The notes under the pieces: model-generated | The model's input: only the letters and a program-made list of their open reading frames with translations | What the model was told of the DNA's origin: nothing | Databases searched by the model: none | Position numbers and translations under genes: made by a program | Shown: one piece after another, positions 1 through 64,000 of the stretch | How the letters are laid out: every line of letters starts with the position of its first letter | Position numbering within the stretch: the first letter of the stretch is position 1 | DNA from: Bacillota bacterium | Lineage (GTDB): Bacteria; Bacillota; Clostridia; UBA1381 | Assembly (NCBI GenBank): GCA_024685565.1 | Contig: JAIKVQ010000182.1 | Location: 11,672-75,671, forward strand | Direction: 5' to 3' | DNA: 64,000 bases

Positions 1-575
1 ACAAACACGCTGTTGCATACGGCATCGACCGTGCAGCATTTAATCAGGGACAAAATGCTCTGTATAACTTTGCCGTTGAAGAAGAGCTTGAACCTACTAT
101 GGTTGCGAAAGGTCCGGGTGCTGTTGCGGAACCTACATACGAATCAAGCAAGAGCGGATACTTGGCAAGATTTTCAAAAGAAATAGCCTATACTCTTACG
201 GCAGAAGATTACAAAGATCCGCCCTGTATAAATGCAAACGAGACAGTTGAATATACAGTTAGAAGACTTACCCCGACCGAATGTGCGAGGCTTCAAGGGT
301 TTCCAGATTGGTGGTGTGCCGATCTTGAAACTGAAAAGCCGACCAATGACGATATTCTGTTCTGGCATAAAGTCTTTGAAGAATATCGACTTGCGACCGC
401 TCCCGACAAAAAAACGAAAACGGGTAAACAAATCATCAAATGGCTGAAAGCACCGTATTCGGATAGCGCGGAATATAAGATGTGGGGTAACGGCGTATGT
501 CTTAATATCGTAGCTATGGTTATGTTCGGCATAAAATGGGCCTATGAAAGCGAAAAAATAATAGGGAACGAATAA
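1..575 (+). CDS. DNA (cytosine-5)-methyltransferase, C-terminal part (5' end outside window)
   Basis: Frame open from nt 3. The tail carries the C5-MTase motif IX/X region (RRLTPTECARLQGFPDWW ... MWGNGV). The ATG at 99 is internal. Confidence 0.85.
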   Translation, partial: KHAVAYGIDRAAFNQGQNALYNFAVEEELEPTMVAKGPGAVAEPTYESSKSGYLARFSKEIAYTLTAEDYKDPPCINANETVEYTVRRLTPTECARLQGFPDWWCADLETEKPTNDDILFWHKVFEEYRLATAPDKKTKTGKQIIKWLKAPYSDSAEYKMWGNGVCLNIVAMVMFGIKWAYESEKIIGNE

Positions 576-585
576 AATCCGATCC

Positions 586-762
586 CTATTTGTCCGATAA
601 CTCTATTTTGCCGTGTATATCTTCAAACTCCGATATGCACTTTTTTATGAGGAATTCGATCTCCTTGTTTTTTGTCCGACCCTCTGAATCCGCAATGTAT
701 TCAAGCTTGTCAAGCAATGCCTTGGAAGTGCGGAGTGTAAATCTTGTTTGACTATCCTTCAT
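586..762 (-). CDS. small ribbon-helix-helix (Arc/CopG-like) protein, 58 aa, below the ORF-track cutoff
   Basis: Hand translation MKDSQTRFTLRTSKALLDKLEYIADSEGRTKNKEIEFLIKKCISEFEDIHGKIELSDK. N-terminal beta-strand plus two-helix pattern. GAGGAG SD about 6 nt upstream of the ATG. Confidence 0.5.
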   Translation of the reverse strand: MKDSQTRFTLRTSKALLDKLEYIADSEGRTKNKEIEFLIKKCISEFEDIHGKIELSDK

Positions 763-887
763 AACGACTCTCCTCTGACTAAATTATGACGCAGTATTGA
801 CTCAATTATACCATTCGTATATAATGTTGTGGAAAAATGACGCAGTTTTGACGCATATTTTTTCAAGGTTTTATGTGAGGTGGTTTT

Positions 888-1229
888 ATGAAGGTTGCAG
901 TTATAGGGTCAAGGAATTTACATATCGAGGAGCTTGGCAGTTATTTGCCGGAGGATACCGAAGAAATCGTAAGCGGAGGTGCAAAGGGCATTGACTCGGA
1001 TGCAAGGGAGTATGCCAAGGAGCATAATATTCCGCTCCGTGAGTTTCTTCCCGATTACAAAAGGTATAAAAGGGGCGCACCGTTTAGGCGTAATATGCAG
1101 ATTTGCGATTATGCCGATATTGTTTTGGCGTTTTGGAACGGCAGCTCCGGCGGTACAAAATATGTAATAGACTATTGCAAAAAGAATAATATTCCGGTAT
1201 CCGTTTTCGTTGTGGACTCTACACAATAA
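888..1229 (+). CDS. SLOG-fold protein (DUF2493 / DprA-like Rossmann domain)
   Basis: 113 aa with VIGSRN ... SGGAKGIDSDAREYA ... FWNGSSGGTKYV, the Gly-rich pattern of DUF2493-type SLOG proteins from phages and conjugative elements. Confidence 0.65.
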   Translation: MKVAVIGSRNLHIEELGSYLPEDTEEIVSGGAKGIDSDAREYAKEHNIPLREFLPDYKRYKRGAPFRRNMQICDYADIVLAFWNGSSGGTKYVIDYCKKNNIPVSVFVVDSTQ

Positions 1230-1258
1230 AAAACCGATATATTTGGTGTAATAAACAC

Positions 1259-1287
1259 TTGATAAGCCGTGCCCTTGACGGTAATAT
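1259..1287 (+). promoter_or_regulatory. promoter of repeated-cassette type (copy F)
   Basis: TTGATA (1259-1264), 17-nt spacer, TAATAT (1282-1287), then leader AAAGAAGGAGG and ATG at 1318. Same layout as the copy at 61004-61032. Confidence 0.6.
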
Positions 1288-1317
1288 GTGGCTACAAAAA
1301 AAGAAGGAGGTCACAAA

Positions 1318-2007
1318 ATGACAAGAACTTATTCAAAAATTAACTTTGATGTCAAAGGCACAAAACGAAAAGAACTCGTCAGCCTTATTTCAAATTTCAC
1401 AGGCTGCGAGGCAAAGTACAAAGGCGCACCGTCATTTGCCTACGAAGTGGATCGCTTCACCATCGACAAAAACGGAGCGGTCACATTTGACGACAGAGCG
1501 GACAGCGAGGTCATTGAAAGGTTGCTTGAAATGCTTTATGACAACGGCTTTACCGCAGAAAACGGCGACACGGAAAGTACTGCTCCGGGGACAGAATCAG
1601 AAGACATAGGGCTTTCTATTAACATTCCTATTGATAAGGTGAATGTTGAAAATATGGTAGCCTTGCTCAAAACCAAGGGCGACCTTATAAAAACGGCACT
1701 TGGTATAGATAATGTCGATGTTGTGCCGAAGGATGAACTGGTGGAGTTTCCTTGGTTCGGAGAGGTTAATGCCGAGGATGCAATGGCATATTCCCAATTC
1801 ATATCCGCTCTTTGTAGCTTTACAAAAAAGCAGACAAGGATAAACGCTGTATCTGCAAAAGCAGAGAATCCGAAATACGCATTCCGATGCTTCCTCTTAC
1901 GGCTCGGTTTCATTGGTGACGAGTATAAGAAGACAAGGAAGATCTTGCTCCGAAACCTTGAGGGAAGCTCCGCTTTTAAGAATGGAAGGAAAAACGAGGT
2001 GCAGTAA
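1318..2007 (+). CDS. conserved hypothetical protein, first gene of the amidoligase module; C-terminal LLRLGFIGDE motif
   Basis: Start moved from the track's GTG at 1288 to the ATG at 1318 (AGGAGG SD; matches the start of paralogue 61066..61758, MTQTNAKINF). N-terminal ~80 aa are nearly identical between the two copies. Confidence 0.7.
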   Translation: MTRTYSKINFDVKGTKRKELVSLISNFTGCEAKYKGAPSFAYEVDRFTIDKNGAVTFDDRADSEVIERLLEMLYDNGFTAENGDTESTAPGTESEDIGLSINIPIDKVNVENMVALLKTKGDLIKTALGIDNVDVVPKDELVEFPWFGEVNAEDAMAYSQFISALCSFTKKQTRINAVSAKAENPKYAFRCFLLRLGFIGDEYKKTRKILLRNLEGSSAFKNGRKNEVQ

Positions 2008-2008
2008 A

Positions 2009-2227
2009 ATGGCTGACAGATTTTTTTCGGTCACTAAATGTGACCGCTGTGGAGGCTCCCTTGAGGGCGGCAGAATAATGTCGATGTTTAACGAGGACTG
2101 CATTTGTATGGACTGTCATAAAAAAGAACGGGAGCTTCCAGAATTCAAACAAGCAGCCGATGCCGAGCTTGCGGAAATCAAGCGTGGGAATTACAATTTT
2201 CCGGGCATCGGATACCCGGAAAAATAG
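2009..2227 (+). CDS. small zinc-ribbon protein (CxxC ... CxxC)
   Basis: MADRFFSVTKCDRCGG...NEDCICMDCHKKE. The ATG overlaps the upstream stop region. Paralogue at 61751..61969. Confidence 0.65.
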   Translation: MADRFFSVTKCDRCGGSLEGGRIMSMFNEDCICMDCHKKERELPEFKQAADAELAEIKRGNYNFPGIGYPEK

Positions 2228-2338
2228 GTGTAATATACACAATAATACTTTTTATCATTGTGTAGTAATGGTATTACAATTAATCCTTTTCAGAGCTAAT
2301 ATGGACACAACAAAAGCAAAGAAAAGGAGATAAAAACA
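2228..2338 (+). promoter_or_regulatory. repeated regulatory cassette copy A (palindrome + promoter + leader)
   Basis: IR ATACACAAT(2234-2242)/ATTGTGTAG(2257-2265). -35 TTACAA 2274-2279, 17-nt spacer, -10 TAATAT 2297-2302. AAGGAG SD before the ATG at 2339. Confidence 0.6.
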
Positions 2339-3280
2339 ATGAACGAAAAGACAAGAAAATTCATCGAGGAAATGAAAAAGCAGACCATCGGGATTGAAAT
2401 CGAGATGGCAAACATCACAAGGGAAAAAGCCTGCAGAGTGGTTGCAAAATACTTCGGCACAGAGAACACAGTAAAGTACGAGCGCGGCGGTTACGACACT
2501 TGGAGTTGCAAGGACAACCAAGGCAGAACTTGGAGGATAACAAGGGACAGCAGCATAATAGCAAACAGCGATGCAGAAAAAGCCGAGCTTGGAACACCGA
2601 TCCTTACCTACGACGACATTGAGGACTTGCAAGAGATAGCAAGGCAGTTGAGACACGCCGGGGCGATTTCAAACCCCAGACACGGATGCGGAGTACATTG
2701 CCACATTGGAGCAAACGGACACAACCCCAAAACACTCCGAAACCTCGCAAACATCATGGCAAGCCACGAGGAGATTTTAGCAAAGGCATTAAGCATTGAC
2801 AACAACAGGCTTGAGCGTTGGTGCAAAAAGGTAGACAGAGAATTCCTTGAAAAGCTAAACCGCAGAAAACCCAAAACAATGGCGAAGCTTGCAGACCTTT
2901 GGTACCAAGGTGCATACGGCTCAAGAAGCGATCATTACAACAGCTCAAGATACAGAATGCTAAACCTCCACGCCACCTTCACAAAGGGTACGGTTGAATT
3001 CAGACTTTTCCAATTCGACAACCCTTCGGAAGGACGCAGAGGCGGCATTCACGCAGGACAGCTTAAAAGCTACATTCAAATTTGCCTCGCCCTTTCCCAA
3101 ATGGCAAAAACACAGAAATCGGCAAGCTCAAGACCACAACAGGACGAAAACCAAAGATACGCAATGAGAACTTGGCTCCTACGCCTCGGCTTCATCGGAG
3201 ACGAATTCAAAACAGCAAGGGAACTCTTTACAAAGCGACTCACGGGAGACACAGCCTTCAGAAACGGCAGACCCGCCTAA
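2339..3280 (+). CDS. putative amidoligase (glutamine-synthetase-like Amidoligase_2 family)
   Basis: 313 aa. Recognised from family memory (N-terminal GIEIEM..ITR, HCHIG, TVEFRLF blocks) and from the conserved neighbourhood with a GGCT gene. Paralogue at 62105..63046. Confidence 0.6.
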   Translation: MNEKTRKFIEEMKKQTIGIEIEMANITREKACRVVAKYFGTENTVKYERGGYDTWSCKDNQGRTWRITRDSSIIANSDAEKAELGTPILTYDDIEDLQEIARQLRHAGAISNPRHGCGVHCHIGANGHNPKTLRNLANIMASHEEILAKALSIDNNRLERWCKKVDREFLEKLNRRKPKTMAKLADLWYQGAYGSRSDHYNSSRYRMLNLHATFTKGTVEFRLFQFDNPSEGRRGGIHAGQLKSYIQICLALSQMAKTQKSASSRPQQDENQRYAMRTWLLRLGFIGDEFKTARELFTKRLTGDTAFRNGRPA

Positions 3281-3355
3281 AGCGGAACCTCCCGACACCA
3301 ACCCGCCCCGGCGGGCTTAAGGTGGTAGAAGAACGATTTGAAAGGAGATTTTTTT

Positions 3356-3826
3356 ATGAAAAACGAAAAAAGATACTACATCGCATACGGGAGCAACTTG
3401 AGCGTTACCCAAATGCATTGGCGTTGCCCCGATGCAAAGGTTGTAGGCAAAGGCGAATTGAATGATTGGAGGCTCCTTTTTAAGGGCAGCAAAACAGGCT
3501 CCTACCTAACTATTGAAAGGTGCAAAGGCAGCAAGGTTCCTGTTGCGGTATGGGAAGTCAGCGAAAGGGATGAGGCTGCACTTGACCGATATGAGGGCTA
3601 TCCATCCTTTTACTACAAAGAAGAGCTTACCTTCGAGTTTAGAAGCGTTATAACGGGCAAAAAGCACAAAGCGATAGTTTTCGTTTACATCATGCACGAG
3701 GACAGACCGCTCGGTATTCCATCAGAGCATTACCTAAAAATTTGTGCCGCAGGCTATTATCTTTTCAAATTCGATACAAAATACTTGAAAGAAGCCCTGC
3801 ACTATAGCGAGGAGGTGATGGAATGA
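3356..3826 (+). CDS. gamma-glutamylcyclotransferase (AIG2/GGACT-like)
   Basis: YIAYGSNL near the N-terminus and a downstream ...VAVWEV..RDEAALDRYEGYP block, typical of the GGCT fold. ATG 3356 lies 8 nt after AAAGGAG; the TTG at 3338 lies inside the SD. Paralogue at 63122..63589. Confidence 0.75.
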   Translation: MKNEKRYYIAYGSNLSVTQMHWRCPDAKVVGKGELNDWRLLFKGSKTGSYLTIERCKGSKVPVAVWEVSERDEAALDRYEGYPSFYYKEELTFEFRSVITGKKHKAIVFVYIMHEDRPLGIPSEHYLKICAAGYYLFKFDTKYLKEALHYSEEVME

Positions 3827-4029
3827 TGAAGAACGAAACACACGCAGAAACGGTATGCCCAAAATGCGGTAAGGTTTACTATGATGCACCTGCCCTTTCG
3901 AGAGCGGACAATGAAACCCTTATTTGCCCCGACTGCGGAATCCGAGAAAGTCTTTCCGTTTTCGGACTGAGCGAAGAAGAACAGGAACATATCATAAATA
4001 CCATTCATAGAACCTACAAAGCGCAATAA
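3823..4029 (+). CDS. small zinc-ribbon protein (CPKCG ... CPDCG)
   Basis: 68 aa with two CxxC pairs. Overlaps the GGCT stop. Paralogue at 63586..63786. Confidence 0.65.
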   Translation: MMKNETHAETVCPKCGKVYYDAPALSRADNETLICPDCGIRESLSVFGLSEEEQEHIINTIHRTYKAQ

Positions 4030-4035
4030 CTGCAC

Positions 4036-4155
4036 CATATTATACACAATTGCCGCTCTGAACATTTGTGTAGTAATGGTATTACATTTAATCCTTTTTA
4101 GAGTTAATATCACACTAACGAAAGGGCAAGAAGCCCGAAAAAGGAGGAAACAAAA
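4036..4155 (+). promoter_or_regulatory. repeated regulatory cassette copy B
   Basis: IR TATACACAAT/ATTTGTGTA. -35 TTACAT 4082-4087, 17-nt spacer, -10 TAATAT 4105-4110. Leader CACACTAACGAAAGGGCAAGAAGCCCGAAAAAGGAGGAAACAAAA then ATG. Confidence 0.6.
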
Positions 4156-4422
4156 ATGACAACATTCACAACCATCGAAAACCTTGACGAAAGACTTAGA
4201 CCCGCATACGATGCACTCATTCGCTACAAAGAGCACGTTTGCTTGGCAAGGCAAAACTACAAGGGCGAATACGAGGCGGAAATTTACGAGTTTATTGACG
4301 ACCCGGAGATTGACGGATTTCCCGAAATCGAATGCCGCATAGCATTGATTGAGAAGTCGGAAACAAAGTTCCCTGATAGCGGATCGGCAATAAAATGGTG
4401 CTTTGGAGTTCTTGAAAAATAA
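4156..4422 (+). CDS. hypothetical protein (88 aa), cassette gene
   Basis: ORF directly behind a conserved leader/SD and followed by a hairpin terminator. Confidence 0.6.
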   Translation: MTTFTTIENLDERLRPAYDALIRYKEHVCLARQNYKGEYEAEIYEFIDDPEIDGFPEIECRIALIEKSETKFPDSGSAIKWCFGVLEK

Positions 4423-4440
4423 GAAGAACGACAAAAGGCA

Positions 4441-4470
4441 AAGAGCCAATCAAGGCTCTTTTGCTCGTTT
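4441..4470 (+). terminator. rho-independent terminator (part of the repeat scaffold)
   Basis: AAGAGCC(4441-4447) loop GGCTCTT(4454-4460) followed by a T-rich tail. Confidence 0.6.
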
Positions 4471-4480
4471 GAAATTACGC

Positions 4481-4611
4481 ATAATATACACAAATACCGC
4501 TCCAAAATGTTGTGTAATATATATCTCAAAAATGACTTGATATATATCGTTTTTAGAGGTAATATCACACTAACAAAAGGGCAAGAAGCCCGAAAAAAGG
4601 AGGAAACAAAA
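4481..4611 (+). promoter_or_regulatory. repeated regulatory cassette copy C
   Basis: IR ATAATATACACAA/TTGTGTAATATAT. -35 TTGATA 4537-4542, 17-nt spacer, -10 TAATAT 4560-4565. Conserved leader with GGGCAAGAAGCCC hairpin. Confidence 0.65.
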
Positions 4612-5067
4612 ATGACAATGGATGAGAAATACCCAAGGCTTATAGGGTGTACGGAAAACGCTGAAACAGAGCTGCATAGCGTTAAAGAGGTTGCAGAGTT
4701 TATTTGCAAGAACGGGCTTGTAGAGGATTTGAAAATCCTAACACCAAGCGGAATGCAGTTTATAACGACCTTCGGACTTTTCCTTGACAAGATAGCGGAT
4801 TTGGAATACCGCACAGAGCTTCTCAAAATACTGATTCCGATGCAGAAGGAAATCGAAAAAGGAATATTTGGAGGAACGGATGAGGAGCGGATCGAAAAGG
4901 AGATAGTCGATTACCTTGAATCTGAACAATACGACATAGATGCGGCAATCGAAATAAGGTGGATACAGGAAAACGGCGGATGCACACCTTCAAGGGAATA
5001 CATAGAGGAACTCCTCAAAGAGCGGAAGCGCACCGAAATTGAAAAGGCGATAAAGGGGACGAATTAA
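4612..5067 (+). CDS. hypothetical protein (151 aa), cassette gene
   Basis: Start moved from the track's 4507 to the ATG at 4612, directly after the conserved AGGAGGAAACAAAA leader. The 4507 extension would read through the promoter cassette. Confidence 0.6.
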   Translation: MTMDEKYPRLIGCTENAETELHSVKEVAEFICKNGLVEDLKILTPSGMQFITTFGLFLDKIADLEYRTELLKILIPMQKEIEKGIFGGTDEERIEKEIVDYLESEQYDIDAAIEIRWIQENGGCTPSREYIEELLKERKRTEIEKAIKGTN

Positions 5068-5116
5068 AATAAAGGCTTTTAGGATAACGCTCCTGCAAAA
5101 GAACATCGAATAAAAG

Positions 5117-5147
5117 GCAAAGAGCCGAAAGAGGCTCTTTTGCTCGT
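5117..5147 (+). terminator. rho-independent terminator (repeat scaffold)
   Basis: GCAAAGAGCC / GGCTCTTTTGC hairpin with a T-rich tail. Near-identical to the one at 4441. Confidence 0.6.
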
Positions 5148-5148
5148 C

Positions 5149-5278
5149 ATAATATACACAATTTCCTTTCCGAATTATTGTGTAATATATATCTCGAAAA
5201 TGACTTGATATATAGTTGTTTTAGAGGTAATATCACACTAACAAAAGGGCAAGAAGCCCGAAAAAGGAGGAAACAAAA
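5149..5278 (+). promoter_or_regulatory. repeated regulatory cassette copy D
   Basis: IR ATATACACAAT/ATTGTGTAATAT. -35 TTGATA 5205-5210, 17-nt spacer, -10 TAATAT 5228-5233. Conserved leader. Confidence 0.65.
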
Positions 5279-5668
5279 ATGGCAGATTTATCAACAACTT
5301 ATGAGCTTTGGGATGAGCTCACAGAGGCACTTCACGGAACGGACAACGAATACCGCTACGGATTAAGCACAGATGGACTTCGGAGACCTTGCCTGGTTGA
5401 TTTTGAAACAAACACGGAAATCAAAGGCAACGAAGCGGTGCAGGAAGCCATCACAAAAATTATAGCAAAGGCAGACCTACAGGACTTCTTAAGCACTTTC
5501 GGATTCGGCATCAGCGTAGAGGAACTTGCGGAAAGGGCATACCGAAAATTGGATACACAAAGGCATAAGGTTTGCATAGTAAATTCCAGGTACCTTGAGG
5601 TGGACGGAACGACATTCCTTTTAAGCAAGAGCAAGAAGCACGGCGGCTGGATAGCCAAAGAAATCTAA
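5279..5668 (+). CDS. hypothetical protein (129 aa), cassette gene
   Basis: ATG directly after the conserved leader; followed by a hairpin. Confidence 0.6.
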   Translation: MADLSTTYELWDELTEALHGTDNEYRYGLSTDGLRRPCLVDFETNTEIKGNEAVQEAITKIIAKADLQDFLSTFGFGISVEELAERAYRKLDTQRHKVCIVNSRYLEVDGTTFLLSKSKKHGGWIAKEI

Positions 5669-5683
5669 ACGCAAAACAAAGCG

Positions 5684-5714
5684 GAGCGAGCCGAAAGGGG
5701 CTCTCTTCCTCGTT
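5684..5714 (+). terminator. probable terminator hairpin (repeat scaffold)
   Basis: GAGCC gaaagg GGCTC core with a flanking T/C-rich tail. Homologous position to the terminators at 4441 and 5117. Confidence 0.45.
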
Positions 5715-5715
5715 A

Positions 5716-5846
5716 TAAAATACACAATTTCCTCACCGAATTATTGTGTAATATATATCTCGAAAATGACTTGATATATAGTACATTTAGAGGTAATATG
5801 AACACAACAAAAGGGCAGAAAGCCCGGATTAAAAGGAGGAAACAAA
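5716..5846 (+). promoter_or_regulatory. repeated regulatory cassette copy E
   Basis: IR AAATACACAAT/ATTGTGTAATAT. -35 TTGATA 5771-5776, 17-nt spacer, -10 TAATAT 5794-5799. Leader variant GGGCAGAAAGCCC. Confidence 0.65.
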
Positions 5847-6107
5847 ATGCGTTACATTGACCACAGCAAATGCACATCAGCTTTTCAGAAAGGAGAAGAC
5901 CGCGAAATCAAGAGGCTTGGAAAACTCACAAGGACAGCCACAAGGATTGCAGAGCAGAACAAACTCGGAGTTTTGAAAAACCGCCAAGGCTACTTCAGAA
6001 TCATAAGAGAATGCGGACTTGGAGCTTACGAGGATTTCTTTTCCGACCTTGCAGAGGTTGACAGCTTTTTCAAAAACCTCGACAGCCACAAGGCAACAAA
6101 GTATTAA
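5847..6107 (+). CDS. hypothetical protein (86 aa), cassette gene
   Basis: ATG after an AAGGAGG leader; followed by two hairpins. Confidence 0.6.
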   Translation: MRYIDHSKCTSAFQKGEDREIKRLGKLTRTATRIAEQNKLGVLKNRQGYFRIIRECGLGAYEDFFSDLAEVDSFFKNLDSHKATKY

Positions 6108-6123
6108 TAAAAACGAAAACAAC

Positions 6124-6181
6124 GGAGCGGGCCGAGAGGCTCTGTTCCTCATTATACACAAGACCGCAAGGTCTATTTTTT
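6124..6181 (+). terminator. two consecutive terminator hairpins upstream of terL
   Basis: GGGCC gaga GGCTC (about 6128-6143), then AGACC gcaa GGTCT (6161-6174) plus ATTTTTT. Confidence 0.5.
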
Positions 6182-6287
6182 ATGCTCGTAAAAAGGGGGT
6201 TATATCATACGAAAATTAAAAAAATACACACCGACGCGGTTCTGTGCAAAGGACTCGGTTTACGATAAAGATGCGGCAGACTATGCC

Positions 6288-7808
6288 GTGAACTTTATAG
6301 AATGCTTATCTCATACAAAGGGTACATGGGCAGGTAAGCCGTTTGAACTCATCGACTGGCAGGAGCAGATTATTCGGGACATTTTCGGTACTTTGAAACC
6401 TAATGGGTATAGGCAGTTTAATACCGCATATATAGAAATTCCAAAGAAAATGGGGAAGAGCGAACTTGCTGCGGCAGTCGCTCTTTTGTTGTGTTGCGGT
6501 GACGGTGAAGAACGAGCAGAGGTTTATGGTTGTGCTGCTGACAGGCAACAGGCATCTATCGTTTTTGAAGTTGCAGCAGATATGATAAGAATGTGTCCCG
6601 CACTCAATAAGCGTGTAAAAATCCTGACTGCAACCAAGAGAATCATATATACGCCGACAAATAGTTTTTACCAAGTGCTGTCCGCCGAGGCTTATTCAAA
6701 GCACGGTTTTAATATTCATGGCGTCGTTTTCGATGAGCTACATACACAACCAAACAGGAAACTGTTTGATGTTATGACTAAAGGATCAGGCGATGCGAGA
6801 ATGCAACCGTTATACTTTCTCATAACAACAGCCGGGACAGATACAAATTCTATCTGTTACGAAACACATCAGAAGGCTATTGATATCCTTGAGGGGCGGA
6901 AAAGTGATCCTACATTTTATCCTGTGATTTACGGAGCGGCAGAAGATGATGACTGGACAGATCCTGCGGTCTGGAAAAAGGCTAATCCATCACTCGGTAT
7001 TACAGTTGGGATTGACAAAGTAAAAGCCGCCTGTGAATCTGCAAAGCAAAATCCCGCCGAAGAAAACTCTTTCAGGCAGCTTCGGTTAAACCAATGGGTA
7101 AAACAAGCGGTTAGGTGGATGCCTATGGAGAAGTGGGACAATTGTGCGTTTGCTACGGACGAGGATGAACTCTATGGGCGTGTATGCTATGGTGGACTTG
7201 ACCTTTCATCAACTACGGACATAACGGCGTTTGTGCTTGTGTTTCCTCCAATTGACGAGGAAGATAAATATGTTGTTCTGCCATATTTTTGGATACCGGA
7301 AGACAATATTGATCTTCGTGTACGGCGCGACCATGTTCCATACGATGTATGGGAGCGGCAAGGCTATCTTAAAACTACAGAGGGCAATGTGGTGCACTAT
7401 GGTTTCATAGAGAAGTTTATCGAAAGCCTCGGTGAAAGATACAACATCCGTGAGATTGCATTTGACCGATGGGGAGCGGTGCAAATGGTACAGAACCTTG
7501 AAGGTATGGGCTTCACGGTTGTTCCCTTCGGACAGGGCTTTAAGGATATGTCTCCGCCGACAAAGGAGCTTATGAAGCTTGTGCTTGAAGAGCGGATAGC
7601 ACATGGTGGGCATCCCGTTTTGCGGTGGATGATGGACAACATATACATTCGTACAGACCCTGCCGGAAACATCAAACCAGACAAAGAAAAATCGACAGAA
7701 AAAATTGACGGAGCGGTTGCAACGGTAATGGCACTTGACAGGGCGATACGCTGCGGTAACGACACATTGGAGAGCGTATATGATAACCGAGGATTGTTTA
7801 TAATTTGA
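6288..7808 (+). CDS. terL: terminase large subunit (Terminase_1-type)
   Basis: 506 aa. The HTKGTWAGKPFELIDWQ block, Walker-like IEIPKKMGKSELAA, VVFDELH, and position upstream of the portal all fit. The start is uncertain (see finding). Confidence 0.85.
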   Translation: MNFIECLSHTKGTWAGKPFELIDWQEQIIRDIFGTLKPNGYRQFNTAYIEIPKKMGKSELAAAVALLLCCGDGEERAEVYGCAADRQQASIVFEVAADMIRMCPALNKRVKILTATKRIIYTPTNSFYQVLSAEAYSKHGFNIHGVVFDELHTQPNRKLFDVMTKGSGDARMQPLYFLITTAGTDTNSICYETHQKAIDILEGRKSDPTFYPVIYGAAEDDDWTDPAVWKKANPSLGITVGIDKVKAACESAKQNPAEENSFRQLRLNQWVKQAVRWMPMEKWDNCAFATDEDELYGRVCYGGLDLSSTTDITAFVLVFPPIDEEDKYVVLPYFWIPEDNIDLRVRRDHVPYDVWERQGYLKTTEGNVVHYGFIEKFIESLGERYNIREIAFDRWGAVQMVQNLEGMGFTVVPFGQGFKDMSPPTKELMKLVLEERIAHGGHPVLRWMMDNIYIRTDPAGNIKPDKEKSTEKIDGAVATVMALDRAIRCGNDTLESVYDNRGLFII

Positions 7809-7832
7809 AAAGGAGCGGCAAATTACCGCTCC
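7806..7832 (-). terminator. terminator for the antisense abi gene
   Basis: On the minus strand GGAGCGG taatttg CCGCTCC is followed by TTTT. Confidence 0.55.
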
Positions 7833-7910
7833 AACAGACCGCCTGCAGTATTGCGCCTTTCGGCTCGCAGGAGAAGTCAATAAATACTATATGCAATTTT
7901 GATGAAATTA

Positions 7911-8780
7911 TTACAGCAAGTTTTCCCAGTCGGGATTAAATCCGTAATACTTCATATTTACAAACGGATATTTTTCTATAATGGCTTGTATTTCGGATTT
8001 CATTGAAAGGAAGTCTTCCGGTGACAAGAGGCGCTTAATAATAATTATAAATCCAAATAAATGTGCATTATCCTTTTCGCCTTTTTTATTGGTCATGAGT
8101 AGCTTTTTTTCATCACTTGATAAGTTTGGGCGTTGATCAAAAAAGCGGTTATATATTCTGCTTCCGTGTGCACACAGATTTCGCAGTATTGTCATCGAAT
8201 GCATAAGTTTTCCCAGTATGTTGCTTTTGATATTATACCTTTTGGCAACATCTATTTGCACATCATTTTTGGATATGGAATAAAGAATGGATATATCTGC
8301 TATTGTTAGTAGGTCAACATATGCCCACAAAGGCAAATCCTCGTTTAACTCCTCTATATAGTGCTTCAGATATGGCTCATCGCGAAGGCGTTTATCTTTT
8401 TGATGGTCTGCCTTTTCTATAATTTTGCTGTATTTATCACTGTCGATGAAGTTATCTTCGCATAAATAGCCGGTTGGTCCGTAAATGCGTGTGAATGTAT
8501 GTGCGTAAAGAGACTTAAACGTTACTTCGATTATTTCAAGATACTTAAGTAGAATATGTCTCAATTCATAATCAAATTCGTAAATATCTATGATATTTTG
8601 AAAAGTTGCGTTTTTATGGAATTTATCGTGAGTTCTCAATGTCAAAGAATAACCGCTGATTCGGTAATAGTTGTTATTAAGCAGAAAAGATGCCGCAGTT
8701 TCCTTGTCAGGAATGCTTAAACCGCGATTCTTGAGAATATCTATTTGCTCATCGATAGTCTTAAAGTCTTTAGTAGCCAT
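7911..8780 (-). CDS. Abi-like abortive-infection protein (Abi_2 / AbiD-AbiF family)
   Basis: 289 aa. N-terminal ...QIDILKNRGL...AASFLLNNNYYRISGY... is typical of Abi_2 proteins. AT-rich; antisense between terL and portal. Confidence 0.7.
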   Translation of the reverse strand: MATKDFKTIDEQIDILKNRGLSIPDKETAASFLLNNNYYRISGYSLTLRTHDKFHKNATFQNIIDIYEFDYELRHILLKYLEIIEVTFKSLYAHTFTRIYGPTGYLCEDNFIDSDKYSKIIEKADHQKDKRLRDEPYLKHYIEELNEDLPLWAYVDLLTIADISILYSISKNDVQIDVAKRYNIKSNILGKLMHSMTILRNLCAHGSRIYNRFFDQRPNLSSDEKKLLMTNKKGEKDNAHLFGFIIIIKRLLSPEDFLSMKSEIQAIIEKYPFVNMKYYGFNPDWENLL

Positions 8781-8854
8781 GGTAAATCACCTCATAAACA
8801 GAACAACCCCAAGTGTGCATGCTTACGCAGAGGCCTGGGGTAGATGTTACATGT

Positions 8855-8883
8855 ATAATACCACAAATATTTTGATTTGTCAA
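8855..8883 (-). promoter_or_regulatory. near-consensus sigma-A promoter driving abi
   Basis: Minus strand: TTGACA (8883-8878), 17-nt spacer, TATTAT (8860-8855). Confidence 0.6.
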
Positions 8884-8932
8884 CTATTTTTTACAATAAT
8901 CAGCACTTTGCATAAATTTAGGAGGTAGCAGT

Positions 8933-10300
8933 ATGGGAAAAATCGCAAATTTTTTCAGGTCAAGAGATAAGCCGCAAAACAGGACGGCAGGCTCTTCATA
9001 CAGTTTTTTCTTTGGCGGCACGACGGCAGGAAAGGCTGTAAACGAGATGTCCGCAATGCAGATGACAGCGGTGTATTCATGTGTCAGGATACTTGCAGAG
9101 GCTGTTGCTGGGCTTCCGCTTCACCTTTACAGATACACGAAAGCCGACAATAAGGTTAAGGCAATAGAACATCCGCTTTATCATATTTTGCACGATGAAC
9201 CGAACCCCGAAATGTCAAGCTTTGTATTCAGGGAAACCCTTATGACGCACCTGCTTCTGTGGGGTAATGCCTATGCACAGATCATCCGAAACGGCAAAGG
9301 CGAGGTGATAGGACTGTACCCTCTGATGCCGAACAGAATGTCGGTTGACCGTGACCGTGAGGGGAGGCTGTGGTACACATACACAAGGATGTCGGAGGAA
9401 GCACCGACAATGAAGGGAACAACGGTGAGACTCTATCCGTATGATGTGCTACATATACCGGGGCTTGGCTTTGACGGACTGGTCGGGTATTCGCCTATAG
9501 CAATGGCTAAAAACGCAATCGGTATGGGACTTGCCTGTGAGGAATACGGTGCGCGGTTTTTTGCAAACGGAGCAGCACCGAGCGGTGTTTTGGAGCATCC
9601 GGGAACAATAAAAGATCCGCAGAAGATCCGCGAAAGCTGGAACGCCACATTTAAAGGCTCAGGTAACGCACACAAGGTCGCAGTTTTAGAAGAGGGGATG
9701 AAGTTTTCAAGCATAGGAATTGCGCCAGAACAGGCGCAATTTTTGGAAACACGCAAGTTTCAGATAAATGAGATAGCTCGAATTTTCAGAGTGCCGCCAC
9801 ACATGGTCGGTGATCTTGAAAAGTCGAGCTTTTCTAATATTGAGCAGCAATCGCTGGAATTTGTAAAATACACTCTTGAGCCTTGGATAGTACGGTGGGA
9901 GCAGTCGATTATGCGTGTGCTTTTATCACCTGACGAAAAGCGTGAATACTTTGTGAAATTCAATCTTGAGGGACTATTAAGGGGCGATTACCAGAGCCGT
10001 ATGCAAGGGTATGCAACAGCAAGGCAGAACGGCTGGATGTCGGCAAACGATATACGGGAGCTTGAGAACCTTGACAGGATCCCTGCAGAGCTTGGTGGGG
10101 ATTTGTACCTTGTTAACGGGAATATGAAAAGACTGCAGGATGCGGACTTGGCAGATAGTATCCCAAGCTATAACGGAGAAAAGGAGGATGACGATGAAAA
10201 CGAAAAAGATGAGGAAGTTTTGGAACTGGACGAAAAACGAGGAGACGGGGGAGCGGATCCTTCGACTGAACGGAACAATCGCAGAGGAAAGCTGGTTTGA
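8933..10300 (+). CDS. portal protein (HK97 family)
   Basis: 455 aa. MQMTAVYSCVRILAEAVAGLPLHLY-type N-terminal block, size and position. The 3' end overlaps the protease gene by about 107 nt. Confidence 0.85.
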   Translation: MGKIANFFRSRDKPQNRTAGSSYSFFFGGTTAGKAVNEMSAMQMTAVYSCVRILAEAVAGLPLHLYRYTKADNKVKAIEHPLYHILHDEPNPEMSSFVFRETLMTHLLLWGNAYAQIIRNGKGEVIGLYPLMPNRMSVDRDREGRLWYTYTRMSEEAPTMKGTTVRLYPYDVLHIPGLGFDGLVGYSPIAMAKNAIGMGLACEEYGARFFANGAAPSGVLEHPGTIKDPQKIRESWNATFKGSGNAHKVAVLEEGMKFSSIGIAPEQAQFLETRKFQINEIARIFRVPPHMVGDLEKSSFSNIEQQSLEFVKYTLEPWIVRWEQSIMRVLLSPDEKREYFVKFNLEGLLRGDYQSRMQGYATARQNGWMSANDIRELENLDRIPAELGGDLYLVNGNMKRLQDADLADSIPSYNGEKEDDDENEKDEEVLELDEKRGDGGADPSTERNNRRGKLV

Positions 10301-11015
10301 CGATGATGTAACGCCTAAAGCTTTTGAAACCGAGCTTGAGGCAGAAACAGGCGATGTTGTCGTGTGGATAAACTCGCCGGGCGGAGACTGTTTTGCAGCA
10401 AGCCAAATATATAATATGCTGCGAGAGCATGACGGAAAAATCACAGTAAAAATTGACGGCATAGCGGCATCTGCTGCATCGGTTGTCGCTATGGCGGGAG
10501 ACAGTGTATATGTTTCACCAGTGTCTATGCTTATGATCCATAACCCACTGACAGCAGCCTTTGGCAATGCCGAGGATATGCAAAAGGCGATTGATATGTT
10601 AGAGAGCGTAAAAGACAGTATTGTAAATGCTTATGAACTGAAAACAAGACTTTCCCGCTCAAAAATATCGCATCTCATGGATAATGAAACTTGGATGGAC
10701 GCATATAAGGCGGTAGAGCTTGGCTTTGCCGATAAGGTTATGTATGCGGAAGACCAAGAAGATGAAGATGATGAGCAGGGAAAAACAACAGCTATGCTGT
10801 TTTCGCGCAGGGAGATTTCAAACAACTTCATAAACAAGGTTACGGAACATTTCAAAGGTCAGGCGGAAGATCCAAAACCCGAACCTGAACCCATTCCCGA
10901 ACCGGCAAATGAACCTAAACCGAAGGAAGAAGAAAAGCAAACAGAACCTGAGGCGGAGGGGCGCTCCGTCGATGAACTTATGAAGCGCCTGGAGCTTATA
11001 AAAAAACACATTTAA
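10194..11015 (+). CDS. ClpP-family (S14) prohead protease with Pro/Glu-rich C-terminal tail
   Basis: INSPGGDCFAASQIYNML...IDGIAASAASVVAMAGD. ATG 10194 follows AAGGAGG. Confidence 0.85.
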   Translation: MKTKKMRKFWNWTKNEETGERILRLNGTIAEESWFDDDVTPKAFETELEAETGDVVVWINSPGGDCFAASQIYNMLREHDGKITVKIDGIAASAASVVAMAGDSVYVSPVSMLMIHNPLTAAFGNAEDMQKAIDMLESVKDSIVNAYELKTRLSRSKISHLMDNETWMDAYKAVELGFADKVMYAEDQEDEDDEQGKTTAMLFSRREISNNFINKVTEHFKGQAEDPKPEPEPIPEPANEPKPKEEEKQTEPEAEGRSVDELMKRLELIKKHI

Positions 11016-11030
11016 AGGAGGATTTATATT

Positions 11031-12227
11031 ATGACAATTTTGGAACTGAGAGAAAAGAGGAATAAAACATGGGAAGCGGCAAAATCGTTTCTCGACACGC
11101 ACAGAAATGAAAAAGGAATTCTATCTGCGGAGGACGATGCCACCTATTCCAAAATGGAAAAGGACATCGAGGACCTTGGCAAAGAAATTGCAAGGTTAGA
11201 GCGGCAGGCGGCGCTTGATGCTGAAATGGCAAAGCCTGTGGGCGAGCCTATCAAAAACGCTCCTGCAGGCACAAATTCTGAAAAAACGGGAAGAGCGCAA
11301 GATGAGTATAAAAAGAATTTCTGGAACGCTATGCGCACGAAGGCACCGGAGCGGAGCGTTATAAACGCTTTGCAGGTCGATGCCGATACGGAAGGCGGAT
11401 ATCTTGTCCCTGATGAGTATGAGCGTACTCTGATTGACGGGCTTAAGGAAAACAATATACTCCGTGAGCTTGCACATGTGATCACAACGGGCGGTGGCGA
11501 CAGAAAAATTCCCGTAGTCGCTTCTCACGGCAGTGCATCTTGGCTTGATGAGGAGGGTGCATACACCGAAAGTGACGATTCATTCGGTCAGGTAACACTC
11601 GGAGCGTATAAGCTCGGTACTATGATAAAGGTATCGGAGGAGCTTCTGCACGATAGTGTATTTGATTTGGAAGGATACATATCCACCGAATTTGCGAGAC
11701 GTATTGGTAATGCCGAGGAGGACGCATTCTTAAACGGCAACGGAACAGGTAAGCCACTTGGAATATTGAGCAATACGGGCGGCGCACAAATCGGACTTAC
11801 GAGTGCTGCGGCTGCGGCAATCACCAGTGATGAGTTGATATCCCTTTACCACAGCCTTGCTGTTCCGTACCGTAAACAGGCGGTATGGCTTATGAATGAC
11901 TCTACTGTTCAGGCAATACGCAAGCTAAAGGACGGTACAGGTCAGTATTTGTGGCAGCCGTCTCTTGTATTGGGTGCTCCTGACACTATTTTTGGTGTAC
12001 CCGTAAAGGTGTCAAGGTATATGCCGGAGCTTGGAGCGGGGAACAAGACGATAGCATTTGGTGATTTCTCATATTACTGGATTGCAGACCGTGAAGGCAT
12101 ATCCTTCCTGCGCCTCGATGAGCTGTTCAGAACTACTGGACAGATCGGATTCAGAGGCTCAAAGCGTGTTGACGGAAAGCTCATCCTTCCCGAAGCAATA
12201 AAAGTATTAAAGCAGAAGGCATCGTGA
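11031..12227 (+). CDS. major capsid protein (HK97 fold) with N-terminal coiled-coil delta domain
   Basis: 398 aa. DTEGGYLVPDEYERTLIDGL...ILRELAHVITT block. Position after the protease. Confidence 0.85.
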   Translation: MTILELREKRNKTWEAAKSFLDTHRNEKGILSAEDDATYSKMEKDIEDLGKEIARLERQAALDAEMAKPVGEPIKNAPAGTNSEKTGRAQDEYKKNFWNAMRTKAPERSVINALQVDADTEGGYLVPDEYERTLIDGLKENNILRELAHVITTGGGDRKIPVVASHGSASWLDEEGAYTESDDSFGQVTLGAYKLGTMIKVSEELLHDSVFDLEGYISTEFARRIGNAEEDAFLNGNGTGKPLGILSNTGGAQIGLTSAAAAAITSDELISLYHSLAVPYRKQAVWLMNDSTVQAIRKLKDGTGQYLWQPSLVLGAPDTIFGVPVKVSRYMPELGAGNKTIAFGDFSYYWIADREGISFLRLDELFRTTGQIGFRGSKRVDGKLILPEAIKVLKQKAS

Positions 12228-12238
12228 GGTGAGCCATT

Positions 12239-12691
12239 ATGAAAATACGGATCTTACAGGGTTGTAGTGGTTTGGATTTTTCTTTCGGTCAGTCTTTTGT
12301 GGCGGAGGTCAATGACGAAATAGGCAATGACCTAATAAACGGTGGACTTGCAGAGCTATATATAGACCAGGAAGAACCTGCGTCCGAGGGTGGATCCGGA
12401 ATAGAATTGTTTTCTGTAGAGGTAGGTGAGAGCAGAATGCTTGAATTAAGTGATGTTAAGGAATACTTGCGTATAGACCATGATGCAGAGGACGGATACT
12501 TGTCCGTCCTCATACTTTTGGCAAAGGAACTGTGTGAGAACTACTTAAGAACTGAACTCCCTGTTAATAACGAATCGGTAAAACAGGCAGAACTTCTGGT
12601 AGTGTCACATTTCTTTGAAGATAGGAGCGGCGGAGCGGTTCCTGATGCAGTATATAGGCTTTTGGATGCATACAGGAACGAGGTGTTTTAG
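12239..12691 (+). CDS. head-tail connector (gp6-like) protein
   Basis: LSDVKEYLRIDHDAEDGYLSVLILLAKELCENYL motif. The first ~66 aa lie outside the recognisable domain; an alternative start is the ATG at 12437. Confidence 0.65.
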   Translation: MKIRILQGCSGLDFSFGQSFVAEVNDEIGNDLINGGLAELYIDQEEPASEGGSGIELFSVEVGESRMLELSDVKEYLRIDHDAEDGYLSVLILLAKELCENYLRTELPVNNESVKQAELLVVSHFFEDRSGGAVPDAVYRLLDAYRNEVF

Positions 12692-12694
12692 ACA

Positions 12695-13186
12695 ATGAAC
12701 TTCTCGAAACTGCGACACAGAATTATTTTCCTACGCCCAACGGACGAAACGGAAAACTCTATGGGTGAAATCGTGCCGAGATATAAGCCGTTTAAGCCGT
12801 ATCTGCCACTTGAACTGCAGGTCGAAGTTGGGCGTGTATATCTTTCGCATGATACGGACGGCAATGCCGTGCTTTTATATGATGACGGACAGCCGTTTGC
12901 ACATAAGCTCGCATTAAAGGAATATTCCGTCGCGGCTTTAGTTTCACCTATGTCAGGCAGAGAGTATGAGGAGAGTCAGAAAATACGGGCTGAAACCACA
13001 TACAAGATAGCTACACGGTTTTTTAAAGGAGTAAACCAAATGCATCGCATTTTGTATAACAACCGTGAATTTGAAATAGTGTCTGTGCTTGACCTTGGCG
13101 GAAAGCATGAGGAACTGCAAATTATCGCTGCCGAAAAGGAAAAGGTAACAGCACAGAATTTAAGAGGCGAGGATTATGACGGATAA
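12695..13186 (+). CDS. head closure / head-tail adaptor protein
   Basis: MNFSKLRHRIIFLRP... N-terminus and gene order. Confidence 0.55.
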   Translation: MNFSKLRHRIIFLRPTDETENSMGEIVPRYKPFKPYLPLELQVEVGRVYLSHDTDGNAVLLYDDGQPFAHKLALKEYSVAALVSPMSGREYEESQKIRAETTYKIATRFFKGVNQMHRILYNNREFEIVSVLDLGGKHEELQIIAAEKEKVTAQNLRGEDYDG

Positions 13187-13643
13187 AGACGGAACCTTCG
13201 GATTTGAGGACTTGGAGCGGGCATTCAAGAAGACTGTTTCAAAATTTGACAGCAAGAGCGATGCAATGCTTATGGCGATGACAAATGTTGCACGCGCCCG
13301 TGTTCGTGCGAACACTCCAACAAATAGGACCAATAAGCTAAAAGGTTCATGGCGTACCAAAAAGCCGAAGGTTTACGGCAAAGCTCGTGTTGCACGAATA
13401 CAGTCGCAAAACCGTTATGCCCATACTGTAGAGGAAGGTCACAATATAGTGTCCGGCGGCGCAACAGTCGGCAGAAATGGCAGGAGACTTAACATAGTGC
13501 AGCAAAGGGTGCGCGGCATTTCAGTCGGCGGCAGGACAAGACCTGTAAAAATGATAGAAAAATCTATGAAAGAGCTGAAATCTGCATTCGGGAAGAATGC
13601 GGAAAAGCTCCTCGATGAACTGACAAGGGAGGTGCAGCTTTGA
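13176..13643 (+). CDS. HK97 gp10-like neck protein
   Basis: Size, basic composition and gene order after the head closure protein. Confidence 0.5.
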   Translation: MTDKDGTFGFEDLERAFKKTVSKFDSKSDAMLMAMTNVARARVRANTPTNRTNKLKGSWRTKKPKVYGKARVARIQSQNRYAHTVEEGHNIVSGGATVGRNGRRLNIVQQRVRGISVGGRTRPVKMIEKSMKELKSAFGKNAEKLLDELTREVQL

Positions 13644-14077
13644 TCACTCCAAAGGACATACAAACGGCGGTATGCACAAGGTTAAAAGAAAACGGTTATA
13701 CGGTATTTGCGACAGAGGTAAAGGAGGGCTTTCAAAAGCCCGCCTGCTTTGTCGGCGTGTTTCCCGTTTCGGTTGAGCTTCAGAACGCAAATATTGAGCT
13801 TGTTACAAGCAGTGTTGTTATTTCATATTATCCGATGCTTGAAACAAGGGAGGAGCTTGTAACCAATGCAGGGAAAATAAAGAACATTTTTCTATACAGC
13901 CCTCTGCATTTAGGGAACAGATTCCTTAATGTGAACGCTATAACCTTTGATGCCGAGGACTCTGCACTTTTAGCGCAGTTTGATATTGAATACCTGCAGG
14001 AAACAAACAGGGAAACGGAAAAGCTTCCGATGATGGAAAAATATTCAGAAAGGACAATGAGTTATGGGACTTCCTAA
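13640..14077 (+). CDS. tail completion/terminator-position protein
   Basis: Gene order immediately before the sheath. TTG start 5 nt after GGAGGTG. Confidence 0.4.
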   Translation: MITPKDIQTAVCTRLKENGYTVFATEVKEGFQKPACFVGVFPVSVELQNANIELVTSSVVISYYPMLETREELVTNAGKIKNIFLYSPLHLGNRFLNVNAITFDAEDSALLAQFDIEYLQETNRETEKLPMMEKYSERTMSYGTS

Positions 14078-15119
14078 AATACTGATAGAATTCAAAACGC
14101 TTGCAGAAACCATAATCAAAAGAAGCGAGCGCGGTATTGTTGCCGTTATTCTAAGGGATAACAGCAATGTTAAAACAAGCTATACATTTCTAAATGAGAG
14201 CGAAATCGTGAAAAGTCATTTTACGGCAAATAACCTGTCGTATCTGCACCTTGCATTTTTAGGCTCGCCACAAAAGGTGATAGTTGAAAGAATAGGTACA
14301 GAGGATACTCTTGATGCTGTACTTGAAAGGCTGAAGGTTAAGAGGTGGAACTATCTTACCATGCCGGACGCGACGCAAAATGAAATGGCAGAGCTTTCCG
14401 ATTTTGTAAAGACCGAGAGAGATACCTTTCATAAGACTTTCAAGCTGGTAGGGGCAAATATATCGGCAAACCATGAAGGGGTTATAAACTTTACTACGGA
14501 GGATATTAAGGTTGAGAACAAAACATACACTGCAGAAGGCTTTTGTCCCCGTATTGCGGGTATTCTTGCGGGACTGCCCGTCAACAGAAGTGCTACATAT
14601 TATGTGCTTGACGAGGTTGAGACTATCGCCGAATCTACCACTCCCGATGCGGATATAGACAGCGGTAAACTCATTTTGGTAAACGACGGCACAAAAATAA
14701 AGATAGGCCGAGGCGTGAACTCTCTGACAGCCGTAACCGACGAGAAGGGCGAGGACTTTAAGAAGATAAAAATCGTCGAGGCAATTGATATTATTCGGGA
14801 CGATATTTCCTCCACCTTTGAAAATGATTTTGTCGGTAAAATTGAAAACTCCTATGATAACAAGGTGCTGTTCGTTGCTGCAGTCAATAAGTATTTTAAA
14901 GAACTTGTATCACAGGGAGTTTTGTATGACAAGTTTGACAACAGGGTAGAAATCGATATAGAAGCAAACCGTGCTTGGCTTTCGGAGCGGAAGGATATAT
15001 CCGATTGGGACGATGAACAGATAAAGAACGCAAACACAGGCACAAATGTGTTTGTAAGGGCAAACATACAGGTTCAGGACGCAATTGAGGACCTGAACTT
15101 CAAGGTATTTATGGAGTAA
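14064..15119 (+). CDS. contractile tail sheath protein
   Basis: 351 aa. MGLPKILIEFKTLAETIIKRSERGIVAVILRD N-terminus is typical of clostridial myophage sheaths. Followed by an XkdM-like tube gene. Confidence 0.7.
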   Translation: MGLPKILIEFKTLAETIIKRSERGIVAVILRDNSNVKTSYTFLNESEIVKSHFTANNLSYLHLAFLGSPQKVIVERIGTEDTLDAVLERLKVKRWNYLTMPDATQNEMAELSDFVKTERDTFHKTFKLVGANISANHEGVINFTTEDIKVENKTYTAEGFCPRIAGILAGLPVNRSATYYVLDEVETIAESTTPDADIDSGKLILVNDGTKIKIGRGVNSLTAVTDEKGEDFKKIKIVEAIDIIRDDISSTFENDFVGKIENSYDNKVLFVAAVNKYFKELVSQGVLYDKFDNRVEIDIEANRAWLSERKDISDWDDEQIKNANTGTNVFVRANIQVQDAIEDLNFKVFME

Positions 15120-15137
15120 AAAGGGGGATAAACGGCT

Positions 15138-15578
15138 ATGGCAGTAAAACCAACCGCACCTCGCGTGATGAACGGCAAGTGGGGCATGGTCTACTTGGAC
15201 GGTGAACCTGTCTATGAAACCGACTCATACGAGGCGAAAATAACCATTGAGCGTGAGGATGTAGACTTCATAGGACAAATGGCAAAGGACTCAAAGATGA
15301 CAGGATTAACAGGTGAATGGAGCCTTAAAGTCAAGAAGGTCTTTTCACGCGGTGCGCAACTTTTGTCCGAGAAAATAAAAAAAGGGCAGGATGTGCGTAT
15401 TCAGATTATTTCTAAAATTGATGATCCCGATGCTTATGGTTCGGAGCGGCTCGTAATTGAGAATGCGTGGTTCAATGGACTCACACTTCAAAAATTCGAG
15501 AATTCAAAAATCATTGATGAGGAATTTTCGGGCGGCTTCACAGACTACTACTTCCCTGATTTAGTAAAGGTTAGATAA
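15138..15578 (+). CDS. tail tube protein (XkdM-like)
   Basis: 146 aa. ...MNGKWGMVYLDGEPVYETDSYEAKITIERED... pattern and position. Confidence 0.7.
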   Translation: MAVKPTAPRVMNGKWGMVYLDGEPVYETDSYEAKITIEREDVDFIGQMAKDSKMTGLTGEWSLKVKKVFSRGAQLLSEKIKKGQDVRIQIISKIDDPDAYGSERLVIENAWFNGLTLQKFENSKIIDEEFSGGFTDYYFPDLVKVR

Positions 15579-15588
15579 GGAGGATATC

Positions 15589-15981
15589 ATGAGTAACGCT
15601 ACTAAAATCACATTAAAAGAGCTTATGGCACGTAAGGCGCAAATGCTCGAAAGTAAAAAGACCCGCAAGACTAAAGAACTTTATGTCTCTTCATTGGACG
15701 GGACTATAACCATAACCGAACCGTCAAGGGAAATAATCCTCGAAGCGAGCGGTATGGAGGATAACAAGGGTGATGTATATACAGTTTACCAATGTGTCAC
15801 CGAACCGAACCTAAAAGACCGAGAACTACAAAAAGAATTTGAGTGTGTGGAGCCTATGGAGATAGTTGAGAAGGTATTTTCAGCAGGCGAAATTACGAAT
15901 ATAGCACTCAAATGTATCGAGCTTGCGGGGTACGGACAAGACTCGGTTAAAGAACTCGTAACAGAAACAAAAAACTCATAA
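15589..15981 (+). CDS. tail assembly chaperone (XkdN-position), zero-frame product
   Basis: 130 aa between tube and TMP. Ends ACA AAA AAC TCA TAA. Confidence 0.6.
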   Translation: MSNATKITLKELMARKAQMLESKKTRKTKELYVSSLDGTITITEPSREIILEASGMEDNKGDVYTVYQCVTEPNLKDRELQKEFECVEPMEIVEKVFSAGEITNIALKCIELAGYGQDSVKELVTETKNS

Positions 15982-16148
15982 AAGCAGATGATGAACTGTA
16001 TATGATACACCATTATCTGCAGCGTGGTTTTTCTGACGAGTATATATTAAACCTCAATACAGAACAGAAGTATTTTTATTTAGCGAGTATGCTTCTGTTT
16101 TTTGAGGAGGAACAAGATAAAATTAAGGCTATGACGGGAGGTGTCTGA
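15969..16148 (+). other. programmed -1 ribosomal frameshift site (A_AAA_AAC) and -1-frame extension of the chaperone
   Basis: Canonical slippery heptamer at 15969-15975, 4 nt before the zero-frame stop. The -1 frame stays open for 57 codons (KKLIKADDELYMIHHYLQRGFSDEYILNLNTEQKYFYLASMLLFFEEEQDKIKAMTGGV) and stops at 16146-16148, 3 nt before the TMP start. Confidence 0.65.
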
Positions 16149-16151
16149 TAT

Positions 16152-18389
16152 ATGGCTAAAAATATTGGTGCTACCCTTACTATAAAAGACGGCAATTTTA
16201 AGACCGCCATAAAATCGGCAATATCGGGCACAGAAAACCTCAAAAAGCATACTGCGAATGCTACTGGCTCTCTTAACAAGTTGGGCACACAGGGGGCAAA
16301 AACGGGCGACAAACTGGCAAGTCTGACAAAGAGGGTTATTGGTGTTGTTGCAGCTTATGCCGGGTTTCGCCAAATAGTCAATTTTTCAAAGGAATGTATC
16401 GAGGCGGCGAACAGACAGCAGATGGCTGAAACAAGACTTGAAGCCACTCTTGCAAATGTAAAAGGTACTACGCAAGAAGGAATAGCAGCTTTGCGCACTT
16501 ATGCAAAGGAACTCCAAAGCGTTACAACAATCGGTGACGAAGCTACGATTCAGGGTGTGTCGCAACTCGGTACATTCCAACTACAAACGGATACTATTAA
16601 AACCTTGACCCCTGCTCTTCAAGATTTGGCTGTTGCACAGTTTGGTACTGCCGTTTCCGGTGACCAGATGCAGCAGATGGCAAACCTTATGGGTAAGGTT
16701 ATGGCGGGAAATGTGTCATCGCTTTCAAGATACGGCGTTATTATGGACGAGACGCAGAAGAATATCTTGAAAACAGGCACGGAATCTGAAAGAGCGGCAA
16801 TGCTCGTTGAGGTACTCGGTCAAAACTTTGGTGGACTTGCCGAGAAGATGGCAAACACACCTGCGGGTAGAGTGCAACAACTCAAAAATGCGTGGGGCGA
16901 TATGCAGGAAGTAATAGGCGTTAAACTATATCCTATTGTGACGAAATTCCTAACATACCTAACAGGCAAAATACCCGCCATACAAAGCCTCCTTACAAAT
17001 GTTGCGGATGTTGTTGTGCCTGTTATAGGTGATGCGTTTTCCATGATGACGAGTGCCGCAGATACTATCGGCCCTATCCTTCTTGGTGTTATACAGAATT
17101 GGAAACTTGTAGCAGTAGCCATATTGCCGGTTGTTGCCGCAATAGGCACATATAAGGCGATGGTGGGAGCGGTCAATGCTCTTCAGAATATTTGTAATAT
17201 GACGCTTGGACTATCTGCCACAGAAATGAGTGCTATGTCATTTTCCGAACTTGCTGCTGCATCAGCAAAAGGAATACACACGGCTGCGACAGGTGCTTTG
17301 ACTGCTGCTCAAACTGCATTAAATGCAGCATTCTTGGCATCGCCTATAGGTTGGATAGTGCTTGGCATCGCGGCGGTAGTCGCAGTTATTGTTTTACTTT
17401 GGAACAAATGCGATACCTTCAGGAATTTCATCAAGACAGCATTTCAAAGCGTTGTATCGTGGGCAAAGAATACATGGGAGGGCATAAAAAGCTCACTCGA
17501 ACCGCTCATAGCAGCTATAAAATCAGCATTTACACAGGCTTGGAATGTAATAAAAATAATATGGGATTTTGTATCCCCATATTTTCAGATGGTTTGGAAC
17601 AATATAAAAACTGTATTCTCGGTGGTAGGTGTATATATAGGTGGTATGTTTAACACGGCTTGGACAATAATTCAGGCTATTTGGAATACTGCGGTTGTTT
17701 TTTTTACAGCGATCTGGGACACTATTGCCGGCATTTTCTCTGTTGTAGGTTCTGTGCTTACGGGAGATTGGCAAGGTGCGTGGGATGGCATAAAAGGAAT
17801 CGTATCCACTTGGGGTGAATTTTTTGTGGGTATTTGGGAGTCGATTAAAAGCATATTCTCTGCGGTTGGCTCTTGGTTTTCATCCACATTCTCTGCTGCG
17901 TGGGAAGGCATAAAAGCCATCTTCTCAAATGTAGCGGGCTTCTTCCAGGGTATTTGGGATACCATTACGAGTATGTTTACCAAAATAGGCACGTCAATTG
18001 CCGATGGTGTAAGTGGTGCATTCAAGTCGGTTGTAAATGCCGTTATCAGTTTTGCAGAAAAAATCATAAATGGTTTTATAAAGAGCATCAATGCCGCCAT
18101 ATCTTTCATAAACGCAATTCCGGGTGTTAACATTCCATTGATTGCTGAAGTGAATTTACCAAAGCTTGCAAATGGCGGTATTATCGCAAGTGCAGGTTCT
18201 GTTATGGTCGGTGAGCGTGGGCCCGAAATCCTGAACCTTCCGAAAGGTGCAAGTGTAACACCGCTCAATAAGACAACAAATACGAATAATAATGTATTCT
18301 ATATCACCGTGAACGCTGAAGGGCAGTCTGTAGATGCTATCGTTAATGAACTTGTGCCGAAACTGAAACTTGCCATTGCGAATCTATAA
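16152..18389 (+). CDS. tail tape measure protein
   Basis: 745 aa, helical/TM-rich, with a 40-aa Trp/Phe tandem repeat block. Position after the chaperone. Confidence 0.85.
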   Translation: MAKNIGATLTIKDGNFKTAIKSAISGTENLKKHTANATGSLNKLGTQGAKTGDKLASLTKRVIGVVAAYAGFRQIVNFSKECIEAANRQQMAETRLEATLANVKGTTQEGIAALRTYAKELQSVTTIGDEATIQGVSQLGTFQLQTDTIKTLTPALQDLAVAQFGTAVSGDQMQQMANLMGKVMAGNVSSLSRYGVIMDETQKNILKTGTESERAAMLVEVLGQNFGGLAEKMANTPAGRVQQLKNAWGDMQEVIGVKLYPIVTKFLTYLTGKIPAIQSLLTNVADVVVPVIGDAFSMMTSAADTIGPILLGVIQNWKLVAVAILPVVAAIGTYKAMVGAVNALQNICNMTLGLSATEMSAMSFSELAAASAKGIHTAATGALTAAQTALNAAFLASPIGWIVLGIAAVVAVIVLLWNKCDTFRNFIKTAFQSVVSWAKNTWEGIKSSLEPLIAAIKSAFTQAWNVIKIIWDFVSPYFQMVWNNIKTVFSVVGVYIGGMFNTAWTIIQAIWNTAVVFFTAIWDTIAGIFSVVGSVLTGDWQGAWDGIKGIVSTWGEFFVGIWESIKSIFSAVGSWFSSTFSAAWEGIKAIFSNVAGFFQGIWDTITSMFTKIGTSIADGVSGAFKSVVNAVISFAEKIINGFIKSINAAISFINAIPGVNIPLIAEVNLPKLANGGIIASAGSVMVGERGPEILNLPKGASVTPLNKTTNTNNNVFYITVNAEGQSVDAIVNELVPKLKLAIANL

Positions 18390-18400
18390 GGAGGTAAGAA

Positions 18401-18799
18401 ATGGACATATACTTGAGCGTAAACAATCGAGAGCAAGTCATCTGTTTGCCTGTTTTGCCTTCTGAATTTACAGTTTCAAAGCCGCACTCAAATGAAGTCT
18501 TTGAGACTGTAACGCAAGGTGAACTGAACCTTATAGGAAAGTCGAAGTTAAAAAGCATCTCTTGGAGCAGTTTCTTTCCGTCCAAAGACTATGCATTTTT
18601 GCGCGATAAAAGTTATACTGCATTTGGATATGTATATATGCTTGACACTTGGTATTCACAAAAACTCCCAATGCGGCTTATAATCACCGAAACACCCATT
18701 AATATGGCGTGTACCATTGAGGACTTTTCATATACGATAAAAAAAGACGGTGATATGTATTACAGCATCACCTTGTCGGAGGTGATACTCGTACAATGA
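18401..18799 (+). CDS. tail protein (XkdP position, no LysM recognised)
   Basis: Gene order only. Confidence 0.4.
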   Translation: MDIYLSVNNREQVICLPVLPSEFTVSKPHSNEVFETVTQGELNLIGKSKLKSISWSSFFPSKDYAFLRDKSYTAFGYVYMLDTWYSQKLPMRLIITETPINMACTIEDFSYTIKKDGDMYYSITLSEVILVQ

Positions 18800-19749
18800 A
18801 CGACACGTTTCGACTACTTGCGGATGGCATTGATATTACAGGTATCGTTGGAGGTCTTACATGGCAGAATACGATAGACGAACTTGCCACAAAAATGAAT
18901 TTTGATACAGCAAAATCCGACACACAGTATGTCAATACTTATGAACCGAAAATTGGGAGCATTATCAATCTGTTTACAAACATTGAGATTTTTAGGGGCA
19001 TAGTTATAGCAGTAGATAACGGTGATGAAAAAAGGAACAAATATACCGTTACTGATTTTGGCTGGTATCTTAATAAGTCAAAGGAAACCTATCAGTTTAA
19101 TAATATGCCTGCATACAAAGCAATAAACAAGGTTTGTGCTGATTTTAATATTCCCATAGACAGTATCCCGGAACTTGGCACAGAGATACAGCAGATATAT
19201 GCGGACAAAACTGTGTCGGACATTATTTCCGATATACTTTCCTTATGCGGTGGAGGTTATAATCTTGACGTGACGCCAAAGGGACTACGGATATATAAAT
19301 ACGGCGAGATTTATGCCTATCCCGAATTCCGAATAACTCCGAATACACCTTTGACATACTCTCCCGCTCTGCGTGGGGGTGTGTCACATTCGGCGTCTAT
19401 CGAGGATATGAAAAACAGTATAAAAGTTATAACGGAAGCGGACAAAGTGTTTACTGTGAGAACCGTACTGCAAGATGCCGACAGTATCACAAAATTCGGT
19501 ATGCTACAGGAGGTTGTAAAAATTGATCCCGAAAAGGAAAATGCCCAGGTTGTTGCACAGTCAAAACTTGCAGAACTAAACAGGCAAAAGGAGAGTTTTT
19601 CTTTTGATATGATTGAAGCTATGGACAGCTACACTCGTGCAGGAATGGCAATGGATGTTGACGGAACTCCTTATCTCATAGAGGGCACATCACACAGTAT
19701 AACAAACGGAATACACCATGTGAAAGTCGATCTACGGAGATTAGAATAA
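18796..19749 (+). CDS. baseplate hub-type protein (XkdQ / late control D-like position)
   Basis: 317 aa; gene order after TMP/XkdP. Confidence 0.5.
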   Translation: MNDTFRLLADGIDITGIVGGLTWQNTIDELATKMNFDTAKSDTQYVNTYEPKIGSIINLFTNIEIFRGIVIAVDNGDEKRNKYTVTDFGWYLNKSKETYQFNNMPAYKAINKVCADFNIPIDSIPELGTEIQQIYADKTVSDIISDILSLCGGGYNLDVTPKGLRIYKYGEIYAYPEFRITPNTPLTYSPALRGGVSHSASIEDMKNSIKVITEADKVFTVRTVLQDADSITKFGMLQEVVKIDPEKENAQVVAQSKLAELNRQKESFSFDMIEAMDSYTRAGMAMDVDGTPYLIEGTSHSITNGIHHVKVDLRRLE

Positions 19750-19811
19750 GAAAAAGCCTGCCTTGGCATTACGCTTTAGCAGGTCATTTTCATTTGTATG
19801 GTTTTGTAAGT

Positions 19812-20009
19812 TTAATCCTCGTCATCATTCTTCCATGAAGAGGTAATGTGAACTTCGCCTTTGTCCGTATCCACAGCCATATTTTCACCTATTCGCATGA
19901 GCAAATCTCCGTCCGAATCGATGGCCATATTGTTCGATATGGGGTTTGCAAAGTCTCCATCATCATAATCGAAAAAAGGTCTTATATTTCTTCCTCCGCT
20001 TCCTTTCAA
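19812..20009 (-). CDS. small acidic protein (65 aa) with internal MA(I/V)D(S/T)D repeat
   Basis: TTG start 3 nt after the upstream stop (coupled?). NMAIDSDGDLLMRIGENMAVDTDKGE. The start is uncertain. Confidence 0.4.
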   Translation of the reverse strand: MKGSGGRNIRPFFDYDDGDFANPISNNMAIDSDGDLLMRIGENMAVDTDKGEVHITSSWKNDDED

Positions 20010-20012
20010 AAA

Positions 20013-20240
20013 TCAATCATCGTATTCAATATAATCGGGAGCCCATACAGGGACAAGGTAGTCCTTATTTCTACGGTGGGCATTATGAATTTGTTGATGC
20101 GATTTGTGGTTAGGATTTAACTGGTTTGAATGGTTGTTTGCGTTTGCCCTGTAAGCCTTGTTGTTTGGGTTGTTTTGGTTCGCCCAATTGTCAAGTTGTG
20201 CTTTTGTGTGCGTTTTGCACGATTTTTTCGTACCGCTCAT
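20013..20240 (-). CDS. small basic Asn/His/Lys-rich protein (75 aa)
   Basis: ATG 20240 lies 6 nt after AAAGGAG. NQNNPNNKAYRANANNHSNQLNPNHKSH repeats. The track ORF extension to 20396 has no SD. Confidence 0.55.
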   Translation of the reverse strand: MSGTKKSCKTHTKAQLDNWANQNNPNNKAYRANANNHSNQLNPNHKSHQQIHNAHRRNKDYLVPVWAPDYIEYDD

Positions 20241-20554
20241 AACAATCTCCTTTCTGAACCGAAAACTTAACTCCCCGTTTATGCGCATAAAACTAAAAAA
20301 TACTCTACACACACTAAACCGGAACCCATTAAAAATAATCGGTTCGATTTGTGGTGTAAAGTAAGGAAACAACAGGGGGACAACTACAGTCAACACACAA
20401 CCGCTTTCTTGTTTCTATAATGAGAATTTTGGAAGAAGCAATAGTTTCTTTATTTTACTCTGTCCGTCAAACGCACCAGGCTCAAAGATACAATTCGCAC
20501 TCTCATTCTGCGAACACTAAAAGCCGAAATACACATTGTCGTTTGACAATCTTG

Positions 20555-20583
20555 ATTATAGCAGAAAGAGATTAATATGTCAA
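20555..20583 (-). promoter_or_regulatory. perfect consensus sigma-A promoter (minus strand)
   Basis: TTGACA (20583-20578), 17-nt spacer, TATAAT (20560-20555), followed by the palindrome ATTGTCAAACGACAAT. Confidence 0.7.
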
Positions 20584-20594
20584 TGATTTCTTTT

Positions 20595-21389
20595 TTAATC
20601 ACCCCAAATTCTTAAATGGTCTTTTAATTGGTCTTTTTGGCTATCGGTTAAGCTTGAGTCATTTTCAATTCTTTCAATAGCAGAGGTACTCCATAGATAA
20701 TTGGAATTATCCCTTATATATGCCTCTTTGTCGCTAAAAGACATCTCAGGTGTATAGTTAGGAATGTATGATGAAGATGATGAACTTGAATATGATGAAG
20801 AATACTTTGAACTTGATGATGTTTCTGTCGTTATACTGTCAAGCGCACTTAAAATATCACGTAAAGTCAATTTGCTTAGTGAGAGAAAAGCCGAACTGCA
20901 TAATGCGTACAATGAAAATGTCAATCCCGCAATTAAAAAAGCAGGAAACAAGTAGAGCAGAATGAACAACTTTGAAACCATAATGTTAAGCCACTCAAAC
21001 CTAACAAATATATACGTCAAATAAGTTATGTAGAGCAAGGACGGATATAGAATAAGTCTTGGATTAACAGAGTAATGATGCTTAATGCGATAAAATGTTA
21101 AAACACGAAATACCAATCCCAATATGTAAGGTAAAACAAAAACGAGAATAATAAGCATCAATGGGAATCTATACCAAGTTGTAGGTATGAAGGTAAAAAG
21201 ACCATCAATTTTGTGCCATAAATAATTGATAACACCTATATTTATTCCTGAAATTTCAATTTTTAGATAATGCTCGATAGCACCTGTTGTATAAGCTAAA
21301 GAAAGCACAAAAAATATAATGGAATATATTGTTATAACTATACTGTGGGAATCATATATGTTGGATTTCTGACTACTGCTTATTCTCAT
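20595..21389 (-). CDS. polytopic membrane protein with Ser-rich linker and C-terminal soluble domain (264 aa)
   Basis: Several hydrophobic helices, then TTETSSSSKYSSSYSSSSSSSY, then a ~60-aa hydrophilic tail. AT-rich. Confidence 0.6.
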   Translation of the reverse strand: MRISSSQKSNIYDSHSIVITIYSIIFFVLSLAYTTGAIEHYLKIEISGINIGVINYLWHKIDGLFTFIPTTWYRFPLMLIILVFVLPYILGLVFRVLTFYRIKHHYSVNPRLILYPSLLYITYLTYIFVRFEWLNIMVSKLFILLYLFPAFLIAGLTFSLYALCSSAFLSLSKLTLRDILSALDSITTETSSSSKYSSSYSSSSSSSYIPNYTPEMSFSDKEAYIRDNSNYLWSTSAIERIENDSSLTDSQKDQLKDHLRIWGD

Positions 21390-21402
21390 AAAAACATCTC
21401 CT

Positions 21403-21768
21403 TCAATTATACGAACGAATTGATTTTTTTAATAGTAATATGGGTAAAATCAAATAAAATGAGCCAAAAAGCAATAATAGGAGGATTGATTTATATTTTT
21501 TCATATTAAGAGCTTCTTCGGCAAGTTTGACAGGAAGAGCGACGATATTCCACGCACAAGGCGGAATAATAAAAAGCATCGCAAGGGTTAAAACGTAAAA
21601 GCCCACACTGTATAGAAATTGAATGAAGTCAGATGTTGATGTGCATGAGTCAAAGAAATTTCTACCCCAGAGTATCAATATTATAGCACCTATTGCAATA
21701 GTTTCAATAAAGAAGTATGTGCAAAGATTTTTGACTGTATCACTTTTTTTGTAGGACACTAAAATCAC
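21403..21768 (-). CDS. small membrane protein (about 4 TM, 121 aa)
   Basis: Hydrophobic segments throughout. GTG start, weak SD. Confidence 0.5.
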   Translation of the reverse strand: MILVSYKKSDTVKNLCTYFFIETIAIGAIILILWGRNFFDSCTSTSDFIQFLYSVGFYVLTLAMLFIIPPCAWNIVALPVKLAEEALNMKKYKSILLLLLFGSFYLILPILLLKKSIRSYN

Positions 21769-21793
21769 CCCAATAATTCATATTACAAGAATT

Positions 21794-21823
21794 ATTGTAG
21801 CATATAATAATTGTTTTTGTCAA
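21794..21823 (-). promoter_or_regulatory. sigma-A-type promoter for the two membrane-protein genes
   Basis: Minus strand: TTGACA (21823-21818), 18-nt spacer, TACAAT (21799-21794). Confidence 0.55.
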
Positions 21824-21869
21824 TTGAACATACAAGAATGGTGTGTATCACGTAAGGGAGGTGCCAGTT

Positions 21870-22136
21870 TTGGACGGAATAACGGAACTTGCAAAGCTAT
21901 TAAAGGAGCGGGAAAATGAAAAAGGATACTCTCCTATTTTCGGAACAATAATAGAGTTGCCGAACACAAAAATTCGTATAAGCGATAAGATTATTTTAAC
22001 CGACAGCTACATAAAAACACTATTTGATTTCAAGCAGCAAAATGCTGATAACGAATATATCTATCTTGGATCTAAAGTACTTCTATTACCTTACCAGAAT
22101 AACCAAAAATTTATAATGATTGGGGTGTTGCGATAA
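21870..22136 (+). CDS. baseplate protein (XkdR / DUF2577-like)
   Basis: TTG 21870 lies 6 nt after AGGGAGGTG. SPIFGTIIELPNTKIRISDKIILT block and gene order. Confidence 0.55.
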   Translation: MDGITELAKLLKERENEKGYSPIFGTIIELPNTKIRISDKIILTDSYIKTLFDFKQQNADNEYIYLGSKVLLLPYQNNQKFIMIGVLR

Positions 22137-22561
22137 TGTTTCCTGTAACTAATAATATTACTCTCTCATCATCAGCTGAGAACTACAATACAAAGTCATA
22201 TCTATTTGATTTTGATATAGGAGATTTTGTGATACGAGACGGAAAACTCATAGAATGTGACGGCTTGGAAGCAATCAAAGTGTGGATAGAAAAAATACTA
22301 CGAACAGAAAAAGGACGATACAAAATTTATGATGAAACCATATACGGCGCAAGGCTTGAGGACTTGATTGTGGGAAACAACTATTCGGTGGAATTTATTG
22401 AATCAGAGCTTAAGCGAGAAATTGAGGACGCACTTCTTCAAAATCCGAAGATAAGCTCTGTTACTAATATGAAAATAACGCGGGAAGTAAATTCTTTGAC
22501 GGTTGAATTGGAGGTGATAACAAGTGACAAAGGAGGAAATCTTATCACGGTTACTGTCTAA
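22136..22561 (+). CDS. baseplate protein (XkdS / DUF2634-like)
   Basis: FDFDIGDFVIRDGKLIECDGLEAIKVWIEKILRTEKGRYKIYDETIYG motif block. Confidence 0.7.
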   Translation: MFPVTNNITLSSSAENYNTKSYLFDFDIGDFVIRDGKLIECDGLEAIKVWIEKILRTEKGRYKIYDETIYGARLEDLIVGNNYSVEFIESELKREIEDALLQNPKISSVTNMKITREVNSLTVELEVITSDKGGNLITVTV

Positions 22562-23558
22562 TATTTCAGATGAGTACGACAAATCAGTCGGCTCATTTTT
22601 TTATGATGTAGAAAAGCCCGTATCCGATGAACTTGAAACTGTTTACAGCCAGGTTGAGGATATACTAAAAAACGGATTTGCAAAAACCGCAGAGGGGAAA
22701 TACCTTGACAACAAGGTTGCGGAGCAGGGCTTGATTAGAAAACCTGCAACGGCTGCAACCGTCATGGTTAAGATATCAGGGGCTCAAGGGAGCGAAATAT
22801 CTAAGGGTGATAAGGTCGCATCGGATGAGCTTGTCTTTACCGTAACTGAAAATGCCGTAATAGATGTGGACGGATTTGTGTATGTTACGGCAAGCTGTGA
22901 TACTCCGGGCAAAATAGGAAACATCCCTGTCGGTGCAATAAATAGATTTCCCGTAACGCTTCCGGGACTTGTTACGGTAACAAACGAGGAAGCAGCGACA
23001 GGCGGTTATGATGAGGAAACAGACGACGAGCTTCGGGAACGGTATTTTGAAAAGGTATCCCTTCCTGCAACCTCCGGCAGTAAGCACCATTATGAGGCAT
23101 GGGCAAAGGAAGTCAGCGGTGTTGGTGATGCGAAGTGCATACCGCTTTGGAATGGTGCAGGAACTGTCAAGGTTATTATTATCAATGCAGATAAAGGTGT
23201 GGCAAGCTCTGAACTGATAGCAGAAGTCACGGCACATATTGAGGAAAACCGCCCGATAGGTGCGTCTGTTACGGTTGAGAGTGCGGAGCCGCTTATAATA
23301 GACATTTCAGTTTCGCTTGTGCTTGGAAACGGCCTAACGGAGGAAGTTGCGATAGGCAGAATAACCGAAAAAGTAACGGACTTTTTGCAGAATAACGCTT
23401 TTTCAGCTACATACATTTCATTCGCACAGATAGGCAGTTGTATCCTAAATTGTGAAGGTATTATGGATTACACAGATCTAACAATTAACGGTGGAACTGA
23501 AAATGTAACGGTATCTGAAACCTCGGTACCTGTTTTGGGGGTGATTACAATTGTTTGA
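22524..23558 (+). CDS. baseplate J-like protein (XkdT)
   Basis: DKSVGSFFYDVEKPVSDELE...FAKTAEGKYLDNKVAEQGLIRKPATAA... typical of the Baseplate_J family. Confidence 0.75.
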   Translation: MTKEEILSRLLSNISDEYDKSVGSFFYDVEKPVSDELETVYSQVEDILKNGFAKTAEGKYLDNKVAEQGLIRKPATAATVMVKISGAQGSEISKGDKVASDELVFTVTENAVIDVDGFVYVTASCDTPGKIGNIPVGAINRFPVTLPGLVTVTNEEAATGGYDEETDDELRERYFEKVSLPATSGSKHHYEAWAKEVSGVGDAKCIPLWNGAGTVKVIIINADKGVASSELIAEVTAHIEENRPIGASVTVESAEPLIIDISVSLVLGNGLTEEVAIGRITEKVTDFLQNNAFSATYISFAQIGSCILNCEGIMDYTDLTINGGTENVTVSETSVPVLGVITIV

Positions 23559-24192
23559 GGATTTACCTTCATACTATAGAAAATCAGCAGTTATTCAGGA
23601 AATAGTAAGTAGCATAGAAGCAGAATTCAGTCGACTTCAAAATGAAACCATCCTGACGGAAAATCAGTTTTTTATTTTGCTTTCGGAGCGGGACATAGAA
23701 AAGCACGAAAGGGATGTTGGGATTAATCCCGACACCGATGCAGATATTGAAACGCGACGAAGTAGGGTTTTGTCGAAACTTCGCGGTACAGGAACTGTTA
23801 CAAAATCGATGATGAAGAATGTAGCAAAATCCTTTATAAACGGAGATATAGAAATAATAGAGTTTCCGTCACAGTACTTATTTTCAGTTAAATTCACTTC
23901 AAGAACAGGTATTCCGTATAACCTTTCAGATATTCAAGACATGATAGAAGAAATCAAGCCTGCACACCTTTCGGTTGAATATATTTTCACATACAGAATA
24001 TGGCAGGATATTTTGAGTATTTTGGGTGATTGGAACGGAGTGAATGCTTATACGTGGGATTGGCTGTTATCCTTTGAGGCACAGCAAAGTATTTATATAG
24101 ATGACGATAACAAACTATATTTTGATCCCAATGGCAGAGGGAATGCCATTGTAGTTTGGGATAATAATAGAGCATACGCAAGGAGGGTTTAA
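23551..24192 (+). CDS. tail protein (XkdU / DUF2313-like)
   Basis: LPSYYRKSAVIQEI... N-terminus and gene order. Confidence 0.6.
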   Translation: MFEDLPSYYRKSAVIQEIVSSIEAEFSRLQNETILTENQFFILLSERDIEKHERDVGINPDTDADIETRRSRVLSKLRGTGTVTKSMMKNVAKSFINGDIEIIEFPSQYLFSVKFTSRTGIPYNLSDIQDMIEEIKPAHLSVEYIFTYRIWQDILSILGDWNGVNAYTWDWLLSFEAQQSIYIDDDNKLYFDPNGRGNAIVVWDNNRAYARRV

Positions 24193-24194
24193 TT

Positions 24195-26138
24195 ATGTCA
24201 GTAGAACCGAGTGATATAGGTATTGCAACATACAACGACGTAGGAGATGTGCAAAGATTAAGCACCACAGCAAAAAATGTCGTTGATGCACTAAATGAGA
24301 TTTATGCAGCTCAGCAAGAAGGCGATGAAACGGGAAGACAGTTATATGTTGATGGTCAGAACAACATTATATTCGGTAAAGATAACGCGGTTCATGGCAA
24401 TAACAATCTCATAATTGGATCTAACAATGTTATTGTAGGTGACAACATAACACTCGTTGCATCAAACACGGTTAGGCATAAATCACTATCAATCTATTAT
24501 AATTACTATGATGAAGTGGAGAGCAAAATATATTACTATTTGCCCAGAGGTCAAGAAAACCCAACCCCTTCACATGTAGTTGTTGGCAACATGATTGCTT
24601 TGCAATTTTCAATCGACTGGACGAATGAAGATTCGAGTGATTATGTGTATGAAACAACACCGTTTTATGTAGCAGAAATTTTAGAAATTGACAATGATAG
24701 TAAGTATATACGAATAGATAATACCGGAATTTCATTTGATCCTCCGGACGAAATCCATACTGTTAGGGAGTATCTGACTATAGATAGCTTCGTATTCATG
24801 GTGGATGGGTGCAAAGTAATAGCAGGAAAAAGATCCGTATCATTAGGCGGTAACGCAACCGGCGAATTCAGCTTTTCAGGCCCCGGAGGAAGTGCTTCGG
24901 GATTTATGTCTTTTAACGCTAATTTGGGTAATGCAAGTGACACGTATTCTGCAGCATTTGGTAATTCCTTTGCAAAAGGTGCCTACTCTTTTTCTGCTTG
25001 TTCCGGTGAAGCGGCCGGTGATAATTCTGTGGCCATTAACCAAGGTCACACTTTCATTCCGTATTCGTTTGCAAGCGGGATGAATTCGAGAGTTTTTGCA
25101 AGAAGTATAAAGTGTACAGATGTGGATTTTACGGGAAAAACACTGACCATAGATAATAGCTGTGACATCACCGATATTCGTGCATCAGATATAATCATGT
25201 TTAGAGGTTATAACATAAATAACCCGGTATTGTTTTTTGAGTTACATGTAACGTCTGTAGAAGGACAAGTGATACATTTTTCAGATAATGTAATGCAAGG
25301 CGACGGAGAATATAGAATCCGATTATGCTCTGACGGTATTATCTTTGTAAGAGATGGATCGCTGGTAGATGCATTAGGAGGCTATGCAGGCGGTCAAAAC
25401 AGTGCTGCAGCTGACAGGAATTCGCATGCATTCGGAATGGGAGTTTGTGCAGCAGCAGAGAACTCTGTCATATTTGGTAAGTTCGGAGTAAATCAAGACC
25501 CAAGTTCATTTGCTCTGGGTAACGGAACAAGTAGCGCCGCAACTGGTCTTGCATTTAAGGTAACGCAGGAAGGTGATGTTTTTGCTGACGGCGAGTATTC
25601 ATCGCCTTGTGCAGACTATTCTGAATTCTTTGAATGGGAGGACGGTAACCCGGAGAGCGAGGACAGAGTTGGATATTTCGTCAAACTAAACGGTGAGCAT
25701 ATAGAAAAGTGTTCTGCTTTTGATAAGCCGCTTGGTGTCGTATCTGCTACACCAGCAATTGTTGGTGATGCGTCAGAACTTCATTGGAGAGGCAAATATG
25801 TAACAGACGATTTTGGCAGAGTACAATATCACGAAGTGTTAGTTCCTGAAGAAAAGGATCAGGACGACGCTGTAATCACCCCTGAACATATAGAGATTCA
25901 GCCTATGCTAAATCCCGAATGGGATCCGAGCGTCAAATATATTCCGCGTAGAGATAGACCAGAATGGTCAACAGTAGGTGTACTTGGAAAACTAATAGTG
26001 CGAGACGACGGAACGCTGTCAGCAGGTGATATGTGTAGATGTGGAGAGAACGGCATTGCGACAAAAGCAATAGAAAACGGATATCCCGTACTTAAAAGAA
26101 TAGCAAACGATAAGGTTTTAATATGGTTTAGGGGGTGA
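24195..26138 (+). CDS. tail fibre/spike protein with C-terminal peptidase-G2-like autochaperone region
   Basis: 647 aa. N-terminal VVDALNEIY block. C-terminal ADYSEFFEWEDGN... resembles intramolecular-chaperone cleavage domains. Confidence 0.5.
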   Translation: MSVEPSDIGIATYNDVGDVQRLSTTAKNVVDALNEIYAAQQEGDETGRQLYVDGQNNIIFGKDNAVHGNNNLIIGSNNVIVGDNITLVASNTVRHKSLSIYYNYYDEVESKIYYYLPRGQENPTPSHVVVGNMIALQFSIDWTNEDSSDYVYETTPFYVAEILEIDNDSKYIRIDNTGISFDPPDEIHTVREYLTIDSFVFMVDGCKVIAGKRSVSLGGNATGEFSFSGPGGSASGFMSFNANLGNASDTYSAAFGNSFAKGAYSFSACSGEAAGDNSVAINQGHTFIPYSFASGMNSRVFARSIKCTDVDFTGKTLTIDNSCDITDIRASDIIMFRGYNINNPVLFFELHVTSVEGQVIHFSDNVMQGDGEYRIRLCSDGIIFVRDGSLVDALGGYAGGQNSAAADRNSHAFGMGVCAAAENSVIFGKFGVNQDPSSFALGNGTSSAATGLAFKVTQEGDVFADGEYSSPCADYSEFFEWEDGNPESEDRVGYFVKLNGEHIEKCSAFDKPLGVVSATPAIVGDASELHWRGKYVTDDFGRVQYHEVLVPEEKDQDDAVITPEHIEIQPMLNPEWDPSVKYIPRRDRPEWSTVGVLGKLIVRDDGTLSAGDMCRCGENGIATKAIENGYPVLKRIANDKVLIWFRG

Positions 26139-26143
26139 TTGTA

Positions 26144-26761
26144 GTGCCGAAAGAGACATCCACATACGGACTTAAAAAGCCGTTATATTCTGACAATGCA
26201 GATATAGCAGTCATAAACGAAAATGCCGATCTGATCGATAGCATCCTGACTCCGACAGTTAACGCAACAAAGACACCGACAGGTCAATCATCAGGGAAAC
26301 TTTCTGATGTTTTGAGCTGGATAGCTAATAGGATAAAGTCGATAACTGGCTTAAACTCGTGGCAGGAATCACCGTCGGTAACTCTTGAAGACTGCAAAAA
26401 CCATTTACAAAACGGAACGCATCAAACTGCGACATCGTCAAGTAACGGTTTTATGAGTTCAACTGATAAAACAAAGCTTGACAATGCCACAGAAAGCAGT
26501 ACTGCAAATCGGCTCATGATACGTGATAGCTATGGTAGAGCAAAGGTTTCGAGCCCGTCTTCAAGTGATGATATAGCAAACAAATCATACATTGACTCGA
26601 ATTTTGTTAAGAAAAATGCAGATACGACCATGTCGGCAAAACTGACTGCAAATTCTAATACGAGCTATACGACGAAGCAGGTGCGAAACATTGTGTTCTG
26701 GACAAGCGGTGACACACCTCCTTCCACAGGCTATGGCGATATTGTCATTAAGACATTTTGA
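26144..26761 (+). CDS. tail fibre-associated protein
   Basis: GTG 26144 lies 9 nt after GGGGG (the track start 26135 abuts the SD). Function from position only. Confidence 0.4.
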   Translation: MPKETSTYGLKKPLYSDNADIAVINENADLIDSILTPTVNATKTPTGQSSGKLSDVLSWIANRIKSITGLNSWQESPSVTLEDCKNHLQNGTHQTATSSSNGFMSSTDKTKLDNATESSTANRLMIRDSYGRAKVSSPSSSDDIANKSYIDSNFVKKNADTTMSAKLTANSNTSYTTKQVRNIVFWTSGDTPPSTGYGDIVIKTF

Positions 26762-26769
26762 GGTGAGTT

Positions 26770-27621
26770 ATGGCGAACATGAATTTTACTTACAAATATC
26801 CGTATGTTGGCTATACGAACTCAAAATATTCTTTTGGCTATGAAGATGACAGAACATATATAAACGGGAATTACACTTATGCAATTCTGTTCAAAAACGC
26901 GTTATCTAAGTGTTCACAGATAAAATTCACATTTGCACTCACAGCCGGAAGTTCAAGTGCAGTATATGGAGCGTCTTGGGATTTTTATGTTTATTCAAAT
27001 TCATGGAGCAAGGTTGCTTCTTTTACAATGCCGCAAGAAGGGCAGTATACCTATGAGGGTAGTGTTCCAAATCTAAATGTCAAAAAGTTACTTGTAGTTC
27101 CCTCATCAAGATATTCAAGCGGTACTACATGGGGAACATCATATAGCATAGAAGGGTTTACGGTTACTGAATCTTTAGAGGAACACATACTAAAAAATGA
27201 AGACTACCATTTTGGTGTATTTCCTAACTGCTACGGAATAGAAATGGTTCCGCGAAAAGTATTTGCAAATGTTAATGGCACACTTACTGAAGTGACTAAA
27301 ATATATGCAAATATAGGTAACAATCTATTCGAGATACCGCACGCATATTCTGCACATCTTGAAACAACATCAGATTCAACAACGCTATATTCTTTTACCT
27401 CGCCTGAAACAGGGCGTTATACCATAAAAGTAGATAGATTTGTAGGTGACCACGAGATACGACTATATGCAGCAGATTATACGCCTATGACAGATTCATA
27501 CTTTTATAACAGGACTTTTGAATTCACAGCAAACACAAAGTATTATATCACTCTTTCACATTATCCGAGCACAAGTAACAATGATAGTAAAAGTGATTTG
27601 TTAGTATATAAGGAGGTGTAA
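26770..27621 (+). CDS. hypothetical tail-region protein (283 aa)
   Basis: ORF with SD, between fibre genes. Confidence 0.45.
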   Translation: MANMNFTYKYPYVGYTNSKYSFGYEDDRTYINGNYTYAILFKNALSKCSQIKFTFALTAGSSSAVYGASWDFYVYSNSWSKVASFTMPQEGQYTYEGSVPNLNVKKLLVVPSSRYSSGTTWGTSYSIEGFTVTESLEEHILKNEDYHFGVFPNCYGIEMVPRKVFANVNGTLTEVTKIYANIGNNLFEIPHAYSAHLETTSDSTTLYSFTSPETGRYTIKVDRFVGDHEIRLYAADYTPMTDSYFYNRTFEFTANTKYYITLSHYPSTSNNDSKSDLLVYKEV

Positions 27622-27624
27622 TAA

Positions 27625-28146
27625 ATGCCAATACCAGAAACACCGGGATCAAGGGTAGAAAATTATCTTGGCGTATTAATAGGTCAAGATAATGCAAGTT
27701 TGCCGGAAACTCCACAGTCAAGAATCGAAGAATATCTTGCAATTATTATTCAAAATTTGTCAGGAAAATCAACGGTTGCATTTAAAAATGTTCGTCTTAA
27801 TAACGGTGAAAAATACTACTTTAAACCGGGTAGTGTTTTTTTGGTTGACGGTCCGAGTACAATCCATTACGGACAGTATGCAAGCGGAGGAACAATTAAC
27901 GAATTTTCATTAGACTCCAACTCATACACGATAGGATTTACGACGCAATTAGGAAAATCAGAATCCGGAGATTCAGAGTGGAACAGGCTCGCCCTATATT
28001 ATACAAAAGACTTCACATTTGAGAACTTGGTGGGTGGAGTAGATAGTATAATTGGCAAGGTTAATGCTTATACAAAGGATACAACCAGTAATTATATTGA
28101 ATCGAAAAAGAATAAGCTATATGTTTACTTGATTGAAATAAGCTAA
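27625..28146 (+). CDS. hypothetical tail-region protein with duplicated PETP.SR.E.YL motif
   Basis: PIPETPGSRVENYLGVLIGQDNASLPETPQSRIEEYLAII. Confidence 0.45.
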   Translation: MPIPETPGSRVENYLGVLIGQDNASLPETPQSRIEEYLAIIIQNLSGKSTVAFKNVRLNNGEKYYFKPGSVFLVDGPSTIHYGQYASGGTINEFSLDSNSYTIGFTTQLGKSESGDSEWNRLALYYTKDFTFENLVGGVDSIIGKVNAYTKDTTSNYIESKKNKLYVYLIEIS

Positions 28147-28184
28147 TATTAAACGATATTATAAACGAAAGTGAGGAACTTATT

Positions 28185-28595
28185 ATGAAAGAATTATGGA
28201 ATAATATTCAGTTCGCAATAGCCGGATTAGGCGGTTGGCTCGGTTGGTTTTTGGGAGGATGTGACGGACTTTTGTATGCACTTCTTGCATTTGTCGCTAT
28301 CGACTACATAACGGGCGTTATGTGTGCCATTGTCGATAAGAAGCTGTCGAGTGAGGTCGGATTTAAGGGCATCTTCAAAAAGGTGCTTATTTTTGTGCTT
28401 GTAGGAATGGGACATATCCTCGATACGCACATTATCGGACAAGGCTCTGTTTTAAGAACGGCGGTCATTTTCTTTTACTTATCAAATGAAGGAGTCTCGC
28501 TTCTGGAAAATGCAGCATATTTAGGACTTCCCGTTCCGCAGAAGATAAAGCTCATATTGGAACAGCTCCATGACAGGGGCGAGAAGGGGGACTAA
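28185..28595 (+). CDS. holin (phage_holin_4_1 / TcdE-like family)
   Basis: LLAFVAIDYITGVMCAIVDKKLSSEVGFKGIFKKV... signature. TM helices. Precedes the lysin. Confidence 0.8.
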   Translation: MKELWNNIQFAIAGLGGWLGWFLGGCDGLLYALLAFVAIDYITGVMCAIVDKKLSSEVGFKGIFKKVLIFVLVGMGHILDTHIIGQGSVLRTAVIFFYLSNEGVSLLENAAYLGLPVPQKIKLILEQLHDRGEKGD

Positions 28596-28596
28596 T

Positions 28597-29322
28597 ATGC
28601 TAAATATTGAAGAACGACAAATCGTGTATAACATAAGCAAACGGACACAAAAGCCAATCTATATCGTGATTCACGACACGGGAAACAAGGGAGCGGGAGC
28701 AAATGCCGATGCACACTTCTCATACTTTAATTCAGGAAGCCGCAATGCAAGTGCGGATTTTTTTGTTGATGATAAAAAAATCTTGAAGGTGAACGATTAT
28801 AACAAATACTACACTTATCATTGCGGAGACGGTAAAGGAAAATACGGTATAACAAACAGCAATTCTGTCGGTATAGAGATATGCGTCAATAAGGATGGTG
28901 ACTACAATGTGGCTTTCCAAAACGCAGTAAGGATCACAATGCAGCTTATGACGGAACTTGCAATTCCGATTGAGAGAGTTGTACGGCACTATGATGCGAG
29001 CCACAAAAACTGCCCTGCTTCAATGAGTGCAAATTCATGGCAGCTTTGGAAGGAATTCAAATCGCAGATTATGGAGGGAGTAAAAACTATGGAAGAACTG
29101 AAAAAGGAAATTGCGAGTATAAAAAAGGATATACAGGACATAAAAAAACCGCGGATTTATGACTATGTGGATGACAATATGCCTTTATGGGCGAAACCTA
29201 CCGTAGTCAAGCTAAAGAATAAAGGTTACTTGCATGGTGATGAGGAAGGCAAACTCAACCTCGACGAAAATATACTCCGAATGCTCGTTATAAATGACAG
29301 AGCAGGAATTTATGGCGAATAA
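28597..29322 (+). CDS. N-acetylmuramoyl-L-alanine amidase endolysin (Amidase_2/PGRP)
   Basis: IVIHDTGN..ANADAHFSYF...ADFFVDD...SVGIEIC...HYDASHKNCP. ATG 28597 after AAGGGGG. Confidence 0.8.
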   Translation: MLNIEERQIVYNISKRTQKPIYIVIHDTGNKGAGANADAHFSYFNSGSRNASADFFVDDKKILKVNDYNKYYTYHCGDGKGKYGITNSNSVGIEICVNKDGDYNVAFQNAVRITMQLMTELAIPIERVVRHYDASHKNCPASMSANSWQLWKEFKSQIMEGVKTMEELKKEIASIKKDIQDIKKPRIYDYVDDNMPLWAKPTVVKLKNKGYLHGDEEGKLNLDENILRMLVINDRAGIYGE

Positions 29323-29329
29323 GAATTAT

Positions 29330-29364
29330 GCCCGCTGATTGTTGTATTTCGGCGGGCTTTTTTT
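29330..29364 (+). terminator. rho-independent terminator after the lysis cassette
   Basis: GCCCGC(29330-29335) ... GCGGGC(29352-29357) plus TTTTTTT. Confidence 0.7.
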
Positions 29365-29595
29365 GTTGCTTGTTTTAGGGTAGGTACTACTTTTTAGTAC
29401 ATACCAAATCATATTCATTTCTGCTAAATCATAGTCACTTCGCACAAAGAAAATGAGTATTTGTGCGGATTGTGGAGCCTGTGCTTTCCTGAAAAAACTC
29501 TATTTTTTATAAAAGGTCTTTTTGACCTTTTTATTTTTTTGCCATAAATGACCTGTTTTTTGAATTTTGCAGGCTTGTCTATGGAGGTGCATTTT

Positions 29596-29781
29596 ATGAA
29601 AGAAAAAAATAATAGTAATGTGGAACGATCATATTATAGAGACGAAAATGATGTTTTATTTCACGATACCGGTAAAACAGTATTCAAAATAACCGCTCAT
29701 TACATAGACGCTAATGCCAATGATGCTTGCACGCTTAAGGATCGCATAAAAAAACTGATTATTAGCGAACATTATTTTTGA
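29596..29781 (+). CDS. TnpW-like small protein
   Basis: 61 aa. ...TGKTVFKITAHYIDANANDACTLKDRIKKLII resembles transposon-encoded TnpW proteins that precede large serine recombinases. ATG is 7 nt after GGAGGTG. Confidence 0.45.
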   Translation: MKEKNNSNVERSYYRDENDVLFHDTGKTVFKITAHYIDANANDACTLKDRIKKLIISEHYF

Positions 29782-29861
29782 ATTGTCTTGATATTGTTTG
29801 AGTTCAGAGGTAATATGCATATACGCAATTACGTAGCCGATTTTTGGCAGGAAGGATAGTT

Positions 29862-31463
29862 ATGAGGGATTCAGGAAAAGAGGTCTATTCAGGCGGACTA
29901 TATTTGCGTTTATCACGAGAAGATAGGATGCAAAATAATGAAAGCATGAGTATATCAAATCAAAGAAAAATTACAGTAAGATATGCAACAGAGAATAAAA
30001 TTGAGATTGTTGAAATCTATATTGATGATGGTTATTCAGGTGTTAGCTTTGAAAGACCTGCATTCAATAGGATGATCAAGGATCTTGAGAACGGAAAAAT
30101 AAACTGTGTTATTGTAAAAGATATGTCTCGACTCGGCAGGAATGATGTTGAGGCAAATAGATATTACGAGGATGTATTTTTAACAAAGCATTATCGATTC
30201 ATTGCTATTGATGACAATGTTGACACATTAAGAGGATATGAGCAGCATGCAACCTTTAAAAACATGTTTAACTCAATGTATCCGAGAGATATTTCTCAGA
30301 AAACTCATTCAGCTTATATGGCATTAGCTCATAATGGCGAAAAAGTTGGGAAAGCCCCTTATGGATTAAAACATGATCCTGACAATAGGTATCATCTTAT
30401 CATTGATGAAGAAGCTGCAAAGGTTATAAGATATATATTTAGTTTAGCAATGAAAGGGATGTCAAGAAAAAAAATAGCAAGAATTTTAAGAGAAGAAAAA
30501 ATATTAAGTCCTGCGGCATACGCTAAAAGAAGCGGATGTAAAAGATATGAAAAGTACGTTAGTGCTTATGATGATGATTATATGTGGTGCGATAAAACGG
30601 TCGGTCAAATACTAATGAATGAGTTTTATATTGGAAGCAATGTTGCTAATACTACTCGTCGGTCATTCAAAACAGGGAAGTGTGAAAAATTACCAAGAGA
30701 AGAATGGGTTATCGTGCCCGATGTTCATGAAGCTATTATTTCAAAGGAAGTTTTCTATAGAGTACGAGATATTTTTAAGAGTCGTAGAAGAGGAACAAAA
30801 ATGGAAACCGTACAGTTATTTGCTGGATTAGTAAAATGCAAGGACTGTTCAAGATCAATGAATTATACTGGTGGCGATGTGCCTTTTTATACATGCGGAA
30901 CATATAGGAATAAAGGAAAAAAATACTGTTCTTCACATAGAATAAGGTATGAGGATGTTTATAACTGTGTGTTGCAGGACATACGGGATAAAACTTCCAA
31001 GCTTGAAAAAAATCGAGAAGAATTCATTGTTGCGGCATCAAGCAACTTTCAAATCAGTTTAAAGGAAGAGACTCGGAATTTAGAAAAAAGGTTAAAAGAA
31101 TTAACGCAGCGTTATGGTGAAATTGATATTCTCATACAAAAAACATATGAAAATTCCGTGCTTGGAAATTTATCAGGCGAGAGAATGTCGCTACTCATAG
31201 CAAATTATGAAAATGAGCAGATAGAAGTAAAAGAAGAACTCGAAAAGATAAAATTAGAAATAAAAACTATTCAGGAAAAGCACAAAAATGTTGTAGATTT
31301 CACTAAACTAATAGAACAGTACATTGGTGTGGAAAAAATAACAATGGAAATGGCTTTAGAGCTTATAGAAAAAATCGAAATAGGCGAAAAGTATATAAAA
31401 AATGGTAGGACATATCAGGATATTGATATAAGTTATCGATTCGTTGGTAAAATTGCGGTATAA
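29862..31463 (+). CDS. large serine recombinase (integrase)
   Basis: N-terminal resolvase domain (LYLRLSREDR...SISNQR), recombinase domain, Cys-rich zinc ribbon (CKDCSRSM...YTCGTY..KYCSSH), C-terminal coiled coil. Confidence 0.85.
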   Translation: MRDSGKEVYSGGLYLRLSREDRMQNNESMSISNQRKITVRYATENKIEIVEIYIDDGYSGVSFERPAFNRMIKDLENGKINCVIVKDMSRLGRNDVEANRYYEDVFLTKHYRFIAIDDNVDTLRGYEQHATFKNMFNSMYPRDISQKTHSAYMALAHNGEKVGKAPYGLKHDPDNRYHLIIDEEAAKVIRYIFSLAMKGMSRKKIARILREEKILSPAAYAKRSGCKRYEKYVSAYDDDYMWCDKTVGQILMNEFYIGSNVANTTRRSFKTGKCEKLPREEWVIVPDVHEAIISKEVFYRVRDIFKSRRRGTKMETVQLFAGLVKCKDCSRSMNYTGGDVPFYTCGTYRNKGKKYCSSHRIRYEDVYNCVLQDIRDKTSKLEKNREEFIVAASSNFQISLKEETRNLEKRLKELTQRYGEIDILIQKTYENSVLGNLSGERMSLLIANYENEQIEVKEELEKIKLEIKTIQEKHKNVVDFTKLIEQYIGVEKITMEMALELIEKIEIGEKYIKNGRTYQDIDISYRFVGKIAV

Positions 31464-31530
31464 TGGCAGATTTTTTTATGCCAGATTTTATCGTTAAATT
31501 ACCTGAAAGTCCTGTCATCCGCACCAAATA

Positions 31531-31568
31531 AGAACGGTAATTTTGATAAAAAGTTGCCGTTCTTTTTC
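31531..31568 (+). terminator. terminator hairpin
   Basis: AGAACGG ... CCGTTCT plus TTTTCT. Confidence 0.5.
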
Positions 31569-31625
31569 TATGCCCGAAAACCCCGTATTTCAAGCCTTTT
31601 CGGACTTTTCGCTTATAAAATAATA

Positions 31626-31660
31626 CCGTCCTGACCGAAAAATCAGGGCGGTTTCTTTCT
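31626..31660 (+). terminator. terminator hairpin
   Basis: CCGTCCTGA(31626-31634) / TCAGGGCGG(31643-31651) plus TTTCTTTCT. Confidence 0.6.
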
Positions 31661-31688
31661 ATATAATACTCTAAATCCAAAAAGTAAT

Positions 31689-31783
31689 CGTGTTCTTATG
31701 GGTATAAAACGTGTTCCTATGGGGTAATCGTGTTCCTATGGGTATAAAACGTGTTCCTATGGGGGTAATCGTGTTCCTATGGG
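31689..31783. repeat. five direct 14-bp repeats CGTGTTC(C/T)TATGGG at about 20-bp phasing (2.5 copies of a 40-bp unit)
   Basis: Copies at 31689, 31710, 31729, 31750 and 31770. The 40-bp unit is GTAATCGTGTTCCTATGGGTATAAAACGTGTTCCTATGGG. Confidence 0.9.
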
Positions 31784-31815
31784 TTTTGGGGATAAAAATA
31801 AAGAGCCGAAGCTCC

Positions 31816-32118
31816 TTAATTTAAATATTTTAGTGTTTGGAGCAAATACTCCTTCTTCTCTGGTGGAAGATACATCCACCCATCGTAGAATGCCTTTAAT
31901 TCAGGTGTCAACTCAACCATTTCATTATCCGAGAAAAACTCTGCTAAAGTAATATTTAACGTGTCGCATATCGCTTCAATCGTTGCTATCGTTGGGACTG
32001 TGCCACGGTGGAAAATGTTTGATATGGTGGCTGGCGGTATTGAACACTCTTTTGCCAATCTGTATTTTGTCCATCCCTGCTTCTTTAATACATCTTCAAG
32101 CCGTTTCTTGACATCCAT
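31816..32118 (-). CDS. XRE-family helix-turn-helix regulator
   Basis: MDVKKRLEDVLKKQGWTKYRLAKECSIPPATISNIFHRGTVPTIATIEAICDTLNITLAEFF. ATG 32118 after AGGTGG; the track's upstream extension is rejected. Confidence 0.75.
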   Translation of the reverse strand: MDVKKRLEDVLKKQGWTKYRLAKECSIPPATISNIFHRGTVPTIATIEAICDTLNITLAEFFSDNEMVELTPELKAFYDGWMYLPPEKKEYLLQTLKYLN

Positions 32119-32136
32119 ATTTCCACCTCGCTTTCT

Positions 32137-32166
32137 GAATAGTATTATACTATTCATCTGAATAGT
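32137..32166. promoter_or_regulatory. operator-like palindrome plus a third half-site upstream of the HTH gene
   Basis: GAATAGTAT-T-ATACTATTC (32137-32155, perfect 9-bp arms) and GAATAGT again at 32160-32166. Confidence 0.5.
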
Positions 32167-32295
32167 TTTGCAGACTGCAAACTGAACTAATATATTTTTA
32201 TTTCGTGCATACTGCATATTGAATATTACACTATTTTATGGTATGATAATATTTGTGAAACTATACATTTTATACTCGCTGAAAGGAGGGCTAAA

Positions 32296-33315
32296 ATGGG
32301 AGCTAAATCTAAATATTTTATTGTGGCAATTCTTGCTTTTGTATTCATGTGTACCGCTTGCTCTTTTAGCAATAGTAGCAATTCAGTAATCGTGACCCAA
32401 ACGCCGCAACCTGAAATAACAAACGAAGCTCCATCTGAAAAAGAAGCTGAAGCTGAATCGAAAGCGGATAAAGAAACCCTCCCCGTTATAACTACAGCCA
32501 TTTCTCTTGCGGACATACCCGAATATTCAGGTCTGCCGTTTGTCGAGATAAATAATAATGTTCCCTTTTTTACTACAGATGAGCTTGTATCTGTAGCTTT
32601 TGAAAAATACAGCTCTTTGGACAGTAAGGGTCGATGTGGTGTTGCTTATGCAAATGTATGCCAGGAGTTAATGCCTACAGAGGAACGAGGCTCTATCGGT
32701 ATGATAAAGCCGAGTGGTTGGCATACGGTGAGATATGAATTTGTCGATGGCAAATACTTATATAACCGCTGTCACTTGATAGCCTATCAGCTTGCAGGTG
32801 AAAATGCCAACGAGAGAAACTTAATCACAGGCACTCGCTATTTAAATATAGAAACTATGCTTCCTTTTGAAGGACGAGTTGCGGATTATGTAATGGCAAC
32901 AAACAACCATGTTCTCTATCGGGTGACCCCGTTTTTTGACGGCGATAACCTTTTAGCTACGGGTGTCCTTATGGAAGGATACTCTGTCGAGGACAACGGC
33001 AAAGGCATCTGTTATAACGTGTTCTGCTATAATGTTCAGCCAGGGGTCGTAATCAATTATGCCAACGGTGATAGTTATGCGGAGGTGGAAGCAACCGAAG
33101 AGCCTGTCGTTCAAGAAAGGTCAATGCCCATTCCTGCCGTAGGTGAAACCACGGACGAAGTGACGTATATCGGAAACAAAAACACTAAAAAGTTTCACTA
33201 CCCAAATTGCAGTAGCGTGTCCGATATGAAAGAGAAAAACAAAGTGCCATTATACGGCACGAGAGAAGAAGCAATCGCACAGGGGTATTCTCCCTGCGGT
33301 AGATGCCATCCTTAA
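32296..33315 (+). CDS. secreted DNA/RNA non-specific endonuclease with C-terminal Ada-like Zn-binding domain
   Basis: N-terminal signal peptide (possibly a lipoprotein). NRCHLIAYQLAGENANERNLITGTRYLN nuclease block. C-terminal KFHYPNCSSV...GYSPCGRCHP. Confidence 0.75.
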   Translation: MGAKSKYFIVAILAFVFMCTACSFSNSSNSVIVTQTPQPEITNEAPSEKEAEAESKADKETLPVITTAISLADIPEYSGLPFVEINNNVPFFTTDELVSVAFEKYSSLDSKGRCGVAYANVCQELMPTEERGSIGMIKPSGWHTVRYEFVDGKYLYNRCHLIAYQLAGENANERNLITGTRYLNIETMLPFEGRVADYVMATNNHVLYRVTPFFDGDNLLATGVLMEGYSVEDNGKGICYNVFCYNVQPGVVINYANGDSYAEVEATEEPVVQERSMPIPAVGETTDEVTYIGNKNTKKFHYPNCSSVSDMKEKNKVPLYGTREEAIAQGYSPCGRCHP

Positions 33316-33331
33316 GGAAAGAAGTGTTAAA

Positions 33332-33829
33332 ATGACCGAGCAAGAAAAAAGAATGCACCGTTGTTGTTTTACAGGACACAGACCCGAAAAACTTAATGTG
33401 CCTGAAGCTGAAGTAAAAGCAGGATTAAAAAAGGAAATCCTACAGGCGGTTAATGATGGTATGTATGTCTTTATTACAGGTATGGCTCGTGGCGTTGATA
33501 TTTGGGCGGCGCAGATTGTTTTGGAGCTTCGAGAAAAGAATTCTGAAATCAAACTTATGTGCGCCATTCCTCATCCTGACTTTGAAAAACGGTGGAGTGC
33601 AGATTGGCAGGAGCAATACAATTTTATACTTCAAAATGCTGACCATTCCGTTATGGTCAGTAAAGCGTACAGCCGTAGTTGTTATCAAGTGCGGAACGAA
33701 TGGATGGTAAACCACAGCAATCGTGTCATAGCAGTTTTTAACGGTGAGAAAAGCGGCACAAAAAACACCGTAGACTATGCCAACAAACATGGCATCGAAA
33801 TAAAAAATATAATATCTATTATAAAATAA
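33332..33829 (+). CDS. SLOG-family protein (DUF1273, YoqJ-like)
   Basis: CCFTGHRPEKL...FITGMARGVDIWAAQIV...AVFNGEKSGTKNTV. Confidence 0.7.
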   Translation: MTEQEKRMHRCCFTGHRPEKLNVPEAEVKAGLKKEILQAVNDGMYVFITGMARGVDIWAAQIVLELREKNSEIKLMCAIPHPDFEKRWSADWQEQYNFILQNADHSVMVSKAYSRSCYQVRNEWMVNHSNRVIAVFNGEKSGTKNTVDYANKHGIEIKNIISIIK

Positions 33830-33852
33830 ATATTTGCAAACGCAAAGATTTA

Positions 33853-33881
33853 TTGACAATTTTACAGTTTTGTGATATAAT
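33853..33881 (+). promoter_or_regulatory. consensus extended -10 promoter of the HTH/helicase/MTase operon
   Basis: TTGACA 33853-33858, 17-nt spacer ending TGA, TATAAT 33876-33881. Confidence 0.7.
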
Positions 33882-33903
33882 ATAAAATCATAATTTAGAG
33901 GTG

Positions 33904-34134
33904 ATGAATTTGAAAGTAAGCTACGGAAAACTCTTCAAAATATTAACTGATAGAAATATGACAAAAGGCGAATTATTAACCCTTGCAGGGGTGTCACCTA
34001 ATTCGATGGCAAAGCTGTCAAAGAATAAAAATGTAAGTATGGATGTTTTAATTAAAGTGTGCACGGCACTTAACGTTGACATCGGTGATATAGTTGAGCT
34101 TATTCCCGACAATCAAGCTTCAAACAACGAGTAA
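33904..34134 (+). CDS. small XRE/Cro-type HTH protein (possible controller protein)
   Basis: ...LTDRNMTKGELLTLAGVSPNSMAKLSKNKNVSMDVLIKVCTALNVDIGDIVE. The exact start is ambiguous (ATG 33904 or TTG 33910). Confidence 0.7.
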   Translation: MNLKVSYGKLFKILTDRNMTKGELLTLAGVSPNSMAKLSKNKNVSMDVLIKVCTALNVDIGDIVELIPDNQASNNE

Positions 34135-34152
34135 AAGAAATGAAAGGAACAA

Positions 34153-37100
34153 ATGAATATGATACAGAATGATTTGAAGTTTTTTACCAATGAGCCTGAA
34201 CGTGACCTTTATAGCAGGTTTTCCACCATATTAAAGAGCAACACACAATTCTTTGATGTTTTAGTGGGATACTTTAGAACGAGTGGCTTTTTCAAGTTGT
34301 ATGAAGCTCTCGATACCGTTGAGAGTATTCGTGTTTTAGTCGGTTTGAATGTAGACAAATATACCGTCAAAATACTCGACCAAGCAAGAGAAGAACTTTC
34401 TATAACCTCCGCTTCTGCCGTTGAGAGCAAAGAATTACTGACAAAAGAAATCGAGACAGAATTTGAATTGTCCGATGCAACCTCCGAAGTTGAAAAAGGT
34501 GTTAGATATTTTATCGATTGGCTGAAAAGCGGAAAACTCCAAATGAGAATGTATACCGATGCACCTATTCATGCAAAGGTGTATATCATGAGAAAAGACC
34601 CAGAAAAAGTGCCTGATATGTACGGAAGCGTAATAACGGGGTCAAGCAATTTTTCGGAAGCAGGTCTTCTCAATAATTTGGAATTCAATGTTGAACTTAA
34701 GGATTCGGCTGATGTAAAATTTGCATTGGCTCGTTTTGAAGATTTATGGGAACGAAGCGTTGATGTAAGAGATACATATATAGAAGCTGTCGAAAAAAAC
34801 ACATGGATGCGAAATGATATAACCCCATATCAATTATATTTGAAAACGCTTTATGAGTTTTTTAAAGAAGAAATTAACGCTGATAAAGAGAACTTTGAAA
34901 CGCTCCTTCCCGAAGGTTATATGAGGCTCCAATACCAAATAGATGCTGTTACACAAGCCCGAAAGAAACTTGATGCTTATAATGGCGTTTTTATATCTGA
35001 TGTGGTCGGTCTCGGAAAGACTTATATTTGCGCCATGCTTGCAAATTCATTCAAGCGAGACACATATAAATTGTTTATATGCCCACCTGTCCTTGTTGAC
35101 TATTGGAGGGGCGTTCTACAGGAATTTGATGTGTCACGATGTGATGTAGAATCGCTTGGTAAACTCGATAAAATAATAGCTCGTGGGACTGATAAATACA
35201 GTTATGTATTTATTGACGAAGCTCACAGGTTTAGAAATAGCGGGACAGATAGCTTCACAAACCTACACCAGATTTGTCGAGGAAAAAAAGTTGTCCTTAT
35301 TTCCGCTACGCCCATAAATAATTATACGAGCGATATAGAAAATCAAATATACCTTTTCCAAGCGAAACAAAGCGGTACAATCAATGGAATTAAAAACATT
35401 GAAGGCTTCTTCCGTGGATTAAACTCAAAGCTCACGCAAAAAGCAAAGGGTACACCTGAATATATGAGACAACTGCGAGAAAATTCCGAGGTTATTAGGG
35501 ATAAACTCATTCGGGAGGTTATGATAAGGCGAACAAGGTCTGAAGTACAGAAATACTATAAAGATGACCTTGAAAAACAAGGACTTTCTTTCCCAACAGC
35601 AGGAAGCCCTGAACGAGTTATATATGAATTTGACGAGCAGACTGACGAAACATTCAAAGAAACCATAGAGGCAATTAAGGACTTTAAATATGCCCGTTAT
35701 ACACCCTTGCTCTTTTTAAAGGACAAAGAAAAGTATGCACAAATGTTGGTAGCGCAACGTAACATGGGTGGTTTCATGAAAGGCATTCTTGTTAAGAGAC
35801 TTGAAAGCAGTTTTTATGCCTTCAAAATGACACTTAACAGGTTCATTGAATCCTATGAAAAGTTTATAAAAATGGTCAAGGCTGGCAAAGTATACATAAG
35901 CAAGAAAGTAAATGTTTATGATTTGCTTGATGATGGCAACACGGAAAAACTCATGTATTTAATTGAGCAAGAAGACATCATGGTGTTTAACACTTCCGAA
36001 TTCGAGCCGAGATTCATCAAACTACTGGAGATGGATTTAGCACAACTTAAATACTTGAGAGACTTGTGGGAATTAATAAAAAACGACCCAAAAATAGAAA
36101 AGTTTAAGGATGAGCTTACAAGCAACCCAATAATCCGTGATAAAAAAGTTATTGTATTTACCGAATCAACAGAAACTGCTGAATATTTGCACGATGGTTT
36201 AAAGGACACATACGGAGATAGAATTGTTTATTTCAGCGGTCAAAGCAGTAATGCTCTAAAAAGTGACATTGAGGACAGTTTTAACCCGAAATACAAAGAC
36301 AAAGACAACGATAAGTATGACATTTTAATCACAACCGATGTATTGGCAGAAGGTATTAACTTACATAGAGCAAATATACTGTTTAACTATGACCTCCCGT
36401 GGAATCCAACGAGAATAATGCAAAGGGTTGGTAGAATTAATCGTGTCGGGACTGAATTTGAAAGAATTTATGTATATAACTTCTTTCCAACTTCTCAAAG
36501 CGCAAAGCATATACCATTGGAAGAGAGAATTTTAGAAAAACTGCAATCCTTCCATGACACGCTTGGCGAAGATTATAAATACCTTTCAGACGCTGAAGAG
36601 GTTTCACCTCAAAAACTGTTTTCTGACCTTTCTCAAAATCTTGACGATGAGGAGGAAAGTACAAATCCCGAACTGGCGTATTTGACTATTATTCGTCAAA
36701 TAAGAGATAATGAGCCTGAATTATTTGCAAAAATAAAACGGCTTCCCAAAAAAGCAAAAGCAGGAAAACACGCTGTGTCGAATGCGGATTCGACTGTATC
36801 ATTCATAAGAAAAGGTGCATTAAAACTGTTTTTTGAAACAAAAGACGGAGAAACAGAACAGCGTACCTTTATGGAAGCAATACAAAAAATTGAATCCGAC
36901 AAAGACGAAAAAGCTGTATCTGTGGCATCCTTGTACTATGACCATCTTAAAGCAAACAGTGATGCATTTGATAAGGCACTCATTGCGGAGGAAGAAATCA
37001 CTATAGAGCGACCAATGGTAGCAGGTAATGATGCAAAAGTTATTAAAACCCTCAAGGCAATGAAATCTGACAATCGTCTTACCGATGAGCAAGAGGCGAC

Positions 37101-37332
37101 AATAGACTTGCTTATTAAACGATGGGAAGACGGCGAAATCCCTGCAAAAATATCAAAGGACATTGTTAAAACAGTAAAATTAGCATCTGATGTTTTGACT
37201 TTGTATTACGACATAATGAAATTGATTCCCGATTCTTATCTTGAAGAAAGAAAGGAAAACAAAAAAACCGTTGACGGCGAAAAACAAATTGTTCTCTCTT
37301 GTTACATGAAAGGCGGTAGCAATAATGGCTGA
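34153..37332 (+). CDS. PLD-family (HKD) nuclease domain fused to SNF2/SF2 helicase
   Basis: HKD motif APIHAKVYIM...GSSNFS. Helicase motifs DVVGLGKT, DEAHRFRN, SATPINN, QRVGRINRVG. Confidence 0.85.
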   Translation: MNMIQNDLKFFTNEPERDLYSRFSTILKSNTQFFDVLVGYFRTSGFFKLYEALDTVESIRVLVGLNVDKYTVKILDQAREELSITSASAVESKELLTKEIETEFELSDATSEVEKGVRYFIDWLKSGKLQMRMYTDAPIHAKVYIMRKDPEKVPDMYGSVITGSSNFSEAGLLNNLEFNVELKDSADVKFALARFEDLWERSVDVRDTYIEAVEKNTWMRNDITPYQLYLKTLYEFFKEEINADKENFETLLPEGYMRLQYQIDAVTQARKKLDAYNGVFISDVVGLGKTYICAMLANSFKRDTYKLFICPPVLVDYWRGVLQEFDVSRCDVESLGKLDKIIARGTDKYSYVFIDEAHRFRNSGTDSFTNLHQICRGKKVVLISATPINNYTSDIENQIYLFQAKQSGTINGIKNIEGFFRGLNSKLTQKAKGTPEYMRQLRENSEVIRDKLIREVMIRRTRSEVQKYYKDDLEKQGLSFPTAGSPERVIYEFDEQTDETFKETIEAIKDFKYARYTPLLFLKDKEKYAQMLVAQRNMGGFMKGILVKRLESSFYAFKMTLNRFIESYEKFIKMVKAGKVYISKKVNVYDLLDDGNTEKLMYLIEQEDIMVFNTSEFEPRFIKLLEMDLAQLKYLRDLWELIKNDPKIEKFKDELTSNPIIRDKKVIVFTESTETAEYLHDGLKDTYGDRIVYFSGQSSNALKSDIEDSFNPKYKDKDNDKYDILITTDVLAEGINLHRANILFNYDLPWNPTRIMQRVGRINRVGTEFERIYVYNFFPTSQSAKHIPLEERILEKLQSFHDTLGEDYKYLSDAEEVSPQKLFSDLSQNLDDEEESTNPELAYLTIIRQIRDNEPELFAKIKRLPKKAKAGKHAVSNADSTVSFIRKGALKLFFETKDGETEQRTFMEAIQKIESDKDEKAVSVASLYYDHLKANSDAFDKALIAEEEITIERPMVAGNDAKVIKTLKAMKSDNRLTDEQEATIDLLIKRWEDGEIPAKISKDIVKTVKLASDVLTLYYDIMKLIPDSYLEERKENKKTVDGEKQIVLSCYMKGGSNNG

Positions 37333-40300
37333 TGCAACAATAAAAAAGGTCGAAAGAATATTAACAAGCGAATACTCTACACAAAATTTCCTTTCATTAG
37401 TACAGGAAATCTTCGCAACATTTAAAATAATTGCGCCGAATAGTTTTAGGAAAGAATTTACAAATTTTTCTTCTCATATAGAGGGGTCAACTCACATCGG
37501 CGATTATGTGACAGACGATAATGAAAAGATAGCAGTATTCTCTGTGCAACTAAAAAAGGATGCATTTGTCGAAAGGTCGAGAAGCACTCAGCGTAATTAT
37601 GCAAAGAAGCTAATTGAAAGTGGTAACTGTGAAGCGGCTCTCGTTGCTTTTTATACAGATGATAACCCCAAATGGAGACTATCTTTTGTCCGCCTTGATT
37701 ATCAGATGAGAATTGAAAAAGGCTCTTTGAAAGCTGTAGAGAATTTAACTCCTGCAAAGCGGTATTCGTATCTTGTGGGAAAAGATGAGCCTTGCCACAC
37801 AGCTATCGACCATTTAAGGTGTTTTATAGTTGATAGCAATTCTAAACCGAGCCTGTCCGATATAGAAGAGGCTTTCAGCGTAGAAAAGGTTACTAAAGAA
37901 TTCTTTGATTTATATAGAGAAAAATATTTACAGTTGCGAGAACACCTGGACGACAACGCTGATTTTGTAGCCGAATCCCAAAAATGTGGTTTTTCTTCAG
38001 AACAGTTTGCGAAAAAATTAATGGGTCAAATTGTCTTTTTGTATTTTCTTCAGAAAAAAGGATGGCTTGGCGTTCATGCATGGAAAAGCATATTAACTGA
38101 AAAAGAGTATAAAAATGTATTTTTCGTTTCAGGGGCGCAAGGACGAATTATAAAAGAGTATTTGCCAAAGGTGTATACATTACAAGCCGATGGTACATAT
38201 AAACTTAATTCAAGAGCTTTAGATGAAATACCTGATGATGCGGAAGAACTTATTGCAAACAATGTTAAAAGCGAAGAGACTTGGGGCGATGGCTCACGCC
38301 GCTTTTTAAGAACGCTTTTTAATTATTCACAAACACATAAAAAACATTTTTACGAAGAATACCTTGAGCCACTTTTCTACGATACATTAAACCGAAACCG
38401 TGGTGTATGGGGTTACTGCCCTGCTTTGCATTGTAGAATTCCATTTCTTTCGGGTGGGTTGTTTGAGCCACTTGATGGCTACGATTGGAAATCAAACTAT
38501 TTTGATATTCCTGATGAAATGTTTTCAAATAAAAAAGATGAATATGACCTTGATGCTGACGGCATTCTTGACATTTTTGATAGGTATAATTTTACAATGA
38601 GTGAAGACGAGCCGATGGAACGGGAAGTTGCTATTGACCCTGAAATGCTCGGAAAGGTTTTTGAAAATCTATTAGAGGTAAAAGACCGCAAATCAAGTGG
38701 CTCATTTTACACTCCCCGTGAAATCGTACATTATATGTGTCGGGAAAGCCTGATTAACTATCTTACTAAAAAAACGGATATTTCTGAAACTGCTATTCGT
38801 GATTTTATTATTTACGGCGATTTTATGAAAGATGAGGATACAGACCAAAGAAAGCGTGAATTAAATGATGGTTTGTATATTTCAGAAGAAATATTCAAAA
38901 TGGATATTGCAAGTAACACCGTGACGTTTAGCCGCATAAAGGAAATTGATGATGCGCTCGCTTCAGTAAAGATAGCAGACCCAGCTGTTGGGTCGGGAGC
39001 GTTTCCTCTTGGTATGATAAACGAAATAGTTAGAGCACGAGAAAACATTTCAGCTTATATGAGTATTTCTATGAATAAGCAAGCTCGTTGGTTTATGTAT
39101 AGTAATGACCGTTCTCCCTATGCGCTGAAAATTCATACCATAAAGAATTCAATATTTGCTGTTGATATTGAGCCTTCGGCGGTAGATATAACGCAATTAC
39201 GCTTGTGGCTGTCAATTGTAATAGATGATGAAATTAATCCTAAAGCCACTAATGAATTAGATGGGCATAAAAATCCGTTGCCGCTTCCTAATTTAGAGTG
39301 CAATATTCTGTGCGGAAATAGTTTGATTGATGAGTTTGAAGGTATAAAGCTGATTAATGAAAGTGACCTTATTGGTACATCAAAGGCAAACAGTCAAATC
39401 GATTTGAATCAAAATGCTTTTGAGGCTATACTAAAGAAAATGCTTGAAAAGCAGGACGAGTTATTCCGCTGTGATGATACACTTAAAAAGGAGGAATTAA
39501 AGAAAAGCATACAAGGCTACAAAGATTCAATCATTGAAGGACAATTGTTATTAAGCAGTAATGAAATCAAAGAAAAATACCAAATTGCCATCAAGCAAAG
39601 CTCTTTACCTTTTGTTCTGTGGCAGTTAGATTTTGCTCGTGTATTTAAGGAAAATGGCGGATTTGATATAGTGATTGGTAATCCCCCGTATGTTTCTACA
39701 AAAAAAGTTTCAAACGAAGACAAAAAGATATATGAACGAGTTTTCGGTTTTTCTGACGACACATATAATATGTTTACTTTTAGAGGCATGAGTATACTGA
39801 AAAATGGAGGGTCGTTAAGCTATATTATTCCAAAAACATTTTGGACTACTCAAACGAAACGAAACATGAGAGATTTGCTGTTGCAAAATACTATAGCTTA
39901 CATTTTTGATACCGCAAATCCGTTTGAAAGTGCGATGGTCGACACTTGCATAATCCATGTTATTAAAACACCGTTTACGGAAGACCACACTCTGAGTTTT
40001 ATGGATGGAAGTCAGGATTTATCAAAACCAGTCAAAATGTTTGTAAAACAGTCTGCTTTTATAAACACGCAGAATTCTGTTATTTTTAAGCCGACAGAGT
40101 TTAATTTGAGAATTAACGAAAAGTATGGCAAAACTGTAAAAGAATTATATGACAAATGGTGGGATAAAATTAAAACCTCTAAAGACATAGAAAAGAACAA
40201 AAAAGAATTAGCGCAATATAGAGATGGGTTAAAGCCAGGCGATATAGCACTTCTCGGATGTTTAACCGAAGGTGGTCAGGGGCTTGCAACCGCAAACAAT

Positions 40301-41161
40301 GGTAAATATATTGCGGTCAGAAAAAGCACGAAATGGGCAAATAACATTATGGCTTCTCGCCCTGCAAAATTACTTATGGCAATAGAGGAAAACAATATAC
40401 CCATAGGCAAATTATCTCCCTACTCTTCCGTCGAGGATTTCTTTGCAAATGCAGATGAATGCAAAATTGCCGAGTTGTTTGATTCATTAAAAGAAGAATA
40501 TGGAAGGGACATTTTTGGGCAGGGCTATATCTATAGATTGATTGATGACTCAGAATTGGCTGATGTTGATTCATTAACCCGTGATGAAAAAGAAAATGGA
40601 ATAGACACAACAAAGTGTTACTATGTCCCGTATGACAAAGGGGATAAAGATGGAAACAGATGGTATCTTGAAACCCCATTTGCAATAGCATGGTCTAAAG
40701 AAAATGTCCGTTTTTTGAAGACTGACCCCAAAGCACGATATCAGGGCTATTCGTTCTATTTTAGGGAGGGTTTTTGTTGGAGTGATATCAACACAACTTA
40801 TCTGAAATGCAGAATAAAAGGTAAAAGCGTAAATGATGTAAAAAGCATGAGCCTATATGGAATGACAAGCAAAGCACCTGAGTGCTATATTGTAGCCTTA
40901 ATTAATTCAGCTATGTTCAGTTTTTATGTTGACTCGTTTGTTAATAATACGCAGACTTTCCAAATAAACGATGCTCGACAATTACCGATAAAAATCCCTA
41001 ATGATAAAGAATTGGCAAAAATAACCTCTCTCTTCGATGAAGCTGTACAACTGAAAAAGGATTATTTTGCCAATCTCATATCACTTGAAAAATCAGATGA
41101 AGCCCTTAAAGCCATCCAAGAAAAGCTTGATTCTGCAGTATTAGATATCTATGCCATATAA
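37325..41161 (+). CDS. Eco57I/Type IIG-like N6-adenine DNA methyltransferase with C-terminal TaqI_C/HsdS-like specificity region
   Basis: 1278 aa. ADPAVGSGAFP (motif I) and VIGNPPYVS (motif IV). C-terminal ...VALINSAMFSFYV...INDARQLPIKIP. Overlaps the helicase stop by 8 nt. Confidence 0.85.
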   Translation: MADATIKKVERILTSEYSTQNFLSLVQEIFATFKIIAPNSFRKEFTNFSSHIEGSTHIGDYVTDDNEKIAVFSVQLKKDAFVERSRSTQRNYAKKLIESGNCEAALVAFYTDDNPKWRLSFVRLDYQMRIEKGSLKAVENLTPAKRYSYLVGKDEPCHTAIDHLRCFIVDSNSKPSLSDIEEAFSVEKVTKEFFDLYREKYLQLREHLDDNADFVAESQKCGFSSEQFAKKLMGQIVFLYFLQKKGWLGVHAWKSILTEKEYKNVFFVSGAQGRIIKEYLPKVYTLQADGTYKLNSRALDEIPDDAEELIANNVKSEETWGDGSRRFLRTLFNYSQTHKKHFYEEYLEPLFYDTLNRNRGVWGYCPALHCRIPFLSGGLFEPLDGYDWKSNYFDIPDEMFSNKKDEYDLDADGILDIFDRYNFTMSEDEPMEREVAIDPEMLGKVFENLLEVKDRKSSGSFYTPREIVHYMCRESLINYLTKKTDISETAIRDFIIYGDFMKDEDTDQRKRELNDGLYISEEIFKMDIASNTVTFSRIKEIDDALASVKIADPAVGSGAFPLGMINEIVRARENISAYMSISMNKQARWFMYSNDRSPYALKIHTIKNSIFAVDIEPSAVDITQLRLWLSIVIDDEINPKATNELDGHKNPLPLPNLECNILCGNSLIDEFEGIKLINESDLIGTSKANSQIDLNQNAFEAILKKMLEKQDELFRCDDTLKKEELKKSIQGYKDSIIEGQLLLSSNEIKEKYQIAIKQSSLPFVLWQLDFARVFKENGGFDIVIGNPPYVSTKKVSNEDKKIYERVFGFSDDTYNMFTFRGMSILKNGGSLSYIIPKTFWTTQTKRNMRDLLLQNTIAYIFDTANPFESAMVDTCIIHVIKTPFTEDHTLSFMDGSQDLSKPVKMFVKQSAFINTQNSVIFKPTEFNLRINEKYGKTVKELYDKWWDKIKTSKDIEKNKKELAQYRDGLKPGDIALLGCLTEGGQGLATANNGKYIAVRKSTKWANNIMASRPAKLLMAIEENNIPIGKLSPYSSVEDFFANADECKIAELFDSLKEEYGRDIFGQGYIYRLIDDSELADVDSLTRDEKENGIDTTKCYYVPYDKGDKDGNRWYLETPFAIAWSKENVRFLKTDPKARYQGYSFYFREGFCWSDINTTYLKCRIKGKSVNDVKSMSLYGMTSKAPECYIVALINSAMFSFYVDSFVNNTQTFQINDARQLPIKIPNDKELAKITSLFDEAVQLKKDYFANLISLEKSDEALKAIQEKLDSAVLDIYAI
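40753..40781. repeat. inverted repeat, left copy (inside the MTase gene)
   Basis: GTTCTATTTTAGGGAGGGTTTTTGTTGGA. Matches the reverse complement of 41521..41549 at 27/29 positions. Confidence 0.9.
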
Positions 41162-41605
41162 AAGATTAATAGCTACATCCAAATCGGATTCAATTAATTC
41201 AAAAGATTTTGTATCCGATTTGGATGAAAAATCTTGCTTTTTTAAACTATATATTTCTTCAAACAGAGTCATTATTATATCAAGCTCCTTTTCGTTTGGA
41301 ATAATAATGGGGATTTGTCTTAAATCATTAATCTGTATGTTTACTGTACAGTTGATAAACTCTCTGTAATAATCAAAAATAAGATTTGAGTTTAATACTG
41401 ACACAAAGAATGCATTAGGTAACGCCGAGACAGAATATAACGACATTGCGCCAACATCGTTGACCGTTGCTGATTTTAGTTTTACCTTAAGTAATCGTGC
41501 ATTCGGGTTTAAAACATTATTCCAACAAAAGCCCTCCCTAAAATTGAACTGCGGATTTCTAACGACAGGCATACCTGAGCCTTTTTTACCCGAATTTGTC
41601 TTCAA
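41141..41605 (-). other. silent alternative C-terminal cassette of the MTase (no credible start/SD)
   Basis: Aligns with the MTase C-terminal ~135 aa (FREGFCW, VNDV.(S/A)MSLY, LNS, IND.RQ.PI.IPN.KEL, LKK.(Y/D)F). Tail-to-tail overlap of 21 nt with the MTase stop. Confidence 0.7.
41521..41549. repeat. inverted repeat, right copy (inside the cassette)
   Basis: TCCAACAAAAGCCCTCCCTAAAATTGAAC, the reverse complement of the left copy with 2 mismatches. Confidence 0.9.
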
Positions 41606-41627
41606 AAAACGGAGGTTTTTGTTGGAC

Positions 41628-42278
41628 TCAGTATATACCTCGTTCCCACTTGTTTGTCTGTGTTAATTGCGGCAATCGCAAACCAGTATATGCCATATAA
41701 CGATAAAGCGTCCCTTTAGCAACATTGATTTCTTTAGCAATGCACGGGATAGAAACCCCTGAATTATATAATTGAGTGATATACTCATGATTATTCACAC
41801 AGTTATTATTCAACTTCTTGTTTCTACAACCTTGGATTCTACCTATATGCTTTCCTTCCGATTTAATCCTTGCCAGGGCTTCTTTCGTTCTCTGACTAAT
41901 TAGGTTTCTTTCGATTTCAGCGGAAAGCCCAAATGCAAAGGCTAATACCTTGCTTTGTATATCATCTCCCAATCTGTAATTATCTTTAATTGTCCATACC
42001 TTGCATTCCTTGCTCATGCAAATGTTAAGTATTTCCATAATCATAAAGAGGTTTCTACCCAACCTGGATAACTCTGTGCATATTATCATGTCGTCTTTTG
42101 ATATTTTTGATAAAAGATTCCCAAGCTCTCTTTTTGAATAAGACTTTGTTCCACTTATTGTTTCTTCTATCCAACCTCCTATTGCTATTTTATTTGCTTC
42201 ACAAAATGCTTTTATTTCAAAACGTTGGTTTTCCACCGTTTGTTTATCACTACTAACCCGAATATAACCATAAATCAT
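41628..42278 (-). CDS. small serine recombinase (resolvase/invertase, Hin/Gin-like)
   Basis: MIYGYIRVSSDKQ catalytic Ser motif, ...SRLGRN..., C-terminal HTH (IAKEINVAKGTLYRY). 216 aa. Confidence 0.85.
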   Translation of the reverse strand: MIYGYIRVSSDKQTVENQRFEIKAFCEANKIAIGGWIEETISGTKSYSKRELGNLLSKISKDDMIICTELSRLGRNLFMIMEILNICMSKECKVWTIKDNYRLGDDIQSKVLAFAFGLSAEIERNLISQRTKEALARIKSEGKHIGRIQGCRNKKLNNNCVNNHEYITQLYNSGVSIPCIAKEINVAKGTLYRYMAYTGLRLPQLTQTNKWERGIY

Positions 42279-42314
42279 GTGAATTCACCCCCTTTCTCAA
42301 AAGGGATATTGCTA

Positions 42315-42357
42315 AAAAGAGCCCTATTATAAGGCGACTTATAATAAGGCTCTTTTT
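42315..42357. terminator. long bidirectional-type hairpin terminator
   Basis: AAAAAGAGCCCTATTATAAGG cga CTTATAATAAGGCTCTTTTT. Confidence 0.7.
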
Positions 42358-42381
42358 CTATTATTCGTTTTGACAAACAAC

Positions 42382-42714
42382 TTAGGTTTGTATTATTTCA
42401 ATCAGGCGTTTCAAAATCGGATTGACCTGACCTTTTTCTTTCCGTTCTCTAAATGAGCCATTGCTGAAGTGGTCTTCACGCAGGAGCATTGTTAAAAGCG
42501 CACCACACACATCAAAATCTGCATTCGGCAATCGCTTCAATTCCTCGTCCACATCAATAGGCTCCGTAATCATATAATCATAATAATTATGTTTTAATGC
42601 TCCGACCGATTCCAACACAGAATAATACTCATCCTCACGCACAAAACCGTCCCGAAGTAGAGATTGCAAAGCCTGTATTCTTCCATCAATATTCAATGTG
42701 CGGCACACCTCCAA
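42382..42714 (-). CDS. hypothetical protein (about 105-110 aa) co-transcribed with the DUF262/DUF1524 gene
   Basis: ORF directly downstream of the GmrSD-like gene. TTG starts at 42714 or 42696, near GGAGGTG. Confidence 0.5.
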   Translation of the reverse strand: MEVCRTLNIDGRIQALQSLLRDGFVREDEYYSVLESVGALKHNYYDYMITEPIDVDEELKRLPNADFDVCGALLTMLLREDHFSNGSFRERKEKGQVNPILKRLIEIIQT

Positions 42715-42720
42715 TTCAAT

Positions 42721-44475
42721 TTATAGTAGTAATTCTTTTAGCTTGTCTTTTAATTTGCCTTGCCTTTTTTCAACAAATGCCAAGAAATTATCGTATGTAT
42801 AATCCATGTCGGGCAAATAATGAGTTTCTCTATATTGCTTTTTAGCTTCGTCACTCTTGTTGTGGCTTTCAAACCAAATTTCAAAATCCGTATTGCTTTT
42901 TTCTTCGTTGGGTCTTGCCGCCAATAACTGCAAATTACTAATGTCATTTACGGCGTAAATGTATGCATCAATCTGGTCTTCCGCAACACCTACACTTAAG
43001 AGGTATTCTTTTGTAAATTTGCTCTTCGGATACATATGGTCAATATGGAATTCGTTGTTATAATCCAAAGAATCATATAGCAACATCATTGTTGACAACG
43101 TCTCGCCATTCCCATACCTCGTTTTAAGCAAATGTTCATTAATATCATCTTCGGTAAACGAAATTGATTTGTTTGTGCCTTTAAACCTGTCAATAATAGC
43201 ATCAATCGGAAATTCGTCTGTCCCGTTGTTTTTGATTATTTCTCTGATGGGACGCAAAACATTGTCGGGCTGTCCGCTGAAAGCTCTCTGAAGCAAGGAG
43301 CGTATGAGCCATTTTTTAATCTTCGCTCTATTGTCTGCTGTTTTGTCGGAGTCTATAAAATTGTCGGGCATCCCTATCATCATAAGGTAATATGCAATTG
43401 GTATTATTGCATTATTTGCAGGTAGTGTATATTTTGAATAACCAAAAGATGAAACCAAGTTTATGGCTTGACGGATTGCTTTTTTTATCGTATCCCACTT
43501 TGCCTCAATTTTCATCATATTCGGTTTGTTGAAATTATCGACCTTAAATGCAATATTCGGAAAATCACTTAAAACGAGGGACGCTTTCAAAACAAAATCT
43601 TTATTCACGCTAAATCCCTGCCCAATTTCATTGACAGAATCAACAAAAGCTGTGATTTCTTCTCTTGCATCATGAGTTTCCCACTGTGCAGAAGCTATTG
43701 ATAACAGCAAGTCCGAATAACTCAAAACCGTACCGCCGCTGTTTACTCTAATAAAAATATTGAGAACTTTATCCAACTCTTCGGATTTTTCTTTATAATA
43801 GCTTATTGTTCCCGAAACAAAAATCACGTTGAACAGTTTTGAAAGCGTATTAATAGCAAAGTTTACCTGCTCTTTAGTATAATGGTTTGTTTCTGAAAAC
43901 GTAACATTTTCATTGATATATTTCATTGTATCCCCAATTTCCTTCATATTGAGGATTTCACCAACCTCAAACCAATATGATGTATTATCGTTCACGACTT
44001 CTGATGGAACTTTAAAATCAAAATCGTAAAGGTTAGATTCATCATTTGCAGGGGCAACAATATTCAAATACAGTTTTCTTACAGGATATGCATTATCGCT
44101 ATTTTTCTTTTTATATTTTTGTTTATATGCGTATGAGCCTTTAAGACCTACATACAAGGATGTAAGCCTTTGCTGTCCGTCCAAAACAGCCACCACGCCA
44201 TCTGAGCCTTTTAAATCTGCCTTTTGATTGTGGGTAGCTGTTTTTTCGTGATAGTTTTTTAGAAATTCGTAAAAATCATAGTTGCAAAGCTTATCTTTGC
44301 TGATTTCCCAAAACAAAAACGCACCTATAGGATAGTCCTGCATCAAACTATCAAATAGCGTTTCAATTTGAGAAGTGTCCCACACATACTCTCTCTGTAT
44401 GGAGGGAAGAACATACCTGTTCGTTGAAATGTCATTTACAACTTCCGCAACGGTAAGCGGTGTTTCATACGCCAT
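42721..44475 (-). CDS. GmrSD-like Type IV restriction enzyme (DUF262 ParB-like NTPase + DUF1524 His-Me nuclease)
   Basis: N-terminal YVLPSIQREYVWD...FLFW and GQQRLTS. C-terminal FHIDHMYPKS...NLQLL...N. ATG 44475 after AGAGG; the track extension is rejected. Confidence 0.8.
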   Translation of the reverse strand: MAYETPLTVAEVVNDISTNRYVLPSIQREYVWDTSQIETLFDSLMQDYPIGAFLFWEISKDKLCNYDFYEFLKNYHEKTATHNQKADLKGSDGVVAVLDGQQRLTSLYVGLKGSYAYKQKYKKKNSDNAYPVRKLYLNIVAPANDESNLYDFDFKVPSEVVNDNTSYWFEVGEILNMKEIGDTMKYINENVTFSETNHYTKEQVNFAINTLSKLFNVIFVSGTISYYKEKSEELDKVLNIFIRVNSGGTVLSYSDLLLSIASAQWETHDAREEITAFVDSVNEIGQGFSVNKDFVLKASLVLSDFPNIAFKVDNFNKPNMMKIEAKWDTIKKAIRQAINLVSSFGYSKYTLPANNAIIPIAYYLMMIGMPDNFIDSDKTADNRAKIKKWLIRSLLQRAFSGQPDNVLRPIREIIKNNGTDEFPIDAIIDRFKGTNKSISFTEDDINEHLLKTRYGNGETLSTMMLLYDSLDYNNEFHIDHMYPKSKFTKEYLLSVGVAEDQIDAYIYAVNDISNLQLLAARPNEEKSNTDFEIWFESHNKSDEAKKQYRETHYLPDMDYTYDNFLAFVEKRQGKLKDKLKELLL

Positions 44476-44501
44476 AACAATACCTCTTTCTCTTTGTATA
44501 A

Positions 44502-44777
44502 TTAAATTTCTCTTCTTTCTACAAACCATCTGCCGATTACATTTCCCGTCAGGTTTGTACTTCTTTCAAAAAATAAATAACTCTGTATTCCATTAACATA
44601 TATCGTATATCGGTCACCCTGACCTCCTGCTTTCATAGCGGCGGCTTGACAAATGTTTGTCACTTTGTCAATCGGGTATTTCGTGCCGTCCTCCCAAACG
44701 AGGAGCTTGGGTATCATCCGTCCGTCCTCATCGAAGGAAGCGTTGACCGCAACATAAACCTTCGCATCCATTTTCAT
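44502..44777 (-). CDS. hypothetical protein (91 aa) downstream of ImmA
   Basis: ATG overlaps the ImmA stop; GGAGAGGA SD. Confidence 0.55.
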   Translation of the reverse strand: MKMDAKVYVAVNASFDEDGRMIPKLLVWEDGTKYPIDKVTNICQAAAMKAGGQGDRYTIYVNGIQSYLFFERSTNLTGNVIGRWFVERREI

Positions 44778-45331
44778 CAAAAATCCTCTCCACCGTCTAC
44801 GGCGTTTTTCAGCCAGTTGCTTTGCGTATAAACAGGAAAAACGCCTATTTTATATCCTTTCCACTTCATGACACGAAACTTGAAATCAAGAAGCTCGAAA
44901 GGAACACGCATATCAAGTGCCGCCTGAAAAAAGGTGGTATCTTCATTTAATGTTGTATATACATCTTCGTCCTTGAGCAGAAGCTCTGCCGCAAAAATGT
45001 TAGCTTCGTTTTCACGTTCCGAATTCAAATTAAACATATTGAAATCGTGAAAATCTCTCACCCCTGCAATATTCTTGTGCAGAACGGCGTGTCCAAGCTC
45101 GTGCGAACATATAACACGCTGAAGCTCATAGGAGAGATTGTTATTTATTACGATGCATCGGATACGGCTTTGAGGCAAAAAGAAGCCTTTACAAGAATCA
45201 GCATCTTTTCCCATATCTTTATATAATACGGAAATGCCCATGTCCTTGCATAATTGGAAAGGGTCGGTCTCGGCATATTGCCGTTTAACTTTTTCTACTG
45301 CTTCGCAAATAGACCCATAGTACATTCGCAT
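44777..45331 (-). CDS. ImmA/IrrE-family metallopeptidase
   Basis: HELGHAVLH zinc motif. Directly downstream of the XRE repressor. Confidence 0.8.
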   Translation of the reverse strand: MRMYYGSICEAVEKVKRQYAETDPFQLCKDMGISVLYKDMGKDADSCKGFFLPQSRIRCIVINNNLSYELQRVICSHELGHAVLHKNIAGVRDFHDFNMFNLNSERENEANIFAAELLLKDEDVYTTLNEDTTFFQAALDMRVPFELLDFKFRVMKWKGYKIGVFPVYTQSNWLKNAVDGGEDF

Positions 45332-45385
45332 CAAAACCACCTCCCATTCATAGTATAAATTATTTACTGTCCCAAAAAACGGACA

Positions 45386-45817
45386 TCAATTTTTCTTGCG
45401 ACCGAACTTCTTTTTCGCTTGTTCCTTACATTCGAGATAAGCCGCCATAACCGCCTCAAAGTATGCGTCCTTTGTTTCCTGTGGAATCTCTCCACCTGCA
45501 AACAGGGCGTTGTTCTTTTCCATGAGGAAATCAATCTCACGAGCCGCTTTTGCTCCTAAACGTTCCCTGACCTCATCTACATACGGCTCTTTTTCCAAGC
45601 CATAGGTAGGGTCGTCTATTTCATCTCTTTTTAAGTAATCAATTGAAACTTGAAGTGCAGATGCAAGTTTTCTCATGGTGCTTTGACGAGGTTTTACATC
45701 TACGGTTTCATAAGTTGCGATTGTTCTTTTAGACACTCCAACGAGGTCTGCAAGCTCTTGTTGATTTAAACCCAACAGGTCTCTCGCATCTTTTACTTTT
45801 TCAGAAAACGTCTTCAT
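45386..45817 (-). CDS. XRE-family repressor (CI-like)
   Basis: LGLNQQELADLVGVSKRTIATYE HTH. Partner of ImmA. Confidence 0.8.
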   Translation of the reverse strand: MKTFSEKVKDARDLLGLNQQELADLVGVSKRTIATYETVDVKPRQSTMRKLASALQVSIDYLKRDEIDDPTYGLEKEPYVDEVRERLGAKAAREIDFLMEKNNALFAGGEIPQETKDAYFEAVMAAYLECKEQAKKKFGRKKN

Positions 45818-45874
45818 TTGTATTCTCTCCTTTCGTGTAACTTCACTAAAAATTCACTAAATTCATTTTTAGTA

Positions 45875-45903
45875 TTGACAAACTTCATTTTCGGTGTTAT
45901 AAT
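45875..45903 (+). promoter_or_regulatory. perfect consensus promoter, rightward (early/lytic)
   Basis: TTGACA 45875-45880, 17 nt, TATAAT 45898-45903. The spacer begins AACTTCATTT. Confidence 0.7.
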
Positions 45904-45931
45904 TAAATGCAGTTGATGAAGTTACAATCAC

Positions 45932-45960
45932 ATTATAACCGACAAAACTTCATTTGTCAA
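45932..45960 (-). promoter_or_regulatory. perfect consensus promoter, leftward (repressor operon)
   Basis: Minus strand: TTGACA (45960-45955), 17 nt, TATAAT (45937-45932). The spacer begins AATGAAGTTTT. Confidence 0.7.
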
Positions 45961-46021
45961 TACTTTTTGCAAAAAAAAGTGAAGTTTTGAATGAATTTGT
46001 CGAAAAGAGGTAGAAAAAGCT

Positions 46022-47257
46022 ATGGAAAGAGTAATATTGCACAGCGATATGAACTGCTTTTATGCTTCGGTGGAAATGATGCTAAACCCCACCCTGCGAG
46101 GCAAAGCTGTCGCTGTTTGCGGTGCTACCGAGGACAGGCACGGCATTGTACTTGCCAAATCCGAACTCGCAAAAAAAGCAGGTGTCAAAACGGGTATGGT
46201 GAATTGGGAAGCGCAACGGGTATGCCCCGACCTTATACTTGTGCCGCCGCATTACGACCAATACTTGAAATTCTCGAAGCTCGCTCATCAGATTTATTAT
46301 AGGTATACAGATTTGGTGGAGCCTTTCGGAATGGACGAGTGTTGGCTCGACATCAGCGGCTCGTCTGTTTTCGGAACAGGGCTTGAGGTAGCCGAAGAAA
46401 TCCGCAAAAGCATGAGAGAAGAACTTGGCTTGACTGTTTCCGTAGGTGTTTCCTTTAATAAGATATTTGCCAAGCTCGGAAGCGACATGAAGAAACCCGA
46501 TGCCATAACCGTCATAAACAAGGAGGATTTCAAAGAAAAAGTGTGGCGGCTTCCCGTGTCCGACCTGTTATATGTTGGACGAGCCACCACTCACAAGCTC
46601 GAAAGGTATGGCATTATGACAATCGGACAGCTTGCTTCGCTTGAGCCGAAAATCCTGAAGGGATGGTTTGGTGTCAACGGACTGAAGCTGTGGCAGTACG
46701 CAAACGGCACGGATATGTCGCAGGTCATGCAAAAGGATTATGTCTCGCCCATAAAATCAATCGGGCATGGGACAACCTGTATAGCCGACCTTGAAACACC
46801 TGACGAAGTATGGAAGGTTACGCTTGCGCTTTCGCAGGATATCGGGCAAAAGCTCCGTGTCCACGACCTTGAAGCAAAAGGCGTACAAATCACTATTCGT
46901 ACCAACGACCTTTATTTCAGGCAATATCAAGGTCAGTTGGAAGCACCGAGTCAGAACGCAGGTGAACTTGCAAACATGGCTTTTTCTATCTTAAGGCAAA
47001 AACACACTTGGAGCGCACCCATACGGGCGGTTACTGTCCGAGCCATCAACTTACGACCGAAAGCACGAAATGTGCAGTTAGACCTTTTCAATGATGCCGA
47101 GAAAAGAGAACGAATGGAGCGGCTTGATAAGGCGATGGACGAAATAAAGCGCAGGTTTGGAAAACAAAGCGTTTTCCCTGCGGCTCTTATGGGCGAAAAC
47201 AAAATGCCGCAACCGAGGGATGTCGAAATTATTATGCCTGGACTTATGTATGTATGA
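46022..47257 (+). CDS. Y-family DNA polymerase (DinB/UmuC-like)
   Basis: ILHSDMNCFYASVEM..., SVGVSFNKIFAKLGSDMKKPD. 411 aa. Confidence 0.85.
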   Translation: MERVILHSDMNCFYASVEMMLNPTLRGKAVAVCGATEDRHGIVLAKSELAKKAGVKTGMVNWEAQRVCPDLILVPPHYDQYLKFSKLAHQIYYRYTDLVEPFGMDECWLDISGSSVFGTGLEVAEEIRKSMREELGLTVSVGVSFNKIFAKLGSDMKKPDAITVINKEDFKEKVWRLPVSDLLYVGRATTHKLERYGIMTIGQLASLEPKILKGWFGVNGLKLWQYANGTDMSQVMQKDYVSPIKSIGHGTTCIADLETPDEVWKVTLALSQDIGQKLRVHDLEAKGVQITIRTNDLYFRQYQGQLEAPSQNAGELANMAFSILRQKHTWSAPIRAVTVRAINLRPKARNVQLDLFNDAEKRERMERLDKAMDEIKRRFGKQSVFPAALMGENKMPQPRDVEIIMPGLMYV

Positions 47258-47291
47258 TTATCAGAGAAATTGGACTTGTGGAGGTAGATAG

Positions 47292-47462
47292 ATGACAGTT
47301 TCGATTGTCTGCCCCACCTGTGGAAGCCGTCTTTGTGATGCAAATTCGCAGGTGGTTGTAAGGACTAAAATCACAAAAGGAAAAAGGAATACCGAGAATC
47401 CTGCCGACTACTACATAAAATGTTGGAAATGCAAGACAACGGTCGGAATTAAAAAGGATTAA
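47292..47462 (+). CDS. small Cys-rich zinc-ribbon protein (56 aa, below the track cutoff)
   Basis: Hand translation MTVSIVCPTCGSRLCDANSQVVVRTKITKGKRNTENPADYYIKCWKCKTTVGIKKD. GAGGTAG SD. Confidence 0.55.
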   Translation: MTVSIVCPTCGSRLCDANSQVVVRTKITKGKRNTENPADYYIKCWKCKTTVGIKKD

Positions 47463-47526
47463 GAATTTGTACTTCGTACAGAGCACGATGCGAGCCGTGA
47501 AAAATCACGGTTAAAACGGACATACG

Positions 47527-47575
47527 AGCCTGACAAGTAGCTGTATAGCTATGCTTGTCAGGCTCTTTTGTTTTT
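47527..47575 (+). terminator. strong rho-independent terminator
   Basis: AGCCTGACAAG(47527-47537)/CTTGTCAGGCT(47554-47564) plus CTTTTGTTTTT. Confidence 0.8.
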
Positions 47576-47620
47576 CAGCTACTTGTTCAGGCTCCGAAAT
47601 AAGAAAGGAGCCGAAAGGTA

Positions 47621-48025
47621 ATGAAAATCAAATATCAATTTGTAAATGAAACTACAGAAATTGAGGTATCGGATGATTGGGGTGCTATATTAATAGACCT
47701 CGACAAACACGAATTCAACAATAATCGAAAGGAAACGAGAAGGCACTTGCCGATTGACACCCTCATATTCGAGGGTGAAAAGTATGGCGCAGAGGACGAT
47801 AATTTATTATCTATCAACGGCAGGAATGAGATGGAAATATTGATTCACGAAGCAATCGACAGCCTAACCCCTGACCAAAAAGACCTTATTCAAAAAATAT
47901 ATTTTGAAGATTGGAGCGTAATCGAATACGCCGAAATGCTCGGTGTTATGCCATCTGCGGTATCCCACAGATTAATTAGAGCAAGAAAAAAATTAAAAAA
48001 ATTTTTAACAGACCGTCAGTTTTGA
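47621..48025 (+). CDS. sigma-70-family protein (region 4 only)
   Basis: LTPDQKDLIQKIYFEDWSVIEYAEMLGVMPSAVSHRLIRARKKLKKFL. Confidence 0.6.
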   Translation: MKIKYQFVNETTEIEVSDDWGAILIDLDKHEFNNNRKETRRHLPIDTLIFEGEKYGAEDDNLLSINGRNEMEILIHEAIDSLTPDQKDLIQKIYFEDWSVIEYAEMLGVMPSAVSHRLIRARKKLKKFLTDRQF

Positions 48026-48080
48026 CCCTTTCCCGTGGCTATATAGTGAAGGGCATAAAAAAATCCGTCCTTCGGAAAGG

Positions 48081-48281
48081 ATGAAAAACATGAAACACAA
48101 TCTGAAAATCAGTGTTTCAAAGAAGCCCGTTAACGGTGGCGTGGTAGCCTTCCGACAGGTGAAGGTGCGAGAGCGATTGCTTCGTTTCTTGCTCGGCAAG
48201 CCCATAAAGCTGACCATCCTCGTCCCAGGGGACACCGTTGAGGAGCTTGCTATCAGCGAAGTTGGAGGTGGTGCGGTATGA
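48081..48281 (+). CDS. hypothetical protein (66 aa)
   Basis: ORF with coupled downstream gene. Confidence 0.45.
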   Translation: MKNMKHNLKISVSKKPVNGGVVAFRQVKVRERLLRFLLGKPIKLTILVPGDTVEELAISEVGGGAV

Positions 48282-48610
48282 GCAGAGTGAAACTACTCCT
48301 TGATGTGATTTCCGACCTGCGCTCCCTTGCTGATAGCGTGGAGGCGGTTGCAAATGCAATGGCTGACCCCGATGCGCCTGTGACCGAGCCGAAAAAGGAA
48401 ACCGCTCCGAAGCCGAAAGCGGAAGCTAAAACCGAAACGGTGGAATTCGAGAAGCTGTTTGAGGTTTTGAAAAAGCTCTCGGAGGACGGCTTCAGAGCAG
48501 AGGTCAAGGCACTACTTACAAAGTACGGTGTTCCGAAGTTGAGCGAACTCCCGAAGGAAAAGTATGCGGCGGTGCTTGCCGAAGCGGAGGAAATCAGGAA
48601 TGGGAACTAA
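48278..48610 (+). CDS. hypothetical protein (110 aa)
   Basis: ORF, Lys/Glu/Pro-rich centre; overlaps neighbours by a few nt. Confidence 0.5.
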   Translation: MSRVKLLLDVISDLRSLADSVEAVANAMADPDAPVTEPKKETAPKPKAEAKTETVEFEKLFEVLKKLSEDGFRAEVKALLTKYGVPKLSELPKEKYAAVLAEAEEIRNGN

Positions 48611-49733
48611 AAAACACGCTGTCCTTTCCGCTTCCGCATCGCACAGGTGGCTGAATTGCACTCCGTCCGCAAGGCTCGAACTCGAATTTGAGGACAGAGA
48701 AACCGAAGCCGCCGCAGAAGGAACTGCCGCACACGCACTTTGTGAGCATAAGCTGAAACGTGCTTTGAAGCAAAGGTCGAAAAAACCTGTGTCGCAGTAC
48801 GACTGTGACGAGATGGACGAGTATACGGACGGGTATGTGGCTTTCGTCTTGGAGCAATACACCGAGGCGCAGGAAACCTGTCCGCACCCGACCATACTTA
48901 TTGAACAGCGGCTCGACTTTTCAAAGTATGTAGAGGACGGCTTCGGAACGGGCGATTGCCTCATCATTGCAGACCGCAAGCTCCATGTCATTGACTTTAA
49001 ATACGGTCAGGGCGTTTTAGTGGAAGCGGAAAACAATCCGCAGATGATGCTTTATGCTCTCGGCGCATTGGATATGTACGACTGCCTCTACGATATTGAC
49101 GAGGTTTCGATGACTATTTATCAGCCTCGCCGTGAGAACATCAGCACATGGACGATTGATGCAAAAGCACTCTATGATTGGGCAGAAAACACACTAAAGC
49201 CGAAAGCCGAGCTTGCTTTCAAAGGTGAAGGCGATTACTGCAGTGGTGATTGGTGTACCTTCTGCAAGGCAAAGGTGAACTGCCGTGCGAGAGCCGAGGA
49301 AAAGCTGAAGCTCGCACAGTACGAATTCAAACTGCCGCCGCTACTCACCGATGATGAAATTGAGGAAATCCTGACAAAGCTCGATGACCTGACAAAATGG
49401 GCAAATGAGATAACCGCTTATGCGCAGGATGCCGCACTTAATCACGGAAAGCAGTGGCACGGCTTCAAAGTGGTCGAAGGTCGTTCCAACCGAAAGTATG
49501 CTGACGAGGGAGCCGTTATCGAAGCGGCACAGGCGGCAGGATACAAGGACATCTTCAAAACAAGCCTTATCACCATTACGGAAATGGAAAAGCTCATGGG
49601 CAAACAGAACTTTGCCGACATTCTCGGTGCGCTTATTATTAAGCCGCCTGGGAAACCGACACTTGTCCCTATCACAGACAAGCGTCCTGCAATAACAAAA
49701 GAAAAACCCGAAAACGAATTTGATGAAATTTAG
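48600..49733 (+). CDS. DUF2800-type PD-(D/E)xK (Cas4-like) nuclease
   Basis: MGTKKHAVLSASASHRWLNCTPS..., DFKYGQG, C-terminal Cys cluster CSGDWCTFCKAKVNC. ATG 48600 after GAGGAA. Confidence 0.7.
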   Translation: MGTKKHAVLSASASHRWLNCTPSARLELEFEDRETEAAAEGTAAHALCEHKLKRALKQRSKKPVSQYDCDEMDEYTDGYVAFVLEQYTEAQETCPHPTILIEQRLDFSKYVEDGFGTGDCLIIADRKLHVIDFKYGQGVLVEAENNPQMMLYALGALDMYDCLYDIDEVSMTIYQPRRENISTWTIDAKALYDWAENTLKPKAELAFKGEGDYCSGDWCTFCKAKVNCRARAEEKLKLAQYEFKLPPLLTDDEIEEILTKLDDLTKWANEITAYAQDAALNHGKQWHGFKVVEGRSNRKYADEGAVIEAAQAAGYKDIFKTSLITITEMEKLMGKQNFADILGALIIKPPGKPTLVPITDKRPAITKEKPENEFDEI

Positions 49734-49747
49734 GAGGATATGTAATC

Positions 49748-50293
49748 ATGGCAAATCAGAAAAATACAAAAGTTGTAACAGGTGTCGTAAGACTTTCTTA
49801 TGCAAATGTATGGGAGCCGAAAGCCGTAAACGGAGGCGATGAAAAATACTCGGTTTCCCTCATCATCCCGAAAACCGATAAAAAGACTATTGCAGACATC
49901 GAAAAAGCGATTGACATCGCTATCGAAGAAGGCAAAGGCAAATTCGGCGGCAAGACCCCGAACAAGGCGGCTCTGAAACTTCCGCTCCGTGACGGTGACA
50001 TTGAGCGTGACGATGAAGCGTACAAGGACAGCTACTTTGTGAACGCAAACTCCAAAACCGCTCCGCAGATAGTTGACGGCAAGGTACAGAAAATCCTTGA
50101 CCGCAATGAAGTATATAGCGGCTGTTATGCGAGGGTGTCCATTACATTTTACGCTTTCAACTCCAACGGCAATAAGGGTATTGCCTGTGGGCTTGGTAAT
50201 ATTCAGAAGGTATCGGACGGTGAGCCTCTCGGCGGCAGAAGCAATGCAGAGGACGATTTCACCTCATTGGAGGACGAGGACTTTTTGATGTGA
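49748..50293 (+). CDS. DUF2815-type phage ssDNA-binding-like protein
   Basis: VTGVVRLSYANVWEPKA...KYSVSLIIPKTDKKT pattern. Neighbour of the DUF2800 gene and PolA. Confidence 0.6.
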   Translation: MANQKNTKVVTGVVRLSYANVWEPKAVNGGDEKYSVSLIIPKTDKKTIADIEKAIDIAIEEGKGKFGGKTPNKAALKLPLRDGDIERDDEAYKDSYFVNANSKTAPQIVDGKVQKILDRNEVYSGCYARVSITFYAFNSNGNKGIACGLGNIQKVSDGEPLGGRSNAEDDFTSLEDEDFLM

Positions 50294-50354
50294 CGGATTT
50301 TAATGCTGTGGCGGTGAGCTTCACGCTTGCCGCCAACGGCAGAAAGGAAAAGCA

Positions 50355-52283
50355 ATGGACAATTTGAGTATTGATATAGAAACTTATTCGTCCGTAAACC
50401 TTCAAAAATGCGGTGTATATAAATACGCTGAATCCGATGATTTCGAGATACTTCTGTTCGGATATTCCATAGACGGCGGCGAAGTGCAGGTCATAGATTT
50501 AGCACAAGGCGAAAAGCTACCTCACGATATTGTTGCGGCTCTTACCGATGATTCCGTTACCAAGTGGGCATTCAATGCAATGTTTGAGCGTGTATGTCTG
50601 TCAAAGTATATGGGAGTATATCTCAAGCCTGATGCGTGGCGTTGCACTATGGTATGGTCAGCAACTCTCGGACTTCCTCTCTCCCTTGAAGGTGTCGGTG
50701 CGGTTATCGGACTTGAAAAGCAGAAAATGAAGGAAGGCAAAGACCTCATCCGTTATTTCTGCACACCGAGCAAGGTTAAGGACGGCGGCTTTACACGACA
50801 TACCCCCGAAGACAACCCTGAACGGTGGGAGCTTTTCATAGAATACAACAAGCGAGATGTCGAAACCGAGCTTGCTATAAAACAGCGGCTCTCAAAGTTT
50901 CCCGTACCTGATTCCGAATGGCGAAATTACAAGCTCGACCAAGAGATAAACGACCGAGGCATCCTGCTCGACATGAAGCTCGTACGGTCAGCCATTAAAT
51001 GCGATAACGAATACAAGGAAGAAAACCTTAAAAACGCTCGTGAACTTACAGGACTTGAAAACCCGAACTCACCCGTACAGCTAAAAGCATGGCTTTTGGA
51101 ACAAGGTATCGTAGCCGACTCGCTTTCCAAAAAGGCTGTGGAGGAACTGCTCGAAAAAACGGACGGTGATATTTCAGAGGTATTAAAGCTCCGAAAGCAA
51201 ATGGCGAAAAGCTCTGTTAAGAAATATACGGCTATGGAAAACGCCGTATGCCGTGACAACCGAGCAAGAGGACTTATTCAGTTTTACGGTGCGAACAGGA
51301 CGGGTCGGTACGCAGGACGGCTTATTCAGGTGCAAAACCTGCCGCAAAATCACCTGCCCGAACTCGAAGATGCCCGAAAGCTCATACGGGACGGTAACTA
51401 TGAAACCGCCGAACTGTTATACGGCTATGCTCCGTTTATCCTCTCGGAACTCATACGCACGGCGTTTGTCCCGAAGGACGGATGCAAGTTTTATGTTGCG
51501 GACTTTGCCGCTATCGAAGCAAGGGTCATCGCATGGCTTGCAGGAGAGCATTGGCGGCAGAGTGTATTTGCGGATGGCAAAGACATCTATTGCGCTTCGG
51601 CATCGCAGATGTTTGGTGTCCCCGTTGAGAAAAACGGAGTGAACGGACACCTCCGACAAAAGGGTAAAATCGCAGAACTCGCACTCGGCTATGGCGGCTC
51701 GGTCGGAGCGTTAAAGGCTATGGGTGCGCTCGCTATGGGACTTTCGGAAGAAGAACTGAAACCTCTTGTCGATGCTTGGCGGCAATCGAACTCGAAAATC
51801 GTGCGCTTATGGTGGGACATTGACAGTGCCGTTACATCCTGCGTTAAGACGAAAGAGCGCAAAGAAACACACGGCATCGTATTCGAGTATCAAAGCGGCA
51901 TCCTTTTCATCACCCTGCCATCACGCAGAAGGCTCGCCTATGTGAAGCCGAGAATTGGTGAAAACAGATTCGGCGGTGAAAGCATCACCTACGAAGGTGT
52001 CGGTGGCACTAAAAAATGGGAGCGATTGGAGAGCTACGGCGCAAAGTTTGTCGAGAACATCGTTCAGGGTACTGCAAGGGACATTCTTGCCGAGGCAATG
52101 CTCCGCTTGAATGATGCAGGATACAACATCGTGATGCACGTTCACGATGAAGCGGTTATCGAAGCACCCGATGGCACGAGCCTCGAAGAGATATGTGCCA
52201 TTATGGGACAAACCCCGAAATGGGCTGACGGTTTACTGCTACGTGCGGACGGATATGTTTGCGACTTTTACAGAAAGGACTAA
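50355..52283 (+). CDS. family A DNA polymerase with 3'-5' exonuclease domain
   Basis: SIDIETYS (ExoI), ADFAAIEARV (motif A), RQKGKIAELALGYGG (motif B), VHDEAV (motif C). Confidence 0.85.
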   Translation: MDNLSIDIETYSSVNLQKCGVYKYAESDDFEILLFGYSIDGGEVQVIDLAQGEKLPHDIVAALTDDSVTKWAFNAMFERVCLSKYMGVYLKPDAWRCTMVWSATLGLPLSLEGVGAVIGLEKQKMKEGKDLIRYFCTPSKVKDGGFTRHTPEDNPERWELFIEYNKRDVETELAIKQRLSKFPVPDSEWRNYKLDQEINDRGILLDMKLVRSAIKCDNEYKEENLKNARELTGLENPNSPVQLKAWLLEQGIVADSLSKKAVEELLEKTDGDISEVLKLRKQMAKSSVKKYTAMENAVCRDNRARGLIQFYGANRTGRYAGRLIQVQNLPQNHLPELEDARKLIRDGNYETAELLYGYAPFILSELIRTAFVPKDGCKFYVADFAAIEARVIAWLAGEHWRQSVFADGKDIYCASASQMFGVPVEKNGVNGHLRQKGKIAELALGYGGSVGALKAMGALAMGLSEEELKPLVDAWRQSNSKIVRLWWDIDSAVTSCVKTKERKETHGIVFEYQSGILFITLPSRRRLAYVKPRIGENRFGGESITYEGVGGTKKWERLESYGAKFVENIVQGTARDILAEAMLRLNDAGYNIVMHVHDEAVIEAPDGTSLEEICAIMGQTPKWADGLLLRADGYVCDFYRKD

Positions 52284-52290
52284 CAAGAAA

Positions 52291-52716
52291 ATGAGTGTTA
52301 ATAAATTCAATCCCGAACATTATTACGACCCCACTCCGTATGAAGCAATAAAGAAAGTGGAAAAAGAGGAACGCAAAGCGGTATTCCGTCCCATAATTTA
52401 TGTTTGCTCTCCCTTTTCAGGTGACGTGCGGTCGAACATCGAAAAGGCAAAGGACTACTGCAGGTTTGTTATAAACAACGGCGGCATTCCGCTTGCGCCG
52501 CACCTGTTGTTTCCGCAGTTTCTTTCGGACGATGTACCCGAAGAACGGGAGCTTGCGATATTTATGGATATTGCACTTTTGTCGAAATGCGCCGAACTGT
52601 GGGTGTTTGGTGATACGGTTTCAAATGGCATGAGCATTGAAATCAATAAGGCTAAAAAGAAAAGGCAAAAAATACGGTATTTTAATTCTAACTGCGAGGA
52701 GGTTTTTAAGCTATGA
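52291..52716 (+). CDS. DUF4406 / nucleoside 2-deoxyribosyltransferase-like protein
   Basis: IIYVCSPFSGD...GGIPLAPHLLFPQFL. The start is set at ATG 52291; the track extension overlaps PolA. Confidence 0.45.
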   Translation: MSVNKFNPEHYYDPTPYEAIKKVEKEERKAVFRPIIYVCSPFSGDVRSNIEKAKDYCRFVINNGGIPLAPHLLFPQFLSDDVPEERELAIFMDIALLSKCAELWVFGDTVSNGMSIEINKAKKKRQKIRYFNSNCEEVFKL

Positions 52717-55085
52717 AAATAGCCATCGGCAACAGCCGCTTTGATAAGAAGTGGAAAAACAGAGAAATCTCATGGGAGGATTTCCTGCAAAAAATAAGTA
52801 CGACCATTCACACAACCGAAACGGTCGAGGAATACAGAAAACTGAAAAAAGGTCAGCAGGATGGCATCAAGGATGTCGGCGGTTTCGTTGGCGGTCACCT
52901 GAAGGAAGGCAGAAGGAAAAACGGAAACGTCCTCTGCCGCTCCATGCTCACGCTCGACATGGACTATGCGACCCCCGAAATATGGGACGAGTTAAAAACC
53001 ACCTTCCCATATAGATGCGCAGTATATACCACGCATAAACACACGCCCGAAAAGCCGAGACTGCGCCTTATTATTCCGCTATCCCGTGATATTTCGGAAG
53101 AAGAATACCCTGCGGTAGCCCGTATGGTGGCAAAGGACATCGGCATTGACCTTTTCGATGACACGACCTACGAGCCTTGCCGACTCATGTATTGGGCATC
53201 AACATCGTTAAACGGTGTATTTATGAGCGATTCTATTGATGGTGATACTCTCAATCCTGATGATATACTCGCCCGTTATATTGATTGGCGTGATGCTTCT
53301 ACATGGGCAGTTTCCTCAAGGCAGTCAGAGGTAATCCAAAGAAGCGTAGCCACCCAAGCCGACCCGTTGACGAAACAAGGCATTGTCGGCGCATTCTGCA
53401 GAGCCTACTCGGTGGAGGATGCCATTGACACATTCCTCTCGGATGTATATGCGCCGAGTGCGATGAACGGTCGGTACGACTATATCCCTGCCGACTCCTC
53501 CGCAGGTGTTGTCATATACGATAACCGCTTCGCATACAGCCACCATGCAACCGACCCCGTATGCGGTAGGCTCCTGAACGCTTATGACCTTGTGCGTATG
53601 CACAAATTCGGAAGCCTTGACGAGAACACGCCTCCGCAAACGCCTACAAGCAAGCTCCCGTCATACAAGGCAATGAACGATTTTGCTCTGACCGATACAA
53701 AGGTAAAAGCCGTTCTTGCCGAGGAGCGTATGGCACAGGCGGCAGACGAATTCGACAGCGGCGATTGGCAGACACAGCTTGAGCTTGAAAAGAACGGTCG
53801 CATAAAGGATACGATGTCCAACATCTGCATCATCCTCCGCTACGACCCGAACTTACAGGGCATCGTATATAACCAATTCAAAAGCATGATAGACGTCATC
53901 GGCTCACTTCCGTGGCGGCAGGTAAAGCCAGGATGGAGCGACACCGACCTTGCGTGTGCCAAGATGTATTTTGAAAAAACCTACGGGATATGGTCACCCA
54001 CGAAATTCAAAGATGCCCTGCTTGCGGTAACCTCTGCCGAAAGACTCTATCACCCTGTGAAGGACTATCTGTCCTCGCTCACATGGGACGGCGTGGAACG
54101 GCTCGACACCCTGCTCATAGACTACCTCGGCGCAGAGGATACACCGTATGTACGGGCGGTAACGAGAAAAACCTTCGTGGCGGCTGTTGCAAGAATATAT
54201 GCCCCTGGGACGAAATTCGATTCTATCCTCGTATTAAACGGCAAACAAGGCATCGGCAAATCCACGCTCTTTGCAAGGCTCGGTCGGCAGTGGTTTTCCG
54301 ATTCTCTGTCCATAGCGGACATGAAGGACAAAACTGCGCCTGAAAAACTGCAGGGCTATTGGATTTTAGAAATCTCGGAGCTTAACGGTATGAAGAAGGT
54401 TGATGTGGAAACGGTCAAATCCTTTATCTCCCGTACCGATGACAAGTTTCGTCAGGCTTATGGCGTAACGGTCGAGAGCCATCCTCGCTCCTGCATCATT
54501 GTCGGCACGACCAACTCGGACGGCGGCTTCTTGCGTGACATCACAGGCAACCGCAGGTTTTTCCCTGTCCGTGTTACGGGCGAAGGAAAATACCACGCAT
54601 GGGAACTGACCGACATAGACCAAGTATGGGCAGAAGCTGTCGAGTATTACAACCGAGGCGAGGAGCTTTTCTTAAAGGACGAAGTGGCAAAGGAAGCCTA
54701 CGACCGTCAGCGTGATGCTATGGAGACTGATGACCGAGAAGGCTTGGTGGAAGAATACCTCGAAACCCTGCTTCCCGAAAACTGGTCGGAAATGGACTTA
54801 TACGAAAGACGGAGCTTCCTCGAAGGCACGGAGTTTGGACAGTCAGCGGCTAAAGGGACGGTTAAGCGTGACCGTGTTTGCATTATGGAAATATGGTGCG
54901 AGTGCTTCGGCAAATCCCGTGAGGCTCTAAAGAAAAGCGATTCCTACGAGATTGAGGGTATCCTTTACAAGCTCGGCGGTTGGGAACGTTATTCAGGAAG
55001 CTCATCAGGCAAAATGCGCATTGCAGGTTACGGAATACAAAAAACCTTCATGCGTGTTTCCGATGGGCAACATGGGCAACAGTAA
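52713..55085 (+). CDS. primase/helicase of the VirE (virulence-associated E) family
   Basis: 790 aa. P-loop LNGKQGIGKST. Size and position in the replication module. Confidence 0.7.
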   Translation: MKIAIGNSRFDKKWKNREISWEDFLQKISTTIHTTETVEEYRKLKKGQQDGIKDVGGFVGGHLKEGRRKNGNVLCRSMLTLDMDYATPEIWDELKTTFPYRCAVYTTHKHTPEKPRLRLIIPLSRDISEEEYPAVARMVAKDIGIDLFDDTTYEPCRLMYWASTSLNGVFMSDSIDGDTLNPDDILARYIDWRDASTWAVSSRQSEVIQRSVATQADPLTKQGIVGAFCRAYSVEDAIDTFLSDVYAPSAMNGRYDYIPADSSAGVVIYDNRFAYSHHATDPVCGRLLNAYDLVRMHKFGSLDENTPPQTPTSKLPSYKAMNDFALTDTKVKAVLAEERMAQAADEFDSGDWQTQLELEKNGRIKDTMSNICIILRYDPNLQGIVYNQFKSMIDVIGSLPWRQVKPGWSDTDLACAKMYFEKTYGIWSPTKFKDALLAVTSAERLYHPVKDYLSSLTWDGVERLDTLLIDYLGAEDTPYVRAVTRKTFVAAVARIYAPGTKFDSILVLNGKQGIGKSTLFARLGRQWFSDSLSIADMKDKTAPEKLQGYWILEISELNGMKKVDVETVKSFISRTDDKFRQAYGVTVESHPRSCIIVGTTNSDGGFLRDITGNRRFFPVRVTGEGKYHAWELTDIDQVWAEAVEYYNRGEELFLKDEVAKEAYDRQRDAMETDDREGLVEEYLETLLPENWSEMDLYERRSFLEGTEFGQSAAKGTVKRDRVCIMEIWCECFGKSREALKKSDSYEIEGILYKLGGWERYSGSSSGKMRIAGYGIQKTFMRVSDGQHGQQ

Positions 55086-55086
55086 A

Positions 55087-55291
55087 TTGTTTCCGATTGT
55101 TTCCCAAAATGGGTATGGGCAACATTGCAAGGAAACAACCCAAACCCTTGTGGCGGTAGCCTTGCAGTGTTCCTGTTTCCTATGTTTCCCATTTTTCTAT
55201 ATTGATTATTGAAATAAAGAAAAAAGTATAGGAAACACGCATATACACGCACGAGAGAGTTTGAAACCCATCGGAAACAAACATCGGAAAC
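55087..55291. repeat. iteron cluster (candidate replication origin)
   Basis: GTTTCC at 55089, 55099, 55175, 55184 (plus GTTCC at 55168). Inverted GGAAAC at 55131, 55231, 55273, 55286. AT-rich centre at 55189-55230. Confidence 0.55.
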
Positions 55292-55303
55292 ACGGAGGAA
55301 ATT

Positions 55304-55585
55304 ATGCGAGAAAAAGTAATCGAAACATACCTTGTAAAACAGGTGAAAAAACAAAACGGGCTTTGCCTGAAATTTATATCGCCTTCCCTTGACGGTGTAC
55401 CTGACCGCTTAATCCTGATGCCGCATGGCAAAGCGGCTTTTGCAGAACTGAAAGCACCGAACAAGAAAATGCGACCTCTTCAGGTAAGGCGTAAAAGACA
55501 ACTTGAAGCGTTAGGCTTTAAGGTGTACTGCATAGACAGCCTCGAAATGATTGGAGGGATATTAAGTGAAATACAAACCCCATGA
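55304..55585 (+). CDS. VRR-NUC domain nuclease
   Basis: GVPDRLILMPHGKAAFAELKAP (D...E.K). Confidence 0.7.
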   Translation: MREKVIETYLVKQVKKQNGLCLKFISPSLDGVPDRLILMPHGKAAFAELKAPNKKMRPLQVRRKRQLEALGFKVYCIDSLEMIGGILSEIQTP

Positions 55586-56957
55586 CTACCAAACCTATGC
55601 AACGGCTTTTGTGGAACAACATCCCATCGCCGCCGTGTTCCTTGACATGGGACTTGGTAAGAGCGTAATCACCCTGACCGCCATATACGACCTTTGCTTT
55701 GACAGCTTTGAGGTGTCTAAAGTGCTTGTCATCGCTCCGCTTCGAGTAGCGAGAGATACATGGAAGGACGAAATCGAAAAATGGGAACACCTGCACGGTC
55801 TTTCATATTCGGTGGCAGTTGGAACGGAAGCTGAACGCAAAGCGGCACTTTCAAAAAAGGCTACGGTGTATATCATAAACCGAGAGAACGTTCAATGGCT
55901 TGTTGACAGCGGACTTCCATTCGATTATGACATGGTGGTAATTGACGAGCTTTCGTCCTTCAAATCATATCAGGCAAAACGCTTCAGAAGCCTTATGAAA
56001 GTAAGACCAACGGTAAAGCGCATGGTCGGACTTACGGGAACGCCATCGTCAAACGGACTTATGGATTTATGGGCTGAATTCAAACTGCTTGATATGGGCA
56101 AACGCCTCGGACGGTTTATCACCCATTACCGTGACGAGTTTTTCCTTCCCGACAAGCGAAACGCACAGGTGATTTTTTCCTACAAGCCGAAAGACGGTGC
56201 GGAGGATGCAATCTATAAACGCATATCGGACATCACCATTTCCATGCGAAGCACCGACTACCTTGAGATGCCTGAATGCATTATGAACACCGTGAAGGTC
56301 ACGCTTTCCGAAAAGGAACGTGAGGTGTACGACACTTTCAAGCGAGAACTTGTGGTGTCACTAAACGGGAACGAGGTCGATGCAGGTAATGCGGCGGCTT
56401 TGTCGGGCAAGCTCTCCCAAATGGCAAACGGTGCGGTGTATGGTGAGGAAAAGGATGTCTTTCCCATCCACGACCGAAAGCTCGATGCTTTGGAGGATTT
56501 AATCGAAGCCTCCAACGGCAAACCCGTTCTTGTGGCGTATTGGTACAAGCACGACCTTGAGCGAATAAAAAGGCGGCTTCAAAAAGCAGGTGTATTGTAT
56601 GACACCATAGACAATACAGACACTATCCGAAAATGGAACGAAGGCAAAATCCCTGTCGGAATAATCCATCCTGCATCGGCAGGACATGGACTTAACCTTC
56701 AGGCAGGTGGCTCGACCCTGATATGGTTTGGATTCACATGGAGCTTGGAGCTTTACCAACAAACCAACGGACGGTTATGGCGGCAGGGACAGAAATCCGA
56801 TACGGTCGTTATACACCACATTATAACAAAAGGCACGATTGACGAGAAAATCATGAAAGCCTTAAACGATAAGGACAGAACGCAGACCGCTTTGATTGAT
56901 GCGGTCAAAGCAGAGATTGGAGGTTACAATGAAACATACAATAAAGACCCCGAATGA
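55566..56957 (+). CDS. SNF2-family helicase
   Basis: LDMGLGKS, IDELSSFK, QTNGRLWRQGQ. Confidence 0.8.
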   Translation: MKYKPHDYQTYATAFVEQHPIAAVFLDMGLGKSVITLTAIYDLCFDSFEVSKVLVIAPLRVARDTWKDEIEKWEHLHGLSYSVAVGTEAERKAALSKKATVYIINRENVQWLVDSGLPFDYDMVVIDELSSFKSYQAKRFRSLMKVRPTVKRMVGLTGTPSSNGLMDLWAEFKLLDMGKRLGRFITHYRDEFFLPDKRNAQVIFSYKPKDGAEDAIYKRISDITISMRSTDYLEMPECIMNTVKVTLSEKEREVYDTFKRELVVSLNGNEVDAGNAAALSGKLSQMANGAVYGEEKDVFPIHDRKLDALEDLIEASNGKPVLVAYWYKHDLERIKRRLQKAGVLYDTIDNTDTIRKWNEGKIPVGIIHPASAGHGLNLQAGGSTLIWFGFTWSLELYQQTNGRLWRQGQKSDTVVIHHIITKGTIDEKIMKALNDKDRTQTALIDAVKAEIGGYNETYNKDPE

Positions 56958-57165
56958 AATTACGGTAATCGAGCCGCATCAGTTATTGGCAGAAGCCATT
57001 ATCCTTCAGGCGGTTAAGGATTACAGAAAAGCATTGAAGTATGATGTCAGGAGCGTCAAGCGTGAGTGCGAGAGGTTTTTCCGTTCCGACTGGTTTCAAA
57101 CCCTGACGAAACTGGACGGCAACACGCTGATTAACAGGTTACGAATGGAGGTTAAAGCAATATGA
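56929..57165 (+). CDS. hypothetical protein (78 aa)
   Basis: ATG 56929 after GGAGGT. The track start 56896 is rejected. Confidence 0.5.
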   Translation: MKHTIKTPNEITVIEPHQLLAEAIILQAVKDYRKALKYDVRSVKRECERFFRSDWFQTLTKLDGNTLINRLRMEVKAI

Positions 57166-57599
57166 CAAGCAAAGAATATTTATCACAGGCATACCAACTT
57201 GACAAGCGCATAAACGCAAAAATCAATCAGGTGGCTTCCTTGAACGAGCTTGCAACAAAGTGTACCTCGACCATTACGGGTATGCCCCATGCGCCGAGCA
57301 AAAGCACATCGACAATGGCTGATACAATTACAAAAATCATTGATTTGGAAAATGAAATCAACCACGACATCGACAGGCTCGTTGACCTGAAGCGTGAAAT
57401 GGTACGAGCGATAAAGGCTGTCGGGAATCCCGAATACCAGACCATACTGGAACTGCGGTACTTATGCTTTGAGACTTGGGAGCAGATTTCGTTGGCATTG
57501 CACATGAGCATTCAGCACACCTTCCGTCTTCACTCCCGTGCCTTGAAGGAATTTAGAATCCCGAATAAAAAATCCAAAGTGGAGAGTAAATGTGATTGA
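57162..57599 (+). CDS. sigma-factor-like / DUF1492 late transcription regulator
   Basis: C-terminal QTILELRYLCFETWEQISLALHMSIQHTFRLHSRALKEF (region-4-like HTH). Confidence 0.55.
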   Translation: MTSKEYLSQAYQLDKRINAKINQVASLNELATKCTSTITGMPHAPSKSTSTMADTITKIIDLENEINHDIDRLVDLKREMVRAIKAVGNPEYQTILELRYLCFETWEQISLALHMSIQHTFRLHSRALKEFRIPNKKSKVESKCD

Positions 57600-57777
57600 A
57601 TGAGAGTATGGCTCTATGGTAGAATGTAAAATGTCAAGGAATACAGGATAAGGAAACCTGAATCCATAAATCTCCTTTTTTGAAAGCCCGTGCAGAAAAA
57701 CTGCATGGGCTTTCCTGTCCTTGTACGATGATGTCTGACATTGTGACACCATCCGCAAAAATTAAAAATCATGTACG

Positions 57778-57807
57778 ATGATGTGAGATATGGTCACATC
57801 ATTTTTT
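57778..57807 (+). terminator. rho-independent terminator immediately upstream of the HNH gene
   Basis: 9-bp stem ATGATGTGA/TCACATCAT plus TTTTT. Confidence 0.65.
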
Positions 57808-57836
57808 ATTTCTACACAGCAAGGAGGGATACCCCC

Positions 57837-58205
57837 ATGCCCCTTAAACCGAAACGCCCGTGTTCGTTCCCAGGCTGTCCAAGACTAACCCACGGACGGT
57901 TTTGTGAGGAACACGCAAAGGCAGAAGCAAAGAGGTACGAGAAGTACGACCGTGACCCTGCGATGCGCAAACGCTACGGCAGAGCTTGGCAGGTCATTCG
58001 TGACAGATACATAGCGGCGCATCCTCTGTGCGAGATGTGCAAGCGAAGCGGCAAGCTCACCCCTGCCGAAGAGGTACACCACATCAAACCGCTGTCCCAC
58101 GGTGGAACGAACGCCGAGGACAACCTCATGTCCCTTTGCAAGGTCTGCCACTCCGAGATTACTGCACGGGAAGGCGGCAGATGGACTCCGAAACACAGAC
58201 GGTAG
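57837..58205 (+). CDS. HNH endonuclease
   Basis: EVHHIKPLSHGGTNAEDNLMSLCKVCH. ATG 57837 after AGGAGG. Confidence 0.85.
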   Translation: MPLKPKRPCSFPGCPRLTHGRFCEEHAKAEAKRYEKYDRDPAMRKRYGRAWQVIRDRYIAAHPLCEMCKRSGKLTPAEEVHHIKPLSHGGTNAEDNLMSLCKVCHSEITAREGGRWTPKHRR

Positions 58206-58320
58206 GGGCGGTCTCAATCTCCACGAGCCGCCGCTGACTGAACGGGCGTCCCCCTTCGTGCAAAAAAAGTGCGTTTCAAACGCCCTATTAAACCCAAGCA
58301 GAATCGGAGGTGATTTCAAA

Positions 58321-58890
58321 GTGGCTAAAGACGGAACGAACAGAGGCGGCAGACGGGTACGGTCAGGTGGCAAACCCGATGCTCTTGCCGACAAAATAAT
58401 CAATGGCAAATCCGCAAAGGTTATGGGACTTCCATACACCGAGCTTGACGGCAGTGATGACCTCGGTGAAGTTTCGGAACTCGAAGGAAACGATATGCCA
58501 AACCCAAGCGAATATTTGAGTGCCATGCAGAGGGACGGAAAACCCCTCGGCGCAGACATTATATTTAAGGAAACTTGGGAATGGCTGAAAAATCGTGGCT
58601 GTGAGAAGTTTGTAAACCCACGACTGTTGGAGAGCTACTCACAGGCGTTTGCACGATTTATACAGTGCGAACAAGCGGTAACCGATTACGGCTTGCTCGG
58701 CAAGCACCCTACAACGGGCGGTGCGATTACAAGCCCGTTTGTTACGATGAGCCAGTCTTTTCAGAAGCAAGCAAATGTCTTGTGGTACGAGATATTTGAT
58801 ATTGTGAAGCAGAACTGCACGACAGCCTTTGTCGGTAATCCTCAAGACGATATGATGGAGCGACTTTTGTCTGCTCGGAAAGGAAAATAA
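58321..58890 (+). CDS. terS: terminase small subunit (P27-like)
   Basis: GTG 58321 after GGAGGTG. Position after HNH. ...FVNPRLLESYSQAFARFIQCEQAVTDYGLL... block. Confidence 0.6.
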   Translation: MAKDGTNRGGRRVRSGGKPDALADKIINGKSAKVMGLPYTELDGSDDLGEVSELEGNDMPNPSEYLSAMQRDGKPLGADIIFKETWEWLKNRGCEKFVNPRLLESYSQAFARFIQCEQAVTDYGLLGKHPTTGGAITSPFVTMSQSFQKQANVLWYEIFDIVKQNCTTAFVGNPQDDMMERLLSARKGK

Positions 58891-58891
58891 T

Positions 58892-59680
58892 ATGTTTGAA
58901 AAAGTAAACCCTGCCCATCCCGATAAGGTGGCAGACCGAATTGCAGGTGCGCTTGTCGACCTCGCATACGAAAAAGAGAATAACCCGAAAATCGCCGTGG
59001 AAGTTTTGATAGGTCACGGCGTTTGTCATGTCATTGCGGAATCGTCCGTGGAGCTTGATGCGGTCGAGGCTTGCAAGGCTGTCCACAGAATCGCAGGAAA
59101 CGACCTGATGGTCGATTTCAGATGCGTAAAGCAGGACAGCCACCTTGCCGAAAACCAAGCTGAAGGTTTCCGTTGCGGTGACAACGGCATCTTCAAAGGC
59201 GTACCCGTTACCGAGGAGCAAAACGCTCTTTGTGAGATAGCGCAAAGTGTGTATAACACATACCCGTTTGACGGCAAGTACATTTTAGACGAGGCTCGCC
59301 TCATTATATGTCAGAGCAATGCAAGCAACGAGGAACTCTCCTTCGTATATCCCGAAGCCGAAATTAACCCTCTCGGTTTTTGGACGGGCGGCACGGATGT
59401 CGATACGGGTGCGACCAATCGAAAGCTCGGAAGCGATATGGCAGACAGCGTGACAGGCGGCGGCTTGCACGGCAAAGACCTGTCCAAAGCCGATGTCTCT
59501 GTCAACATCTATGCATGGATTAAGGCGCAGGAAACACACAAACCCGTGGAGCTTTGCTGTGCTATCGGTGACAAAACCGTTGACGGAAAGCCGTATTCAG
59601 AAATCGTGGAAATCGCAAGAGAGTATATCCGCTCCGTGGGCGGCTTCGAGAAGTTTGCGGAATGGGGGCTGTTAAGATGA
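58892..59680 (+). CDS. compact S-adenosylmethionine synthetase (MetK) homologue, 262 aa
   Basis: By eye it aligns with MetK blocks: AHPDKVADRIAGALVDL (GHPDKIADQISDAVLDA), CGDNGIFKG (GAGDQGLMFG), GGGLHGKDLSKADVS (GGGAFSGKDPSKVDRS). Confidence 0.7.
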   Translation: MFEKVNPAHPDKVADRIAGALVDLAYEKENNPKIAVEVLIGHGVCHVIAESSVELDAVEACKAVHRIAGNDLMVDFRCVKQDSHLAENQAEGFRCGDNGIFKGVPVTEEQNALCEIAQSVYNTYPFDGKYILDEARLIICQSNASNEELSFVYPEAEINPLGFWTGGTDVDTGATNRKLGSDMADSVTGGGLHGKDLSKADVSVNIYAWIKAQETHKPVELCCAIGDKTVDGKPYSEIVEIAREYIRSVGGFEKFAEWGLLR

Positions 59681-60930
59681 GAACGACAACCGAAATGGAG
59701 CTTGTTTCAATCGAAAAGCTCATACCTTATGTAAATAACGCCCGTACCCATTCACCTGCGCAGATTACCAAACTGCGCTCGTCCCTGCGTGAATTCGGAT
59801 TCATCAACCCTGTCATCATCGACAGGGATTTTAATGTTATCGCAGGTCACGGCAGAATCATGGCGGCGAAAGAAGAAGGCATCAAGGAAGTGCCGTGCGT
59901 TTTCGCTGACTACTTAACCGAGGCGCAGAAAAAAGCATACATCATTGCCGATAACCGCATGGCTATGGATGCAGGTTGGGACGAGGAACTTTTGCGAGTT
60001 GAAATCGAAGCTCTGCAGGGCATGGACTTTGACCCGTCCCTGACAGGCTTTGACGAAAAGGAACTCGCTACACTATTCAATAATGGCATTGAAGCAAAAG
60101 ACGATGACTTTGATGTGTCGGCAGAGCTTGAAAAGCCTACCATTACACATAATGGTGATGTTTGGATTTTAGGAAAGCATCGACTTGTTTGCGGTGACAG
60201 CACGAAGGCAGAAACCTTTGAAGCTCTCATGCAGGGCGAAAAGGCTAACCTCGTTATAACCGACCCTCCGTACAATGTAAACTATGAAGGCTCGGCAGGA
60301 AAAATCAAAAACGACAATATGGCAGACGAGAAGTTTTATAACTTCCTCAAGGATGCTTTTACGAATACGGAAGCGGCAATGTCAGACGATGCGAGCATTT
60401 ATGTGTTCCATGCCGACACCGAAGGTTTGAACTTCAGGAAGGCTTTTCAGGACAGCGGTTTTTACCTTTCGGGTACTTGTATTTGGAAGAAGCAATCGCT
60501 TGTTCTCGGTCGTTCCCCATACCAGTGGCAACACGAGCCTATCCTTTTCGGTTGGAAAAAGAAAGGCAAGCACCAGTGGTACACGGGACGAAAAGAATCG
60601 ACCATTTGGGAATTTGACAAACCCAAGAAGAACGCCGACCACCCGACCATGAAGCCGATTCCGCTTCTCGCTTATCCTATTGTAAATTCGAGCATGACGA
60701 ATTGCATTGTGCTTGACCCGTTTGGCGGAAGCGGCTCGACTTTAATCGCCTGTCAGCAGACCGACAGGATTTGCCGTACCATAGAACTGGACGAAAAATT
60801 CTGCGATGTAATCGTAAAACGGTATATTGAACAGGTCGGCTCGGATGATGAAGTCAAAGTAATCAGAGATAATCAGACTATACCCTTCAAAGAAATACAC
60901 GATGACGGCGAGGAAATACCACAGTTTTAA
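59677..60930 (+). CDS. ParB-like nuclease domain fused to N6/N4 DNA methyltransferase
   Basis: LIPYVNNARTHS...VIAGHGR, VITDPPYNVNY, DPFGGSGST. ATGA overlap with the upstream stop. Confidence 0.85.
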   Translation: MRTTTEMELVSIEKLIPYVNNARTHSPAQITKLRSSLREFGFINPVIIDRDFNVIAGHGRIMAAKEEGIKEVPCVFADYLTEAQKKAYIIADNRMAMDAGWDEELLRVEIEALQGMDFDPSLTGFDEKELATLFNNGIEAKDDDFDVSAELEKPTITHNGDVWILGKHRLVCGDSTKAETFEALMQGEKANLVITDPPYNVNYEGSAGKIKNDNMADEKFYNFLKDAFTNTEAAMSDDASIYVFHADTEGLNFRKAFQDSGFYLSGTCIWKKQSLVLGRSPYQWQHEPILFGWKKKGKHQWYTGRKESTIWEFDKPKKNADHPTMKPIPLLAYPIVNSSMTNCIVLDPFGGSGSTLIACQQTDRICRTIELDEKFCDVIVKRYIEQVGSDDEVKVIRDNQTIPFKEIHDDGEEIPQF

Positions 60931-60944
60931 AATAGATCCGAAAT

Positions 60945-61065
60945 GCTGTAATATAGACAGTTTTTAAGGCGAATCTTTGTGAGGTATTTAGTGTCAAAAA
61001 CACTTGATAAATAAGGCTTTCAGAGTTAATATGTCGCTAACAAAAAAAGAAGGAGGTCATTTGAA
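60945..61065 (+). promoter_or_regulatory. repeated regulatory cassette copy G
   Basis: -35 TTGATA 61004-61009, 17-nt spacer, -10 TAATAT 61027-61032. Leader AAAGAAGGAGG. Confidence 0.6.
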
Positions 61066-61758
61066 ATGACACAAACAAATGCAAAAATCAACTTTAATGT
61101 CACAGGCGCAAAAAGGAAGGAACTCGTAAGCCTTATTTCAAACTTCACTGGGTGCGAAGCAAAATACAAAGGCGCACCGACATTTGCCTACGAAGTGGAC
61201 TACTTCACCATCGACAAGAACGGCACACTCATTTTTGACGACAGAGCCGACAGCGAGGTTATTGAGAGGCTTCTCGAAATGCTCTATGACAACAGCTTCG
61301 TTGCGGAAGACAACGAAACCGAAGAAGAACAGCCGCAGACAGAAACCACAGGGCTTACAATTGAAATGCCCCGTGAGAAGGTGGATGTCGAAAACCTCTT
61401 AAACCTGCTTGAATCCAAAGGCGAGCTTATAAAGGCGGCACTTGGGGTTGAGGACATTGCGATTGAGGCTTTGGAAGACAAGGTCACCTTCCCATGGTTC
61501 GGAGACATTGATGCGGACGATGCGAAGGCGTATGCCGAATTCATATCAGCCATTTGTAAAATGTCCAAAGAACAGTCACGAATCAACAAGACGGCGGCAA
61601 AAGCTGAAAATCAAAAATACGCATTCCGCTGTTTCCTCCTGCGGCTCGGTTTCATCGGCAAAGAATACAAGGAAACGAGAAAAATCCTGCTCCGAAACCT
61701 TGAAGGAAGCTCCGCTTTCAAAAGCGGCAACAAGAAAGAGGTGAAGGAAAATGGCTGA
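61066..61758 (+). CDS. conserved hypothetical protein, paralogue of 1318..2007
   Basis: Same N-terminus and same C-terminal YAFRCFLLRLGFIG.EYK.TRKILLRNLEGSSAFK motif. Confidence 0.7.
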   Translation: MTQTNAKINFNVTGAKRKELVSLISNFTGCEAKYKGAPTFAYEVDYFTIDKNGTLIFDDRADSEVIERLLEMLYDNSFVAEDNETEEEQPQTETTGLTIEMPREKVDVENLLNLLESKGELIKAALGVEDIAIEALEDKVTFPWFGDIDADDAKAYAEFISAICKMSKEQSRINKTAAKAENQKYAFRCFLLRLGFIGKEYKETRKILLRNLEGSSAFKSGNKKEVKENG

Positions 61759-61969
61759 CAGATTTTTCACGACTACCAAGTGCGACCGTTGCGGAGGCTC
61801 ACTTGAAGGCGGCAGGATAATGTCAATGTTCAATGAGGACTGCATTTGTATGGAATGCTCCGCAAAGGAACGACAGCTTCCTGAATTCAAAAAAGCATCC
61901 GAAGCCGAGCTTGCCGAAATCAAGCGTGGCAACTACAATTTCAAAGGCATCGGATACCCCGAAAAATAG
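61751..61969 (+). CDS. small zinc-ribbon protein, paralogue of 2009..2227
   Basis: MADRFFTTTKCDRCGG...CICMECSAKE. Confidence 0.65.
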   Translation: MADRFFTTTKCDRCGGSLEGGRIMSMFNEDCICMECSAKERQLPEFKKASEAELAEIKRGNYNFKGIGYPEK

Positions 61970-61972
61970 CTG

Positions 61973-62104
61973 TAATATACACAAATTCTGACCTGAAAGA
62001 TTGTGTACTATATATCGCTGAAATGACTTGATATATATCCTTTTCAGAGGTAATATGTGCATACAAAAAGCACAGAAAACACTTTTGAAAAGGAGCTAAA
62101 AACC
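61973..62104 (+). promoter_or_regulatory. repeated regulatory cassette copy H
   Basis: IR ATATACACAA/TTGTGTACTATAT. -35 TTGATA 62028-62033, 17-nt spacer, -10 TAATAT 62051-62056. Confidence 0.65.
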
Positions 62105-63046
62105 ATGAACGAAAAAACAAGAAACTTTATCGAGGAAATGGAAAAGCAGACCATCGGGATTGAAATTGAGATGGCAAACATTACAAGGGAAAAAGCCTGC
62201 AGGACGATTGCAAAATACTTCGGAACGGAAAGCACAGTAAACCACGATGGCGGCTCATACGACACTTGGAGTTGCAAAGACAATCAAGGCAGGACTTGGA
62301 AGATAACAAGGGACGTTAGCATTCACGCAAGAACGGATGAGGAAAAAGCCGAACTTGGAACGCCCATCCTCCACTACGATGACATTGAGGACTTGCAGGA
62401 AATCGCAAGGCAGTTAAGACACGCAGGTGCGGTTTCCAACCCACAACACGGTTGCGGAGTGCATTGCCACATCGGTGCGGACGGGCATACAGCACAAACC
62501 CTCCGAAACCTCGCAAACATCATGGCAAGCCACGAAAGCCTTTTGACAAACGCATTAAGCCTTGACAGAAGCCGCATAAACAGCTACTGCAGACAGGTAG
62601 ACACAAACTTCCTTGCAAGGCTGAACAGAAGGAAGCCCAAAACCATGACGGCACTTGCGGACATTTGGTACGCTGACAACAACGAATACAGAGGCGCACA
62701 TTACAACCGCACACGCTACAGAATGTTAAACCTCCACGCCACCTTCACAAAGGGTACGGTTGAATTCAGACTTTTCCAATTCGACAACCCAACAGCGGAA
62801 CGCAGAGGCGGCATTCACGCAGGACAACTTAAAAGCTACATTCAGCTTTGCCTCGCACTTTCCCAAATGGCAAAGACACAGAAAACAGCAAGCCCGAAGC
62901 CACAGCAAACCGAAAACCCGAAATACGCCATGAGAACTTGGCTCCTCCGCCTCGGTTTCATCGGAGACGAATTCAAAACAGCAAGAGACCTCTTTACAAA
63001 ACGACTTGACGGAGACACAGCCTTCCGCAACGGAAGACCTGCATAA
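62105..63046 (+). CDS. putative amidoligase, paralogue of 2339..3280
   Basis: MNEKTRNFIEEMEKQTIGIEIEMANITREKAC... Start set at ATG 62105; the track start 62057 reads through the promoter. Confidence 0.6.
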   Translation: MNEKTRNFIEEMEKQTIGIEIEMANITREKACRTIAKYFGTESTVNHDGGSYDTWSCKDNQGRTWKITRDVSIHARTDEEKAELGTPILHYDDIEDLQEIARQLRHAGAVSNPQHGCGVHCHIGADGHTAQTLRNLANIMASHESLLTNALSLDRSRINSYCRQVDTNFLARLNRRKPKTMTALADIWYADNNEYRGAHYNRTRYRMLNLHATFTKGTVEFRLFQFDNPTAERRGGIHAGQLKSYIQLCLALSQMAKTQKTASPKPQQTENPKYAMRTWLLRLGFIGDEFKTARDLFTKRLDGDTAFRNGRPA

Positions 63047-63121
63047 AGCAGAAACCCCGACACCTCGACCGCTACGGCGGTCTTAAGGTGGTAGAAGACG
63101 ATTTTGAAAGGAGATTTTTTT

Positions 63122-63589
63122 ATGGCAAAAAGAAAGTACATCGCATACGGGAGCAACCTCAATGTTCAGCAAATGAAATGGCGATGCCCAAATGCGGAAA
63201 TCATGGGAACGGGTGAGCTTAAGGACTGGCGGCTTCTTTTCAAAGGAAGCAAAACAGGCGCATACCTCACCATTGAAAAGTGCAAGGGCTACAACGTACC
63301 CTTTGCAGTATGGGAGGTCGATGCTTCGGACGAGGCGGCACTTGACCGCTACGAGGGATTCCCATCCTTCTATTACAAGCAGGAGCTTTCCTTCGAGTAC
63401 AAGGGCATAAAGACGGGCAGAACACGCAAAACCAACGGCTTCGTTTATATCATGCACGAGGACAGACCTGTCGGAATTCCCTCAAAGAATTATGTTGAAG
63501 TTTGCGCCGCAGGATACATGACCTTCGGTTTTAACTACGAGCGCATTCTCGAATCACTCCGCTACAGCAAGGAGGTGACGAAGGAATGA
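63122..63589 (+). CDS. gamma-glutamylcyclotransferase (AIG2-like), paralogue of 3356..3826
   Basis: YIAYGSNLNVQQMKWRCP...; the same SD context as copy 1. Confidence 0.75.
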   Translation: MAKRKYIAYGSNLNVQQMKWRCPNAEIMGTGELKDWRLLFKGSKTGAYLTIEKCKGYNVPFAVWEVDASDEAALDRYEGFPSFYYKQELSFEYKGIKTGRTRKTNGFVYIMHEDRPVGIPSKNYVEVCAAGYMTFGFNYERILESLRYSKEVTKE

Positions 63590-63786
63590 AAAACGGAACA
63601 CATCCCGAAACCGTATGTCCAAAATGCGGCAAGGTATATTTTGAAGCACCTGCGCTTTCAAGGGACGACAACACAACGCTCATCTGCCCCGATTGCGGCA
63701 TCCGTGAAAGTTTGGCGGCTTTCGGTCTTAATACGGAAGAGCAGGAACACATCATCAGAGCCATTCATGGCAGACACAAAGCGTAA
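63586..63786 (+). CDS. small zinc-ribbon protein, paralogue of 3823..4029
   Basis: CPKCGKVYFEAPALSRDDNTTLICPDCGIRESL. Confidence 0.65.
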   Translation: MKNGTHPETVCPKCGKVYFEAPALSRDDNTTLICPDCGIRESLAAFGLNTEEQEHIIRAIHGRHKA

Positions 63787-63798
63787 GGAGGAGCAACC

Positions 63799-64000
63799 AT
63801 GACAAAAGAGAATTTTTACGACCAACTCACCGAACAGTATTATGAATACATCGCAAGCCTCAAAACCATGACGGCTTCGGAGCTTATCCGAAACGCCGAG
63901 CTTATTGCAACAACAAAGCAAATCTACAAGTTTATCAAGCTGAACAAGCCGTTTGACGATGGTGATATTGAATACCTTTCCCGAATCAAACGACCGCTTG
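63799..64000 (+). CDS. hypothetical protein, 3' end outside the window
   Basis: ATG after AAGGAGG. Frame open to the window end (MTKENFYDQLTEQYYEYIASL...). Confidence 0.5.
   Translation, partial: MTKENFYDQLTEQYYEYIASLKTMTASELIRNAELIATTKQIYKFIKLNKPFDDGDIEYLSRIKRPL

Follow-up and report, generated by a model that had tools for sequence, protein, structure and literature searches.

The window, by which we mean the whole 64,000-nt stretch analysed, carries a block of five open reading frames at 1318-4029 (+) that recurs in the same order at 61066-63786 (+). In the first copy these encode a putative catalytically dead, acidic amidoligase paralogue (A1, 229 aa, 1318..2007), a putative Zn-ribbon protein that is acidic and Cys-rich (A2, 72 aa, 2009..2227), an Amidoligase_2 protein (A3, 313 aa, 2339..3280), a GGCT/AIG2-like gamma-glutamyl cyclotransferase (A4, 156 aa, 3356..3826) and an acidic Zn-ribbon protein (A5, 68 aa, 3823..4029); their counterparts in the second copy are B1 (61066..61758), B2 (61751..61969), B3 (62105..63046), B4 (63122..63589) and B5 (63586..63786). 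Both copies also contain a promoter-like site upstream of the first gene, a regulatory region before the amidoligase gene and a structured RNA motif between the third and fourth genes.

The first-pass annotation of this DNA had reported the repeated gene order and a high protein similarity, and both observations hold: the copies form a single colinear blastn match of 2829 nt with 76.5% DNA identity (E = 0), the identical runs that it quoted are present in both, and protein identities are 68% (A1), 86% (A2), 79% (A3), 65% (A4) and 75% (A5). Between the 8-kb flanks blastn matched nothing else except a repeated promoter element in its several copies. Values of dN/dS between the copies are 0.21, 0.08, 0.22, 0.13 and 0.09 for A1 to A5 respectively, at dS of 0.6-1.7, and all five genes are therefore under purifying selection. 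The same overlaps had been claimed for both copies; this is true of A4 and A5, which overlap by 4 nt in each, but not of A1 and A2, which are separated by a 1-nt gap in the first copy and overlap by 8 nt in the second.

A3 and B3 match the Amidoligase_2 profile (PF12224; E 5e-53 and 1.9e-55, A3 scoring 180.9 bits against a cut-off of 22), in agreement with the original assignment, and residues E20, E22, H120, H122, E220 and R222 of A3 are invariant in 43 homologues. A3 is thus predicted from its motifs to be a catalytically intact, glutamine-synthetase-like carboxylate-amine ligase. Its AF2 model is confident (pLDDT 89, pTM 0.89) and finds its best PDB fold matches in the gamma-GCS domain of GshF, in Dop and in glutamine synthetases, all weak (E 1e-3 to 0.2, TM 0.36-0.42); no sequence-level match of A3 to a solved structure was found. 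The conserved acidic, His and Arg catalytic motifs are those of the glutamine synthetase and PafA-Dop superfamily, which also includes gamma-glutamylcysteine ligase, but A3 is much smaller than glutamine synthetase and lacks its N-terminal domain. The protein is strongly basic (pI 9.6, net charge +16), as is its family, in which every close homologue has a pI above 8 and the median charge is +10.6.

A1, which had been left as a 230-aa protein of no stated identity, aligns over residues 8-225 with residues 19-312 of A3 (hhalign probability 99.9%, E 1.4e-31). It matches PHROG 2443 (E 3e-58), goes by the NCBI name 'virulence protein' and has no Pfam family. Across its family of 145 members the ExE motif of the ligase has become [KN]xN, HxH has become [TAIS]x[QTESD] and ExR has become [DS]FP, and the charge is reversed (A1 pI 5.3, family median -8.8). 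A1 is thus an acidic paralogue of the basic amidoligase and, judged by its motifs, catalytically dead. Its AF2 model has a pLDDT of 80. A1 and A3 share a family-specific C-terminal motif of two helices resembling a helix-hairpin-helix, which matched no Pfam HhH family; no nucleic-acid-binding domain was detected in the module proteins.

The GGCT fold proposed for the 156-aa protein is borne out by profile matches to PF06094 (GGACT/AIG2; E 1.6e-13 for A4, 51.7 bits against a cut-off of 22.8, and 1.6e-10 for B4), to PHROG 2520 (E 2e-53) and to human GGCT (2pn7, E 4e-6), and by these motifs the enzyme is intact: both YGSNL and, in the '..YEG..' segment, the catalytic Glu are kept. Among 104 homologues YGSNL is retained in 101 and the Glu in 96. 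The start of A5 overlaps the stop of A4 (ATGA), and the two are therefore translationally coupled; A5 belongs to PHROG 2945 (E 7e-21), and 86 of 88 homologues keep its CxxC...CxxC pattern. A2, with a CxxC...CxCxxC pattern, matched no Pfam family, but aligns with the C-terminal part of PHROG 27033 (E 1.5e-30), a family in which GGCT and Zn ribbon are fused. A homologue of A2 lies behind a second GGCT gene in one locus (L132), and another behind an A1-like gene in a second (L133). The Zn-ribbon proteins had been put forward as candidate substrates or adaptors. Nothing supports the first of these roles, since neither Glu nor Gln is conserved at their termini, and a partnership with the GGCT enzyme is the better reading. 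A1, A2, A5 and the DUF4314 and DUF6809 proteins are all acidic.

The site upstream of A1 (TTGATA-N17-TAATAT, 1259..1287) and its equivalent upstream of B1 (61004..61032) belong to a promoter family with seven sites in the window, where chance would give 0.65; these precede A1, B1, B3, three cargo genes and a serine recombinase. Before A3 the intergenic region (2228..2338) contains an inverted repeat (ACACAA-N15-TTGTGT, 2237-2263), followed by promoter-like -35/-10 elements and then a Shine-Dalgarno site, and the region before B3 (61970..62104) has an inverted repeat at 61979-62006 and a promoter at 62028-62056. Six such inverted-repeat sites were found where 0.08 were expected. Of 122 loci, 34 have the repeat ahead of A3, and in none does it precede A1, A4, A5 or TerL. 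The predicted promoters divide the block into two separately promoted units, A1+A2 and A3+A4+A5.

The RNA motif between A3 and A4 (3291..3349; second copy 63057..63115) comprises a helix, P1, that encloses a hairpin, P2, followed by a conserved UAGAAG, and it overlaps the ribosome-binding region of A4. A covariance model detects it in both copies (40.2 bits, E 3.4e-7, and 44.9 bits, E 2.2e-8); the local fold of the first shows P1 and P2, and that of the second has a z-score of -3.5. The P2 stem is CCCGC/GCGGG in the first copy and GACCGC/GCGGUC in the second, and pairing has therefore been kept through changes on both sides. The motif shows covariation, matched no Rfam family, and is specific to the A3-to-A4 junction, occurring almost nowhere else.

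Comparison with other loci shows that not all parts of the block are equally constant. A4 follows A3 in 110 of 111 loci and A5 follows A4 in 96 of the 111, being missing from 14%. When 102 loci were surveyed, 72 had A1 upstream and none had A2, the slot between A1 and A3 holding DUF4314 in 65 of them, so that A2 is a rare occupant. A1-like genes also occur in phages without A3 and A4, and A1 may therefore have an unrelated function. Contrary to the suggestion that the module is selected as a unit, the five genes are not co-conserved as one. The ligase and the GGCT enzyme, by contrast, appear to be fused in at least one protein (P0415, its GGACT match just below the Pfam cut-off), and unrelated phages of Arthrobacter and LUZ24-like phages of Pseudomonas have the pair as well; together with their near-invariant adjacency, this argues for a functional link.

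The location between terS and terL, adjoining DNA methyltransferase genes, was seen in the locus and in its relatives, where the lineage order is HNH-TerS-(MetK)-ParB MTase-(C5 MTase)-A1-DUF4314-A3-A4-A5-(Nmad4)-TerL. The flanks of the two copies had been described as completely different; in fact C5-MTase/RHH/SLOG-A1 and MetK/ParB-MTase-A1 are common versions of one conserved island, and each recurs in other genomes. The differing flanks are no sign of a mobile cassette, the block being a syntenic part of one phage lineage. Temperate Ca. Heliusvirales-type phages of gut Bacillota carry it as a standard segment of their cargo, and it appears twice on this Bacillota MAG contig because the contig contains two different prophages of the lineage. 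Relatives were found in at least 464 species genomes, and plasmids are almost devoid of the module (4 of 72,556 records). Synteny with methyltransferases is inherited within this lineage, and is therefore weak evidence of a common function.

As the earlier annotation had said, the pairing of amidoligase and AIG2 is known from comparative genomics and has no established function; we found no experimental function for it in the searchable literature. Iyer, Abhiman, Burroughs and Aravind, writing in Mol Biosyst in 2009, and the description of PF12224 reportedly place Amidoligase_2 beside an AIG2-family cyclotransferase in Firmicutes phages and prophages; the enzyme pair here is no different and the block is a member of that neighbourhood. 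Module B of Tn6164 in C. difficile (MetK, N4/N6 MTase, 'virulence-related protein', amidoligase, AIG2/GGCT, terminase; PMC3485107) has an identical layout, and prophages of C. clostridioforme LM41 are listed with an amidoligase twice, plus GGCT (PMC11318856). As far as could be found, five features are new to the literature: that the 'virulence protein' is a dead paralogue, that Zn-ribbon proteins go with GGCT, that DUF4314 and the A2 Zn ribbon replace each other at a single position, that the block is split into two transcription units, and that an RNA motif lies between the two enzyme genes.

In proposing a function, we tentatively favour a modification of the gamma-glutamyl type that is made reversibly on a macromolecular target, the RNA gating expression of the enzyme that takes it off, a reading that we hold to be plausible though short of probable. 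With ATP, A3 would activate a carboxylate group, most likely that at the gamma position of glutamate, and join it to an amine on a macromolecular and probably polyanionic target, either protein or nucleic acid; the GGCT/Zn-ribbon pair would then take off the gamma-glutamyl group as 5-oxoproline, as an eraser or deprotection step. Gamma-glutamyl chemistry is suggested because the fold matches of A3 (gamma-GCS, Dop/PafA-type enzymes and glutamine synthetase) act on the glutamate gamma-carboxyl, which ATP activates, and because the PF06094 family cleaves gamma-glutamyl amides. The polyanionic target is suggested by the basic ligase family, the acidic A1, A2, A5, DUF4314 and DUF6809 proteins, and the pairing or fusion of GGCT with Zn ribbons. 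The covarying RNA, being specific to its junction, may set GGCT production apart from that of the ligase, and the dead paralogue and small acidic proteins could be targeting, regulatory or mimic subunits. The role would be on the side of the phage, in modification or counter-defence together with the MetK/ParB-MTase/C5-MTase/Nmad4 island, and not in the metabolism of the host. Against such a target, acidic Zn-ribbon proteins would be unusual nucleic-acid binders, and the charge of A3 might merely complement its acidic partners. A writer and an eraser in one operon look futile unless parted in time or target, and their separation is an assumption.

A small-molecule or cell-wall pathway seems to us unlikely, if still a serious contender. 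Here the two enzymes would build or alter either a gamma-glutamyl peptide-like metabolite or a linkage in the peptidoglycan stem peptide, and might, for instance, change the cell surface so as to block superinfection. GGCT enzymes known so far mostly act on small gamma-glutamyl compounds, and in the biosynthesis of butirosin (BtrJ/BtrG) and ergothioneine (EgtA/EgtC) an ATP-dependent ligase adds a gamma-glutamyl group, protective in the butirosin case, that is later removed by a GGCT-fold enzyme (BtrG) or an Ntn-amidohydrolase (EgtC), the same two types that are the alternative partners of Amidoligase_2 in phages. The likeness would be one of logic and not of membership; BtrJ is an ATP-grasp enzyme acting on an acyl-carrier-bound substrate, while the block here encodes neither a carrier protein nor a decarboxylase or other tailoring enzyme. 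The clusters of proteobacterial (LUZ24-like) and actinobacterial (Arthrobacter) phages, which link Amidoligase_2 to GGCT/AIG2 as here, include additional ligases and a protein resembling a glutamine amidotransferase (COOH-NH2 ligase, Amidoligase_2, GATase-II-like, ATP-grasp, AIG2) and so look like a multi-step small-molecule pathway. However, the Firmicutes version has a single active ligase. The clusters are found in lytic phages, amid early or replication genes, unlike the block here, and the dead paralogue, Zn-ribbon partners, DUF4314 and RNA motif were not seen in them, the covariance model finding no match in the Arthrobacter locus (L137). By eye, no module protein has an obvious signal peptide or membrane segment, and the conserved +10 charge of the ligase, the dead paralogue and the Zn-ribbon/DUF4314 adaptors are left unexplained. 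The pathway is what Iyer et al. 2009 predicted for phage amidoligase clusters, as relayed in PMC11945000 and PMC11318856.

The block could also be a writer/eraser toxin-antidote or abortive-infection system that the prophage expresses in the lysogen, which we think doubtful; the amidoligase would toxically modify an essential component of the host or of an invading phage, GGCT would reverse its effect and the RNA would set their ratio. DarT/DarG provides the precedent of a toxin-antitoxin pair based on reversible modification, and translation of the eraser appears separately controlled. The predicted sigma-70-like promoters and operator recall moron genes, the promoter type being shared with the integrase, and the C. 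clostridioforme prophage paper places the amidoligase under 'phage defence', without evidence (PMC11318856). Yet the five proteins matched no PADLOC defence model, save for a weak Zn-ribbon match, and a fixed, lineage-wide phage position and near absence from plasmids and other mobile elements are at odds with the patchy, defence-island distribution typical of such systems.

That A2 and A5 are themselves loaded by the amidoligase as carriers or tags, in the manner of LysW with LysX or Pup with PafA, we regard as improbable. Their CPxCG...CxDCG-type Zn ribbons presumably resemble that of LysW, which is likewise a small protein encoded beside its amidoligase, their acidity complements the basic ligase, and Dop, a PafA-family member, ranks with the best fold matches of A3. 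LysX, however, belongs to the ATP-grasp enzymes, and LysW depends on a conserved Glu at its C-terminus (EDWGE) that A2 and A5 lack: the C-termini of 88 A5 homologues are unconserved and without a terminal Glu or Gln, and those of A2 vary (..YPEK in both window copies, ..GIRG in L132, ..GIREK in L133). The module proteins matched no NCBIfam LysW or Pup model, there is no Pup-like partner, nearly every locus lacks A2 and some lack A5, and translational coupling, the second GGCT+A2 pair and the PHROG 27033 fusion all associate the Zn ribbons with GGCT, not with the ligase.

Glutathione is generally absent from Clostridia. This, and the failure to account for the dead paralogue, adaptors, basic ligase, RNA leader and fixed place among DNA-modification and packaging genes, makes it very improbable that these are auxiliary metabolic genes tuning host glutamate, glutathione or nitrogen metabolism, as the category of PHROG 2520 ('moron, auxiliary metabolic gene and host takeover') and readings in PMC11318856 and PMC10945688 would have it.

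The first-pass annotation had pointed to five plus-strand ORFs at 1318-4029 that recur, with their order kept, at 61066-63786, and this observation is confirmed. Module A consists of A1 (1318-2007), named 'virulence protein' by NCBI, the small Zn ribbon A2 (2009-2227), the amidoligase A3 (2339-3280), the GGCT/AIG2 protein A4 (3356-3826) and a second Zn ribbon, A5 (3823-4029); module B consists of their counterparts B1 (61066-61758), B2 (61751-61969), B3 (62105-63046), B4 (63122-63589) and B5 (63586-63786), all on the plus strand. In blastn the two modules form a single colinear match of 2829 nt at 76.5% identity, beyond which their 8-kb flanks have only copies of a promoter element in common. 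The products of genes one to five are 68, 86, 79, 65 and 75% identical between copies, with dN/dS values of 0.21, 0.08, 0.22, 0.13 and 0.09 (dS 0.6-1.7), which indicates that all five genes are under purifying selection.

Pfam scans of neighbouring genes place the two modules in two prophages separated by a host defence island at 32-45 kb. The right part of the first prophage (1 to ~31.5 kb) carries module A, together with a C5-methyltransferase fragment, a small minus-strand ORF whose RHH label is the first-pass assignment only, a YspA/SLOG protein, TerL (6288-7808), a 455-aa ORF (8933-10300) in the position held by the portal gene in related phages, and a large serine recombinase (29844-31463). 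The defence-type island (32296-44529) encodes a NucA-like endonuclease with an Ada Zn domain (32296-33315), a PLD-SNF2 helicase (34153-37332), an Eco57I/MmeI-like methylase (37325-41161) and, on the minus strand, a GmrSD type IV restriction enzyme (42721-44529); the last targets modified DNA and may matter if these phages modify theirs. The left part of the second prophage (46-64 kb) carries a Y-family polymerase, DUF2800, PolA, VapE, SNF2, HNH, TerS, a MetK-like protein, a ParB-methyltransferase and module B. The MetK-like gene (58892-59680) is kept beside the ParB-methyltransferase in many related phages; its 262-aa product aligns with S-adenosylmethionine synthetase, a protein of ~380-400 aa when complete, in the N-terminal domain only, and so may not be a standard synthetase. 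Among phage records, the nearest are Ca. Heliusvirales genomes of the 'NatCom' set, and the paper describing that order leaves the module unmentioned.

Both enzymatic assignments made at first pass were borne out. Scores of 180.9 bits for A3 and 188.9 bits for B3, where the cut-off is 22, place both in Amidoligase_2 (PF12224), and the matches span positions 2-244 of the 245 in the profile. E20, E22, H120, H122, E220 and R222, which form an ExE in strand 1, an HxH, and an ExR in the last strand, are invariant in 43 homologues. On these residues A3 and B3 are intact GS-like carboxylate-amine ligases with a predicted capacity for ATP-dependent amide-bond formation. Among solved structures A3 had no match at the sequence level; its AF2 model (pLDDT 89, pTM 0.89) finds as top PDB matches the gamma-GCS domain of GshF, Dop and glutamine synthetases, all of them weak (E 1e-3 to 0.2, TM 0.36-0.42). 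Gamma-GCS, Dop and glutamine synthetases all activate the gamma-carboxyl of glutamate. The 'amidoligase' described from Klebsiella in 2025-26 is an ATP-grasp enzyme and irrelevant to A3.

A4 and B4 match GGACT/AIG2 (PF06094) at 51.7 and 42.1 bits (cut-off 22.8), and alignment of A4 with human GGCT (2pn7) keeps YGSNL and places the Glu of 'YEG' against that of 'QEG'. Of 104 homologues, 101 keep YGS(N)L and 96 the catalytic Glu, and by these motifs A4/B4 are intact GGCT/AIG2 enzymes, predicted to cleave gamma-glutamyl amides to 5-oxoproline. One homologue, P0415, apparently fuses the ligase and GGCT domains in one protein, judging from a GGACT match of 21.3 bits that falls just under the Pfam cut-off of 22.8. 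Three further candidate fusions were rejected: P0180 (DUF4314 with amidoligase) extends across the promoter region and was probably miscalled as one gene, P0122 has internal duplications that mark an assembly artefact, and P0408 (half a C5-methyltransferase with a truncated amidoligase) looks chimeric. An apparent ~430-nt insertion in A3 at several genome loci was likewise an artefact, in which the match linked A3 to the C-terminus of A1, similar to that of A3; it is not an intron, and an Rfam search of it gave no match.

That resemblance extends to the whole of A1, which together with B1 belongs to no Pfam family. Residues 8-225 of A1 align with 19-312 of A3 in hhalign (probability 99.9%, E 1.4e-31), and A1 matches PHROG 2443 at E 3e-58. 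Across the 145 members of the A1 family ExE has become [KN]xN, HxH has become [TAIS]x[QTESD] and ExR has become [DS]FP, and the RYxxLN catalytic segment is deleted. A1 is a full-length Amidoligase_2 homologue and, by this pattern of substitution, a pseudo-enzyme, the dead paralogue of A3. The family conserves motifs of its own instead (R17-K18, YxGAPxFAY and FxWF), and the best-kept stretch in common with A3, at 42% identity, lies beyond the Pfam model, in a C-terminal motif of two helices. To see a DNA-binding helix-hairpin-helix in this motif, LLRLGFIGDE[FY]K..R, is speculation, as no Pfam HhH family matched at E values up to 10. The A1 structural model has only weak, non-specific alpha/beta matches in the PDB, Dop among them. 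A1-like genes also occur without amidoligase or GGCT, for example in Streptococcus Javan phages, Erysipelothrix phi1605, Gardnerella AB1 and several NatCom phages, which implies that A1 has a function of its own; in both loci inspected, Streptococcus phage Javan191 (L134, 4566-5249) and NatCom_11393 (L135, 4539-5240), the lone gene lies between methyltransferases and TerL. The two families carry opposite charges that are conserved in each, with a median of +10.6 for the amidoligases and -8.8 for A1; close A3 homologues all have a pI above 8, and A2, A5, DUF4314 and DUF6809 are all acidic.

The claim that five genes are co-conserved as a unit did not hold. We surveyed 46 IMG/VR loci, 80 species genomes and Pfam-annotated contigs with an A1 homologue; species-level genomes with relatives of the module number at least 464, and the protein clusters exceed 8000 for A1 and likewise for A3. 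Genes in the canonical arrangement run HNH-TerS-(MetK)-ParB MTase-(C5 MTase)-A1-DUF4314-(DUF6809)-A3-A4-A5-(Nmad4)-TerL. A4 follows A3 in 110 of 111 loci and A5 follows A4 in 96 of 111, while A1 lies upstream of A3 in 72 of 102; the slot between A1 and A3 holds DUF4314 in 65 of those 102 loci, DUF6809 in 13 and the A2 Zn ribbon in none. Six loci (L057, L059, L060, L061, L064 and L069) have the variant order A1-A3-A4-DUF4314, in which the A1-A3 slot is empty and DUF4314 takes the usual position of A5, suggesting that the small acidic partners are interchangeable. Both flank types of the window were found again in other genomes, and so give no sign of a mobile cassette. The module is a syntenic feature of one phage lineage. 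An origin in conjugative elements was rejected: of 72,556 plasmid records only 4 match, and no mobilizable plasmid is among these. Two or three diverged copies per genome, in different prophages, were seen in Allobaculum mucilyticum (L065/L067), on one contig (L057/L102) and in one MAG (L064/L088/L099); since several genomes are multi-copy in this way, the two copies in the window reflect common polylysogeny and no special duplication.

The start of A5, the second Zn ribbon, overlaps the stop of A4 by 4 nt in both copies. Outside the window, A2-like proteins turned up in locus L036 and two Heliusvirales genomes only. One of them follows a second GGCT paralogue in L132 and another an A1-like gene in L133, and PHROG 27033 is a family of GGCT fused to an A2-like protein. 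A2-like and A5-like proteins resemble each other weakly (E 1e-3), which suggests that the ribbons are distantly related and that each partners a GGCT.

Between A3 and A4 lies a spacer of 70-120 nt that is conserved above the level of the flanking coding sequence, with the consensus CCACCUU..GACCGC-UUCG-GCGGUC-UUAAGGUGG-UAGAAGGG-N4-CCCUUC-GGAAAGGA and an invariant UAGAAG. RNAalifold recovered hairpins P2 and P3, and in an anchored analysis the inner pairs of an enclosing helix, P1, covary (AA/UU, UC/GA, UU/AA, CA/UG, UA/UA, GGCAG/CUGCC). Searched in 100 sources (1.24 Mb), a covariance model of P2 and P3 gave exactly one match per locus in 80 of them, always on the plus strand and just after A3. 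In the window these are at 3291-3349 (E 3e-7) and 63057-63115 (E 2e-8), both on the plus strand; beyond it, 78 related loci have one motif each (for example 8971-9034 in L104). The alignment, itself fitted to the model, has 93.8% of its cells paired and compensatory changes at 9 of its 12 pairs; none of 500 shuffles reached these values, and slid controls pair at 41-69%. As an unbiased check we searched IMG/VR for the exact 16-mer TTAAGGTGGTAGAAGG, which is present in at least 120 viral contigs, with the A3 C-terminus less than 120 nt upstream in 116 of 118 and the A4 start less than 150 nt downstream in 108 of 117. None of the 4227 covariance models of Rfam 15 matched this RNA at gathering score, and E-value thresholds yielded only chance-level matches far under the cut-offs.

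P1 and P3 each pair a Shine-Dalgarno-like purine run with an anti-Shine-Dalgarno-like run adjoining the true ribosome-binding site, from which we infer that the RNA may exert translational control over the gene that follows the ligase. The window copies are without P3, and in them UAGAAGA can pair with a U-run around the Shine-Dalgarno and start codon. It is thus a candidate for a riboswitch or a regulator of translation. A fusion of A3 to A4 by stop-codon read-through was also considered, and was rejected because the conserved UAG is in frame in copy A and spacer lengths are not multiples of three. In four viral contigs the place of GGCT after the amidoligase and its RNA motif is taken by a 131-145-aa protein (L141 3643-4047, L157 6369-6764, L159 1102-1497 and L184 2373-2810, numbered with the motif on the plus strand), whose N-terminal part is a DUF4314 domain and whose C-terminal extension (..LVGEFTDTVRRQILAVR..) is conserved.

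A second layer of organisation is visible in the transcription signals. The inverted repeat ACACAA-N15/16-TTGTGT occurs at six sites in the window (2237-2263, 4044-4071, 4488-4515, 5156-5183, 5722-5749 and 61979-62006) against 0.08 expected by chance, and the promoter TTGATA-N17-(AGAGG)TAATAT at seven (1259, 4537, 5205, 5771, 29788, 61004 and 62028) against 0.65. They combine in a repeated unit of inverted repeat, promoter, small GGGCAAGAAGCCC hairpin and strong Shine-Dalgarno AGGAGG, found upstream of A3/B3 and of each downstream cargo gene; before A1, B1 and the serine recombinase the promoter stands without the repeat. Of 122 related loci, 34 have the repeat upstream of A3, and none was found upstream of A1, A4, A5, DUF4314 or TerL. 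It follows that A1+A2 and A3+A4+A5 are separate transcription units. Each of the four small cargo genes between module A and TerL (4156-6107) has its own copy of the unit; they comprise an Nmad4 protein (4156-4422) and three ORFs without a Pfam family (4612-5067, 5279-5668 and 5847-6107). A terminator-like stem-loop, AAAGAGCC..GGCTCTTT, or GGGGCTCT after 5668, lies 3' of the first three.

In proposing what the module does, we start from an intact ligase and an intact GGCT that are tightly linked, a pair that is also found in unrelated phage groups. Our tentative reading, held with less than even confidence, is of a reversible gamma-glutamyl-type modification of a macromolecular target, with a role in modification or counter-defence. 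A3 would make a gamma-glutamyl-type amide, from which GGCT with its Zn-ribbon partner would take the gamma-glutamyl group off as 5-oxoproline. That the ligase is conserved as basic and has adaptor-like accessory proteins suggests that the target would be macromolecular, perhaps polyanionic, rather than a free metabolite, and the neighbouring MetK, DNA methyltransferases and Nmad4 suggest a part in modification or counter-defence. Genes for thymidine hypermodification (5-hmdU kinase, aGPT-Pplase) were absent from the selected neighbours scanned, both prophages being incomplete in the window. The fuller scheme, in which the ligase would mark phage or host DNA/RNA or protein, the acidic partners and the dead paralogue would direct or restrain it, and the RNA would be a ligand- or protein-responsive switch timing the eraser, we regard as improbable.

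A cell-wall or small-molecule pathway, which is the published prediction for phage amidoligase clusters, is a possible though doubtful alternative; the conserved ligase charge and the accessory proteins argue for a larger target. That writer and eraser form a toxin-antidote system strikes us as improbable; against the defence models of PADLOC-DB 2.0, A1-A4 had no match and A5 only weak, generic Zn-ribbon matches. The suggestion that the Zn ribbons are the substrates, as carriers or tags, is more doubtful again: their C-termini conserve no Glu or Gln, A2 ending in ..YPEK in both window copies, ..GIRG in L132 and ..GIREK in L133, and A5 being highly variable in its last three residues among 88 homologues, and an NCBIfam search matched neither A2 nor A5 to a LysW or Pup model. 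A role in host metabolism seems to us very improbable, given the position among phage modification genes.

The enzyme pair itself is already known and its existence will not surprise a specialist. Iyer and colleagues reportedly noted the amidoligase-AIG2 pairing in Firmicutes phages in 2009, and the Pfam entry states it. The literature searched gave no experimental function for the enzyme pair or for the 'virulence protein' family. An identical gene order has been tabulated for Tn6164 of C. difficile (2012; PMC3485107) and for prophages of C. clostridioforme (2024; PMC11318856). The present analysis adds the identity of the 'virulence protein' as a pseudo-enzyme, the architecture of two units, the charge complementarity, the unlisted RNA motif, the pairing of GGCT with Zn-ribbon proteins and a single slot in which DUF4314 and the A2 Zn ribbon alternate.

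The module is very common, and is carried by Ca. Heliusvirales, among the most prevalent phage orders of the human gut. With a pseudo-enzyme paralogue, two separable units and a covarying RNA that can be probed, the problem is now more tractable, and any ligand or protein that the RNA binds might reveal a metabolite of the pathway. Should the target be a metabolite, this would be an ordinary accessory pathway; should it be DNA or a defence component, the module would represent a new chemistry of phage modification or counter-defence. If the fuller scheme above is true, RNA-timed reversible gamma-glutamylation would constitute a new class of phage nucleic-acid or protein modification, with a riboregulator of its own.

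Follow-up and report, generated by a model that had tools for sequence, protein, structure and literature searches.

Between positions 4030 and 6185 of the analysed DNA stretch of 64,000 nucleotides (the window), a phage carries four short genes, each behind a copy of the same terminator, palindrome, promoter and leader. The original prediction read this scaffold as an array of exchangeable cassettes similar to the promoter-early stem-loop (PeSL) cassettes of T4-type phages (Arbiol et al. 2010, PMC2839356; Comeau et al. 2014, PMC4122927). The question raised by the locus is whether the repeat is an element of this kind, serving both expression and recombination, or whether it is better explained by ordinary accessory genes with their own promoters, by a site-specific cassette system or by an element acting at the RNA level.

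Results

The phage was found to be a temperate myovirus, as predicted, on the basis of the sheath, tube and baseplate J genes of a contractile tail and of a large serine recombinase together with a CI/ImmA module. The position of the array between terS and terL was confirmed by synteny with a second phage copy in the window, because terS (Terminase_4), HNH and a DUF1492 sigma-region-4 protein are there encoded upstream of the methylase-amidoligase block. Both sigma-like genes that had been noted do exist (47621-48025 and 57162-57599), and both belong to the second phage. A PD-(D/E)XK nuclease and an Enc34/Gp2.5-like ssDNA-binding protein are encoded at 48564-50293 and serine recombinases at 29844-31463 and 41628-42278. 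A second variable slot lies between terL and portal, where the defence gene AbiD is found in the window and a MazE/PemK toxin-antitoxin pair in the related locus L172.

The cargo genes C1 (4156..4422, 88 aa), C2 (4612..5067, 151 aa), C3 (5279..5668, 129 aa) and C4 (5847..6107, 86 aa) are all located on the plus strand and fell into four separate BLAST clusters, in agreement with the claim that they are mutually unrelated. Only C1 was assigned to a Pfam family (Nmad4 domain, PF18756, E=3.6e-20), and no Pfam family was found for C2, C3 and C4. The known homologues of C2, with 96% and 85% identity, all come from metagenome contigs. Homologues of C4 (73-78% identity) occur behind the scaffold in eight other terL-related loci. 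The downstream anchor of the array is terL (6207..7808, plus strand), with ATA at 6207 as its start.

The core motif AGAGNTAATAT was matched eight times in the window, always on the plus strand, while 0.13 matches were expected from shuffles and none of 100 shuffles reached eight. The eight -10 positions listed in the original prediction (1282, 2297, 4105, 4560, 5228, 5794, 61027 and 62051) were all right, and a -35 of TTGATA or TTACA(A/T) at an exact 17-nt spacing was read directly from the sequence in every listed unit. The (T/C)AGAG ahead of the -10 had been counted in six of the eight copies; it is present in seven, and the only exception is the unit at 1282, which has GACGG. All eight listed copies were recovered, but an additional promoter of the same class at 29788-29816 had been overlooked. 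This promoter (plus strand, TTGATA-17-TAATAT with CAGAGG, without the TACACA dyad) is located ahead of the large serine recombinase gene at 29844-31463 and is the ninth of its class and the eighth match to AGAGNTAATAT. Generic scans of positions 1-8000 revealed no enrichment of sigma-70 promoters (13 found, 14.3 expected) or of terminators. The statistical weight therefore lies in the recurrence of the specific motif and in the matches to the scaffold profile, with E-values reaching 1e-21. In an in silico consensus scan, TTGATA-17-TAATAT scored 9/12 for four units. Among 258 distinct units A-11 and T-7 were invariant, and the information content was 1.9-2.0 bits for CACA, 1.5-2.0 for CTTGnTAT, 1.7-2.0 for AGAG and 2.0 for AATAT, compared to 0.1-0.5 bits for the dyad loop and the spacer. 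The AGAG box is as informative as the -10 and -35 boxes, whereas the adjoining spacer carries only about 0.1-0.5 bits. A canonical TRTG-type extended -10 (TATGGTAATAT) replaces AGAG in some units.

A complete unit consists of a terminator, a dyad, a promoter and a leader. Five tandem units had been predicted at 4030-6185; four of these are complete (-10 at 4105, 4560, 5228 and 5794) and the fifth, located before terL, is truncated, with the four unrelated ORFs among them. All units in the window are on the plus strand. U1 (1219..1317) precedes an AmiN gene and has a -35 TTGATA at 1259-1264, a -10 TAATAT at 1282-1287 and GACGG in place of AGAG; its dyad is degenerate (ACACAA..TTGGTGTA) and its profile match is weak. 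U2 (2230..2338), before the amidoligase gene, belongs to the short-spacing class and lacks a terminator (dyad arms 2234-2242 and 2258-2264, -35 TTACAA 2274-2279, -10 2297-2302). In the array, U3 (4036..4155) has dyad arms at 4041-4049 and 4066-4072, a -35 TTACAT at 4082-4087, a -10 at 4105-4110, a leader hairpin at 4124-4136 and an RBS at 4141-4147. U4 (4481..4611; dyad 4485-4493 and 4510-4516, -35 4537-4542, -10 4560-4565) and U5 (5148..5278; dyad 5153-5161 and 5178-5184, -35 5205-5210, -10 5228-5233) both end with leader and RBS and match the profile at E=1.7e-20 and E=4.3e-21, respectively. U6 (5714..5846) has its dyad at 5721-5727 and 5744-5750, its -35 at 5771-5776 and its -10 at 5794-5799. 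In the second phage, U8 (60948..61065; -35 61004-61009, -10 61027-61032) precedes the AmiN gene and has a degenerate dyad, and U9 (61972..62104; dyad 61976-61984 and 62001-62007, -35 62028-62033, -10 62051-62056) precedes the amidoligase gene and matches the profile at E=5.6e-21. The inverted repeat, described as part of the repeated unit, was present in six of the eight units and degenerate in both units before AmiN genes. The long conserved leader with its GGGC-AAGAA-GCCC hairpin had been ascribed to most of the eight copies; this was not the case, as it was found in the four array units only.

The GAGCC-loop-GGCTC terminator, proposed as a regular part of the unit, was found behind each of the four cargo genes and only there; none follows Zn1 or Zn2. 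The cargo-gene terminators fold at -15 to -16.6 kcal/mol with z-scores of -2.0 to -3.6 and are located approximately 10-35 nt upstream of the dyad, not inside the promoter. T1 (4434..4472, plus strand) has the structure AAAGAGCC-loop-GGCTCTTT followed by TTTTGCTCGTTT (-16.3 kcal/mol, z=-3.1), T2 (5112..5147, plus strand, stem 5119-5140) folds at -16.0 kcal/mol (z=-3.6) and T3 (5681..5712, plus strand), GAGCC-GAAAGG-GGCTC with a weak T-tract CTCTTCCTCGTT, at -15.0 kcal/mol (z=-2.0). The T-tracts are poor behind both C3 and C4. The terminal truncated unit (6124..6181, plus strand) is positioned immediately ahead of the terL RBS and is composed of hairpin 1 (6124-6148), a remnant of the left dyad arm, ATTATACACAA (6150-6160), and hairpin 2 (6161-6174) with a T-run. 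Together the two hairpins fold at -23.8 kcal/mol (z=-3.3), and compensatory changes are present in hairpin 1. Of 125 non-redundant relatives, 86 have a T-run hairpin ahead of terL, and its stem sequence varies among them.

From the last terminator to terL, no promoter could be recognised. If every unit did terminate transcription, expression of terL and the structural operon would be hard to account for, a point against the proposed function of the module.

The scaffold profile found 294 sites in 143 of 168 sequences from three collections; these sequences are almost exclusively terL-related loci (Ca. Heliusvirales type, many Clostridia). Of the 294 matches, 288 are on the plus strand, and in loci with a defined orientation this is the strand of the genes. 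The six minus-strand matches are in L003, L005 and L007, which were fetched without orientation, and in L003 and L005 the genes are also reversed. One to three copies are found in most loci, with a range of 1-10 per genome, and three places are conserved, namely upstream of AmiN, upstream of the amidoligase, and downstream of Zn2 in front of terL. In the complete genome PV036413 the count is exactly three, with one copy each upstream of the amidoligase, the pre-terL genes and the recombinase, the last with a promoter of the same class as in the window. Amidoligase module and scaffold were found together in 99 cases, the module only in three, the scaffold only in four and neither in five. Occurrence of the scaffold is coupled to the amidoligase/GGCT module, which is located between terS and terL. 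The whole module is missing in five relatives with full upstream coverage, and the gene content of the slot is variable among 160 relatives. The description of the units as single-gene units is true in the window; in most relatives, however, a unit heads 2-3 genes, so strict monocistrony is special to the sub-lineage of the window. The core promoter survives in Gammaproteobacterial prophages.

Cassette gain or loss and permutation with breakpoints in the scaffold, proposed as a check across related prophages, were found in comparisons with the close relatives L168 and L172. The same slot holds four units in 2.1 kb in the window, six in L168 and eight in L172. Cassettes were gained or lost in both loci relative to the window, L168 carrying two extra, and the order of DUF6900 and C4 is reversed between L168 and L172. 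Two units of the window are hybrids. The upstream half of U3 corresponds to the L168 unit before a 72-aa Zn-ribbon gene and its leader to the L168 unit before Nmad4; the left edge of U6 corresponds to the L168 unit before DUF6900 and the remainder to the L168 unit before C4. In these hybrids the crossovers map within the TAATAT of the -10 element and within the left dyad arm ATACACAA. When the window was aligned with L172, the blocks overlapped at just two places, U6 (5688-5849) and the terminal terminator module (6110-6183). Scaffold identity between the window and L168 is 97-99%, compared to 85-92% for the flanking DNA. In more distant relatives 13 of 32 breakpoints were inside the extended scaffold, which makes up 8.5% of the bases, and 19 of 32 were outside. 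Not every replacement involved the scaffold; in one example, c24 takes the place of Nmad4 after C4, with no promoter unit at the left breakpoint. The same architecture and cargo order were seen in the independent assemblies L168, L172, L173 and L174. Genome plasticity via the scaffold was shown by this comparison of sequences.

A deviation in one dyad arm is hardly ever matched by a compensating change in the opposite arm (1/33, 8/32, 0/3, 0/6 and 2/69). The arms are spaced by 17 nt in 101 of 110 units, and the distance from dyad to -10 clusters at 32-33, 42-43 and 52-53 nt, corresponding to steps of about 10 bp. The left arm is far better conserved than the right. Judged by the uncompensated arms, the fixed spacing and the quantised promoter distance, the dyad behaves as a protein operator on DNA and not as a hairpin. 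Alternatively, it could be two copies of an 11-mer (TGTAATATACA and TGTAATATATA) approximately 33 bp apart.

Discussion

The genomic context and the cassette comparison with L168 and L172 support the PeSL-like reading of the repeat. It is most probably (roughly 70%) a composite regulatory module for expression and cassette recombination in a large lineage of temperate Clostridia phages of the Ca. Heliusvirales type. From 5' to 3', the module would comprise an intrinsic-terminator-like hairpin GAGCC-loop-GGCTC(T)n, the dyad TACACAA-N16-TTGTGTA, a sigma-A-type core promoter (cTTG(A/C)TAT, a 17-nt spacer ending TTTAGAG, and (T/G)AATAT), a short leader with a small hairpin, and a strong Shine-Dalgarno sequence. 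It would drive the amidoligase/GGCT module and the small accessory genes inserted in the terS-terL interval; its core promoter is found ahead of the integrase as well and appears to serve that gene. The dyad is a putative operator for a dimeric DNA-binding regulator, which would be held on a fixed helix face at a distance of about 60, 70 or 80 bp ahead of the start site, a geometry typical of an activator. The hairpins are predicted to block read-through from unit to unit and into terL. The same module of approximately 90-170 bp recurs in direct orientation, and the copies would for this reason recombine, by homologous recombination or single-strand annealing, resulting in deleted, duplicated, inserted or reordered cassettes. 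The nuclease and ssDNA-binding protein pair of the phage itself may help. The four-cassette array in the window would then be one state of a polymorphic array, with six and eight units in the closest relatives.

An alternative is that the cassettes are ordinary morons, that is, accessory genes expressed in the prophage from constitutive sigma-A promoters, with lysogenic conversion or defence as possible purposes, with terminators that merely shield the late operon and a likeness due to recent local duplication, without any recombination or phage-specific regulatory role. The moron concept reportedly comes from Juhala et al. 2000 and Hendrix et al. 2000. Insertion between genes that are adjacent in relatives was observed for both the amidoligase module and single cassettes, and a promoter, a gene and a terminator in such a place fit the moron definition as quoted in PMC2629481. 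The AbiD and MazE/PemK genes in the terL-portal slot, the TRTG-type extended -10 of some units and the core promoter kept in Gammaproteobacterial prophages also fit. However, in most relatives the conserved amidoligase/GGCT module and the integrase are likewise preceded by the scaffold, which is therefore not only a feature of accessory genes. The AGAG box and the phased dyad are strongly selected among the 258 distinct units, although a plain constitutive promoter needs neither, and crossovers within the scaffold were seen directly. The moron explanation is considered unlikely. An assembly artefact or chance, with repeats collapsed or duplicated in a metagenome-assembled genome, could be suspected as an identical C3 protein is recorded from an NCBI metagenome-assembled genome, and the window therefore probably derives from such a genome. 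The probability of this is negligible, given unique and coding cargo between the copies, the architecture and cargo order that recur in four independent assemblies and the scaffold in 143 sequences of three collections.

That the repeat and leader form an RNA-level element (a processing or stability hairpin, an antitermination site, a small RNA or a riboswitch) is very improbable. The U5 repeat does fold (-7.4 kcal/mol, z=-2.7), G-T combinations are common at one arm position (24%), and terminator-like hairpins ahead of terL and HNH hint at antitermination control in the region. Against this, the arms are without compensatory covariation, the U4 copy folds no better than shuffled sequence (z=-0.6), the loop is fixed in length and free in sequence, and the repeat is located upstream of its accompanying promoter. 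No curated covariance model of Rfam 15 matched positions 1-8000 even at E<=1. Hardly any probability is given to an integron-like or other site-specific system in which the palindrome is an attC-like site for, as an example, a serine recombinase. Such a system would account for tandem single-gene cassettes with imperfect palindromes between them, as known for integron gene cassettes, and the window does have serine recombinases. Still, neither a tyrosine recombinase nor an adjacent IntI-type integrase nor any other recombinase was found beside the array; the large serine recombinase is about 24 kb away, in the usual position of a prophage integrase. The crossovers are scattered through the module (-10 box, left dyad arm and terminator module) and not at a single fixed site, each cassette has its own predicted promoter, and the helically phased distance between dyad and promoter points to transcription rather than recombination.

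The composite module shares much with the PeSLs. Both combine a sigma-70-type promoter with a terminator-like stem-loop (PMC2839356, PMC4122927), end with the Shine-Dalgarno sequence and start codon of the next gene, occur repeatedly and in one orientation in hyperplastic regions, mostly ahead of ORFans, have the indel or replacement breakpoints of close relatives within the motif, and are proposed to keep accessory-gene transcription off the virion genes. The promoter in the motif, the stem-loop, the one-orientation copies in a hyperplastic region and the breakpoints in the motif were all found in silico. Early-promoter timing and excised mini-circles, formed when neighbouring copies recombine, are further traits of PeSLs. 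PeSLs belong to T4-like lytic myoviruses, whereas the host here is a temperate phage of the Ca. Heliusvirales type from Clostridia, and the scaffold would therefore work like a PeSL but outside the T4 element family. It is found in both myovirus and siphovirus members of these phages of Gram-positive bacteria, has no sequence similarity to the T4 PeSLs, and occurs in 1-10 copies per genome compared to about 50, confined to one inserted module and the integrase. Its stem-loop is upstream of the promoter and not within or overlapping it, its promoter is off consensus (-10 (T/G)AATAT), and the helically phased upstream dyad and the invariant AGAG box are absent from PeSLs. The scaffold is read here as a PeSL-like recombination and expression element, a variant not described before.

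Other known systems resemble it in part. Morons of lambdoid and P22-like phages are likewise genes with their own promoter and terminator (predicted here) inserted in the late operon, in a fixed slot of variable content between genes adjacent in relatives, but they have no regulatory scaffold in common, whereas one module here underlies every unit as well as conserved genes. Late promoters dependent on P2 Ogr or P4 Delta have a TGT-N12-ACA dyad near -55. Together with the activator-dependent late promoters of the Ltr superfamily (RinA/ArpU/LtrA/LtrB; PMC3753634), they are, like the scaffold, phage-specific promoters with an upstream repeat or dyad, bound in their case by a small phage activator. 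The window does contain genes of the LtrA-like (Sigma70_r4) and LtrB-like (DUF1492) types. Ltr sites, however, consist of direct repeats that closely follow the ltr gene and precede terS (PMC3753634); the DUF1492-HNH intergenic region had no scaffold match and shared no 9-mers beyond the RBS with the pre-terL region. Zn1 and Zn2 showed no detectable homology to Ogr/Delta. The SAS/ESAS repeats of Cluster K mycobacteriophages (Pope et al. 2011, PMC3203893) are similar to the scaffold as a conserved sequence at the translation start of some non-structural genes, with upstream imperfect inverted repeats in one orientation of which the left is better conserved. SAS, though, is 13 bp long and located at the RBS, while ESAS is an inverted repeat of 17 bp whose spacer measures 4-13 bp; no promoter or terminator accompanies either of them. 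A role in translation is proposed and none in cassette shuffling described (PMC3203893), and there is no sequence similarity to the scaffold.

A more tentative possibility is that the scaffold represents a dedicated, lineage-wide promoter/operator class of the Ca. Heliusvirales-type phages under a regulator from the same inserted module, and that the amidoligase block and the array form a self-contained accessory-gene platform. Candidate regulators are Zn1 and Zn2, constant neighbours of the units that would act by a logic similar to P2 Ogr or P4 Delta, or the LtrA-like sigma-region-4 protein. At two of the three conserved scaffold positions, the small Zn-ribbon genes Zn1 and Zn2 lie directly upstream. 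DNA-modification or anti-defence genes would be captured, expressed on cue, insulated and reshuffled by scaffold-to-scaffold recombination, possibly with excised one-cassette circles as transfer intermediates. If true, this would be the first such platform in temperate phages of Gram-positive gut bacteria, and it would provide a portable phage-controlled promoter for engineering these phages.

Results and Discussion

The repeated unit and the array

The eight -10 elements of the original prediction were found exactly where it had placed them, with TAATAT at 1282, 2297, 4105, 4560, 5228, 5794, 61027 and 62051 (positions 1-7500 and 59500-64000 were read). The proposed 17-nt spacer also held, every -10 lying 17 nt past TTGATA or TTACA(A/T). 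The unit at 1282 carries GACGG where the other units have an AGAG-type box. The pattern AGAGNTAATAT matched eight times in the window, always on the + strand, while 0.13 matches were expected from shuffled sequence and 0/100 shuffles reached eight. Seven of these matches are predicted units. The eighth, at 29806, belongs to a promoter absent from the earlier list, an additional core promoter of the same class with the box CAGAGG (TTGATA 29788-29793, TAATAT 29811-29816, + strand), located directly 5' of the large serine recombinase gene (29844-31463). No clear TACACA dyad accompanies this promoter (29788-29816). The recombinase of the complete Heliusvirales genome PV036413 also lies behind the same core promoter class (2964-3046), again with no clear dyad, and the integrase, the amidoligase module and the cassettes may for this reason be co-regulated. 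A generic scan for sigma-70 promoters and terminators gave no enrichment, so the case rests on the recurrence of one specific module. The observation of this module is confirmed; its regulatory details we infer.

The array (4030-6185) contains four complete units, U3-U6, each a scaffold of hairpin, dyad, core promoter and leader, and four ORFs, C1-C4, each of which fell in its own BLAST cluster. C1 was identified as Nmad4. A GAGCC-loop-GGCTC hairpin of -15 to -16.6 kcal/mol follows each ORF, and a truncated fifth unit (6124-6181), composed of a hairpin, a left dyad arm and a second hairpin with a T-run, abuts the ribosome-binding site of terL. Two predicted elements proved narrower in distribution than claimed. 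The conserved leader is present as a long leader with a GGGC/GCCC hairpin, confined to the four array units, and the near-identical terminator is found behind the cargo genes only, with weak T-tracts after C3 and C4. Exact-pattern scans of viral, genome and metagenome contigs for the array-type leader AGAGNTAATATNANACNAACNAAAGGGCARRAAGCCCG resulted in zero matches.

Genomic context

The array had been assigned to a temperate Firmicutes myovirus with two sigma-like genes and placed between terS and terL, and synteny bore this out in the gene orders of the two phages in the window. Phage A (~1-31.5 kb) reads methylase C-terminus, SLOG protein, AmiN, Zn1, amidoligase, GGCT, Zn2, array and terL, followed by AbiD on the opposite strand, portal, ClpP-type protease, capsid, sheath, tube, baseplate J, amidase and serine recombinase. 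Phage B (~41-64 kb) starts with ImmA/CI, an LtrA-like Sigma70_r4 protein, a PD-(D/E)XK nuclease and an Enc34/Gp2.5-like ssDNA-binding protein, and continues with DUF1492 (LtrB-like), HNH, terS (Terminase_4), an S-AdoMet-synthetase-N protein, a ParB-methylase and a copy of the AmiN to Zn2 block. The block AmiN-Zn1-amidoligase-GGCT-Zn2, in which Zn1 and Zn2 are small Zn-ribbon genes, is present twice (1-4030 versus 60900-64000), ~59.75 kb apart and with 73-88% nucleotide identity. In the second copy the gene after Zn2 (63811 onward) follows directly, and no scaffold separates the two. AmiN (1318-2007, no Pfam match) and the amidoligase (2339-3280) have a common C-terminal region of ~75 aa with 42% identity and the pattern ..LRLGFIGDE.K..R..L...L.G..AF..G, and both match PHROG 2443; AmiN looks like an amidoligase paralogue with its catalytic N-terminal part lost or replaced.

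Among annotated genomes the nearest are Ca. Heliusvirales phages, from Acutalibacteraceae and Oscillospirales. To our knowledge, little is known about gene regulation and accessory-gene acquisition in prophages of this type. They rank with the most widespread phages of gut Clostridia in humans and animals (PMC11283538). Promoters, terminators and cassettes are unmentioned in the paper describing the order.

The slot between terL and portal is a second variable hotspot. It holds the abortive-infection gene AbiD in the window (7911-8780, - strand) and a MazE/PemK toxin-antitoxin pair (11563-12164) in the close relative L172, and scaffold units are located just past terL in the related loci L147, L150 and L167. 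Five head-to-tail units of 20-23 nt (40-nt super-repeat, GTAATCGTGTTCCTATGGGTATAAAACGTGTTCCTATGGG) were observed at 31681-31784, between the integrase and an HTH_3 gene in divergent orientation, and could represent operators or iteron-like sites, or be connected with the attachment site.

Cassette differences among relatives

C2 had no homologues among the best 160 terL-related loci and C3 only distant ones. Exact-protein look-ups of C2, C3 and P0006 gave zero matches. Close relatives, on three independent metagenome contigs, were reached only by protein searches through homologues of C2 and C3. Between Zn2 and terL the window has four units, heading Nmad4, C2, C3 and C4. The contig L168, with 85-92% nucleotide identity to the window, has six, heading a 72-aa Zn-ribbon gene, Nmad4, C2, C3, DUF6900 and C4. 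In L172 a 105-aa gene is followed by eight, heading a Zn1-like gene, a Zn-ribbon gene, Nmad4, C2 plus 61 aa, C3, DUF7698, C4 plus an N6/N4 methylase, and DUF6900. The comparison proposed in the original prediction revealed cassette differences with breakpoints in the scaffold.

In a three-way alignment, U3 corresponded up to AGAGTTAATAT to the L168 unit that precedes the 72-aa gene and from TAATATC on to the pre-Nmad4 unit, while U6 followed the pre-DUF6900 unit up to ..CGTTATAAAATACACAA and then the pre-C4 unit. Because U3 and U6 each switch between two L168 units, the crossovers are located inside the scaffold, within identity stretches of 6-7 nt and 8-9 nt. When the window is aligned with L172, U6 (5688-5849) and the terminal terminator module (6110-6183) are the only places where neighbouring blocks overlap. 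DUF6900 lies 5' of C4 in L168 and 3' of C4 in L172, and the L168 copy still has the terL-proximal double hairpin downstream, a trace left by permutation. In L172 the Zn1 gene is a scaffolded cassette; in the window it follows AmiN.

Around 15 distinct indel or replacement events were found among more distant relatives with flanks of at least 88% identity. Together with the L168 Zn-ribbon cassette event these gave 32 breakpoints, 13 of which fell in the extended scaffold, which makes up 8.5% of the bases. Many right-hand breakpoints in the distant relatives were situated just 5' of the conserved pre-terL hairpins. Several events had no scaffold at all at their breakpoints, so the scaffold favours shuffling without being a requirement.

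Scaffolds were 97-99% identical between the window and L168, compared to 85-92% for the surrounding DNA, and the class-A array units U4-U6 had 84-93% pairwise identity versus 61% for random pairs, which is consistent with selection, gene conversion or both. An integron-like site-specific system was considered and dropped because of the scattered crossover positions, which argue for homologous recombination or single-strand annealing as the probable route. The recombination activity could be supplied by the phage nuclease and ssDNA-binding protein pair. One-cassette circles are predicted to be detectable. Since the comparison it had itself proposed came out positive, the original interpretation of the array as PeSL-like is supported.

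PDB sequence searches with C2, C3 and C4 gave nothing significant, and PADLOC found no defence family among the cargo. A C2 homologue with 49% identity was observed in L169 (a Logan SRR9866652 contig) beside RloB and TrbL-type genes, a conjugative-element-like context, so at least one cargo family is common to other mobile elements.

Spread of the scaffold across the lineage

IMG/VR and GTDB each contained ~600 matching stretches, and the best 80 terL loci per collection were taken as relatives; terL identity across these 160 was 86-92%. A profile derived from the units found 294 sites in 143 of 168 sequences, 288 of them on the + strand. The six minus-strand matches were in three unoriented loci, L003, L005 and L007; the genes are likewise reversed in L003 and L005. 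The gene-order map gave a conserved backbone of DUF1492, HNH, terS, c8, ParB-methylase, (c3), AmiN, Zn1, amidoligase, GGCT, Zn2, variable small genes and terL, with scaffold units before AmiN, the amidoligase and the variable genes. Strictly monocistronic arrays are special to the sub-lineage of the window, as most loci have 1-3 units and one unit often heads 2-3 genes. PV036413 has exactly three, before the amidoligase, the pre-terL genes and the recombinase. Scaffold and amidoligase module occurred together in 99 loci, the module only in three, the scaffold only in four and neither in five; judging by this, the module, promoters included, appears to have been inserted into an ancestral terS-terL late operon.

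Three gammaproteobacterial prophages (L143, L144 and L149, from Succinimonas, Ruminobacter and an uncultured gammaproteobacterium) had a terL 87% identical to that of the Firmicutes phage, an unusually wide host span for genes this similar. L143, which lies within a 722-kb scaffold of its assembly, and L149 also carry the amidoligase/GGCT/Zn2 module; the L144 sequence extends only ~0.4 kb 5' of terL. These prophages retain the core promoter TTGACTTGCTAT..CAGAGCGAATAT, and the TACACA dyad is not evident.

The core promoter and the putative operator

Information content was computed across 258 distinct units. The left dyad arm T.CACA reached 1.9-2.0 bits, the -35 region cTTGnTAT 1.5-2.0 bits, TTTAGAG 1.3-2.0 bits and AATAT 2.0 bits, compared to 0.1-0.5 bits for the dyad loop and most of the spacer. 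By this measure the AGAG box is constrained as strongly as the canonical hexamers. In some units AGAG is swapped for TATGG, a TRTG-type extended -10, or for TGACGG. We read the core as a promoter of sigma-A/sigma-70 type whose -10 is weak and which has an added conserved element. An alternative sigma factor was considered, as, with TG at the variable bases, part of the -10 region resembles by eye the sigma-H -10 (RNNGAATWW); no AGGA -35 is present at the right distance, and this reading was dropped.

In 101 of 110 scorable units the dyad arms stand 17 nt apart, with free sequence between them, and the distance from right arm to -10 is 32-33, 42-43 or 52-53 nt (16, 89 and 14 units). We infer that the fixed arm spacing and 10-bp quantisation reflect a DNA-bound dimer on one helix face, of which they are expected, with its centre probably near -60, -70 or -80. 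An RNA hairpin would show covariation between the arms, and its requirements differ from the spacing and phasing seen. Left-arm deviations were compensated in the right arm in 1/33, 8/32, 0/3, 0/6 and 2/69 cases, with similar results for right-arm deviations, and the RNA-hairpin reading of the dyad was dropped on this ground. The U4 copy of the dyad folds no better than shuffled sequence, and Rfam gave no match in window 1-8000 at E<=1. For the putative operator, the geometry of the dyad and the poor -10 suggest an activator. Candidate regulators are the Zn-ribbon proteins, which always flank the units and have extra paralogues as cassettes in L168 and L172, and the LtrA-like protein. The DUF1492 protein is less likely, since the target expected for it by analogy with PMC3753634, the DUF1492-HNH intergenic region, carries no scaffold. 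An Ltr-type late promoter was rejected as well; this intergenic region has no scaffold match and no motif in common with the pre-terL region.

Ltr activators of staphylococcal and enterococcal phages bind just downstream of the ltr-type gene position (PMC3753634). The analogous stretch of the window (57600-57802), 3' of the gene for the DUF1492 (LtrB-like) protein, contains short repeats of GAGAG type and a hairpin at 57686-57713. It also contains a direct repeat of 31 nt with copies at 57722-57752 and 57772-57802, the second of which overlaps the HNH start. The L168 unit before C3 (2036-2096) is a natural mutant of the putative operator, in which a 24-nt deletion (..ATTATTGT|TGATATATAG..) has removed the bulk of the right dyad arm together with the spacer as far as the -35, leaving the core promoter in place. 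A dimeric regulator is predicted to bind TACACAA-N16-TTGTGTA, with activation dependent on helical phase.

Hairpins and start codon of terL

A terminator-like hairpin with a T-run (6161-6181, ..TATTTTTTATGC) is situated directly 5' of the terL ribosome-binding site. Of 125 non-redundant relatives, 86 have a stable hairpin abutting a T-run 25-40 nt ahead of the terL start; the stem sequences differ and the pairing is kept. HNH, after the DUF1492 gene, is preceded by a similar arrangement of hairpin, TTTT.TTATGCC and ribosome-binding site. If the hairpins terminate efficiently, terL would have no visible promoter; none that was convincing was found between the last terminator and the gene. Expression of terL past the hairpins could be explained by antitermination, by leaky termination or by a promoter that spans the hairpin. 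A weak TTATGA-17-TATTTT-like arrangement does lie across hairpin 2, assessed sequence by sequence, in some relatives, and is neither convincing nor conserved.

In the region 6195-6290, the terL start is ATA at 6207, 7 nt past a GGGGG Shine-Dalgarno sequence, with a stop codon six codons 5' of it. The next canonical start, GTG at 6288, would drop 27 residues conserved in all relatives. L168 also has an ATA start, in the region 3705-3800. The homologous first codon in 141 relatives was TTG (52), ATG (38), GTG (14), ATC (13), ATA (12), ATT (10) or CTG (2), thus ATA, ATC, ATT or CTG in 37 of 141, which suggests selection for weak terL initiation.

Comparison with known systems

The closest known system by function and architecture is the PeSL cassettes of T4-type phages. 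PeSLs are units of a sigma-70-like promoter and a stem-loop, repeated in hyperplastic regions 5' of ORFans; they give rise to indels and replacements, and a role in keeping spill-over out of late virion genes has been proposed for them (PMC2839356, PMC4122927). All the structural and comparative PeSL features examined were found in the scaffold. However, the phage group, lifestyle and host phylum are different, sequence similarity is nil and the stem-loop lies outside the promoter, so the scaffold is not a genealogical member of the PeSL family. It also has a phased dyad and an AGAG box, both absent from PeSLs. The SAS/ESAS repeats of Cluster K mycobacteriophages resemble the scaffold in having a leader motif and upstream inverted repeats with a better conserved left arm, but lack promoter and terminator and have no described role in shuffling. 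No description of PeSL-like elements in temperate Firmicutes phages was found in the open-access literature.

The scaffold could be used in engineering as a compact, predicted insulated expression unit for gut Firmicutes phages, and its profile enables a systematic harvest of cargo genes, candidates for roles in anti-defence or DNA modification. It represents a sequence-defined class of promoter and putative operator conserved across hundreds of phages and numerous families of hosts. The findings indicate that PeSL-style shuffling extends beyond T4-like lytic phages, and recombination between repeated regulatory modules offers a concrete mechanism for the rapid turnover of small genes near the packaging genes.

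Follow-up and report, generated by a model that had tools for sequence, protein, structure and literature searches.

Accessory cargo in the baseplate operon of a Clostridia prophage: two cassettes at an insertion hotspot, one headed by a conserved structured leader RNA

In a prophage from a Clostridia bacterium, the baseplate genes resembling XkdQ and XkdR are separated by four ORFs on the minus strand and two sigma-A promoters close to consensus, raising the question of how these genes came to interrupt a tail operon and what they may do there. We analysed them within a 64,000-nucleotide stretch of DNA (hereafter the window), in which the block and its flanks comprise the following features (strand in brackets):

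18796–19749 (+): XkdQ/YqbQ-like baseplate gene, left hotspot flank (PF24032 YQBQ, 9.3e-41; phrog_400 tail protein)
19750–20585 (−): unit 2 cassette, comprising promoter, leader RNA, 75-aa gene, acidic gene and terminator (from the alignment with sibling prophage L105)
19750–19791 (−): terminator-like hairpin and U-run closing unit 2 (−14.6 kcal/mol, z −2.7)
19812–20009 (−): acidic small protein with DxDGD-type repeats, pI 4.05 (homologous to the partner genes described below)
20013–20240 (−): b75, a 75-aa basic Asn/His/Gln-rich protein with three predicted helices and an acidic C-terminal tail
20241–20548 (−): structured leader RNA, 308 nt (31-leader alignment, RNAalifold)
20555–20583 (−): predicted unit 2 promoter, TTGACA, 17-nt spacer, TATAAT, TG-extended (12/12 match)
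20586–21843 (−): unit 1 cassette, an AT-rich insertion of 1,258 bp (blastn boundaries against L105; GC 31.6% versus 39–41% in the flanks)
20595–21389 (−): polytopic membrane protein of 264 aa; Ser/Tyr-rich linker, conserved 55-residue C-terminal three-helix domain (AF2, HMMER)
21403–21768 (−): 121-aa ORF, probably 118 aa from 21759; orphan membrane protein (hydropathy, database gene call)
21794–21823 (−): predicted unit 1 promoter, TTGACA, 18-nt spacer, TACAAT, TG-extended (11/12 match)
21870–22136 (+): XkdR-like (DUF2577) gene, right hotspot flank (PF10844, 9e-7; phrog_579)

This layout agrees with the initial annotation, which had proposed four antisense ORFs in two units with one sigma-A promoter each; the two promoters rank top among 20 promoter-like sites, a class of site for which shuffled sequences give an expectation of 13.9. 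We propose that the block is accessory cargo, for which the classical concept is the phage 'moron', lodged at a lineage-specific XkdQ/XkdR hotspot of a temperate myovirus-type prophage. Taken as a whole, with its inferred parts included, this explanation is moderately probable, and we are highly confident of its observed core, namely cargo at a hotspot, two cassettes and a conserved structured leader.

The flanking genes, which also include Sheath_initiator (PF10934, 2.5e-33) and Baseplate_J (PF04865, 1.3e-71), form a PBSX/SKIN-like contractile-tail module with ordered XkdP-Q-R-S-T homologues, an order repeated in 37 relatives; the XkdQ/YqbQ-like gene alone has 38 relatives in IMG/VR. Comparison with related prophages, a check that had been suggested for the boundaries, placed them sharply: homology to L001 and L002 runs to 19739 and restarts at 21869/21870, and the Q-to-R spacing in both is just 8 bp. 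The absence of the block from these closest relatives marks it as foreign accessory cargo and not as a set of tail components, and homologues of three block proteins (75 aa, acidic, 264 aa) were found away from virion modules. None of the four proteins had a family match in Pfam, PHROG, PADLOC or NCBIfam.

Baseplate modules of this type had been assumed to be normally uninterrupted, which is wrong for this lineage, as 21 of 37 related IMG/VR phages carry cargo at the same junction. The remaining 16 are empty, with a gap of −6 to 8 bp, and the inserts at the 21 occupied loci have 16 distinct lengths between 383 and 2859 bp. Cargo at the sibling loci includes Avs5 (1.9e-67), a PD-T4-6 kinase (1.8e-37), a TIR/bSEFIR protein with a wHTH domain, Phd/ParE plus NUDIX, a GTPase with DUF697 and TM2, and a PLD-like protein. 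With variable cargo at one junction and recognised anti-phage systems among that cargo, the site is an accessory/defence hotspot. The window's own four proteins, unlike the sibling cargo, gave 0 PADLOC matches. Given that recognised defence systems occupy the same site in sibling phages, the defence, exclusion or toxin–antitoxin-type role first proposed for the block is reasonable by location. The window prophage carries a further antisense gene, Abi_2, between TerL and portal.

Prophage-encoded hotspots of anti-phage systems of the P2/P4 type offer a precedent, in that conserved core genes bracket a junction with varying, self-transcribed cargo that includes defence systems (PMC9122126). In contrast to these, the site described here lies inside a baseplate operon, between XkdQ and XkdR, of PBSX-like myoviruses of gut Clostridia, its cargo in the window and in L105 is antisense to the late operon, and the window cargo matches no defence family. 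The AcrIIA22 hypervariable regions of clostridial prophages were also considered and represent a different site, at the prophage–host junction (PMC8545432).

The block is composed of two cassettes, each acquired independently and, as judged from the predicted promoters, self-transcribed. Their separate histories are visible in the blastn boundaries: L105 is without unit 1, and unit 2 alone occupies the same Q/R site there in the same antisense orientation (L105 4973–4128; 85% identity over 846 nt). The AT-richness attributed to the whole block holds for unit 1 (31.6% GC) but not for unit 2 (39.4%), which resembles the flanks (40–41%). A target-site duplication was sought around unit 1, and the sole find, an 11-nt direct repeat at 20597–20607 and 21763–21773, was rejected because it is roughly what chance would give in 2.4 kb and lies off the homology boundaries. 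Both hexamers of the unit 2 promoter are kept in the alignment of homologous loci. The segment 19750–19791 that closes unit 2 also folds on the plus strand, downstream of XkdQ (−15.5 kcal/mol, z −1.4).

Genomes of at least 51 Clostridia species carry modules of the unit 2 type, located in integrative elements beside an integrase, in TnpV/AbiEii islands, in other phages, in tRNA-Ser/Ala/Pro neighbourhoods and in a siphovirus tail operon. These contexts show the horizontal mobility of unit 2, a module made up of a consensus sigma-A promoter, a structured leader of ~300 nt, b75 and an acidic partner. Contigs from RNA libraries cover only the stretch from leader to acidic gene (L056 4700–5390, others from 4686/4693); this signal is low-depth, unstranded and possibly DNA, and it belongs to the homologous module L056, not to the window copy, whose sequence none of the RNA runs searched contained.

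The leader is the most distinctive part of this module. Its length had been given as ~310 nt and is more exactly 308 nt; what had been missed is its conserved RNA structure, which shows covariation and a pseudoknot and in most homologues includes a terminator. The following elements were assigned, all on the minus strand:

20515–20493: P1
20507–20501 with 20425–20419: kissing loops
20441–20409: P2
20449–20444 with 20370–20365: P5
20363–20354 with 20310–20301: P3
20345–20338 with 20329–20322: P4
20262–20256: pre-SD segment, alternative partner of the P4 5' strand
20253–20246: SD

Across 31 sequences, the 61 leader pairs were 92.3% paired versus 34–43% in slid controls, with 0/500 shuffles as good, and compensatory changes were present at 35 of these 61 pairs, some of which stem from few events since the alignment splits into two major clades. 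Complementarity of the kissing loops is maintained in 53 of 55 leaders across many sequence variants, as expected of a covarying pseudoknot, and the alternative helix between the pre-SD segment and P4 is 98.2% paired, with compensatory changes at five of seven pairs. After the core, most homologues carry an intrinsic terminator with a U-run (a strong fold in L045), which shares sequence with a core helix through a duplicated UGCGUG; its stem is degenerate in the window and L105 copies. An antiterminator pairing is conserved and pairable in 93%, and showed no covariation in homologous leaders. The leader core shares 97% identity between the window and L105, compared with 65% for b75 third codon positions, and the leader is thus more strongly constrained than coding sequence. 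A search with nhmmer placed it directly ahead of 64 of the 66 b75 genes and at no other position in the loci examined. Rfam 15 returned no leader match for the window and 16 homologous loci (seven b75-type, nine HNH-type), either at gathering thresholds or at E≤1, and a search of 20241–20548 for tandem repeats found none. An upstream ORF within the leader was rejected, as its loop-1 ATG is missing from half of the homologues.

A related leader also precedes a second kind of gene, encoding an HNH-like nuclease candidate, followed by the same acidic partner. The HNH assignment of this sister-module protein is sub-threshold (HNH_5 4e-4, HNH_4 1e-3 and HNH 3e-3, all below curated cut-offs; IscB HNH 1.2e-4; PDB Cas8f-HNH 1.5e-3), and its alignment contains invariant HH..P..GG..N..N columns. 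Homology between b75 and the HNH protein was rejected by hhalign. The leader core is common to both module types while the 5' domain differs between them, and both downstream gene types are confined to mobile-element contexts, with metabolic or transport genes never downstream.

Relatives of b75 fill at least 200 database clusters at 63–84% identity. The protein has a pI of 9.4, conserved His residues and a dN/dS of 0.08 against L105, and its AF2 model (pLDDT 78) places helices at residues 13–22, 28–40 and 48–57. Neither a sequence-profile search of the PDB nor Foldseek with the model gave a match, and b75 has no homology to ToxN, CptN, TenpN or Abi_2. The acidic protein is homologous to partner genes of 57–60 aa in L045, L101 and L105, with a dN/dS of 0.14 against L105. 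An ORF is indeed present where a 65-aa acidic protein had been annotated, but the homologous start is an ATA at 19985–19983 (57 aa) where L105 has ATG, and the 65-aa reading needs an upstream in-frame TTG without a ribosome-binding site. Leader and ORFs of unit 2 are under strong purifying selection across these comparisons. Given that the terminator stem was lost in the window and L105 and the acidic ATG in the window, the window copy may be deregulated or decaying.

The acidic partner was present in just 33 of 66 b75 loci, and so the simple toxin/antidote pair among the original suggestions fits poorly. Unit 2 shows neither the obligate protein pair nor the match to a known toxin or antitoxin family that would be expected of a type II toxin–antitoxin system. 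The absence of the partner from half of the loci also implies that b75 is not a toxin in constant need of neutralisation, unless this task falls to the RNA or to the acidic tail of b75 itself. The occurrence of the same acidic protein beside an HNH-like nuclease makes it most likely an inhibitor or immunity partner. HNH DNase toxins with acidic immunity proteins are known from colicins E7/E9 and Im7/Im9, which the sister module resembles in having a small, putative HNH-motif protein followed by a small, very acidic one. It differs in that the window has b75 instead, without similarity to colicin or Im families, and in that the module is intracellular and has an RNA leader, with HNH matches that are sub-threshold.

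Together, these features suggest that unit 2 may be a toxin/immunity or abortive-infection-type module that is gated by RNA and serves the mobile element. We slightly favour a leader that acts in cis, either as an attenuator or as a riboswitch-like gate. Its folded core (P1/P2 kissing loops, P5, P3 and P4) would in most homologues be followed by the intrinsic terminator, whose 5' strand could pair alternatively with the 3' strand of P3 as an antiterminator, and the pre-SD segment would rival the P4 hairpin by pairing with its 5' strand. If the leader switches in this way, expression of the downstream effector would be conditional, and b75 would be that effector, harmful or active only once released. 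An effector/inhibitor pair of defence type is a tentative reading of the two proteins. Unit 2 may be compared with transcription-terminating riboswitches and other structured attenuator leaders: it has a conserved multi-helix core, a pseudoknot, covariation, an SD-adjacent alternative pairing and, in most homologues, a helix-sharing terminator. It departs from them in the size of the leader (~300 nt), in the tiny mobile-element genes that would be controlled and in a window copy without a terminator.

More speculatively, the leader could represent a new class of sensor RNA, spread by mobile elements of gut Clostridia, that releases toxic effectors held in check by an acidic inhibitor, or else a scaffold or guide partner in a minimal ribonucleoprotein, a proposal that we regard as rather unlikely. 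A sensor RNA would respond to a signal from infection or from the element and free b75 or the mini HNH nuclease, giving an abortive-infection or addiction module. For the RNA-gated module proposed above, a Clostridioides difficile prophage offers a precedent, with a structured 5' RNA that gates an Abi toxin (PMC12373285). This AbiF/RCd22 system and type III toxin–antitoxin systems share with unit 2 the order of promoter, structured 5' RNA, terminator (present in most unit 2 homologues) and effector, as well as residence in Clostridia prophages and mobile elements. Unit 2 differs in that its RNA has neither repeats nor the abiF motif (no Rfam match), b75 is a three-helix protein and not an Abi_2/ToxN endoribonuclease, and an acidic partner is often added.

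Among the alternatives, a true small-molecule or ion riboswitch, with b75 and the acidic protein as host-fitness cargo for, e.g., metal or stress handling, is improbable but deserves consideration. The large conserved core, in which many unpaired nucleotides are invariant, the pseudoknot and the terminator platform are in keeping with it, as is the aptamer-like placement of a related core ahead of two unrelated ORF types, and host fitness would accommodate a b75 that is often partnerless and has conserved His residues beside an acidic protein with Ca/Mg-loop-like DxDGD motifs. However, no ligand can be inferred, an HNH-like nuclease is ill-suited to a metabolic regulon, and the restriction of both gene types to mobile elements, with no metabolic or transport gene downstream, argues against it.

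Somewhat less probable still is a leader that acts in trans as an RNA partner, either a type III-like antitoxin or a scaffold that forms a ribonucleoprotein with b75 or the HNH protein, with the terminator setting the RNA-to-protein ratio. Its layout recalls type III systems and AbiF/RCd22 (PMC12373285), and the strict one-to-one association of leader and ORF, the basic b75 (pI 9.4), the different 5' domains of b75-type and HNH-type leaders and the frequent lack of a protein partner would all fit. Against this, the leader contains no tandem-repeat RNA, b75 is unrelated to ToxN, CptN, TenpN and Abi_2, and one core is common to two unrelated proteins; moreover, the window and L105 copies are without the terminator, and a separate leader RNA species is therefore not expected there.

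We consider a role for unit 2 in anti-defence or in the establishment of mobile elements quite unlikely; in such a module the acidic protein would be a DNA mimic or inhibitor of a host nuclease and b75 a nucleic-acid-binding helper, without protecting the host. The many element types that carry the module, its position near element ends, its strong constitutive-type promoter, the very acidic partner (pI 4.05) and the placement beside AbiEii and restriction/helicase genes in islands are compatible with such a role, yet the libraries searched gave no likeness to known Ard, Ocr or Acr proteins, and self-immunity better explains an HNH variant that pairs the acidic protein with the module's own nuclease.

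Unit 1 is of a different kind. Its 121-aa product had been described as a 4-TM protein, and it is a membrane protein, although hydropathy gives 3–4 TM segments and the start is more likely the second GTG (21759; 118 aa), which is preceded by a GGGGTGA ribosome-binding site; its sole database match was itself, as the 118-aa call. For the 264-aa protein, a word-indexed search gave no relative, and none was found in IMG/VR; exhaustive HMMER recovered 12 remote relatives with the C-terminal domain, some also with the N-terminal membrane part, in chromosomal contexts without phage linkage. An identical protein occurs in one other short contig only. The AF2 model is confident for residues 210–264 (pLDDT 86–97), and Foldseek gave no significant PDB fold match. 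Decaying junk DNA with non-functional ORFs, whether the whole block or at least unit 1, is very unlikely: the 121-aa and 264-aa proteins lack close relatives among 5.8 billion proteins, the exact 264-aa protein is nearly unique, unit 1 is AT-rich, and unit 2 has lost the acidic gene's ATG and the leader's terminator, but the ORFs are long, uninterrupted and tightly spaced (14 nt), ribosome-binding sites and a near-consensus promoter accompany them, the C-terminal domain of the 264-aa protein is conserved and confidently folded (AF2), and strong purifying selection acts on the unit 2 leader and ORFs.

Prophage membrane proteins (by hydropathy and AF2 helices) behind their own predicted promoter fit the layout of superinfection-exclusion systems such as Sie2009, Ltp and T4 Imm/Sp. 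Unit 1 resembles these in encoding small membrane proteins from its own vegetative-type promoter inside a prophage; it differs in having no detectable homology to characterised Sie proteins (PHROG, Pfam, PADLOC) and in the chromosomal location of the 264-aa protein's remote relatives. As our best, weakly founded guess, unit 1 may serve superinfection exclusion or another membrane-level lysogenic-conversion function; superinfection exclusion specifically is possible but doubtful. The membrane pair would be made in the lysogen from its own promoter, with transcripts running on into unit 2.

In our study, the baseplate operon of a widespread group of prophages from gut Clostridia proved to contain a new cargo hotspot, which represents a place to mine for new defence or exclusion genes, including the orphan membrane pair of the window. 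The antisense cassettes in late operons pose the question of how transcription of the tail genes gets past convergent, strongly promoted units. Finally, a large structured RNA without an Rfam 15 match recurs across many metagenome contigs and at least 51 species-level genomes, and with its two alternative mini-ORFs and shared acidic partner, this leader is a candidate for a new riboswitch/attenuator class or an RNA-controlled toxin/immunity system.

The window carries a complete temperate myovirus-type prophage, as indicated by its set of genes for TerL, portal, capsid, sheath, tape measure, tail fibre, amidase and a large serine recombinase. The block under study is flanked by genes for a YqbQ-like protein, DUF2577, a sheath initiator and Baseplate_J. 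The four minus-strand genes that the initial annotation had placed between the XkdQ-like (Q) and XkdR-like (R) genes were present in our ORF list, and the two sigma-A promoters it had assigned, one per unit, were the two top-ranked sites of the region in a promoter scan:

18796-19749, XkdQ-like gene, left flank of the block
19812-20009, minus strand, ORF of 65 aa (acidic protein)
20013-20240, minus strand, ORF of 75 aa (b75), with the ribosome-binding site GAAAGGAG ahead of it
20583-20555, minus strand, promoter of unit 2, 12/12, TG-extended
20595-21389, minus strand, ORF of 264 aa
21403-21768, minus strand, ORF of 121 aa (118 aa in the database call)
21823-21794, minus strand, promoter of unit 1, 11/12, TG

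The description of the block as AT-rich held for the unit 1 cassette alone (31.6% GC) and not for the rest (39-41%). What had been observed of the block was confirmed, and its interpretation was partly supported by the comparisons below. A terminator-like hairpin with a U-run follows the acidic gene at its 3' side. Given that we found no terminator between the stop codon of the 264-aa ORF and the unit 2 promoter, unit 1 transcripts should be expected to read into unit 2. A perfect 16-nt palindrome, ATTGTCAAACGACAAT, lies at or just after the predicted unit 2 transcription start (20550-20535, minus strand); it is partially conserved in the sibling prophage fragment L105 and in L045, another locus with the b75 module, and could be an operator or a 5' stabilizing hairpin.

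We queried IMG/VR with the back-translated XkdQ-like protein, which returned 38 loci, and then mapped the P, Q, R, S and T proteins of the window to each locus. The Q-R distance was -6 to 8 bp in 16 loci, among them L001 and L002, the two relatives closest to the window (Q identity 81-82%), and 383-2859 bp, with 16 different lengths, in 21 loci. These inserts held unrelated cargo, mostly in the orientation of the tail genes: a near full-length Avs5 (PADLOC, 1.9e-67), a PD-T4-6-type kinase (1.8e-37), a TIR/bSEFIR protein with a wHTH domain, Phd/ParE with NUDIX, a GTPase with DUF697 together with a TM2 protein, a PLD-like protein, nitroreductase, HxlR and cupin genes, and RCC1 and copper-amine-oxidase-N proteins. 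The window's four genes occurred in none of the Q/R inserts of the 21 relatives. Given this varied cargo, the premise that PBSX-like baseplate modules are normally uninterrupted is not valid in this lineage, and the block represents cargo in a hotspot. Variable cargo sites of P2/P4 phages behave similarly (PMC9122126); as moron or hotspot cargo, the block is an added example of a kind already known.

Further insertions were seen in this prophage group. In L105, a RelE and HTH_3 pair occupies the next junction downstream of the Q/R hotspot, the one between XkdR and XkdS (3057-3742), which makes this a second site of small cargo. The window prophage has a second antisense insertion, a gene for a 289-aa Abi_2 (AbiD/AbiF-family) protein between the large terminase and portal genes (7911-8780, minus strand; PF07751, 3.7e-43), with a promoter at ~8883-8855 (TTGACA-17-TATTAT) and a ~70-nt leader with a CCCCAGG/CUUGGGG hairpin; this leader had no match to the Rfam abiF-motif. 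Past the prophage serine recombinase (29844-31463), the stretch 34153-41161 encodes a 1059-aa PLD-SNF2/helicase protein followed by an overlapping 1278-aa ORF and resembles a defence island; L046 has a similar PLD-SNF2 gene near its b75 module. DNA near-identical to 19750-21869 was found solely in gut metagenome runs, with 35-69% of sampled words in four runs of one study and lower shares in bovine and sheep gut runs, and the host is probably an animal-gut member of the Clostridia.

The proposed comparison with related prophages defined the insertion as 19740-21869 (blastn against L001 and L002) and resolved it into two cassettes of separate histories. The closest b75 homologue (P0003, 84% identity) is encoded on L105, which matches window 19746-20585 at 85% identity, while window 21844-22129 aligns to L105 ~18 nt further on. 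Given the spacing of these two flanking alignments, both phages have unit 2 (19750-20585) at a common site and antisense to the tail genes, and unit 1 (20586-21843) is an extra 1,258-bp insertion between the unit 2 -35 element and XkdR. An exact 11-nt direct repeat, AATCACCCCAA on the plus strand, flanks both unit 1 genes (20597-20607 and 21763-21773), at about chance level for the region size and offset from the homology-defined boundaries.

A word-indexed search of 5.8 billion proteins returned no relatives of either unit 1 protein, and the exact 264-aa protein was present on just one other short contig. Exhaustive HMMER searches recovered 12 remote relatives of the latter (E 1e-11 to 6e-4), alike over the last ~55 residues, which follow a Ser/Tyr/Gly-rich linker and carry the motif ..S.EK..YI..N..G..S....E.I.ND..LT.SQKE.LK.HL.IYGD. 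Some of these also match the N-terminal membrane part, and others are Sel1-like proteins or stand-alone proteins of 53-58 aa; two lie in ordinary chromosomal surroundings, one beside TrkA and the other beside serine dehydratase and SpoVAC. The C-terminal domain was modelled by AF2 as three helices (pLDDT 86-97), and Foldseek gave no significant match to the 264-aa model. From location, promoter and topology alone, our guess is that unit 1 provides membrane-level exclusion or another conversion function.

Unit 2 is conserved at the DNA level from its promoter to the ribosome-binding-site region, and this leader lies directly 5' of 64 of the 66 b75 genes; nhmmer did not find it elsewhere in the collected loci or the window. 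RNAalifold on an alignment of 31 non-redundant leaders (A3) predicted helices P1, P3, P4, a long-range P5 and the terminator, and P2, P6, P7 and a loop-loop pseudoknot were put into the model by hand. Of the cells in the resulting 61 pairs, 92.3% form standard pairs, compared with 34-43% when partners are slid, and 35 pairs have compensatory changes, values reached by none of 500 shuffles; because A3 has two main clades, many co-varying biallelic columns reflect phylogeny, and the argument for a real structure comes from the slid controls and from how many distinct pair types occur. The kissing interaction between the P1 and P2 loops covaries (AAUGAGA/UCUCAUU; AACGAGCA/UGCUCGUU) and is kept in 53/55 leaders.

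In most homologues a strong terminator, CCACGCAC...GUGCGUGG and then U6, lies immediately 5' of the SD. Its 5' strand is also complementary to UGCGUG within the P3 3' strand (93% pairable), with no covariation in this pairing. The pre-SD segment (UCGGUUC or UUGGCUC) pairs with the P4 5' strand at 98.2%, with compensatory changes in 5/7 pairs. The local P4 hairpin does less well on these measures, an indication that the leader may adopt alternative conformations. The window and L105 leaders kept the whole core and lost the 3' half of the terminator. Given that their cores are 97% identical, against 65% identity at b75 third codon positions, the RNA is, by this comparison, more constrained than the coding sequence. 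No leader copy matched an Rfam 15 family, and no tandem repeats were found in the leader. Unit 2 thus begins with a structured leader that is conserved, contains a pseudoknot and, in most homologues, carries a terminator.

The b75 family comprises at least 200 clusters (63-84% identity, 73-75 aa) and had no match in Pfam, PHROG, PADLOC, NCBIfam or PDB; its AF2 model has three helices (pLDDT 78) and no fold match. The acidic partner lies 3' of b75 in 33/66 loci, and its homologous start is ATA in the window (19985-19983) and ATG in L105. Both genes are under purifying selection (dN/dS: b75, 0.08; acidic gene, 0.14). The module is mobile, occurring in integrative mobilisable elements beside a tyrosine integrase and tRNA-Ser, in TnpV/AbiEii islands, at an island boundary, and beside tRNA-Ser, tRNA-Ala or tRNA-Pro in many of 51 GTDB species genomes (Oscillospiraceae, Ruminococcaceae, Acutalibacteraceae and Lachnospiraceae). 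A siphovirus-like IMG/VR contig (L109 1643-2157 / L110 11940-12454) has it too, with the leader and b75 placed antisense in the interval that separates tail genes from the tape-measure gene; this is a further example, after the window, of the module lying convergent within a tail operon. Modules often lie 0.1-2 kb from tRNA genes (for example L040 4053-4141, L056 4161-4249, L079 4493-4581 and L101 5261-5349), either a co-oriented tRNA-Ser upstream or tRNA-Ala/Pro a short way downstream, suggesting that the modules sit at the borders of tRNA-integrated islands.

The window sequence was in no RNA run, and expression evidence came from the homologous module L056 (72% b75 identity). There, RNA-library contigs were confined to the module: a 691-nt contig (4700-5390) spans the leader 5' region to near the acidic gene end, others begin at 4686 or 4693, and most stop short of the flanks. 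These contigs, of low depth, unstranded and possibly affected by DNA contamination, are weakly consistent with an autonomous transcript.

A P3-hairpin pattern scan of metagenomes yielded 88 loci, examined together with 2 from a viral scan. The full leader with b75 was present in 53 of these 90 loci, and in 27/90 a related leader preceded a 113-aa protein and then the acidic protein of the b75 module (for example L113 236-1127 and, among 26 other metagenome loci, L183, L184, L194 and L128). The sister leader has P2/kissing, P5, P3 and the terminator arranged as in the b75 leader; a GGAUC/GAUCC helix surrounds its terminator, and it has its own kissing pairs (CCGGA/UCCGG, CUAGGA/UCCUAG, GCCAGA/UCUGGC and ACGAGG/CCUCGU). 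The invariant columns of the 113-aa protein, CGW.HH..P...GGT....NL.CT...N, were matched by three Pfam HNH models, the HNH regions of NCBIfam IscB and Cas9d, and the Cas8f-HNH in PDB, all below curated thresholds. By hhalign, b75 and the 113-aa protein are not homologous. Known Rfam RNAs lie close to two HNH-type modules, namely a DUF3800-XI RNA ~135 nt from the leader in L118 (1268-1314, minus strand) and a Gut-1 RNA in L128 (7537-7613, minus strand).

Since the RNA core and the acidic partner are common to two unrelated first genes, we favour a leader RNA that would regulate the module rather than act as a b75-specific ligand, and an acidic protein that would serve as inhibitor or immunity factor. 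The leader may act as a riboswitch-like element or attenuator that gates expression in cis. In this reading b75 or the HNH-like protein would be an effector whose expression is conditional, the acidic protein would inhibit it, and the module might benefit its mobile element, whether by defence, abortive infection, addiction or competition. Of known systems, AbiF/RCd22 of a C. difficile prophage comes closest, and unit 2 differs from it in RNA, protein and repeat structure (PMC12373285). With two alternative mini-ORF modules attached to it, the leader RNA is a novel variant that merits experimental work.
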